The position numbers and the translations under genes were made by a program. The notes under the pieces were generated by a model that searched no databases, had not been told where the DNA came from, and worked only from the letters and a program-made list of their open reading frames with translations. From Thermofilum adornatum (lineage in GTDB: Archaea > Thermoproteota > Thermoprotei > Thermofilales > Thermofilaceae), in the NCBI RefSeq assembly GCF_000446015.1, contig NC_022093.1:1230001-1262000 (forward strand): 32,000 nucleotides of DNA. The letters run 5' to 3'. Shown here piece after piece: positions 1 through 32,000 of the stretch. Within the stretch, counting starts at the first letter, position 1. Each line of letters starts with the position of its first letter.

Positions 1-939
1 TATATTGTAGGCGCATTACTATCTTCATTCATAGTTAGCAGGCTCGGGGACTCGAAGACAATAATTCTTTCTCTAAATCTCTTGACAGCAGGATACCTCT
101 TATTTTTATTCTCACATTCAATCGTGGTCATCTTTATCGCTGCAAGCCTTGTACTCCTAGGCTTTGGGATATTCTGGCCGTCCATAGAAAATGCAGTATC
201 CAGTGTCGGTGGAAAAGTGTCTTCCTTTTCATTTTCCTGGAGCTCTGGCTCCCTTCTTGCAATGGCATCTGTCTACCCATTGTCGCTTGTGGAGCCAGCA
301 TTTACCTTTCTATTCTTCTCAGGATTCTCGGTGTTTCTAGTTTCTTTCGCGATTTTTAGCCACAAAAGGAGAATAGAGCCAGCCACTCCTGCCGGCATTC
401 TGGGATCTCTCAGGAAGGCCGCTATTGCATGGCTTCTCTGTATAATATACTCCCTAAACTCTTCGGGACTAATAACGTTTTACCCTGTCCTAGTCGAAGC
501 CAGGAAGCTTCCACAAATTCTCCTCTCTGCGACCCTTTTCGGCATGATTTTTTCTAGAACGCTTCTTTTCTATCTATTCGACAGGGTTCCCAATAAATTG
601 AGAAGACTAGACCTAGCCGCCCTCTTGATGTTAACTCCTGCCCTCGTGGTGTATACGAATGATTCGCTTATTCACGTATCTACCGCACTTCTATCAGGAA
701 TAGGGCAAGGAATAGTCTACGGCATTGCTTTAGAAAGAGTTTTCAAAAGACAGAGCCTAGAAGTTCATCTATATACATCCCTGTTCGAGTCATTTATTGG
801 AGTGGGCTACTTCTTCGGACCAATGCTCGGTGTGGGCTTCAGTAGCTTATTGCGTGTCCAGCCCATCGCAACTACTGCCTTCATGAGCTCGGTTATGGCT
901 CTATTAGCTGGCTTGCCACTTAGGAGAAAAGAGTCCTAA
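1..939 (+). CDS. MFS-type membrane transporter, 5' end outside window
   Basis: Frame 1 is open from base 1, with no stop before the ORF-track start at 82. It translates YIVGALLSSFIVSRLGDSKTIILSLNLL..., followed by repeated hydrophobic helices to the stop at 937-939. The SRLGDSK loop resembles the MFS TM2-3 loop motif. Confidence 0.55.
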   Translation, partial: YIVGALLSSFIVSRLGDSKTIILSLNLLTAGYLLFLFSHSIVVIFIAASLVLLGFGIFWPSIENAVSSVGGKVSSFSFSWSSGSLLAMASVYPLSLVEPAFTFLFFSGFSVFLVSFAIFSHKRRIEPATPAGILGSLRKAAIAWLLCIIYSLNSSGLITFYPVLVEARKLPQILLSATLFGMIFSRTLLFYLFDRVPNKLRRLDLAALLMLTPALVVYTNDSLIHVSTALLSGIGQGIVYGIALERVFKRQSLEVHLYTSLFESFIGVGYFFGPMLGVGFSSLLRVQPIATTAFMSSVMALLAGLPLRRKES

Positions 940-941
940 AA

Positions 942-952
942 TTTTTTATATA
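942..952 (+). promoter_or_regulatory. TATA-like box (TTTTTTATATA) for the ABC-2 exporter operon
   Basis: It is the only A/T-rich element in the 28-91 nt gap between the MFS stop (939) and the ABC ATPase start. Confidence 0.4.
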
Positions 953-1030
953 GGCTCAAAGCATATCTTGTTAGAGGATATACTCCAAAGCGTCACCCGG
1001 TTTTTGACCAGTTTTCTGGAGGTGAAATGG

Positions 1031-2029
1031 ATGTATCCCGTCGAGGTTCAAGGACTAAAGAAGACCTACATCACTAGGAAGCGTGTAGGGCTCTTTAAAA
1101 CAGTTGAGAGCCGTATAGAGGCACTCAAAGGCGTGTCCTTTAATGTAAACGAAGGCGAAATCCTCGGAATACTCGGACCAAACGGTGCCGGAAAATCTAC
1201 CCTTGTCAAGATACTAGCTACGCTCCTCCTACCAGACGAAGGATCCGCAAAGATTCTTGGATATGACGTGGTAAAAGAGAGAGGAAAGGTAAGGAAACAT
1301 ATAGGCATATCTCTAAGTGTTGAAAAAGGCTTCTTCTATAAGTTGACAGCCCGGGAAAACCTAAAATATTTTGGAATGCTTTACGGACTCAGCGGTAAAA
1401 AGCTTGAAGAAAGAGTAAATGAAGCCCTAAAGGCCGTAGGGCTCCAGAACCAGGCGGAAAAGTTCTACGAGGAAATGTCTCTAGGAATGAAGGCAAGACT
1501 GAGCATAGCTAGAGCCCTGCTCCTTGACCCTCCCGTATTAATTCTGGACGAGCCTACACTTGGCCTAGATCCTGTGACATCCAGGCGTATAAGACACCTC
1601 TTGGTAAACCTCGCACACCAGAAACGAAAATCTATACTCTTAACGACTCATAACCTCTTCGAGGCAGAGCTTATATGCGACAGAGTAGCGATAATATCAG
1701 AAGGAAGAATTCTCGCCATCGACACCATCGATGAACTGAAGAAAAGGGTTGCAGACACAGTCTTCATAGAGGTACGACTACCAAGCATGTCGGGACTACA
1801 GGCACTAAACATCCTCAAAGATTTTCCAAGCAACGAGGTAAAAATCTACCACAGGAAGGGTATAGCAGAGAAAATAGTAATCTCGGTCCCAGTCTCCCAG
1901 GCTGAAGAAACAATGGAAAAATTACTCCACGAATTCAGGGCTTCAAGGCTAAAAGTCCGGAGCATAAGCATTCTTGAACCATCGCTAGAAGACGTATTTG
2001 TAAAGCTCACAGGCCAAAGAGGTGTTTAA
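1031..2029 (+). CDS. ABC-2/DrrA-type ABC transporter ATP-binding protein
   Basis: Walker A GPNGAGKST, signature-like MSLGMKARL, Walker B LILDEPTLGLD, and an H-loop (TTHN). The ATG at 1031 is preceded by GGAGGTGA (1019-1026). The ORF-track TTG at 968 would add 21 non-conserved residues. Confidence 0.9.
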   Translation: MYPVEVQGLKKTYITRKRVGLFKTVESRIEALKGVSFNVNEGEILGILGPNGAGKSTLVKILATLLLPDEGSAKILGYDVVKERGKVRKHIGISLSVEKGFFYKLTARENLKYFGMLYGLSGKKLEERVNEALKAVGLQNQAEKFYEEMSLGMKARLSIARALLLDPPVLILDEPTLGLDPVTSRRIRHLLVNLAHQKRKSILLTTHNLFEAELICDRVAIISEGRILAIDTIDELKKRVADTVFIEVRLPSMSGLQALNILKDFPSNEVKIYHRKGIAEKIVISVPVSQAEETMEKLLHEFRASRLKVRSISILEPSLEDVFVKLTGQRGV

Positions 2030-2032
2030 GCT

Positions 2033-2812
2033 ATGAAGCATTCATTCCTAAACATGTTAAGGGCGGGTCTGTTCTTCGAAGTCTCGATGCTAAAGAACAA
2101 CAAGGGTTTATTATTCACATTACTTGCCAGGCCATACCTCGTCCTCCTTATGCTTTACTTCCTCTACCAGCAACTACAAGCAGAAATATCGCCAAAAGAC
2201 CTCGTGCTACTCAGCCTCACTGTTACGGGATCGATAGATGTCCTCTGGGACATAGCAGGAAGAGGAATAATCCTAAGAATGCACGGCATTCTCCCATACT
2301 ACACGGTAGTGCCAGAAGGTTTGCTTTTATCACTTACCATAACCTTCCTACCAAAATATCTCTTAGAAAACCTCCTGAAAACACTTGTATTCCTACCTTT
2401 ACTTGTTATATACCTCGACTTACTAAGCGCCCTCGAATACGTAGCCGGGGTCTTTTTCCTACTCATACTTGGACTCTTGCCCCTAATAGGGCTAAGCATG
2501 CTTCTTGCAGGCTTAACACTCATGGCCAAAGAAGAATCACCCTGGCTAGACTGGATAACCCCCATAATCCTACTGGCTTCGGGAGCGATTTATCCTTTAA
2601 GCGTCCTTCCACCATGGCTCCAAGCAATCTCTAGGCTCTTGCCAACCACATACATCGTTGAAGCCGCCGACATGTTGACACAACATCTCGAAACAGGAGG
2701 ATTCTTTACAAGCGTCATAGTCGCCATGATGATACTAACCATTGGATACAACATTGTCTCAGCGAGCCTAGCAAAGCGGGCCGAAGAAAAACTATTGGTA
2801 AGGGGGATATAG
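2033..2812 (+). CDS. ABC-2 type transporter permease (subunit 1)
   Basis: 259 aa polytopic membrane protein that starts 3 nt after the ATPase stop, so operon context supports it. It shows about 6 hydrophobic segments. Confidence 0.7.
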   Translation: MKHSFLNMLRAGLFFEVSMLKNNKGLLFTLLARPYLVLLMLYFLYQQLQAEISPKDLVLLSLTVTGSIDVLWDIAGRGIILRMHGILPYYTVVPEGLLLSLTITFLPKYLLENLLKTLVFLPLLVIYLDLLSALEYVAGVFFLLILGLLPLIGLSMLLAGLTLMAKEESPWLDWITPIILLASGAIYPLSVLPPWLQAISRLLPTTYIVEAADMLTQHLETGGFFTSVIVAMMILTIGYNIVSASLAKRAEEKLLVRGI

Positions 2813-3562
2813 ATGGGGAGGACCCGTGCAGTCATATGGCTCCATGCGATTAGAGCCAGAAGATACCTACTCTCCATGATTTCGAGCTCTCTTACAGACA
2901 CTCTGTGGATAGTTACCCTACTCCTAGGCTTCGTCCTTTCAGGAAAAACACAGCTCCTCGCAGAAAACCTCCTGGGACTAATAGCCTGGACAATAATCTC
3001 GAACTCAGCATGGATGATAAGCGGCTGGGTAGACTACCTAGGAGTCCTAGGCCTCATAGAGGAACACGAAGCCAGAGGAACATCCGTCTTCCTAGTACTA
3101 ACAGGCAGAATCATTCCTCTTCTCCTCTCCTCAGGAATAACTTCCACTATAACACTAATAATTTTCCGAATAGCTGGAGCCGAGATAGCCATACACTACC
3201 CCATTCACGTCTTGCTAACCCTTATACTACTAGTTGTGCAGTCCGCTGTATACGGGCTTCTGCTGGGGGCCCTAGCGCTAAAAACAGGTATCCCCGGATA
3301 CATGTTCGACATTGCCAGCCTAGCGTTCCTAGGACTCGCACTCATGCCTATAAATGAAGAACGCCTGTCCCAAATAATTTTTGTACCACTCCTAGGCCCC
3401 CAGCTAGCCACGAAGCTTGCAGGCCAGCAACCACTGGATTCACATTTACTATTTTTGCTCTTTTTAACAACACTACTGCAGATACCAATACTATTGGTAG
3501 TAATAAAGAAAGTCTCGAGAGACATACAAAAAACCGGAATAAAGATAATTGGTGAACTATGA
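2813..3562 (+). CDS. ABC-2 type transporter permease (subunit 2)
   Basis: 249 aa polytopic membrane protein whose ATG directly abuts the preceding stop (tag ATG at 2810-2815). It is a distinct sequence from subunit 1. Confidence 0.65.
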   Translation: MGRTRAVIWLHAIRARRYLLSMISSSLTDTLWIVTLLLGFVLSGKTQLLAENLLGLIAWTIISNSAWMISGWVDYLGVLGLIEEHEARGTSVFLVLTGRIIPLLLSSGITSTITLIIFRIAGAEIAIHYPIHVLLTLILLVVQSAVYGLLLGALALKTGIPGYMFDIASLAFLGLALMPINEERLSQIIFVPLLGPQLATKLAGQQPLDSHLLFLLFLTTLLQIPILLVVIKKVSRDIQKTGIKIIGEL

Positions 3563-3604
3563 CTACTTAATGGTCAAAAGGGAAGTCCCCAATCAGCATC
3601 TACG

Positions 3605-3612
3605 TTTTTTTT
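3605..3612 (+). terminator. Oligo-T tract (T8), archaeal-type terminator after the ABC-2 operon
   Basis: T8 run 43 nt after the stop at 3562. Archaeal RNA polymerase terminates at oligo-T tracts (established knowledge). Confidence 0.45.
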
Positions 3613-3781
3613 ACCTTCAAATTCAAACCTTTAAACCCATTTTAATACATTGTAATATCATGCCTCTAGTTTTTACTCTATTTTCCATCTAAAATACTGA
3701 TTATTTTTGTTTTTCTTTTATGAGGACAACTATGTAAAGAAAAATATATATGTTTTTCGATAGTTTTTATAACGACAAAAA

Positions 3782-5560
3782 ATGCAAAAATCAAAAATTG
3801 GAATGTATGCCGCCGCCTCCCTTCTACTAGCAATCCTTTTCAGCTTTCTGGCATACCTAGTAATAAGCGATTTCGGCTACGTAACAGTAAACGACGTCAG
3901 ATTCTATGGGCCAAACGGCGAAATGATTAGCGCTCACCTTTACGTTCCAGCCGACGCTACACCTCAAAAACCAGCTCCAGGAATACTAGCAATACATGGA
4001 TACAATAACCAGAAAGACTATATGACAAATACTGCTCTCGAACTAGCAAGAAGAGGATACGTCGTACTATCAATCGACATGACTGGACACGGCTTCTCAG
4101 AGGGAAATGTGGGAGCTTTTTCCTACGGAGCCGTAGCTGGGCTCAACTATCTTAGGAGCCTTGCATATGTCGACAAAAACAACATTGGACTCGTAGGCAT
4201 GTCTATGGGTGGCTGGGCAATACAGAGCGCGGCACTCGCAGTGCCAGATGGCTATAAAGCAATGTTCTACATGGATTCCTATGTCTTGCCCCCAACATTA
4301 GCTCCAAGGCTAAAGAATGTAGCGATACAGATGGCATTTGCAGATGAATTTACACCATTTTGGCTTCAGGTTCCAACTGGGAAAGACATACCAAAGTCCC
4401 CTGTACTAAAGCAAATATTCAATGTGACTGAAGATATTATACCAGGAAAAGTCTACGGAGATATATCCAAAGGAACAGCAAGAATACTATACGAACCATA
4501 CATAGACCACGCAGCCTCAACCGATGACCCGACAAGCATTGGCAACGTGATAGAATGGTTCAGTATGACGCTCCAAGGAGGCAAAAAAATCCCGAGAAAT
4601 GACCTGATATTCCCACTTAAACAGCTCTTTACAAGCCTGGCATTCCTCTCAGCAATGTTCTTCATATTCTCATTTGGAGGATACCTGCTCGAAACAGAAA
4701 CATTCAAGGAGCTAAAGGGAACACCGCCCGAATACAAGGGCTTTACAGGCTACAGCTACTGGATAGCAGCGTTCATAACAACTGCACTTCCACCCCTACT
4801 ATTTTTGCCGACATTCATCGAGTGGGGAATGAACCCCATGCTTCTAACAATATTCACGCCTCAAGCACCGACAAACAGGTATATGGCTTGGCAAGACACA
4901 GTCGCGCTTGTAACTGTAGTGTTGCTCGCGACATTCTACTATGCAAGCCTCAGGAAGAAAGGCTTCACACTACAACACACAGGACTGGATCTCTCACTCA
5001 AAACGGTGGCTAAGAGCTTCCTGTTCGCGGCCTTGACACTCCTACCACTCTACATAACACTCACCTACTGCTACGCCTTGTTCAGGACCCCATTCACGCT
5101 TGCAGGTCTACCTGAACCAGTCGTCCTGAGACCAATGAGTACAATTAGATTCACCTTTGCATTTACGTACTTCCTACCATTCCTCTTCTACTACCTAGTA
5201 ACAGGAGTACTCTTCGCAGGATTCATGAGGTACAAAGAAGGAAAAGCAAGCCTAACAATGGAACTGCTCATAAACTCGTTAATTGTATCCTTAGGCTCAA
5301 TAATATTCCTCCTTTACTACTACGTACCACTCTACATCGGAATGCCACAGACGCTTTCCTGGACATACGTTTATGGCGGAGTCCCACTTGCAATGATCTA
5401 CTACATAGTTGTTCCAGTTGTTTCAATACTTACAATATGCATCTTAACGTACTTCTACAGGAAAACAGGCAAAGTGTGGCCCGGAGTATTCATAGCAACA
5501 ATGCTAATAGTGTGGTACCACGTAGCATTTGCAGCCTTCCACATACCTATGCCACCTTAA
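3782..5560 (+). CDS. Membrane-anchored alpha/beta-hydrolase (dienelactone-hydrolase/S9-like fold) fused to a C-terminal polytopic membrane domain
   Basis: N-terminal TM segment (AAASLLLAILFSFLAYLVI), then HGYNNQKD...DMTGHGFSEG and a nucleophile elbow GMSMGG, with a candidate His in YIDHAAS. From about aa 275 onward there are about eight hydrophobic segments by eye. Confidence 0.7.
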   Translation: MQKSKIGMYAAASLLLAILFSFLAYLVISDFGYVTVNDVRFYGPNGEMISAHLYVPADATPQKPAPGILAIHGYNNQKDYMTNTALELARRGYVVLSIDMTGHGFSEGNVGAFSYGAVAGLNYLRSLAYVDKNNIGLVGMSMGGWAIQSAALAVPDGYKAMFYMDSYVLPPTLAPRLKNVAIQMAFADEFTPFWLQVPTGKDIPKSPVLKQIFNVTEDIIPGKVYGDISKGTARILYEPYIDHAASTDDPTSIGNVIEWFSMTLQGGKKIPRNDLIFPLKQLFTSLAFLSAMFFIFSFGGYLLETETFKELKGTPPEYKGFTGYSYWIAAFITTALPPLLFLPTFIEWGMNPMLLTIFTPQAPTNRYMAWQDTVALVTVVLLATFYYASLRKKGFTLQHTGLDLSLKTVAKSFLFAALTLLPLYITLTYCYALFRTPFTLAGLPEPVVLRPMSTIRFTFAFTYFLPFLFYYLVTGVLFAGFMRYKEGKASLTMELLINSLIVSLGSIIFLLYYYVPLYIGMPQTLSWTYVYGGVPLAMIYYIVVPVVSILTICILTYFYRKTGKVWPGVFIATMLIVWYHVAFAAFHIPMPP

Positions 5561-5571
5561 AAAACAAATTA

Positions 5572-5577
5572 TTTTTT
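5572..5577 (+). terminator. Oligo-T tract (T6) after the hydrolase-membrane fusion gene
   Basis: T6 run 12 nt after the stop at 5560, in a convergent intergenic region. Confidence 0.4.
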
Positions 5578-5849
5578 CACAAACATTTTTTCCAAGAAGC
5601 TTTTTGGTTGCTTGATCTTTTTTCAGTTCCTTCGTCATTGTCTTCTGCTTTATTTCTAAGTACAACGAGAGATTAATGGACAAAACAAAATACACGAGAT
5701 GATTAGAAAAGTATAGTTTTCGTCAACATTAAGTATTATTTAATAAGGTCTAACTAACTGTAGTTTGGAAACCCCGGCTATATCACTTAGAGAAAAATCC
5801 TCCACATATGTTTTCCCAATCGTGTGTGACTCTAGCGGCATTATACGAC

Positions 5850-6398
5850 TCAAAATTTACATGCACTCGTATACTCTTCTCCACCCAAATGGAGAAGGGG
5901 TCGAACCTTAGACAAGTCATAAAGAGAGTTTTTCCACGCATCTCGCCTGACTCTCGCGGCTAATACTTCTCCCACAAACAAAGAGTGGTCACCACAAGGA
6001 TACTCAGCCGCTACTCTGCACTCGATGCACGCCAGTGAATTCCTTATGCATGGAACCTTTACCCTGAGAGGTGTTAAACTTTCTATCCCATATGCTTTGA
6101 ACTTGTCTATTTCGCTACCACTTGTCGAGCCAGTCTCTTCGACTAGCCCCAGCATTGTGGCTTCTACCGGGTTCAAGGTAAATTCTCCACTCTCCTTTAT
6201 CAGTTTGTACGTGTATCTCTTTGGCGAAATCGCAACGGCAACCAGCGGCGGATTCACAGAGACAGGTGTGACCCATGCCGCGGGCATAACATTGGCTCTG
6301 CCATCTTTCCCAATTGAGACAACGAGGACCACGAGTTTGGGGTGCAGCAACCTGGTATGTTGCCTGGTTACTACTTCAACATATTCAGGTAGGCTCAT
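5850..6398 (-). CDS. Flavin reductase-like FMN-binding domain protein (flavoredoxin-like)
   Basis: PKLVVLVVSIGKDGRANVMPAAWVTPVSVNPPLVAVAISPKRYTYKLIKESGEFTLN is typical of the flavin-reductase-like split-barrel family. It has its own TATA-like box (6423-6431, minus strand) 24 nt upstream of the ATG. Confidence 0.8.
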   Translation of the reverse strand: MSLPEYVEVVTRQHTRLLHPKLVVLVVSIGKDGRANVMPAAWVTPVSVNPPLVAVAISPKRYTYKLIKESGEFTLNPVEATMLGLVEETGSTSGSEIDKFKAYGIESLTPLRVKVPCIRNSLACIECRVAAEYPCGDHSLFVGEVLAARVRRDAWKNSLYDLSKVRPLLHLGGEEYTSACKF

Positions 6399-6444
6399 AC
6401 AATTGTTACTTTGCTGGATATGTATAAAAAAGATATGTTGCCAG

Positions 6445-7359
6445 CTATTCTAGTGAGAACTCTTCCGAGTGGGTCTTGATCTTCTTCTGTACTTTTTCTG
6501 GTAAGCTTTCGTCTTCGAGCCTCCTCTCCAGTGGCTTTACCACTACAACGCCGACGCCGTCCTCTATCTTTATCTCCCATGCCCTCAAGTCGTGGGCTGT
6601 CTGCCTCATTTTCTCGATAATGATGTACCTCGTGAGGACACCGTTGATCATTCTACGCTTAAAGTGGATGATTCCGTCGGCAATATGCTCAAGGCCCCAG
6701 CCAAAAGCGCTACCAGTCGTAATAGCATACTGGCTTGTAGCCATAATTGTGAACCCCCACTTGTTTAGTATCCTCTTGACAGTGTAGCTGTCCTCCCTAG
6801 CCTTGACAGGAGCCCTAAGCCAGAAAGCACTCATAGAGTCAATAACAAGCCTGCGGGCGTTTCTCCCCAGCTTTTTCTTTGCCTCTATAATCCTGCTAAG
6901 CATTTCCTCTACAGCGAGCTCGCGAAGGGTCCACTCGTCCTCCTTTTCTCGCATAAGGGCATCAATAATAACAAGCCTGCCAGACTCCAAAGCGCTCTGG
7001 AAATCCATCTTAAACTGCGCTGCCTGCCTCAGGATGCTCTCCCTGCTCTCCTCCGTAGTCACATATATCGCGCTTTCCCCAGCCCTCAAACCAGCCCATA
7101 CAAAATGCAGACATGTAATAGTCTTACCTGTACCAGGCATCCCCACGAGGGCGACAAAGAAACCCTCTGGGATCCCGCCCCTCAAAAGGGCGTCCAGGCC
7201 AGGAATTCCCGTGGAAAGTCTTCTAACCTCCACATCTAACCATGTAATAAATCCCAAGTGAAATATTTCAGCCTTTCTCCCAGAAATTGCCACCATGTGT
7301 GTTGCGCTGTTTGGAGAACATTGATATGCGTTCCATGCTTCTCTGAGGTAAAAGCTCAA
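6445..7359 (-). CDS. Single-domain KaiC/RecA-superfamily ATPase (archaeal KaiC-like)
   Basis: LSTGIPGLDALLRGGIPEG...GMPGTGKT (Walker A)...YVTTEES...LVIDSMS (Walker B-like). The start is uncertain. TTG at 7359 gives the maximal ORF, ATG at 7296 is an alternative, and GVG-type GTG at 7233 gives MEVRRLSTGIPGLD, the N-terminus most typical for this family. Confidence 0.8.
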   Translation of the reverse strand: MSFYLREAWNAYQCSPNSATHMVAISGRKAEIFHLGFITWLDVEVRRLSTGIPGLDALLRGGIPEGFFVALVGMPGTGKTITCLHFVWAGLRAGESAIYVTTEESRESILRQAAQFKMDFQSALESGRLVIIDALMREKEDEWTLRELAVEEMLSRIIEAKKKLGRNARRLVIDSMSAFWLRAPVKAREDSYTVKRILNKWGFTIMATSQYAITTGSAFGWGLEHIADGIIHFKRRMINGVLTRYIIIEKMRQTAHDLRAWEIKIEDGVGVVVVKPLERRLEDESLPEKVQKKIKTHSEEFSLE

Positions 7360-7698
7360 GGATCATGCTTGCCTGAAATACTTTTGTTAACTCTATACTT
7401 CAAGGCATCGCTTAAATCTTCGCCCCAGCCACCCAAAATCTGACTCTAGCCCTAGTCCTACGATTGAGTCCACTCTTTCGCTTGGTAAGCGAGAGGATAT
7501 GCTTATTTCTTCCATGTTCCTGTCCCGAATTGCTTTCCTATTAGAGCTTAACCTCACATCCCACTTTTGGCTACATATCTACGTAACTTGTCTATAAGCG
7601 ACTTGGGAACCACAAACCTGAGAATCTCCACCCATCCTTTATCCATTATATTTTTGCCTCAGAGTTAAGAGTTAATAAAGCTCTACGGTGCAGCGTTG

Positions 7699-8340
7699 TT
7701 AATAGAAATCAATCATATGTAAGACATCGTTTAAACTTTTAATTCCATCATATTTTCCGTCTCGTGAAACAAGTACTGCGCGAAGACCAGCCAATGATGG
7801 ATTCTTGTAGTCGCTCTCTGGGTCATCCCCAACATGTAGTATTTCGTGTGGCCCTATCCCCAGCTCGCGCAGAATAGCCTTAAAGAACTCTGGGGGTTTG
7901 CCTGGGAGAGAGAAGTCCGAGGATGAGGAAAAAACCCTTACAAACCTCTTTTCTAGGAATGGGAAGCGCGAAAATACGAGACCGATAAAATCCCTCGCCG
8001 CGCTAGTGCTAAGCACCAGTTTAACATGGTTTGGCACGTTCTCGAAAAATTCTAGGGCATCCTCGTAAATTTCGACGAGCTTCCCCGCCTCGCTCAAAGC
8101 ATATTCAAGCTCGTCCATCAAACCGAACCTCTGGAACCAGTACCTAGGAAGATACCACCTTAAATCTCCCTGCCCGACCTCGTCGTAAGACTGAAACACG
8201 ACACGCTTTGCCGTCTCAATGTCCAAGCTATGTCTCTCGGCGTACAGCCTAGGAACAAGCTCTAGCCAAAAATAGTCCACATACTTCCTGCTGACGATGG
8301 TTCCGTCCATGTCTAGAGAGATATACTTAATGCCCACCAT
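7699..8340 (-). CDS. HAD-superfamily hydrolase (phosphatase-like)
   Basis: Motif I is LDMDGTIV (DxDxT) near the N-terminus, and motif IV-like is HVGDDPESD. ATG at 8340 places DxDxT at residues 9-13. The ORF-track start at 8367 adds 9 aa. Confidence 0.75.
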   Translation of the reverse strand: MVGIKYISLDMDGTIVSRKYVDYFWLELVPRLYAERHSLDIETAKRVVFQSYDEVGQGDLRWYLPRYWFQRFGLMDELEYALSEAGKLVEIYEDALEFFENVPNHVKLVLSTSAARDFIGLVFSRFPFLEKRFVRVFSSSSDFSLPGKPPEFFKAILRELGIGPHEILHVGDDPESDYKNPSLAGLRAVLVSRDGKYDGIKSLNDVLHMIDFY

Positions 8341-8415
8341 TAGACACCTTGTCAACGATGTTTTCAAAATAAAAATGTCTATTTATACGTAACAATAGAA
8401 AAAAGGATGCATTAG

Positions 8416-9180
8416 TTATGAGAAACTATTGGCTAAACTTTTTGCTTTTTCGAGTCTACTCCTAGCACCTGCAACCAAGAACCTGTAATCGCTTCCCAAG
8501 GCTATAAATTTGAAACCATTTTTCAATGCGAATTCTAAGGATTCATCGTCAGGACAATACATACCTCCAGGAACTCCGAGGCTCATTGAAACTTCGGCAA
8601 CTTTTTCTATGGCTTTTCTTACAATCTCTTCTTTCCAAGACCTGTACCCATATGAAAACGATAGGTCATTTGGTCCAATAAAGAATGCATTTACTCCCTC
8701 AACCGAGAGTATATCCTCAATATTTTTGACGGCTTCTTGTGTCTCGATCTGGACGATTACTAGCACTTTGTCGGCATTGTCAAAATACTCATTTGTCTTT
8801 AAACCATAACTAGCGGCCCTACGGGGACCTACACCCCTAATGCCTTTTGGAGGATATCTCGTTGATGCAACAGCTTGTTTAGCATCTTCAGCTTTGTTGA
8901 TTAATGGGAAGAGAATACCGGCAAATCCTAGGTCAAGGACGCGTTTTACATAAACAGGGTCGTTAAAGGGTACTCTTACTATGGGAGTAGTGTCCCCCCT
9001 TACGGCCATTAACATATATTCCAGCATTTGAAAGTCTAAAGGTGCATGTTCAACGTCAAACAAGAGCCAATCAAAACCGAGTAGAGAAAGCATTTCTGGA
9101 ACTTCGGGATTTGCAATCGTTAACCAAGCACCCAGACTGATCTTGTTCTCAACCAAAAGTTTAGGCAGTCTTCCAAACAT
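8416..9180 (-). CDS. HpcH/HpaI-family class II (metal-dependent) 2-keto-3-deoxy-acid/pyruvate aldolase
   Basis: GAWLTIANPEVPEMLSLLGFDWLLFDVEHAP... then RVP...., QIET.EA..N...I..V.GV...FIGPNDLS. These are characteristic HpcH/GarL/RhmA family blocks. ATG at 9180; the TTG at 9189 is also in frame. Confidence 0.85.
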   Translation of the reverse strand: MFGRLPKLLVENKISLGAWLTIANPEVPEMLSLLGFDWLLFDVEHAPLDFQMLEYMLMAVRGDTTPIVRVPFNDPVYVKRVLDLGFAGILFPLINKAEDAKQAVASTRYPPKGIRGVGPRRAASYGLKTNEYFDNADKVLVIVQIETQEAVKNIEDILSVEGVNAFFIGPNDLSFSYGYRSWKEEIVRKAIEKVAEVSMSLGVPGGMYCPDDESLEFALKNGFKFIALGSDYRFLVAGARSRLEKAKSLANSFS

Positions 9181-9256
9181 TTGTGTCAAGAAATACGTTC
9201 ATTTCTTTTAAATAATTTTTATGCCAAACACATTCGGCGAAAAACATGAGGAAAGA

Positions 9257-9286
9257 CCAAACAATGTATGGGGATAATAATTAAAA
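9257..9286 (+). promoter_or_regulatory. CCAAAC-AAT-GTATGG near-palindrome followed by a TATA-like box (ATAATAATTAAAA) upstream of the 2-hydroxyacid dehydrogenase
   Basis: Read directly from the sequence. The TATA-like box at 9274-9286 lies 22 nt before the ATG at 9309. This is a divergent intergenic region shared with the HpcH aldolase. Confidence 0.35.
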
Positions 9287-9308
9287 TGCCCTGCCTATAA
9301 ACAAATGT

Positions 9309-10334
9309 ATGTACAAAGTTGCAATAGTGAATTCAAGGTCTTATGGAGTTGTTGCACCCGATGTTCTAGAAAACCTAAGAAGAGTTGCACAGGTTGATTT
9401 CTTGGACGTAGATAAAACCCTACGAGGTAAGCCGCTAGCTGAAAAACTCTCGGGCTATCATTTTATAATTGCAAGTGTAACACCGTTTTATGATCGAGAG
9501 TTTTTCGAACACCAGAAAGATGTTTTACTAATAGCGAGACACGGCATAGGATACGACAATGTAGATGTTACAGCGGCAACAGAGTACGGTGTCATTGTTA
9601 CACGTGTCCCCGGATACAAGGAAAGAGATGCAGTAGCAGAATTAGCCGTCGCTTTATGCCTTAATGTTGCGAGAAAAGTCTGTTTATCCGCCGGCTATGT
9701 TCGGGAAGGGAAATGGTCGGAAAGAGGAAAAATTGTTGGAATAAACATTAAGGGCAAAACAGTCGGCATCGTAGGCCTAGGAAACATTGGCAGTAGAGTT
9801 GCAGAAATATTTTCTAGAGGATTCGAGGCTAGAGTCATAGCCTATGATCCCTATGTAAGCAAGGAGCAGGCCTTTAAAAGTGGAGCTGAGCTGGTAGATT
9901 TTGATACGCTTTTAAAAAATTCAGATATCATCTTGCTACATGCTGCTTTAACTAGGGAGAACTATCATCTCATCGGCGAGAAGGAAATAGAGAAAATGAA
10001 AAAAGGAGTAATAATAGTAAATGCAGCTAGAGGAGAACTAATCGATACAAATGCTTTGATTAAAGGACTCGAGACTGGAAAAATTGGAGGAGTTGGGCTT
10101 GATGTAATAGAAGGCGAACCCATTGGAGCTGATCATCCTCTTCTTAAGTTCCCGAATGTCATTATAACACCTCACATAGGTGCAAATACTTTAGAGGCTT
10201 TAAGAGGGATGGATGAATCAAATGCTAATGCAATCTTACAGGTCATACGGGGGGAACCACCCTTCGAGTACATAGTAAACAAAGAAGTTTTAGAAAAAGG
10301 AACAAGAGCAAAAATAAAGCTTAGTTCTCATTAA
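9309..10334 (+). CDS. D-isomer-specific 2-hydroxyacid dehydrogenase (glyoxylate/hydroxypyruvate reductase or PGDH-like)
   Basis: NAD fold GIVGLGNIGSRVA, with catalytic-region blocks ARHGIGYDNVD, NAARGELID and TPHIGA. Confidence 0.9.
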   Translation: MYKVAIVNSRSYGVVAPDVLENLRRVAQVDFLDVDKTLRGKPLAEKLSGYHFIIASVTPFYDREFFEHQKDVLLIARHGIGYDNVDVTAATEYGVIVTRVPGYKERDAVAELAVALCLNVARKVCLSAGYVREGKWSERGKIVGINIKGKTVGIVGLGNIGSRVAEIFSRGFEARVIAYDPYVSKEQAFKSGAELVDFDTLLKNSDIILLHAALTRENYHLIGEKEIEKMKKGVIIVNAARGELIDTNALIKGLETGKIGGVGLDVIEGEPIGADHPLLKFPNVIITPHIGANTLEALRGMDESNANAILQVIRGEPPFEYIVNKEVLEKGTRAKIKLSSH

Positions 10335-11826
10335 ACAAAGGAATCAAACTATTTAAAACTTTTTTAAATTTTTCATATTGCTTCTCATAAACCAATCTGT
10401 TTTCAGAAGGAAGGGCTATCCTGTCGAAACGAAGATATTGGTCGAATTTAGTTAATTCGAAAGATGGATCCAGCGTTTCCAGAGCAACTAGCGCTGAGCC
10501 AAACAAAGCGGCATCTCCTCTAGTAAACGCCTTTATAGGCGTATTTAAAACGTCCGCCAATATTTGTAGCCATAGCTGGGACTGAGCACCGCCACCTGTA
10601 ATTCTCACTTCTTTAAATCTTAAGTTGTTCTCCCTCAGAGCCTCATTGACAAGGTTCAGATTATAAGCGACTCCTTCCATGAATGCTCTCAAAATGTCTC
10701 TTTTTGTATGCCACTCTCTTAGTCCAAAAATTACAGCACTTGAGTTGTTACCAAAAATAGGGAATCTCTCTCCACTAAGGTATGGTAAGAAAATAATGCC
10801 GTTTGCCCCTGGAGGTGAAAGCATTGCCTCTCTGTCCAGAATCTCATATACACTTATGCCTAGATCTTGGGCCAATACTTTCTCTAAGCCTCCCAAAGAA
10901 TCCCTGAACCACCTTAAGACAACGCCACCGCTGTTTACTGCTCCACCCGGGAGCCAAGTTTTCTTTAAAGAATAGTATGTTTGGAATCGCATATAGGGAG
11001 ACTTATCAATGACCGGATACGGGCTTGCAACTCTAAGCATCGTGCTAGTAGATAAATGAGAAGTAGCTATCTCTTGATTCAAACCGCCTAATCCAATAGA
11101 GACCGCTGCTCCATCAAAAACTCCTGCTACAATGGGAGCCCCAGATTTTATCCCAAGTTCGTTAGCGATGCTTACAGGTAAGTCTCCTATAATTGTGTTA
11201 GGCTCCACCAACCTTGGCAATATGCCAGGGTCTATACCAATCGATTCGATAAGGTCGAAATCCCAATCGAGAGAATACATATTGAGGAGTTGCGAACCAG
11301 AAGCTGAACTTCTATCCATAACTTTTTCTCCAATAAGACGCAGAAACAAAAAACCCTTAGCATCCAGAATAGTTTTTGTCTTTTCGAGAAGCGTCTTCTT
11401 CTCTTGTAGTAACCAAAACAACTTCGCTAATTGATATATATATAAAGGAGGACATCCAGTCCTCCTGTAAACCTCAAACGGATCTAAAGTCTTATAAAGC
11501 CTAGGAAGATACTTTGCTGGTCTTCTGTCAAGCCATGTAAATATATTTGTTAATGGTCTGTTTTGTGAATCTAACCCGATAAGACCAAACAGGTATCCAG
11601 AAACAACTATTCCATCTATCTCCTCCATATTTGCTTTTCGAATTGTCTCCTTGACAGTCTCTTTAAATATTCCCCATAAATAATCGGCGCTGTGCTCTGC
11701 TGCTTCAGGCTCTGGTCTTAAAAGGGGAACTTCAATTGTATTGAATCCCTTCACTCCATCTCCTTCAAAATCAATTAAACCTGATTTTACTGTGCTAGTT
11801 CCTATATCAACTGCTAGTATTCTCAT
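10321..11826 (-). CDS. FGGY-family carbohydrate kinase (xylulokinase/gluconokinase-like), copy 1
   Basis: N-terminal MRILAVDIGTSTVKSG, then PPGANGIIFLPYLSGERFP and ITGGGAQSQLWLQILADV (FGGY C-terminal signature). Confidence 0.9.
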   Translation of the reverse strand: MRILAVDIGTSTVKSGLIDFEGDGVKGFNTIEVPLLRPEPEAAEHSADYLWGIFKETVKETIRKANMEEIDGIVVSGYLFGLIGLDSQNRPLTNIFTWLDRRPAKYLPRLYKTLDPFEVYRRTGCPPLYIYQLAKLFWLLQEKKTLLEKTKTILDAKGFLFLRLIGEKVMDRSSASGSQLLNMYSLDWDFDLIESIGIDPGILPRLVEPNTIIGDLPVSIANELGIKSGAPIVAGVFDGAAVSIGLGGLNQEIATSHLSTSTMLRVASPYPVIDKSPYMRFQTYYSLKKTWLPGGAVNSGGVVLRWFRDSLGGLEKVLAQDLGISVYEILDREAMLSPPGANGIIFLPYLSGERFPIFGNNSSAVIFGLREWHTKRDILRAFMEGVAYNLNLVNEALRENNLRFKEVRITGGGAQSQLWLQILADVLNTPIKAFTRGDAALFGSALVALETLDPSFELTKFDQYLRFDRIALPSENRLVYEKQYEKFKKVLNSLIPLFNEN

Positions 11827-12505
11827 ATCTAGTGTTCTTCCATTCTAAGCCTACAAGAGAACTTAAAATTTTTGCCTCAGATCTTCGAATATGCTCCGCC
11901 AGAGTAGCCTTTGACACACCAAGCTCCTTTGCTAAATCAGTTAAGGAAAACTTTCTGGGCCAGTCGAAGTAGCCCCGAATCACTGCACGAGAAATTACTT
12001 CTCGTTGCAAAGGAGTTAATTTTGAAAAAATGTCTGCTTGAAGAATTAGTTTATACGAATCATTTATAGCTTCACAGATGTATGAAGTTTGAAATCTTAA
12101 AATATCACCCCTCTTTGCCAACTTTTCGGTTATTACTTTTGGATCCTCTTCAGATATAAGGTAAAACTTTCTAACTCCGTTCCTAATTAAGTAGGGAAAA
12201 ATGACAAAATTCCCAGAACCTAGAGTATACGCGTAAAAATCACAGCTGTCTTTTTCTATTACAAAAGTCAGAGAGGATTTCGACTTCATTAATATCTTCA
12301 CTTTTCCTGTGTCTTCTTTATTGAGTACCTTGCTAAATTCATCTACATGTTTCTTCTTCTGTGGCATTAGCGAGTAGACCAAAGTCTTTGATTTACTATC
12401 GTCGTATGTTATGCCTAGAACCAAAATCTCTACTCCTGGTATTTTCGAGAGTTCTGCTAAAGTACTCTGGTAAGGTCGCATATATATGAGATAAGGTCTG
12501 TGCAT
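11807..12505 (-). CDS. HTH_10 (Bat-type helix-turn-helix) transcriptional regulator with an uncharacterised N-terminal domain
   Basis: C-terminal LTPLQREVISRAVIRGYFDWPRKFSLTDLAKELGVSKATLAEHIRRSEAKIL matches the HTH_10/Bat DNA-binding domain pattern. The 3' end overlaps the FGGY kinase start by 20 nt. Confidence 0.75.
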   Translation of the reverse strand: MHRPYLIYMRPYQSTLAELSKIPGVEILVLGITYDDSKSKTLVYSLMPQKKKHVDEFSKVLNKEDTGKVKILMKSKSSLTFVIEKDSCDFYAYTLGSGNFVIFPYLIRNGVRKFYLISEEDPKVITEKLAKRGDILRFQTSYICEAINDSYKLILQADIFSKLTPLQREVISRAVIRGYFDWPRKFSLTDLAKELGVSKATLAEHIRRSEAKILSSLVGLEWKNTRYENTSS

Positions 12506-12557
12506 TGTAAACCTGCATTCATAGAATTAATCTTTCTATTTAAAACTTTTCTGGAAA

Positions 12558-12588
12558 GGCAAATATGTTTGGCTCCATAGTTAAATAA
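12558..12588 (+). promoter_or_regulatory. Imperfect palindrome GGCAAATATGTTTGGC followed by a TATA-like box (TTAAATAA, 12581-12588) upstream of the class I aldolase
   Basis: 6 of 8 palindromic pairs match. It shares the 8-mer GTTTGGCT (12567-12574) with 13517-13524. The TATA-like box lies 23 nt upstream of the ATG at 12612. Confidence 0.4.
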
Positions 12589-12611
12589 GGGTAACTTTAT
12601 CGTTGGATTCG

Positions 12612-13508
12612 ATGAATGAGAAAAAACTGTATGGTATCTTACCACCACTTATAACTCCATTCGATGAGAAGGGAGAAGTCAAGACAGACACTCTTAGTCG
12701 ACTTATTGAATTTACTTATCCATATGTCCATGGCTACTATGTTTGTGGCACTTATGGTCTAGGACCTATAATGAGAATAGATCAAAGAAAAATAGTTGCT
12801 GAAAAAATAATGGAATTTGTCAAAGGGTCAAAGACTGTAGTTATACATGTCGGTTCAACAGACACAGAGACTGCAGTCCAATTGGCTAGGCACGCGGAAG
12901 ATATCGGTGCAGATGCTGTTGCTAGTGTTCCTCCTTTCTACTATGCGCACCCGGACTCTCATGTTGTGGAGTATTTTAAAGACATAGTAGCCTCTGTCAC
13001 GATACCAGTTTACGCATACAACAATCCACAAAGAGTTGGCTATCAAATTAACCCTCAACTTGCACTTAAGCTAAAAAATGTAGGGGTAGTTGGTATTAAA
13101 GACAGTAGCTTTGATATTCAACAGTTTATAGAATATAAGGTAACAGTGGGAAAAGATTTCGACGTAGTCGTTGGTACAGAGGCTCTTATGGTTCCTGGCT
13201 ATGTTTTAGGAGCACGTGCATTTATTCCTGGAATGTCGAATTATGCCCCTGAAGTAGTTTATAAACTATTTAAGTTGCTCGAGGAAAATGATCTTGAGAA
13301 GGCTGTAGAACTTCAGTTCATGATAAACAAGTTCCGAAAAGAACTCCATAGACTGGGTTCCACAATTCCTCTCGTGTACACACTTATGAAACTGCGGGGA
13401 GTAGATGCCGGTTTGCCCAGAAAACCCTTCATCCCTCTTCCTGAAGAGTTAAAACATGACGTCAAAGCCCTCTTGGAGGAATTACTAAATGAGCGAAATT
13501 ATGGATAG
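12612..13508 (+). CDS. DapA/NAL-family class I (Schiff-base) aldolase, KDG/KD(P)G-aldolase-like
   Basis: PLITPF near the N-terminus, GTYGLGP in place of the GTTGE block (compare GTTGLGP as I recall it in Sulfolobus KDG aldolase), YAYNNP (catalytic Tyr region), and GIKDSS (Schiff-base Lys). ATG at 12612; the TTG at 12603 is also in frame. Confidence 0.85.
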   Translation: MNEKKLYGILPPLITPFDEKGEVKTDTLSRLIEFTYPYVHGYYVCGTYGLGPIMRIDQRKIVAEKIMEFVKGSKTVVIHVGSTDTETAVQLARHAEDIGADAVASVPPFYYAHPDSHVVEYFKDIVASVTIPVYAYNNPQRVGYQINPQLALKLKNVGVVGIKDSSFDIQQFIEYKVTVGKDFDVVVGTEALMVPGYVLGARAFIPGMSNYAPEVVYKLFKLLEENDLEKAVELQFMINKFRKELHRLGSTIPLVYTLMKLRGVDAGLPRKPFIPLPEELKHDVKALLEELLNERNYG

Positions 13509-13526
13509 CCAAACAAGTTTGGCTAT
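13505..13526. promoter_or_regulatory. Perfect 10+10 bp palindrome ATAGCCAAAC-AA-GTTTGGCTAT abutting the TATA box of the ABC importer operon; candidate operator
   Basis: Read directly from the sequence. It overlaps the aldolase stop codon (13506-13508) and its right arm runs into TATAAATATTAA (13524-13535), 25 nt before the SBP ATG. Confidence 0.5.
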
Positions 13527-13560
13527 AAATATTAATGGTAAAGTATAATAATACACCTTG

Positions 13561-14964
13561 ATGAGCCAAAAAAACAATACAAAAATAATTGCCATTGCTG
13601 TTTTAGTCGTCCTAATAATAGCAGGCATTGGCTTCTTTCTAATGCAGCAACCTAAGCAGCCACAGCCTACAACTCCACAGCAACCAACAACCCCCTCCCA
13701 ACAAACCGCTACAACTAGGCCTAAACTAGTTATCTGGGGAAGAAGCACATTTACACCACCTCAGATGTATTGGATTGAAAAGAAAGTTCGTGAGTGGGCG
13801 GCAAAGAATAACGTGGATGTTGAAATAACATGGTTATCGGTAACAGATATTGGAAAGAAGCTTATTGCAGCTGTTGAAGCAGGAAACCCGCCTGACATAG
13901 TGATAAATGGTCACCCGGTTGCTATTTTCGCGGAGAAAGGATTATTGATACAAATAGATGACATTATCGAGAAACTAAATAAAAGCGACATATATGAAAT
14001 AAAACTCAAAGAATGCGAATGGAGCGGTCACTACTATTGCCTTCCCACAATGTTTGAAGCCACCTGGCTACATGTCCGCTGGGACATAGTCAAAAAAGCA
14101 AATGCAGAAAACCTATTCCCATTAAAAACACTAGATGACTTCTATACTGCTGCAAAAGTCTTAAACCAAGTAGAGCCTGGAGTGTATGGAGTAGGTCTAC
14201 CCTTAGGATTGAACGGCTACGATACATGGTGGACCTTCCTACACTTCTGGGGAGGATACGGGGGAGGAATGCTAACAGATAGAAGTGTAGCTGGAGTTAT
14301 AATGGATAAAGAGCCATATCGAACGGGTCTCAAAAAAGCTTTTGAAATAGAAAGGAAGATATGGCTTGAGAAATTAACTCCGCCAGATAGTGATCAATGG
14401 GTCGATGCATCCAACAACAATGCCTACCTTCAAGGAAAAATTGCAATGACAATGAATCCGGCAAGCATATGGTATGCAGTAATGACACAGAATCCTGCTC
14501 TAGCAGCAAACACCAAATTATTCTTGTTGCCAGTCTCAGTAGACTGTGGCGACGAAAGCGTTTTCATATTCAAAACAACAAAATATCCAGACCTTGCAAA
14601 AGACCTGGTTTACTACTTATATGCCGACAAAGAAGACTATCGTAAAGGATTCTGTGAAGCCTCAGGCCTCTATGCGCTCCCCATATTTAAGTCCCAAATG
14701 CAGGTAATCTCCAAAGACTGGAAAGCAGGCAAGTATCCTGCCCTCGGTGAAGACCCAGCAAAAGCGGTCGAAAAAATCAAATTCATGGAAACAGCGGCCT
14801 TCCCGTTAGGTGAGAGAACAACACCTAGCGAGACATTTAGAGAAGGGTTCACGTGGAACGAAATGATTCAGAGAGTAGTCATCAAAGGAGAGGATCCAGA
14901 CAAAGTCATAGACGAGTATGCAGCAAAGCTGAGGGAAGAAGTTAAAAGAGTATATGGAGGATAA
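13561..14964 (+). CDS. CUT1-type (family 1) extracellular sugar-binding protein of an ABC importer, membrane-tethered
   Basis: N-terminal TM anchor (IIAIAVLVVLIIAGIGFFL) followed by a Q/P/T-rich linker (QQPKQPQPTTPQQPTTPSQQTATT), then a 400 aa binding-protein body. It sits immediately upstream of two MalF/MalG-type permeases. Confidence 0.85.
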   Translation: MSQKNNTKIIAIAVLVVLIIAGIGFFLMQQPKQPQPTTPQQPTTPSQQTATTRPKLVIWGRSTFTPPQMYWIEKKVREWAAKNNVDVEITWLSVTDIGKKLIAAVEAGNPPDIVINGHPVAIFAEKGLLIQIDDIIEKLNKSDIYEIKLKECEWSGHYYCLPTMFEATWLHVRWDIVKKANAENLFPLKTLDDFYTAAKVLNQVEPGVYGVGLPLGLNGYDTWWTFLHFWGGYGGGMLTDRSVAGVIMDKEPYRTGLKKAFEIERKIWLEKLTPPDSDQWVDASNNNAYLQGKIAMTMNPASIWYAVMTQNPALAANTKLFLLPVSVDCGDESVFIFKTTKYPDLAKDLVYYLYADKEDYRKGFCEASGLYALPIFKSQMQVISKDWKAGKYPALGEDPAKAVEKIKFMETAAFPLGERTTPSETFREGFTWNEMIQRVVIKGEDPDKVIDEYAAKLREEVKRVYGG

Positions 14965-14995
14965 AAAATTATTTTTCTTTTTTGGTGATTTTTCT

Positions 14996-15850
14996 ATGTC
15001 GAAAACTACTCGATCACTTTATAACTGGATCTATGTTCTGCCTACCCTAGTCTTGATTATCTTCATCTTCATAATCCCGATAGCATATAACATATGGCTG
15101 AGCTTTCAAGAAAAAACTATAGGTGGAGAAGCCGTTTTTGCTGGTCTCAAGAATTATCAACGATTGCTAGCATCTTCTATGTTTTATAAGTCTGTTGGTA
15201 ATTCTTTGTTGTATACTTTTATTTCTGTGACTTCTAAGGCATTAATTGGCTTAGGAGTAGCTCTACTCCTTAACAAGAAATTCTGGGGAAGAGGCTTCTT
15301 AAGAGGTTTCTCAATTCTTCCATGGGCTTTCCCGTCTTTCGTTGTAGCAGTTTTGTTCTGGTTCAACTATGACTACAGAGGTACATTCAACACGATATTC
15401 AAAATGTTAGGTTTACAGCCTGTACACTGGATGAGCTATGAGAATGCTATGTGGTCAGTTATCCTTATAAATATATGGCATGGATGGCCCTTCTTCTTTA
15501 TGGGTTATCTAGCTGGTCTACAAGCTATCCCCACAGACCTGTATGAGGCGGCTGAGATTGACGGGGCCAATGTTTACCAGAAATTTATTCATATAACTGT
15601 TCCGCAATTAAAACAAGTTCTCTTGACCGTGATGTTGCTCTCAACGATGTGGACGCTGGGAGAATTTACACAAATTTACATGACTACTGGTGGTGGTCCA
15701 GTTGACGCAACTTTGACGATACCAATGGCTACATATAAAATAGCTTTTCTTACGGAAATTAATTTCCCGCTTGCCGCTGCATATACTATATTAGTACTAC
15801 CAATTTACTTGTTCCTAATATATTTCACTTTAAAGCAAATGGGTGAATAA
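14996..15850 (+). CDS. Sugar ABC transporter permease (MalF/UgpA-like)
   Basis: Polytopic protein with an EAA-type loop (YEAAEIDGANVYQKFIHITVPQL). ATG at 14996 is preceded by GGTGA. The ORF-track start at 14954 overlaps the SBP end and adds a non-membrane FFFF stretch. Confidence 0.85.
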   Translation: MSKTTRSLYNWIYVLPTLVLIIFIFIIPIAYNIWLSFQEKTIGGEAVFAGLKNYQRLLASSMFYKSVGNSLLYTFISVTSKALIGLGVALLLNKKFWGRGFLRGFSILPWAFPSFVVAVLFWFNYDYRGTFNTIFKMLGLQPVHWMSYENAMWSVILINIWHGWPFFFMGYLAGLQAIPTDLYEAAEIDGANVYQKFIHITVPQLKQVLLTVMLLSTMWTLGEFTQIYMTTGGGPVDATLTIPMATYKIAFLTEINFPLAAAYTILVLPIYLFLIYFTLKQMGE

Positions 15851-15852
15851 AG

Positions 15853-16731
15853 ATGGCCGGTCATTCAGGAAAAATCTTGAACAAAATCATTATTGCCGTG
15901 GGCGTCATCCTCTTGTTACTCTGGATAATTATCCCCACATTCTGGGCATTCAAGACAAGCATATCTGTACCAGAAGAAGCATGGAAACCAATCCCAACAA
16001 AAATCACGTTAGACAACTACCTCAGTCTATTCAATCCCTCCCTGGAGGCTATTCTTCGTGGCATGGGTCTCCGTGCGGCCTTACCAGACCCAATGATCGT
16101 ATACGTGACAAATAGTTTAATTGTTTCTCTAACTGCATCTATTATAGGTGTTATTTTTGGGTCGCTTGCCGGCTACAATTTGGCTAGATTCAGCTATCGA
16201 GGCAAAAGGATAGTAATGTGGCTTGTACTTTTTGCGTATGTTTTTCCCGTATTTATCTTAATGGTACCCATCTTAGTCATGATGCGTTATCTTGGCCTGT
16301 ACAATACTTTGCTAGGATTATCAATCGTTCACTTAGCGTATACCCTTCCATACTCAACTCTAATTATGAGAAGCTATTTCTCAGGTATACCAAGCGTTCT
16401 GGAAGAAGCAGCACTAATTGATGGATGCACAAGGCTAGAAGCATTGTGGCGTGTCGTTATTCCTGTAGCTATACCAGGCTTTGTAACGGCATTTATTTTC
16501 TCATTCACATTATCTTGGAATGATTTGCTCTTTGCCTTGATTTTACTAAATTCTAGTCACAAATATACCTTGCCAATAGCTACTACATTCTTCCTATGGG
16601 GTGGCGAAATAGTTGATCCAGGCGGTCTAGCTGCTACAGCAATTTTTGCTGGAATTGTACCCTCAGTACTTTACATGCTGGTTCAAAAATATGTAGTAGT
16701 AGGGCTAGTTAAAGGAGCAGTAAAAGCATAG
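15853..16731 (+). CDS. Sugar ABC transporter permease (MalG/UgpE-like)
   Basis: EAA loop LEEAALIDGCTRLEALWRVVIPVA and six hydrophobic segments. It starts 2 nt after the upstream permease stop. Confidence 0.9.
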   Translation: MAGHSGKILNKIIIAVGVILLLLWIIIPTFWAFKTSISVPEEAWKPIPTKITLDNYLSLFNPSLEAILRGMGLRAALPDPMIVYVTNSLIVSLTASIIGVIFGSLAGYNLARFSYRGKRIVMWLVLFAYVFPVFILMVPILVMMRYLGLYNTLLGLSIVHLAYTLPYSTLIMRSYFSGIPSVLEEAALIDGCTRLEALWRVVIPVAIPGFVTAFIFSFTLSWNDLLFALILLNSSHKYTLPIATTFFLWGGEIVDPGGLAATAIFAGIVPSVLYMLVQKYVVVGLVKGAVKA

Positions 16732-16739
16732 TGAAATTT

Positions 16740-18269
16740 ATGACAACCGTTGTTATTGATATTGGAACGACAAATATAAAGACAGGTATTTTTGACGATG
16801 ACGGTCAACTGCTTGATCTACATTACGAAAGAGTAAACCTGGAGGTTGATGCCACGGGCAGGGCGGAGCAAGACCCTTACGATATATACTCGAAGGTGGT
16901 AGCATCCTTAAGACACGCTTCCAGAGTGACAGGTGGCGAAGCAGAAGCAATCTTCTTTACGTCGCAAATGCATAGTGCTATGCTTCTAGATAAAAATGGA
17001 GAACCGTTATCAAGGCTAATTACCTACTTAGATACACGTCTATCCCTGCATCTAGACGAGCTTAGTCTGAAGAATCATGATCTTTATCACGAGACGGGAT
17101 GTCCACCACTTATCATTTATCCACTTCCAAAGATTATTTACTTAAAGAAAATACTTAAACCAGACACAAAACATAAAATCGCTGTTTCAGTCAAAGAATT
17201 TCCTCTTTTAAAACTTACAGGTCACTTGGTTGTTGACGCTTCAACAGCATCAGGTGCTCAAATGGTGGATATACATTCTTTGAAGTGGAGTGAACATGCG
17301 GTGAGCTTGGCTCAACTTTCAGAGGAAAATCTTCCGGAGCTTGTTATTGGTGAAAAAGAGTACCTTGAGCTGACGAGTGATGCCGCGTCACTTATAGGTT
17401 TTAAAAAAGGCACTCCCGTCTATCCTGGCGTTTCCGACGCTGGAGCACATAGCTTTGGAGTATTAGCGATCGAAGAAAATACACTTGCTTTAAATGTAGG
17501 TACAAGTGCTGCGATTCGATTAACAAAGCCTGAACCGCAAGTGGATAGATACGACATGAGATTTTTCAGTTATTATGCAGGAAACTCAAGATGGATAATT
17601 GGAGGAGCTATAAACAATGCGGGTATCGCAGTTGAATGGTTCCTAAAATCATTTGCTACAGCCGAAGAAATAGTTTCAGATACGGCTCGTATAGACAAAT
17701 TCTCTTTGTTGGACGTAGAAGCACAGCTTTCGCCTCCAGGCGCCAATGGGCTAATATTTTTACCCTACTTGACCGGCGAAAGGTTTCCAATTCGTGATCC
17801 ATACTTTAGAGGAGTTCTCTACGGAGCATCCCTATCAACCACTAGAAACGATGTTTTAAGAGCCATAATGGAAGGAGTAGCATTTACTCTCAAAATGATT
17901 TACAATGCCTTACAAGAAAACGGGTTGAATGCTTCAATTATCCATGGAGGAGGTGGCGGATTACGCATGAAAACATGGAGACAAATCTTCTCGGACATAT
18001 TCGGCATACCGCTTCTAGTCGTTAGAGAAGACTACGAACCAACACTTATAGGAGGATGGTTACACTTCGCTTTAGCTAACGGTCTTATTAGCTATAAAGA
18101 AGCTCTTTACAGGTTTAAAGAAGTATTGCAGGACGGAGCTAACCCTGACCCCTTCACTAGTGAATTTTATTCAGAATACGTGAATTTATTTATAAAGCTT
18201 TATAACACTCTTAGGGACTATAGCAGAGAATTTCATAACTTTACAAAGAAACATGTAAAAGTTTTTTAA
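16740..18269 (+). CDS. FGGY-family carbohydrate kinase, copy 2 (paralogue of 10321-11826)
   Basis: MTTVVIDIGTTNIKTG, PPGANGLIFLPYLTGERFP and HGGGGGLRMKTWRQIFSDI. The ATG at 16740 gives the canonical N-terminus. An in-frame GTG at 16731 overlaps the permease stop by 1 nt. Confidence 0.9.
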   Translation: MTTVVIDIGTTNIKTGIFDDDGQLLDLHYERVNLEVDATGRAEQDPYDIYSKVVASLRHASRVTGGEAEAIFFTSQMHSAMLLDKNGEPLSRLITYLDTRLSLHLDELSLKNHDLYHETGCPPLIIYPLPKIIYLKKILKPDTKHKIAVSVKEFPLLKLTGHLVVDASTASGAQMVDIHSLKWSEHAVSLAQLSEENLPELVIGEKEYLELTSDAASLIGFKKGTPVYPGVSDAGAHSFGVLAIEENTLALNVGTSAAIRLTKPEPQVDRYDMRFFSYYAGNSRWIIGGAINNAGIAVEWFLKSFATAEEIVSDTARIDKFSLLDVEAQLSPPGANGLIFLPYLTGERFPIRDPYFRGVLYGASLSTTRNDVLRAIMEGVAFTLKMIYNALQENGLNASIIHGGGGGLRMKTWRQIFSDIFGIPLLVVREDYEPTLIGGWLHFALANGLISYKEALYRFKEVLQDGANPDPFTSEFYSEYVNLFIKLYNTLRDYSREFHNFTKKHVKVF

Positions 18270-18385
18270 AAATACTTGGAAAAGATTGTTTTTATCTAAA
18301 AGATCTTAAATGCATTTTTCTCAAATATTTGATACCTGTTGAAGAAAATAAGCACAGGAAACAAGAATACCAGTTCTAGGAAAAG

Positions 18386-19657
18386 CTAGAAGGGTCTTAT
18401 TGTCGTTGCAATTATGATTCCAATTAGTGCTAGGAATGCTATGTATGGGAATACAGCTATGTATGAGCCAAATATATCCTTTGCTTGCCCGGCAAGAAGA
18501 TTTCCGAGGATTGCTCCCACGCCATAAGCCGTGAAGACTAATCCATAATTTCGAGCATAATCCTTCATACCGAAAAATCTTGCGGTAGACGCTGGTGCAA
18601 TAGCTAGCCACCCTCCCAGGTTCATCCATAAAATCATAAATACAATGGCATAAAGCGTCAAAGAAGAAGGAAACATGGACATAAGTATCGACGACGTGAA
18701 TATTAGTCCAAACGACAATATCGCAGTATTCCTGGGACCAATCTTGTCAGTCATCCAGCCAAATATAGGTCTACCCAGCCCATTAGAAACTGCAAACGGT
18801 ATAACTAACAATGTAAGCATGGCAGAAGCCTCGCTGACTGGTATTCCAGCTCTCTGTGCAACCTCAAGGCCAACAAGCTTAGCTACGCCGATCGCCATAA
18901 GCCCCGCTAGGGTTCCAATAGTATAGCAAAGCCAAAGCCCAACAAAGGTTCTCGTCCTTATCATCTCGTGACGCATAAAGTCCCGGGGAGCGCCTTGATT
19001 TGCTTTAAGCGACGTTGCCGAATAAGATCCAGTATTTGAGGTTCTTCCTGGAGGCGGAAACTTCAGAGGAATAGCACACATGCAGATCCAGGCTATAAAC
19101 AAAATTCCTAGGACTCTCAAAGCATTGAGAAATCCAATCGATGAAGAGAGAAAATCAATGAGTGGTCCAACAATGGCTGCGGACAATCCGAAACCTAACA
19201 CCGTTAAGCCTACTGCTAGTCCACGCTTTTCTGGAAACCACTTTCCAGAAGTCACAATGGGGGCATTATATGCAATCCCCAGGCCAATTCCTACAATCAC
19301 TCCATAAAAGAAAACAAGGGTTAAAACATCTCTAGCATAGGACGATGCGAACCAGCCGAGACCTACAAGTATTCCACCAATTATAACGATGAGTCTTGGA
19401 CCATGTTTTTCAATATATTTCCCCATGAGGGGCATAGTTAACGAGAAAACAAATAAAGCTGTTATGAAAGGCAGTTGTGACTCTGTAGCACTGAGGCTTA
19501 TGCCGTACAGTTCTTCAAAGGTGGTTTTGAAGTGCACTATAAGAATGCTGTATGCAAACACAGCCCCGAGAGCCAAGTTTATCAGCATCCCGCAGATCAC
19601 TATTAGCCAGCGACTTTTCCCAGCTTTCCTGTCAAACTCAACTGTGTCTGTGACCAT
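18386..19657 (-). CDS. MFS transporter, oxalate/formate antiporter (OFA)-like family
   Basis: 423 aa with 12 hydrophobic segments. The N-terminus RWLIVICGMLINLALGAVFAYSIL is typical of OFA-type MFS proteins. Confidence 0.75.
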   Translation of the reverse strand: MVTDTVEFDRKAGKSRWLIVICGMLINLALGAVFAYSILIVHFKTTFEELYGISLSATESQLPFITALFVFSLTMPLMGKYIEKHGPRLIVIIGGILVGLGWFASSYARDVLTLVFFYGVIVGIGLGIAYNAPIVTSGKWFPEKRGLAVGLTVLGFGLSAAIVGPLIDFLSSSIGFLNALRVLGILFIAWICMCAIPLKFPPPGRTSNTGSYSATSLKANQGAPRDFMRHEMIRTRTFVGLWLCYTIGTLAGLMAIGVAKLVGLEVAQRAGIPVSEASAMLTLLVIPFAVSNGLGRPIFGWMTDKIGPRNTAILSFGLIFTSSILMSMFPSSLTLYAIVFMILWMNLGGWLAIAPASTARFFGMKDYARNYGLVFTAYGVGAILGNLLAGQAKDIFGSYIAVFPYIAFLALIGIIIATTIRPF

Positions 19658-19751
19658 ATAGGTAAGATTATGTATGTCGAAAATTTAAACAAAACTCGGC
19701 ATTTGTAAACATCTAAAAGTTCTTAAAGCATAGTTTGGCCTCATATTTTCG

Positions 19752-20459
19752 ATGCATGTGGACATAGGTAAGCTGAGGAAACTAGGAGAAGCAAAATCTT
19801 CAAGAATAATTGTTGCACTCGATGATTTGCCTGGAGGAGTGTCTCCCCAGAGTATTGATATCTTTCTAGAAGAAATAGCGAAGTACGTTGTGGGCATAAA
19901 GATTGGGTTGCCCCTTGTGCTCGCTATGGATATTTCGGACGTGGCTGAACTTATAGGTAGGTTTAAGGGAGACTTCTACTTCTTGGCTGACTTCAAGCTT
20001 GCAGATATACCTAGCATAGTTAAGAAAGAACTAAGTCTAATCGAGAGAAACGGCTTTGACGGTGCGATTTTGCACCTTTTCCCATTGGGGCTCGAAGAAG
20101 TTTTAAATGACAAAGACAATATTAGCCTAGACGTCTTTGGTTTGGTAGCTATGAGTCACCCAGAGGCCAGGTTGCTAGATCAACATTTTGGGGATCTTTT
20201 GGAGTATTCTACAAGGCTGAGTCTTAGTGGCGTAGTTTTGCCTGCGACTAAGCCAGAGCTTATACAGAAGGCGCGCAAGTATCTGCCCCCCAGATACACG
20301 ATTATTTCGCCTGGAATCGGAGCGCAGGGCGCAGAGCCTGGAACAGCCTTAAAACATGGGGCCGACTTTGAAATCGTGGGGAGGATGCTGACAATGAGTA
20401 GGGATCCTCGCGATGTCGCTGAAAAAATAGTGGAGGAGCAGAGGAGGTGGCTAAGGTGA
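19752..20459 (+). CDS. pyrF: Orotidine 5'-phosphate decarboxylase
   Basis: IIVALDD near the N-terminus, the DxKxxD block FLADFKLADIP, and the C-terminal IVGR phosphate-binding region. pyr gene context. Confidence 0.85.
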   Translation: MHVDIGKLRKLGEAKSSRIIVALDDLPGGVSPQSIDIFLEEIAKYVVGIKIGLPLVLAMDISDVAELIGRFKGDFYFLADFKLADIPSIVKKELSLIERNGFDGAILHLFPLGLEEVLNDKDNISLDVFGLVAMSHPEARLLDQHFGDLLEYSTRLSLSGVVLPATKPELIQKARKYLPPRYTIISPGIGAQGAEPGTALKHGADFEIVGRMLTMSRDPRDVAEKIVEEQRRWLR

Positions 20460-20977
20460 TAGAGGAAATACTCTGGCAGATAGGGGCTGTCAAGACAGGG
20501 GAATTCAGGCTTACCTCTGGAAAGATTAGCAACATATACGTTGACCTGAGAAAGCTACCATCGTATCCCGAGGCTTTCCGGAGGGTTGTCCAACTCATGA
20601 CGGAAAAAGCTAGACAATATTCGTTTGACTACGTGTGTGGAATAGCTGTGGGAGGTCTTCCCCTAGCCACAGCTATAGCCTACGAAATGTCTAAGCCTCT
20701 CATCTACGCCAGGCGAGAAAAGAAGACACATGGAACAATGAAACAGCTCGAGGGAGACTATGTCAAAGGCTCAAAGATACTCTTGATAGACGACGTTGCG
20801 ACCACGGGCGGGACACTAATAGACATCATTGGTCTACTTCGGGGCGAGGGACTAGAAGTTATAAAAGCCCTAGTAGTTGTCGATAGAGGAGAAGGTGCAA
20901 GGGAAGCTCTCCAAAACATAGGCGTCTCTCTCGACAGTCTAACCACCCTTGAAAGCATACTTAGAGCGAAAAAGTAG
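20456..20977 (+). CDS. pyrE: Orotate phosphoribosyltransferase
   Basis: FRLTSGKISNIYVD and the PRPP-binding loop ILLIDDVATTGGT. GTG at 20456 overlaps the pyrF stop as GTGA and follows GAGGAGGTGG. An in-frame GTG at 20447 is the ORF-track start. Confidence 0.9.
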   Translation: MIEEILWQIGAVKTGEFRLTSGKISNIYVDLRKLPSYPEAFRRVVQLMTEKARQYSFDYVCGIAVGGLPLATAIAYEMSKPLIYARREKKTHGTMKQLEGDYVKGSKILLIDDVATTGGTLIDIIGLLRGEGLEVIKALVVVDRGEGAREALQNIGVSLDSLTTLESILRAKK

Positions 20978-21025
20978 CTAAGAGAAAAACTTATAAACCA
21001 AAGAAAAGTTTTCTGGAGCGGGCAT

Positions 21026-21979
21026 TTGGTTCCAAGCCCAAATACACATGTAGGTTTCAACCCATTCTATAGGAGAGACGTGTTGTCCATCCTCGATTTT
21101 AAAAAGGAAGAGCTCGAGTATTTGTTCCAAGAAGCAGAGAATATTCTCAGAGACCCTACAAAATATAGGGACGTTTTAAGGGGCAAAATACTGGCGACAG
21201 CATTCTTCGAGCCAAGCACTAGGACCCGCCTCAGCTTCCAGTCTGCGATCCTGAGGCTTGGAGGAAGCTACCTGGATCTAGGAGAACTAGAAAAAAGCTC
21301 GATAGCCAAGGGAGAAAACATTGCAGACACGATAAGGATGCTCGACTCATATGCAGATATAATTGTTATTAGACACAAGCTGGAGGGAGCCGCCAAATTC
21401 GCCGCAGAAATAGCAGAAAACCCAGTAATAAACGCGGGCGACGGCAGAAAGCATCATCCAACCCAGGCAATGCTCGACATGTTCACTGTGAGAAGGCTGA
21501 AGAACAGGATAGATGGCTTGACATATGGAGTACTTGGAGACCTAAAGTATGGGAGGGCCGCGGCAAGCTTTATCCTTGCCCTCTCAATATTCAGCCCCAA
21601 GAAAATATATCTGATTTCTCCAGGGCTTTTACGGGCCCGTGAAGACGTTACAAGCATCCTTAGGGAGAGGGGTATAAGCTTTGAAGAAGTTGAAAACCCA
21701 AGCGAAGTTATTGGAGAGCTAGACGTCCTGTATGTGACGAGGATTCAGCGTGAACGTTTTCCAGACCCCTCTGAATACGAAAAGGTGAAGGGGAGCTATA
21801 TCGTGGACTTAAAGCTTCTCAGAAATGCCAAGGAAGACCTAATAGTCCTCCACCCATTGCCCAGGGTAGACGAAATAGCCCTGGAAGTTGACGGCACCAG
21901 GTATGCCAAATACTTCGAGCAGGCCCGATTAGGGGTACCCCTTCGAATGGCTCTGTTGAAGCTTGTTCTCGAGGGGTGA
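21026..21979 (+). CDS. pyrB: Aspartate carbamoyltransferase catalytic subunit
   Basis: [12 protein letters not shown] (carbamoyl-phosphate site), HPTQA and HPLPR motifs. The start is uncertain: TTG at 21026 or GTG at 21080, with no in-frame ATG. Confidence 0.92.
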
Positions 21980-21984
21980 GATAA

Positions 21985-22458
21985 ATGAGTGAAGAGTTAC
22001 TCGTGAGGAAAATTAGGGACGGAACAGTTATAGACCACATACCTGCGGGTAGGGCACTGGACGTACTAAAGATTCTTGGACTCAGCGGCAAAGAGGGGTC
22101 AACTATAGCCATAGTAATGAACGTCCCGAGCAAAAAGCTGGGAAGAAAAGACATTGTTAAGGTTGAGGGCAAGTTTCTCGAGCCAAAAGAAGTAGACGAG
22201 ATCGCGCTTATAGCGCCCACAGCGACTATAAACATAGTGAAGGACTTCAGGGTTTTAGAAAAGAGGAGAGTCCAAGTTCCAGGGGAAATAAAAGGTTTGC
22301 TTAGGTGTCCAAACCCCAACTGCGTCACAAATACCAAGAGAGAGCCCATAGAGACAAGGTTCAAACTCGTATCCATTGCTCCGCTCAAGCTAAAATGCTA
22401 CTACTGCGAAGACATAGTAACAGAGGAACAAGTCATACAGCAATTAGTAAGAGAATAG
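21985..22458 (+). CDS. pyrI: Aspartate carbamoyltransferase regulatory subunit
   Basis: [14 protein letters not shown]-domain and a C-terminal Zn cluster CPNPNC...CYYCE. Confidence 0.92.
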
Positions 22459-22475
22459 TAAGGTCGAAGAACAAC

Positions 22476-23783
22476 ATGCATGAAGAACCAGACTTCTTTA
22501 TTTTGGGAAAAGCCTACATCACGGGAAGAGTTGTAAACGCCGCCATCGGCATTTCAGGCGAAAAAATAGTTTCGCTCACATCTCCTGGCAATATTCCGCC
22601 ATCAGCGCGTAGACGTGAATACGGGGATGGCTTCCTCGTGGTGCCAGGAATGGTGGATATCCATGTCCACATGCGGGAGCCAGGCCTCGAGTACAAAGAG
22701 GACTGGAGAACAGGCTCAATGGCCGCTGTGAAGGGAGGCGTAACATTTGTAGCCGACATGCCAAACAACAAGCCTCCAGCAAACAACTGTAACATTTTAC
22801 GCGAGAAGCTTGAAAGGGCAAAAAGGAAATCAATTGTAGACTATGCCTTCTATGCGGGTTTTAACATTAGACCCGAAGAACTCTCGAAATGCAAGGACCT
22901 CTACATAGGTGGAAAAATCTATCCAGAAGACCTGTACAGCCCAATTGTAGAGGAATTTGCCAGGCTCATCGCTTCTCAAAATAAAATACTTGTTGTCCAT
23001 GCAGAAGACCCAATACTTTTAAAACCCGACGCCAAAATCCTGCATAGTATAGCAAGGCCGCCAGAGGCAGAGAAGAGCGCCGTAAAGAAAACACTAGAAT
23101 TAGCGTTGCAGACAGGTGCTAGGACACATATTACACATATCTCTCTCGCCGACTCAATAATCGAAATCCTAAAAGCAAAACTCGCCGGTCATCCAGTGAC
23201 TCTCGACACAGCTCCACACTACTTCCTGCTTAACGATTCTCTTTATACAACCTCGAGAAAAAACATCGCCAAAGTAAATCCTCCACTCAGAAGCGAAAAA
23301 GATAGGCAGACACTCTACATCGCTGTAAATAAAATGCTCGTAGACGCCATTGTAACCGACCATGCGCCACACCTTCTCGAAGAAAAGCTCGGGGAAGATC
23401 CTCCTTCAGGCTTCCCTGGCCTCGAGGTGGCTTTACACCTGTTACTCCGAGAAATTCTTGAAGGGAGAATGCCTATCCAAGTCTTAGACCTCTATAGTTT
23501 TCGGCCTGCGTCGCTTCTAGGGATAAACAAGGGATGCATCAGCATTGGGTGTGACGCAGACCTCGTAGTGCTTAGAAAAGAGAGCTGGGAAATAAGGCCG
23601 GATGAGTTTGTCTCAAAGGCTAAATATTCTCCCTTTGAGGGGGCCGTCTTAAGGACAAAGACGCATGCAGTTTTCCTGAGGGGAAGAACAGTCTATGAAG
23701 AGGGTGAGTTCTACGAGGATGTCAGGGGCAAATTTTACCCACTAGAAGCTCCAACAAGCTACGAAACACTGCAGGACAGGTGA
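22476..23783 (+). CDS. pyrC: Dihydroorotase
   Basis: PGMVDIHVHMREPG metal-binding motif, later HAED and a DHAPH block. ATG at 22476 lies 17 nt after the pyrI stop. The ORF-track start at 22305 runs through pyrI and is rejected. Confidence 0.9.
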   Translation: MHEEPDFFILGKAYITGRVVNAAIGISGEKIVSLTSPGNIPPSARRREYGDGFLVVPGMVDIHVHMREPGLEYKEDWRTGSMAAVKGGVTFVADMPNNKPPANNCNILREKLERAKRKSIVDYAFYAGFNIRPEELSKCKDLYIGGKIYPEDLYSPIVEEFARLIASQNKILVVHAEDPILLKPDAKILHSIARPPEAEKSAVKKTLELALQTGARTHITHISLADSIIEILKAKLAGHPVTLDTAPHYFLLNDSLYTTSRKNIAKVNPPLRSEKDRQTLYIAVNKMLVDAIVTDHAPHLLEEKLGEDPPSGFPGLEVALHLLLREILEGRMPIQVLDLYSFRPASLLGINKGCISIGCDADLVVLRKESWEIRPDEFVSKAKYSPFEGAVLRTKTHAVFLRGRTVYEEGEFYEDVRGKFYPLEAPTSYETLQDR

Positions 23784-24595
23784 TTAGCTTGCCATATCGG
23801 GTAGCCACAGTAGAAGAAGTTAGAAATCTTACGAGAGACATAAAGATGTATACCCTAAGCATCAACGAGACTTTCAATAGCGACCCAGGACAATACGTAA
23901 TGGTCTGGGTTCCGGGAGTTGGAGAGATACCTATAAGCTTGTCACTTGTAGATGGGGAAACTTTTTGTCTGGTTATCGCTAGGAAGGGAAAAGTAACAAG
24001 CTATATCCACGAGAATATAAAAGAAGGGGATAAACTGTATCTTAGGGGTCCATACGGCAATGGCTTCAAGCTACAAGGTGGAAAAGCACTGATTGTAGGC
24101 GGAGGCTATGGCGTTGCACCTCTCTTATTCCTGGCACGAGAACTAGCAAGACGATACGTGAGGTCCGACGTTGTATTGGGTTTCCGTTCAAAGGAGCATG
24201 CAATATTGATTTCAGAATTTGAGGAATATGCTGACAGACTAGTAGTATCCACAGACGATGGAAGCCTCGGAGTCAGGGGCACAGCGGTAGACGTGGCGAG
24301 ACAGCTAGTAGATAGAAACATCTACGCCACGCTATACACCTGTGGAAAAGAACAAATGATGTACAAACTAGTAGAGCTCGCCTTAAACAGAGGCATAAAA
24401 ACTCAAGCCTCGCTTGAAAGACTAATAAAATGTGGCATAGGCATATGTGGCTCCTGCGTCTTAGAGCCATTGGGACTTAGGGTATGCAGAGACGGGCCAG
24501 TCTTCGATGGAGAAACGCTGCTAAAAACTGTGGATTTCGGGAGGTTTTGGCATGACTCAACAGGTAAGCCAATCCCAATAGAAGAGGTGAAATGA
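23780..24595 (+). CDS. pyrK: Dihydroorotate dehydrogenase (type 1B) electron-transfer subunit
   Basis: Ferredoxin-reductase-like fold (GGGYGVAPL) and a C-terminal 2Fe-2S motif CGIGICGSC...C. The GTG overlaps the pyrC stop (GTGA). Confidence 0.88.
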   Translation: MISLPYRVATVEEVRNLTRDIKMYTLSINETFNSDPGQYVMVWVPGVGEIPISLSLVDGETFCLVIARKGKVTSYIHENIKEGDKLYLRGPYGNGFKLQGGKALIVGGGYGVAPLLFLARELARRYVRSDVVLGFRSKEHAILISEFEEYADRLVVSTDDGSLGVRGTAVDVARQLVDRNIYATLYTCGKEQMMYKLVELALNRGIKTQASLERLIKCGIGICGSCVLEPLGLRVCRDGPVFDGETLLKTVDFGRFWHDSTGKPIPIEEVK

Positions 24596-25503
24596 TGAGT
24601 AGCGAGCCAAGCCTCTCTGTAGACCTGGGCGTCTTAAAATTGAGGAATCCCATAATTATTGCTTCAGGCGTACTCGGGGTAAGCATCGGGCTAATGAAGA
24701 GGGCAGAAGAAGCAGGCGCGGCAGCAATAACCTCTAAAACAACGACGCTTGAACCACGGAAAGGACACGAGAACCCCGTAGTCTACGAGCTTGAATACGG
24801 CTTGCTGAACTCCATGGGTCTCCCAAACCCAGGCGCAGAGGAGATGGGCAAGATACTCGAAGAGGCAAAGAGAATAATCAACGTCCCGATAATCGCGAGC
24901 TTTGGCGCCTCGACTCCAGAAGAGGCGCTCAAGATAGCTGAACACCTTAAACACGCAGACGCCCTCGAGCTCAATGCAAGTTGTCCACACGTAAAGGGTC
25001 TAGGAGCAGACCTAATGTCGGATCCTAAAGCAATTCACGACATTATCTCAGAGGTCAAGGCGTCGGGCTACAAGATATTCCTTAAGCTGAGTGCGCACGG
25101 CGATTACCTGTATATAGCTAGAAAGGCCTACGACGCGGGCGTAGACGGATTTACAGCGATAAATACTCTAAAAGCTATGGCTATAGACATAAACGCCAAG
25201 AAGCCTGTACTTGGAGGAAAAGTTGGGGGGCTTTCTGGCAAAGCAATCCATCCCATAGCAGTGAGGATAGTGTACGAGCTTCGCCGAGAATTCCCAGACG
25301 TGCCGATCATAGGCACAGGTGGCGTCGAGACGTGGCAGGACGCAGTTGAGCTCTTACTTGCAGGCGCAAAGGCAATTGGCATAGGCACAGTGCTCAAAAA
25401 AGGCTTCCATGCAATAGGCCAGCTTCTTGATGGAATAAAGGAATACCTAGCTATGAATGGCTACAGAGATATCAACGAAATAACGGGTCTAGCCCACAAG
25501 TGA
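24592..25503 (+). CDS. pyrD: Dihydroorotate dehydrogenase (type 1B) catalytic subunit
   Basis: LRNPIIIASG, NSMGLPNPG, the active-site Cys block LNASCPHV, and GTGGV. The ATG overlaps the pyrK stop (ATGA). Confidence 0.92.
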   Translation: MMSSEPSLSVDLGVLKLRNPIIIASGVLGVSIGLMKRAEEAGAAAITSKTTTLEPRKGHENPVVYELEYGLLNSMGLPNPGAEEMGKILEEAKRIINVPIIASFGASTPEEALKIAEHLKHADALELNASCPHVKGLGADLMSDPKAIHDIISEVKASGYKIFLKLSAHGDYLYIARKAYDAGVDGFTAINTLKAMAIDINAKKPVLGGKVGGLSGKAIHPIAVRIVYELRREFPDVPIIGTGGVETWQDAVELLLAGAKAIGIGTVLKKGFHAIGQLLDGIKEYLAMNGYRDINEITGLAHK

Positions 25504-25521
25504 CGAGAACTAGGAAAGTCT

Positions 25522-26148
25522 CTACAATAAGCCTTGCCATTCTTTGAGGAATCTATCTATAAACTCCAACATGTAGCGGTGCCTTTCTTCAGCGATCTTT
25601 TTCGCAGGCTCCGTGTTCAGTGTGTCCTTTATCTTGAGAAGCTTCTCGTAGAAATGATTTATAACGGTCTCAGAGTAACCGTCATATTCGGGCTTCGGCG
25701 GCTTCTCCGGGTCCCAGAAAGGTGTGTTCATCCAGCCTCCCCTAGCGAAGGCCCTCGCTATGCCGATAGCTCCAATTGCGTCAAGCCTATCTGCGTCCTG
25801 CAGTATCTGTGCCTCTATGGTTCGCGGCTTTTCACCTTTCCTAAACCTGTGTACACTTATACAGTAGGCAACTTCATCTATTTTTTCTTTGGGAAAATTC
25901 AATTTTTCAAGAATCTCTCTCGCTATTTTCGCTCCCTCATACGCGTGATCCTCTATATGTCCTTCGTCCTCCAAGTGTCGAGCAACGTCGTGTAGTATCG
26001 TTGCTATCTTTAGAACTTCTAGGTCGACACTGCCCGGAAGCTCACGGGCAATCCGCATGGCAAGGTTGTAGACCCTTTCCACGTGGGAGAAATCGTGGTG
26101 CGAAGACCTATAATGCTTCATGGCTTCGTCCAGTATTTTCTTAAGCAT
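25522..26148 (-). CDS. HD-domain metal-dependent phosphohydrolase (YpgQ/YedJ-like small HD protein)
   Basis: H...HD motif (FSHVERV...ILHDVARH), a later QDADRLDAIGA block, and a C-terminal helical tail. ATG at 26148 is preferred; the TTG at 26211 (ORF track) adds 21 aa. Confidence 0.8.
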   Translation of the reverse strand: MLKKILDEAMKHYRSSHHDFSHVERVYNLAMRIARELPGSVDLEVLKIATILHDVARHLEDEGHIEDHAYEGAKIAREILEKLNFPKEKIDEVAYCISVHRFRKGEKPRTIEAQILQDADRLDAIGAIGIARAFARGGWMNTPFWDPEKPPKPEYDGYSETVINHFYEKLLKIKDTLNTEPAKKIAEERHRYMLEFIDRFLKEWQGLL

Positions 26149-26248
26149 TACATCCCGCGACGCATCTCTCCTAAGCTCACTATAGGCACTATTCACGTGA
26201 CGTTTCCCCAACCAAATAGCTTATATCTTTGTCTCCAACAACAAGGCT

Positions 26249-27907
26249 ATGCCGACCAAGTTCGTATTCGTGACTGGTGGAGTCGTTAGTGGCCTGGGCA
26301 AAGGAGCTGTAGCGGCCAGTATCGGCAAGATAATGCAGTTCCGCGGATACAAGGTTGACATGATAAAGATAGACCCATACCTGAACGTCGACCCTGGCAC
26401 ACTTAACCCAATCGAACACGGCGAAGTATTTGTATGCGAAGACGTCTGGGAGTTCGAGCCCGCACCCGGCTACAAGTTCAGGATAGCCGAGATCGACCAG
26501 GACTTCGGGACCTATGAGCGTTTCCTCGACATAAATATGCACCCCTCAAACAACATCACGAGTGGACAGGTTTACCTAAGCGTTATTCTAAAGGAGAGGA
26601 TAGGGGAATATCTTGGGAAAACCATACAGGTGATCCCACACATAACAGGCGAAATCAAGCGCAGGATAAGGCAGGTAGCAGAAAGGAGCAAGCCCGATGT
26701 TCTGATAGTAGAAATAGGAGGCACCGTAGGGGACATAGAGGCAATGCCCTTCTTGGAAGCCATAAGGCAGTTTAGGCTCGAGAACCCCCCTGGACATACA
26801 GCCCTGGTTCACGTCACGCTGGTTCCATACCTATCCAGTATTGGGCAACTAAAGACAAAGCCTACACAGCACAGCATAAAGGAGCTACAGAGCATGGGCC
26901 TCCAGCCAGACATAGTCATCGCGAGAGCAGACAGAGAACTCCCAGAGGACGTAAAAGAAAAAATAGCCCTCTACTCAAACATCCCGTGGGAAGCTGTTTT
27001 CTCGGATCCAGACCTCGAAACAGTATACAAGTTACCCATCATACTTGAAAAGCAGGGACTGGGAACATACCTCACAAAGATACTAGGCTTGGAGAACAAC
27101 ATTCAACTACAAGAATATGACAAGTGGCAAAGCATAGTAGAAAAATTTGTCTCAGCTAAAGGGGAAGTCGTCATAGCGATGCCTGGAAAATACACAATGA
27201 TACAGGACAGCTATATCAGCATAAACGAGGCCCTAAGCCACGCAGGGGCACATCTAGGAGTAAAGGTGAAGAGGATATTTATTGAGGCTGAAGACCTAGA
27301 AGAAAAACCCGAAAAAGTCGAGTCTCTCATCGAGAACGCTGACGGTATACTGCTAACCCCAGGCTTTGGAAAAAGAGGAGTAGAGGGAATGATCCAAGCA
27401 GCGCGTTACGCAATCGAAAACTCAAAGCCATTCCTTGGAATATGCTTTGGAGCCCAGCTACTATTCATTGCGTTTATGAGATACAAGGCAGGCTTGCGAG
27501 AGGCCAACTCTACCGAGATAGACCCCAATACTCCTCACCCAGTCGTAGACCTTCTGCCAGAACAGAAGTCCCTACAGTGGTTCGGGGGGACGATGAGGCT
27601 TGGAGCGCATCCTGTAAAGGTAATCCCTGGCACAAGGCTCTACGAGGCATATAAACAGGAGGTCATCTACGAAAGGTTCAGGCACCGCTACCATATCAAT
27701 ACAAAGTACCGTGAAATAGCTGAAAACCACGGCCTAGTAATATCCTCGACAGACCTTTCGGGAAACATTATCAACTCGATAGAGGTCAAAGGCGACTCTT
27801 GGATAGTTGGAGTCCAGTTCCACCCAGAATTCAAGAGCAGGCCAAACAGGCCTTCGCCGATTTACCTAGAATTTATCAAGGCAGTAACTCTCGAAAAGAA
27901 GAACTAA
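26249..27907 (+). CDS. pyrG: CTP synthase
   Basis: N-terminal KFVFVTGGVVSGLGKG and the glutamine amidotransferase domain with GICFGAQ and HPEF. Confidence 0.95.
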   Translation: MPTKFVFVTGGVVSGLGKGAVAASIGKIMQFRGYKVDMIKIDPYLNVDPGTLNPIEHGEVFVCEDVWEFEPAPGYKFRIAEIDQDFGTYERFLDINMHPSNNITSGQVYLSVILKERIGEYLGKTIQVIPHITGEIKRRIRQVAERSKPDVLIVEIGGTVGDIEAMPFLEAIRQFRLENPPGHTALVHVTLVPYLSSIGQLKTKPTQHSIKELQSMGLQPDIVIARADRELPEDVKEKIALYSNIPWEAVFSDPDLETVYKLPIILEKQGLGTYLTKILGLENNIQLQEYDKWQSIVEKFVSAKGEVVIAMPGKYTMIQDSYISINEALSHAGAHLGVKVKRIFIEAEDLEEKPEKVESLIENADGILLTPGFGKRGVEGMIQAARYAIENSKPFLGICFGAQLLFIAFMRYKAGLREANSTEIDPNTPHPVVDLLPEQKSLQWFGGTMRLGAHPVKVIPGTRLYEAYKQEVIYERFRHRYHINTKYREIAENHGLVISSTDLSGNIINSIEVKGDSWIVGVQFHPEFKSRPNRPSPIYLEFIKAVTLEKKN

Positions 27908-27984
27908 GCCAGAGCCAGGCTGTATTGTCCCTACACTGCTGACATACCTAGATGGTTTATAAATGTTTTTGTTAATAAAATAAT

Positions 27985-28005
27985 GTTTGGGAAAATTTTT
28001 ATATA
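27985..28005 (+). promoter_or_regulatory. GTTTGG half-site plus TATA box (TTTTTATATA, 27996-28005) upstream of the solitary sugar ABC ATPase
   Basis: Read directly from the sequence. ATGTTTGG (27983-27990) is identical to 12565-12572. The TATA box is followed by a GAGGTG Shine-Dalgarno-like element and the TTG start. Confidence 0.35.
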
Positions 28006-28042
28006 GAGATAAAGGCCAAAATATTACGAGAGGTGCAAAGTC

Positions 28043-29134
28043 TTGGCTAAAGTTGTAGTCAAGGATCTCGTGAAAACTTTTGGAAAAGTCGTAGCTGTCA
28101 ACAAGGTATCGTTTGAGGCGAGAGACGGAGAGTTCCTTGTCCTGCTGGGTCCAAGCGGCTGTGGAAAAACTACCACGCTCAGAATGGTTGCAGGCCTTGA
28201 AACACCTGACGAGGGCGAAATATACATTGGCGACAAGCTGGTAAATGATCTTCCCCCGAAAGACAGAGACGTTGCGATGGTTTTCCAGAACTACGCTCTC
28301 TACCCACACATGAAGGTCTATGATAACATTGCTTTCCCCCTTAGGATTAGGAAACTGCCAAAAGAAGAAATAGATAAAAGGGTACGAGAAGTTGCAAAAC
28401 TTCTCCGCATAGAAGAACTGCTTGACAGGTATCCCAGGCAACTCAGCGGTGGCCAACAGCAGAGAGTCGCCCTGGGGAGGGCGCTCGTGAGACAGCCACA
28501 GGTCTTCTTGATGGACGAGCCGTTAAGCAACCTCGACGCAAAGCTTAGAGTATACATGCGTGCAGAACTCAAGAGACTTCAGAGGGAACTAGGCATAACA
28601 ACTATCTATGTGACACACGACCAGGCAGAAGCAATGACAATGGCAGATAGAGTGGCAGTCATGAATGAGGGAAAAATTATGCAGCTAGCTGAGCCAGCCG
28701 AACTCTACTTTAAGCCAGCCAACACTTTTGTCGCAGGCTTCATAGGCGCGCCAGCCATGAACTTTATCAATGCATCGCTCTCAATAAAGGGTGACGAGGC
28801 ATACCTAGATACTGGAGTATTCAAGGTTAAGCTTCCAAAGGATCTGTCAGAAATAATGATAAAATCAGGCGCCCCCTCAGAAGTCATATTCGGAATACGC
28901 CCCGAACACATAATCGTGGATAAAAAGCCGTTCCAAGACAGCTATCAAGTAGAAGTCTTCGTAACAGAGCCCCTGGGCTCAGAGACAATAATTGACTTCA
29001 AGCATGGAGACTCAATATTGAAAGCTAAATATCCCGGCCACTTCGAAGCTACTCCCGGAGAAAAAATCTACATAGGCTTCCAGTACCAGCACATACACAT
29101 CTTCGACAAAGCAACTGGAAACGCAATAATATAA
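28043..29134 (+). CDS. MalK/UgpC/MsiK-type sugar ABC transporter ATP-binding protein (solitary)
   Basis: Walker A GPSGCGKTT, Q-loop, LSGGQQQRVALGRAL, FLMDEPLSNLD, H-loop VTHD, and a C-terminal TOBE-like regulatory domain. The TTG start at 28043 lies 7 nt after GAGGTG (28030-28035). Confidence 0.9.
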   Translation: MAKVVVKDLVKTFGKVVAVNKVSFEARDGEFLVLLGPSGCGKTTTLRMVAGLETPDEGEIYIGDKLVNDLPPKDRDVAMVFQNYALYPHMKVYDNIAFPLRIRKLPKEEIDKRVREVAKLLRIEELLDRYPRQLSGGQQQRVALGRALVRQPQVFLMDEPLSNLDAKLRVYMRAELKRLQRELGITTIYVTHDQAEAMTMADRVAVMNEGKIMQLAEPAELYFKPANTFVAGFIGAPAMNFINASLSIKGDEAYLDTGVFKVKLPKDLSEIMIKSGAPSEVIFGIRPEHIIVDKKPFQDSYQVEVFVTEPLGSETIIDFKHGDSILKAKYPGHFEATPGEKIYIGFQYQHIHIFDKATGNAII

Positions 29135-29161
29135 AAAAGGAAACTTGTTATTTTTGCAAAG

Positions 29162-29524
29162 CTATTTTGCCTCGTCCTCGAAATCAAAGCTTCCTTTTCC
29201 GTAGCCTTTAACGGTAACCTCGACTACGACTTTATGCTTGCCTGGCGAAAAGTTGCCGGGCACAATTATTTCGACGTCTGTCCCAACGGGAATCTCAAAA
29301 GTGTTTGTCTCGGACACGTCTGAAGACTTAATCGTCTTGTCGCCGACCTTTATTGTTATCTGGCTCGGGTCAATATCCACCCCGTCTATTTTTAGCCTCA
29401 AAGGCTCGTTTACCGTGGCAGTTGCAAGGTTATTCCTAAGCTTAAACGAGAGTGCACCTCCCTCGATTTTCATGCTTCCCTTGACATAGAGCCTTCTCAA
29501 AAGGGCTTTCGGAAGATAGGCCAT
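29162..29524 (-). CDS. Small hypothetical protein, predicted all-beta
   Basis: 120 aa from the ATG at 29524 (MAYLPKALLRRLYVKGS...), with alternating beta-strand-like pattern and an acidic tail FDFEDEAK. I recognise no motif. The ORF-track start at 29569 adds 15 aa. Confidence 0.45.
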   Translation of the reverse strand: MAYLPKALLRRLYVKGSMKIEGGALSFKLRNNLATATVNEPLRLKIDGVDIDPSQITIKVGDKTIKSSDVSETNTFEIPVGTDVEIIVPGNFSPGKHKVVVEVTVKGYGKGSFDFEDEAK

Positions 29525-29581
29525 TGTAACCAAAAATATTTGTAAACTAAAAAATTTATACTTTTCCATGAATCAATAATT

Positions 29582-30286
29582 ATGCCTGGGAAAAACTTTC
29601 TACTAACGGGTCACAGGGGGGCACCAGTCCTCGAGCCAGAAAACACTCTGCCCTCGTTCCTGAAAGCCGTCGAGTGTAGCGCCACAGGGATTGAGTTCGA
29701 CGTTAGAATAACTAAGGACGGTATACCAGTTATTTCCCACGACGACGAGCTAGAAAGAACACTAGGCACAAACCAAAAAATCAGCGAGACCACATATCCA
29801 GAGCTTCTACGCCTCAGCATACAGGGCAAAGCAAAGATACCGACACTACGCGAAGTTCTCGCACTGGCAAAGGGAAGGCTCAGCATAGACATAGAGCTGA
29901 AGGTGACAGGGGCAGAAAGAGAAGTCGTGGACGCCCTACGGGAACTCGAGATGATCGACGATGCAATCGTTACATCCTTCATCCCAGAGGCAATTAGACG
30001 CGTGAAAAACCTCGAGCCAAGACTGAGTATTGGAGTGTTACTGGAGGAATGGGACGACGAGTACCTAGAAATAGCGAGAAACCTGGGGGCAGAAGCCATA
30101 CTCCCCTACTACGAGATTCTCGACAAAGACTTGGTATCAAAGATAAAGTCAAATGGCTACAAGATTATCACGTGGACGGTAGACGACCCCAGCATAGCCC
30201 AGAAACTCTTAGACATGGGCATCGAGGGCGTAATAACAAACAATCCGTGCGCTCTAAGACACATACTTCACAAGAAGAGTCCATGA
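29582..30286 (+). CDS. Glycerophosphodiester phosphodiesterase (GDPD family)
   Basis: GHRGAP..PENTLPSF and IEFDVRITKDGIPVISHDD are the two catalytic-His GDPD blocks. TIM-barrel size (234 aa). Confidence 0.85.
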   Translation: MPGKNFLLTGHRGAPVLEPENTLPSFLKAVECSATGIEFDVRITKDGIPVISHDDELERTLGTNQKISETTYPELLRLSIQGKAKIPTLREVLALAKGRLSIDIELKVTGAEREVVDALRELEMIDDAIVTSFIPEAIRRVKNLEPRLSIGVLLEEWDDEYLEIARNLGAEAILPYYEILDKDLVSKIKSNGYKIITWTVDDPSIAQKLLDMGIEGVITNNPCALRHILHKKSP

Positions 30287-31208
30287 AAATGTCAAAATTT
30301 TTCCCAGCCAAATATCTCAGTATCTCTTCTTAGCCTTAATCTACACCTTTGCCCTGAGCGTCTAGTCCACGCCTAGCACCATAGAAATCCTAGAGCTAAA
30401 AACAAGCATTGGCACTATACAGAGCGGCGTTTTTCTCCAGAGGAAAAACCGGACATTTTATCCAGGGGAAGAAATTTCAGTGAGGATAACTCTAAAAGCA
30501 AAAACACCTAGCCAGACAAACAACGTAATAACCCTGAGTGTCTACTTGGCAAATCCACTCGGCATAGTAATCTTTGACGACTCAAAGAACTTAACTCTTA
30601 CCCAGACAGGAATCGTTGAGGCCTTCGAAGCAATTTTTACATATAGTCTTCCAGAGACAGCCCTAAGAGGCTACTACCAGGTTTACGTCCAAGCATCAGC
30701 CGCGGGCACCAGCAGAAAGACTCAAGACTCATTCTTTTATAACGGCTATGTCGACCGAGAAAACATAGTCGAACTCAACTGGACCCTCAAGCTGACAGGG
30801 CAAGGAGAAGTAAAAGAGCTCAAGATCGCTCTTCCCTGGATCTTAGACCTAGAGCAACCAGTAGGCCCCATAATCTCGCCGAAACCGAGCAAAATAGAAG
30901 TAGACCCCTACGGAAACAGGTACGCTGTTTATCAAAACATAAAAGTAACAAATACCCCCTTTACTTTGAAATTTAGGCTGGTAGCGCTACAGGAGATAAA
31001 AATCATCAATGAGAGCATACCTCTTAGCGCCCTAAAAAGTCTCCCCGACGAGGTAAAGCCTTTTCTCAAACCGTCCCCTTACATAGAGAGTGATTCCCCC
31101 GAGATAGCCGCAATAGCCTCAAGTATGCTTCAAGGAACAACAACTATTAACTTTTCCAATGTCGGAAAAAACCTTAATAAGTCTTTTATGTCCATTAAGT
31201 TGGGATGA
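30283..31208 (+). pseudogene. Decayed gene for a secreted protein (possibly transglutaminase-like N-terminal region): frameshift, in-frame stop and 3' truncation
   Basis: The ATG at 30283 overlaps the GDPD stop (ATGA) and reads MKMSKFFPAKYLSISS, then TAG (30331-30333). Frame 3 carries a signal-like QYLFLALIYTFALSV, then TAG (30363-30365), and is then open to 31208 with no ATG/GTG/TTG before the GTG at 30480. One extra T in the T5 run (30298-30302) would fuse the ATG to the hydrophobic segment. Confidence 0.45.
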
Positions 31209-31322
31209 CGACCAACCGGAAGGCTTGCGGAGGCATGAAGAGTGCGGCCGTAGCTGACTTCTCGCATTAATATTTCCCTGTAAAAGAGAAAAATTATATA
31301 CTTTTACTGGTCATCGAAAAGT

Positions 31323-32000
31323 GTGAAGGTTCTAGTAACAGGTGGAGCAGGATTCATTGGTAGCTTCTTAGCCGAAAAGCTCCTACAAAAAGGCTTCGAA
31401 GTAAAGATTCTCGATAATTTTTCCACTGGTACTTTAAAGAACCTATCTCACATTCAAGACCAAGTCGAAATAGTCAGAGGAGACATAAGGAGTCCACAAG
31501 ACCTAGAAAAGGCAATAAATGGAGTAGACGCAGTCTTCCATTTTGCGGCTAACCCAGAGGTCAGGATTGGCGACCCAGGAGAACACTTCGAACACAACAT
31601 CCTTGCAACTTATCTCTTGCTAGAGACCATGAGAAAGAAAAATGTAAAAGATATTGTTTTTGCCTCGTCGAGCACTGTCTATGGCGATGCACAAAAGCTA
31701 CCAACGCCAGAGGACAGCGCTTTAAAGCCTATCTCTGTCTATGGCGCATCCAAGCTTGCATGCGAGTCACTAATTTCGTCCTATGCACACACTTACGGGT
31801 TCAAGGGCGTGGCTCTCCGCTATGCAAACGTTGTGGGTCCCCGGGCCACAAGAGGGGTCATTAAAGACTTTATCCTTAAGCTCAAGGCTAACCCGAGGGA
31901 GCTCGAGATACTTGGGGACGGGACACAGACAAAGAGCTATATCTGGATAGACGACGCAGTCGATGCTACTATTTTCGCTTGGGAGAGAACCATCGAAGGC
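31323..32000 (+). CDS. NAD-dependent epimerase/dehydratase (UDP-glucose 4-epimerase-like SDR), 3' end outside window
   Basis: GTG start, then KVLVTGGAGFIGSFLAEKLL (Rossmann GxxGxxG) and the extended-SDR catalytic YGASKLACE (YxxxK). It is open to the window edge and absent from the ORF track because no stop is reached. Confidence 0.85.
   Translation, partial: MKVLVTGGAGFIGSFLAEKLLQKGFEVKILDNFSTGTLKNLSHIQDQVEIVRGDIRSPQDLEKAINGVDAVFHFAANPEVRIGDPGEHFEHNILATYLLLETMRKKNVKDIVFASSSTVYGDAQKLPTPEDSALKPISVYGASKLACESLISSYAHTYGFKGVALRYANVVGPRATRGVIKDFILKLKANPRELEILGDGTQTKSYIWIDDAVDATIFAWERTIEG

Follow-up and report, generated by a model that had tools for sequence, protein, structure and literature searches.

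A conserved nine-gene block in Thermofilaceae, tentatively a semi-phosphorylative Entner-Doudoroff-like unit for an imported acidic sugar derivative

What does an AT-rich block of nine genes in Thermofilum adornatum, which holds two pyruvate aldolases, two FGGY kinases and an ABC importer, break down, and how did the block come to be there? To characterize it within the window (the whole 32 kb stretch of DNA analyzed here), we assigned gene families by Pfam and used the NCBIfam equivalogs as curated pathway-enzyme models. Pfam recovered all nine genes at the positions given in a first-pass annotation (Table 1); starts at 9180 for HpcH and 12612 for DHDPS are ATG-based calls that also occur in public MAG annotations. 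As that annotation had stated, Pfam found no dehydratase, lactonase, sugar dehydrogenase or PfkB kinase in the block, and it found no transporter ATPase gene there either. An orphan MalK-type ATPase gene of host-like GC, outside the block, would be a candidate energiser of the ATPase-less transporter. The HTH_10 gene overlaps the FGGY1 gene by 20 nt, the FGGY1 and 2HADH genes are convergent with a 14-nt overlap, and FGGY2, the last gene of the aldolase-transporter operon, overlaps a permease gene by 1 nt. Three transcription units had been proposed, but the strand layout requires at least four (HpcH; 2HADH; HTH_10-FGGY1; DHDPS to FGGY2), and an internal promoter before the binding-protein gene would possibly give a fifth.

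Table 1 Features of the nine-gene block and its surroundings in the window
Feature	Position	Strand	Family or context
HpcH/HpaI-type class II (metal-dependent) pyruvate aldolase (HpcH)	8416..9189	-	PF03328, 132 bits
Divergent promoter region, HpcH / 2HADH	9190..9308	.	sequence and motif matches
Operator-like sites, HpcH/2HADH spacer	9224-9237, 9257-9271		upstream of A/T-rich TATA-like stretch
D-isomer-specific 2-hydroxyacid dehydrogenase (2HADH)	9309..10334	+	PF02826 and PF00389
FGGY kinase 1 (FGGY1), gluconokinase/xylulokinase-like	10321..11826	-	PF00370 and PF02782
HTH_10 transcription regulator	11807..12505	-	PF04967, residues 163-214
Divergent promoter region, HTH_10 / DHDPS	12506..12602	.	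sequence and motif matches
Operator-like site GCAAATATGTTTGG, HTH_10/DHDPS spacer	12559-12572		immediately upstream of TATA-like TTAAATAA
Class I (Schiff-base) pyruvate aldolase, DHDPS/NAL family	12603..13508	+	PF00701, 190 bits
Perfect 14-bp palindrome CCAAACAAGTTTGG	13509..13522		between DHDPS stop codon and binding-protein gene
CUT1-type extracellular solute-binding protein (SBP_bac_1)	13558..14964	+	PF01547 and PF13416
Two ABC permeases, MalF/MalG type	14954-15850, 15853-16731	+	PF00528 (BPD_transp_1) twice
FGGY kinase 2 (FGGY2), gluconokinase-like	16731..18269	+	PF00370 and PF02782
Orphan MalK-type ABC ATPase, outside block	28043..29134	+	PF00005, OB_MalK, TOBE_2

The block is not a one-off but a conserved unit of Thermofilaceae: the nine genes occur in identical order and orientation in four genomes, namely the window species, Thermofilum pendens CP000505 (L007), Infirmifilum lucidum CP062310 (L011) and Infirmifilum sp. 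(L018), and partial copies are found in L009, L019 and L029. HpcH is 74-82% identical to its T. pendens and I. lucidum orthologues, and the binding protein, whose translation shows a membrane anchor at the N-terminus and a linker rich in Pro, Gln and Thr, is 84-92% identical across the family. Its closest relative outside Thermofilaceae is an Aerophobetes protein (49% identity) that sits in a cluster of the form SBP-P-P-DHDPS-DgoK-2HADH. From orthologous spacers, with the DHDPS-SBP spacer left out of the derivation, we derived de novo a 14-bp inverted repeat, CCNAAC-N2-GTTTGG, whose occurrences in the window are confined to three intergenic spacers within the block. The pattern SCNAWYNNRTTTGG has three matches in 32 kb, all of them in block spacers, with 0.29 expected by chance. 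In the DHDPS-SBP spacer the motif was found in all five genomes that were compared (window, L007, L011, L018 and L009), against a background of 8 matches in 1.2 Mb. There, the perfect palindrome is directly followed by CTATAAATA, with a TATA-like copy at 13521-13535, and palindrome and CTATAAATA together probably form an internal promoter and operator. The restriction of the motif to block spacers points to a single regulon, which the block appears to be, and the HTH_10 protein is probably its regulator, a putative pairing with the operator that we infer from sequence. This protein had no relative in the PDB or NCBIfam; HTH_10 genes also flank the same aldolase subfamily in other archaeal loci.

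Next to its flanks, the block has a GC content of 39.8% versus 45.9% over the full span. The first-pass annotation had put this at 36% versus 50%: the eleven hand-counted line values were exact when re-checked and the contrast is real, but the sample of lines overstated it, giving about 14 points where the full span gives about 6. The difference lies mostly at third codon or synonymous positions, with GC3 of 0.31-0.39 in the nine block genes and 0.41-0.57 in 21 flank genes, ranges that separate (Mann-Whitney p = 1e-5). An unsupervised likelihood segmentation with two boundaries, run over the whole window, set them at 8300 and 18500 (log-likelihood gain 52), in line with the step that had been expected at about 8.4 and 18.3 kb, and the lowest-GC 10-kb segment begins at 8301. 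The block is also AT-richer than its flanks in all four loci with measurable flanks.

Horizontal acquisition, as first suggested, is plausible, but recent transfer is not supported. Four-fold degenerate sites are saturated in block and pyr (pyrimidine) genes alike (identity between genomes 0.2-0.4), we found no mobility genes, integrase, tRNA or terminal or flanking repeats at the block, and the block adjoins the pyr operon in the window and in L009 and lies about 2.4 kb from pyrC in I. lucidum; any transfer would therefore be old. All of these observations also favor an old, vertically inherited accessory locus that reached its low GC without transfer into this genome, its AT-rich synonymous sites arising from, e.g., low expression, weak selection or biased gene conversion, and block GC4 indeed follows host GC (0.28, 0.41, 0.45, 0.45). 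We regard vertical inheritance as a real possibility, though not a probable one. In T. pendens the block stands in another neighborhood and GC falls by 17 points (46.8% versus 63.5% in the flanks), and in I. lucidum a neighboring CUT1 sugar operon has host-like GC (about 0.54-0.56, block 0.47), so accessory sugar operons are not AT-rich as a rule. Moreover, the binding protein, permeases, HpcH and 2HADH are 71-84% identical to those of I. lucidum, whereas the adjacent pyr genes are 47-56% identical.

At the level of single enzymes, none in the block reached the curated cut-off of an NCBIfam equivalog. HpcH matched GarL best (209 bits, cut-off 393) and, in the PDB, 2-dehydro-3-deoxygalactarate aldolase (1dxe, E = 2e-52). 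2HADH scored almost equally with phosphoglycerate dehydrogenase (PGDH, 272 bits) and glyoxylate reductase (260 bits), falling short of cut-offs near 455 in each case, and its PDB matches were the PGDH 1wwk, the glyoxylate reductase 2dbq and the 2-ketogluconate reductase 9m0t; by these scores it is kin to PGDH and glyoxylate/hydroxypyruvate reductase. FGGY1 and FGGY2, 34% identical to each other, scored 303 and 278 bits with the TIGR01314 gluconokinase model (cut-off 649) and matched gluconate kinase 3gbt with E = 2e-60 and 7e-59, and the orthologues of FGGY2 in T. pendens and I. lucidum carry the NCBI name 'gluconokinase'. The top relatives of the permeases, MalF/UgpA/GlcT and GlcU/MalG, were all below cut-off. 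The DHDPS-family aldolase scored 183 bits with Arch_KDGaldase (cut-off 390), has the motif GT(T/Y)GLGP in common with 2r91 and 2nuw, the KD(P)G aldolases of Thermoproteus tenax and S. acidocaldarius, and carries a Schiff-base lysine (K166) and a catalytic tyrosine (Y139) that are invariant in 42 relatives. Its subfamily is a sister group of the archaeal KD(P)G aldolases. Its His116, Asn141 and Arg273 align with what we take to be the phosphate-binding triad of the Sulfolobus enzyme, of which one of three positions is conserved, and this counts against the phosphorylative scheme that we favor below.

We then compared 80 genome loci with the same DHDPS-aldolase subfamily, whole loci being ±10 kb; many contigs are short, and the co-occurrence tests ignore phylogeny. 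Within four ORFs of the aldolase, 17 loci had only an FGGY kinase, 12 only PfkB, 10 only a DgoK-type kinase and 2 had two kinds. Over whole loci, 9 of the 51 with a kinase had more than one kind (eight with two, one with three), so the alternation holds only close to the aldolase. The PfkB proteins scored best with KDG/KDGal kinase models (281-298 bits). Because FGGY, KDG-kinase-like PfkB and DgoK-type kinases largely alternate beside the aldolase, the FGGY kinase plausibly does the job of a PfkB KDG kinase; the missing PfkB gene had been read as excluding a semi-phosphorylative Entner-Doudoroff (ED) pathway, and the comparative context suggests the opposite. Bacterial aldolase-adjacent FGGY kinases share no more than 27-32% identity with FGGY1 and FGGY2, and the slot may therefore be polyphyletic, and one of them (L081) passes the xylulokinase model, a point against our favored scheme. 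No kinase of the three kinds was found in the eight loci with a PTS EIIC beside the aldolase, whereas 51 of the 72 others had at least one (Fisher p = 1.5e-4, kinship ignored), and since these PTS-importing loci do without a kinase, the kinase would act early. Related modules carry TRAP, TTT (TctABC) and CUT2 transporters, LarA-type 2-hydroxyacid epimerases and, in one case each, an IlvD/Edd dehydratase adjoining the aldolase (L065) and a UxaE uronate epimerase, which points to an acid substrate for the block as well.

Our leading reading, held at somewhat less than even confidence, is that the block is co-regulated as one unit and breaks down an acidic sugar derivative that the cell imports, with a semi-phosphorylative ED-like lower branch. 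The substrate is most likely a hydroxy acid of six carbons, possibly also of five, whose terminal hydroxyl is free. It would enter through the CUT1 binding protein and two permeases, with the ATPase supplied in trans, and be phosphorylated at the terminal hydroxyl by a gluconokinase-related FGGY kinase; the PGDH-related 2HADH would set the 2-oxo group before or after the kinase step, and the DHDPS-family aldolase would cleave the phosphorylated 2-keto-3-deoxy acid into pyruvate and a phospho-aldehyde, e.g., glyceraldehyde 3-phosphate. In a parallel branch, the second kinase, FGGY1, and the class II HpcH aldolase could handle a stereoisomer or shorter homologue, a role for HpcH that is essentially a guess; outside the block, HpcH occurs with FGGY in L102 and with 2HADH and a CUT1 transporter in L101. 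The HTH_10 protein would control all block promoters via the inverted repeat. 2HADH may compensate for the missing dehydratase, and FGGY kinase and dehydrogenase would replace the dehydratase and PfkB KDG kinase, in a putative assignment of catalysis and step order. The semi-phosphorylative ED module of T. tenax and Sulfolobus consists of gluconate dehydratase, PfkB KDG kinase and a DHDPS-family KD(P)G aldolase. Like it, the block clusters a GT(T/Y)GLGP class I pyruvate aldolase with a sugar-acid kinase, its expected products are pyruvate and a triose (phosphate), and relatives of its aldolase adjoin KDG-kinase-like PfkB genes. Unlike it, the block has no dehydratase, an FGGY kinase instead of PfkB and an aldolase well below the archaeal KD(P)G aldolase cut-off, and it adds 2HADH, the class II aldolase, a dedicated ABC importer and the HTH_10 regulator. 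The first-pass proposal of an undescribed route thus stands in part: no curated equivalog is reached, the enzyme set appears to be covered by no curated pathway model, and targeted literature searches for the gene set found no paper on the block. Against it, the semi-phosphorylative ED-like scheme is plausible, and what the block encodes is most likely a known type of pathway in variant form, not a new kind.

A different order of steps, which we consider rather unlikely, would resemble the E. coli GarL-GarR-GarK glucarate branch: the aldolases would cut an unphosphorylated 2-keto-3-deoxy acid into pyruvate and a free aldehyde, e.g., glyceraldehyde, tartronate semialdehyde or lactaldehyde, 2HADH would act as a hydroxypyruvate/glyoxylate-type reductase yielding D-glycerate or similar, and the FGGY kinases would phosphorylate that product. 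The logic is shared, with cleavage to pyruvate and an aldehyde followed by reduction and phosphorylation of the latter, and the block likewise has an HpcH-type aldolase beside a reductase and a kinase; the GarL and galactarate aldolase matches of HpcH, the near-equal glyoxylate reductase score of 2HADH, the two missing phosphate-binding residues and a GarR-like beta-hydroxyacid dehydrogenase next to HpcH-2HADH in L101 all fit. So does an AFOR-family aldehyde:ferredoxin oxidoreductase, which adjoins the aldolase in at least 9 loci of the 80, many of them bacterial, and occurs in 16 when whole loci are counted: it suits a free aldehyde from non-phosphorylative cleavage, and equally oxidation of GAP. 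In E. coli, however, the reductase GarR is of the beta-hydroxyacid dehydrogenase family and the kinase GarK of the glycerate kinase family, where the block has 2HADH and FGGY, and the block lacks the GudD/GarD dehydratases and an HpcH that reaches the GarL cut-off. Kinase-free PTS loci are hard to square with a kinase acting on the cleavage product, the KDG-kinase-like PfkB and DgoK-type kinases that otherwise fill the slot both act before cleavage, and we know of no described FGGY glycerate kinase.

Equally improbable in our view is a classical keto-aldonate/aldonate route, with 2HADH as a TkrA/KguD-type 2-ketoaldonate reductase, FGGY proteins as true gluconate/aldonate kinases and a dehydratase encoded outside the block that feeds KD(P)G to the aldolases. 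The NCBI names of the orthologous kinases, gluconate kinase as top PDB match of FGGY1 and FGGY2, 2-ketogluconate reductase among the matches of 2HADH and the dehydratase in L065 speak for it. Yet neither kinase reaches half of the gluconokinase cut-off, IlvD/Edd-type dehydratases are rare near the aldolase subfamily (3 of 80 loci), and the compact Aerophobetes cluster of transporter, aldolase, kinase and 2HADH looks self-contained. The Pseudomonas 2-ketogluconate operon also combines a sugar-acid kinase (kguK), a transporter and a 2HADH-family reductase (kguD), which acts on C2 of a phosphorylated hexonic acid; unlike the block, its KguK is a PfkB kinase, and the pathway runs on via Edd and an Eda-type aldolase, without a DHDPS or HpcH aldolase. 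That nine unrelated functions (e.g., pentulose kinases, a lysine-pathway/sialate-lyase paralogue and an aromatic-pathway aldolase) are juxtaposed by chance is very improbable: every family is functionally broad and no gene reaches an equivalog threshold, but at least four genomes keep the same gene order and orientation while adjacent housekeeping proteins are only about 50-80% identical, the common operator motif is confined to block spacers, and the aldolase recurs with kinase and 2HADH across phyla.

The pairing of FGGY kinase and 2HADH is also seen elsewhere. B. subtilis yoaD-yoaC-yoaB encodes a PGDH-like 2HADH, an FGGY kinase and a transporter without an aldolase, a set that is to our knowledge uncharacterised and gives no functional anchor for the block, and L098 has a similar bare FGGY-2HADH pair without aldolase. 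Across the 80 loci, and in support of our leading reading, 2HADH shows a statistical association with the FGGY and PTS forms of the module (16 of 25 FGGY loci versus 13 of 55 others, p = 9e-4; 5 of 8 PTS loci) and nearly absent from PfkB loci (1 of 23 versus 28 of 57 others, p = 8e-5), kinship being ignored in both tests.

Pfam scanning recovered all nine genes of the low-GC block where the first-pass annotation had placed them, and we read the block as what is very probably a co-regulated island for sugar-acid uptake and pyruvate-aldolase cleavage. The genes had been assigned to three transcription units, whereas their strand layout demands at least four. The scan also agreed with the annotation that dehydratase and PfkB kinase are missing: no PfkB domain was detected in the block, and no dehydratase domain of the enolase-superfamily or IlvD/Edd type in the nine block proteins or the 20 scanned flank ORFs. 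The left flank encodes an ABC2 exporter, a hydrolase, a flavin reductase, a KaiC-like ATPase and a HAD hydrolase; the right flank encodes an MFS transporter followed by pyrF-E-B-I-C-K-D, an HD protein, pyrG, a MalK-type ATPase and a glycerophosphodiester phosphodiesterase (GDPD). The core of a CUT1 (MalEFGK-type) importer is present in the block as a family-1 binding protein and two MalF/MalG-type permeases, and no MalK-type ATPase is encoded there beside the permeases. The stand-alone MalK-type ABC ATPase gene of the right flank is an orphan, without adjoining permease or binding-protein genes, between pyrG and the GDPD gene that follows it; it may energise several ATPase-less CUT1 systems, the block's included. 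The HAD-family hydrolase gene follows that of the HpcH-type class II aldolase on the same strand at a distance of 48 nt, and the two could be co-transcribed; the hydrolase gene has host-like GC (GC3 0.53), and in T. pendens and I. lucidum it is not block-adjacent.

Genes and candidate operator sites of the block, with flank genes mentioned in the text (2HADH, D-2-hydroxyacid dehydrogenase; DHDPS, class I pyruvate aldolase of the block)
Feature	Position	Strand	Basis or remark
alpha/beta-hydrolase gene	3782-5560	+	592 aa
HAD-family hydrolase gene	7699-8367	-	
HpcH-type aldolase	8416-9189	-	Pfam
Motif site	9224-9237		spacer HpcH / 2HADH
Weaker site	9257-9271		
D-2-hydroxyacid dehydrogenase	9309-10334	+	Pfam
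FGGY kinase 1 (FGGY1)	10321-11826	-	Pfam
HTH_10 regulator	11807-12505	-	Pfam
Motif site	12559-12572		spacer HTH_10 / DHDPS
DHDPS-family aldolase	12603-13508	+	PF00701
Motif site	13509-13522		spacer DHDPS / binding-protein gene; perfect palindrome CCAAACAAGTTTGG
Family-1 solute-binding protein	13558-14964	+	PF01547/PF13416
MalF/MalG-type permease	14954-15850	+	PF00528
MalF/MalG-type permease	15853-16731	+	PF00528
FGGY kinase 2 (FGGY2)	16731-18269	+	Pfam
pyrI mechanical ORF	21985-22458		
pyrC mechanical ORF	22305-23783		492 aa
Stand-alone MalK-type ABC ATPase	28043-29134	+	ABC_tran, OB_MalK, TOBE_2
GDPD gene	29582-30286	+	

Applied to the block's two divergent spacers in six genomes, a Gibbs search settled on the 14-bp motif SCNAWYNNRTTTGG, an imperfect inverted repeat of the form CCNAAC-N2-GTTTGG. 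It matches only three times in the 32-kb window, always in block spacers, against an expectation of 0.29, and the background is 8 matches in 1.2 Mb of unrelated loci. The spacer between the DHDPS-family aldolase and binding-protein genes was left out of the motif derivation, and it carries the motif also in T. pendens, I. lucidum, Infirmifilum sp. and a further collected locus, L009. A TATA-like element lies directly downstream of the sites at 12559 and 13509, and an A/T-rich stretch follows the site at 9224 by about 35 nt, immediately past the weaker site. An initial operator pattern built by hand, CCWAAYNNNKTTWGG with one mismatch allowed, proved unspecific (10 matches versus 2.7 expected, mostly outside the block) and was discarded. 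With the motif shared by its spacers, the block's genes look co-regulated, as the first-pass annotation's reading required, most simply through the block's own HTH_10 protein, which would pair with this candidate operator. Because the strict motif was not found in clusters linked to HTH_10 in other archaea (L016, L020-22 and L050), the candidate operator appears specific to the nine-gene block. As a test case for archaeal HTH_10 regulators the block is compact and has a clear candidate operator.

The block had been taken for a peculiarity of one genome and is instead a conserved unit in several Thermofilaceae. An exact-sequence search found the window in a set of hot-spring MAGs, the nine genes recur in identical order and orientation in T. 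pendens Hrk5 (CP000505), I. lucidum (CP062310) and Infirmifilum sp. KC_020, and shorter Thermofilaceae contigs hold partial copies. The complete block was confined to Thermofilaceae in a scan of one genome per species, which relies on peptide patterns and missed T. pendens and I. lucidum, so that it is no measure of presence or absence in the family. The block sits on the upstream side of the pyrimidine operon both in the window and in L009, and in I. lucidum it is inverted about 2.4 kb from pyrC-pyrD-pyrG; the T. pendens neighbourhood is unrelated, with the block between a DsrE/protoglobin/GH38 region and hypDCE.

The window and I. lucidum share 71-84% identity in the binding protein, permeases, HpcH and 2HADH, compared with 47-56% in the neighbouring pyr proteins, and the binding protein reaches 84-92% across genomes. 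This last figure had led us to consider recent exchange among Thermofilaceae, which we rejected because four-fold degenerate sites between genomes are saturated (identity 0.2-0.4) in block and pyr genes alike; the higher identity of the block proteins therefore reflects constraint rather than recent exchange. Identity is uneven within the block when the window is compared with the two complete Infirmifilum copies: 71-87% for the binding protein, permeases, HpcH and 2HADH, and only 38-50% for FGGY1, FGGY2 and the regulator. Since synonymous sites are saturated, as measured for the I. lucidum copies, this unevenness would reflect either differing constraint or old partial replacement.

The compositional step was originally read from hand counts of 60-nt lines, whose values are exact and whose contrast is exaggerated, the full spans having 39.8% GC in the block and 45.9% in the flanks. 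GC3 ranges from 0.31 to 0.39 in the nine block genes and from 0.41 to 0.57 in 21 flank genes, without overlap (Mann-Whitney p = 1e-5), and the contrast resides at synonymous positions. A gene-blind likelihood segmentation set its boundaries at 8300 and 18500 (log-likelihood gain 52), in agreement with those first proposed, so the step is real and rightly placed. The left flank contains two shorter GC dips, to about 0.40-0.42, at 3001-4500 (the intergenic region before the hydrolase gene) and 5001-6500 (around 5560-6400), both less low over a comparable length than the block. The block is AT-richer than its surroundings in all four loci with measurable flanks, namely the window, T. pendens (46.8% against 63.5%), I. 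lucidum (46.9% against 54.1%) and L009 (45.0% against 54.0%), and the T. pendens stretch (CP000505 locus L007, 5815-15606) is among the sharpest local GC drops that we saw. AT-richness is not general to accessory sugar operons, because a second CUT1 sugar operon in I. lucidum, a few kb from the block, has host-like GC.

A tRNA scan found no tRNA target at the block, an Rfam scan no RNA element, the flanks contained no integrase or transposase domains, and flanking direct repeats did not rise above chance-level matches. The lack of tRNA, integrase and flanking repeats, the saturated four-fold sites and the shared pyr-operon vicinity together argue against a recent insertion. Of the horizontal acquisition proposed in the first pass, the compositional discontinuity with its sharp boundaries stands, and mobility signatures are absent; a rival account is a low GC unconnected with transfer. 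We read the block as an accessory island, old and family-wide, whose composition looks foreign and which was relocated at least once, not as a recent acquisition by this genome. One operon that stays AT-rich across hosts of 46% to 63% local GC poses a small, clean puzzle for amelioration models.

None of the block enzymes reached a curated equivalog cut-off in NCBIfam. The DHDPS-family aldolase scored 183 bits with the archaeal KD(P)G aldolase model NF040954 (cut-off 390), HpcH 209 and 205 bits with GarL models (393 and 407), FGGY1 and FGGY2 303 and 278 bits with gluconokinase GntK TIGR01314 (649), and 2HADH 272 with phosphoglycerate dehydrogenase (454) and 260 with glyoxylate reductase (455). 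Sequence searches of the PDB with all enzymes, the binding protein and the regulator returned either nothing or distant relatives, without any close homologue that has been characterised. The class I aldolase has a full-length PF00701 domain, the DHDPS/NAL fold, and its Schiff-base lysine K166 and catalytic tyrosine Y139 are invariant in 42 relatives and align with those of aldolases 2r91 and 2nuw. Archaeal KD(P)G aldolases have a carboxylate-binding motif of the GTTGLGP type, compared with G(S/T)(S/T)GE in DapA and NanA; the block's aldolase reads CGTYGLGP, the T. tenax enzyme AGTTGLGP and the S. acidocaldarius enzyme NGTTGLGP. What we take to be the phosphate-binding triad of the Sulfolobus KD(P)G aldolase, Arg/Tyr/Arg, aligns with His116, Asn141 and Arg273, of which only Arg273 is conserved. 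The two FGGY kinases share 34% identity, and each stands roughly as far from its nearest outgroup as the other does, a pattern suggestive of an old duplication.

For comparative context, we collected 80 genome loci with relatives of the class I aldolase (38-59% identity), clustered the ORFs up to four genes from it without prior labels, and then annotated the main clusters. The most frequent neighbours within this distance are 2HADH (25 loci), FGGY kinase (18), PF04199 metal-dependent hydrolase (16), PfkB kinase (14, in 13 immediately downstream), DgoK-type kinase (11) and AFOR-family aldehyde oxidoreductase (9), along with acid-typical transporters (TRAP, TctABC), CUT2 systems and PTS EIIC-GAT. 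The neighbouring PfkB proteins score best with KDG/KDGal kinase models. NCBIfam returned no equivalog for the neighbouring bacterial kinases, SDRs and LarA, bar one FGGY kinase narrowly above the broad XylB model. The three kinase families are nearly exclusive within four ORFs (FGGY only in 17 loci, PfkB only in 12, DgoK-type only in 10, two kinds in 2); over the ±10 kb loci, two kinds occur in 8 and three in 1. FGGY kinases hold the position that PfkB or DgoK-type kinases take in related loci, so, contrary to what had been supposed, the lack of PfkB need not exclude a semi-phosphorylative Entner-Doudoroff (ED) route. Counted over the ±10 kb loci and without correction for phylogeny, any of the three kinases occurs in 0/8 PTS loci versus 51/72 others (p = 1.5e-4), and 2HADH accompanies FGGY (16/25 FGGY loci versus 13/55 others, p = 9e-4) and is rare with PfkB (1/23 PfkB loci versus 28/57 others, p = 8e-5).

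Outside Thermofilaceae, the closest relative of the binding protein (49% identity) comes from Aerophobetes, in a compact cluster ordered binding protein-permease-permease-aldolase-DgoK-type kinase-2HADH. Among FGGY2 outgroups whose surroundings are readable, the closest comes from a Thermoplasmata locus that carries 2HADH, GH3, DHDPS, FGGY, UxaE and 2HADH; in a further locus an FGGY-2HADH pair stands by itself. HpcH relatives outside the block stand beside an FGGY kinase in one locus (L102) and beside 2HADH and a CUT1 transporter in another (L101). An uncultured Thermofilaceae contig (CAZCTW010000001.1, about 280-10900; L016/L020) encodes a full PTS set of EI, two HPr, EIIB and EIIC-GAT adjoining an HTH_10 regulator, 2HADH, PF04199 hydrolase and a member of the same aldolase subfamily; a kinase is lacking.

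Because three kinase families alternate and none is needed with phosphorylating import, we propose that the kinase acts early, phosphorylating the imported acid or an early intermediate and being dispensable where import itself phosphorylates, and that the class I aldolase would cleave a phosphorylated 2-keto-3-deoxy acid, matching the semi-phosphorylative ED branch. There is a likeness between the FGGY kinases and aldonate (gluconate) kinases, and between 2HADH and dehydrogenases that act on phosphorylated D-2-hydroxy acids. Given these resemblances, and since 2HADH tracks FGGY and PTS rather than PfkB, the FGGY and PTS versions would start from a 2-hydroxy, not a 2-keto, acid; 2HADH would form the 2-oxo group, making a dehydratase unnecessary. 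Thermofilaceae would have a first line of DHDPS, transporter and FGGY2, and a second of HpcH, 2HADH and FGGY1 for an isomer or shorter homologue. Built from gene neighbourhoods and family resemblance, this mechanism of kinase, 2HADH and aldolase as a whole is tentative and falls just short of probable.

A rival scheme has non-phosphorylative cleavage with the kinases acting downstream, analogous to GarL-GarR-GarK; AFOR genes adjacent to the aldolase, the GarL-like HpcH and the incomplete phosphate triad speak for it, and the complementarity of PTS and kinases speaks against it. A further rival is a classical keto-aldonate or gluconate route whose dehydratase is encoded elsewhere. Chance juxtaposition of nine unrelated genes is very unlikely in view of the synteny and the shared operator motif.

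Among known systems, the lower branch of the archaeal semi-phosphorylative ED pathway is closest to the proposed kinase-plus-aldolase scheme in how it works, and the block differs from it by having neither dehydratase nor PfkB kinase and an aldolase under the curated cut-off. The block resembles the GarL-GarR-GarK glucarate branch in its logic, and the Pseudomonas kgu operon in the logic of kinase plus 2HADH, without matching the members of either; in contrast to the glucarate branch, it contains no NAD_binding_2/11, glycerate kinase or dehydratase domains by Pfam, and HpcH scores below the GarL equivalog cut-offs. Our literature search found no paper on this gene set, and the T. adornatum genome paper does not mention the cluster. 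The enzyme families and overall logic are ordinary; the combination is uncharacterised, as the first-pass annotation had suggested, and its novelty may extend to a non-orthologous kinase and an entry without dehydratase. If the scheme is correct, FGGY would be a third non-homologous kinase, beside PfkB and the DgoK type, for the ED-type kinase-plus-aldolase step, and sugar-acid breakdown would have a dehydrogenase-based entry that needs no dehydratase. A function would also follow for the generically annotated trio of DHDPS-family aldolase, FGGY kinase and D-2-hydroxyacid dehydrogenase, which is found in Thermofilaceae, Desulfurococcales, Thermoplasmata, Bipolaricaulota, Thermotogae, Anaerolineae and other lineages, and the labels 'gluconokinase' and 'dihydrodipicolinate synthase family' in these genomes would need correcting. 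T. pendens and I. lucidum are cultured, which makes the predictions testable.

A more specific reading, speculative and on balance unlikely, is that the module serves dehydratase-independent salvage of 3-deoxy-aldonic (metasaccharinic-type) acids. Oxidation of 3-deoxy-D-hexonate at C2 by the D-2-hydroxyacid dehydrogenase would yield KDG, or KDPG if phosphorylation came first. Such a substrate would explain 2HADH in place of a dehydratase, the aldonate-kinase likeness of the kinase, and two features of some bacterial versions: a LarA-type 2-hydroxyacid epimerase, which could handle both C2 epimers, and a metal-dependent hydrolase, which could open the lactone. Thermofilaceae live at 80-90 C, and many other hosts belong to lineages with thermophilic members (Thermotogae, Acetothermia/Bipolaricaulota, Desulfurococcales). 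Metasaccharinic acid was the most abundant carboxylic product in heat-sterilised glucose solutions (PMC13280894), so sugar-living hyperthermophiles should meet it, and such acids should arise steadily as by-products at any site where sugars are exposed to 80-90 C.

Several smaller observations concern individual genes. In L101, a 244-aa C-terminal piece of an FGGY kinase (9277-10011) directly upstream of the HpcH gene is probably a decayed kinase gene; the variant cluster around it comprises HpcH, 2HADH, a CUT1 transporter and a GarR-like dehydrogenase. The alpha/beta-hydrolase of the left flank has the same length in some MAGs of the species as in the window, and in others it is annotated at 544, 525 or 512 aa together with a 49-aa fragment (compared at L001, L004 and L005, around 16267-18046), which points to a frameshift, a polymorphic start or differing assemblies. 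The pyrI and pyrC mechanical ORFs overlap by 154 nt, and pyrC is longer in the window than in public calls for a relative (436 aa); its genuine start is probably a codon further downstream.
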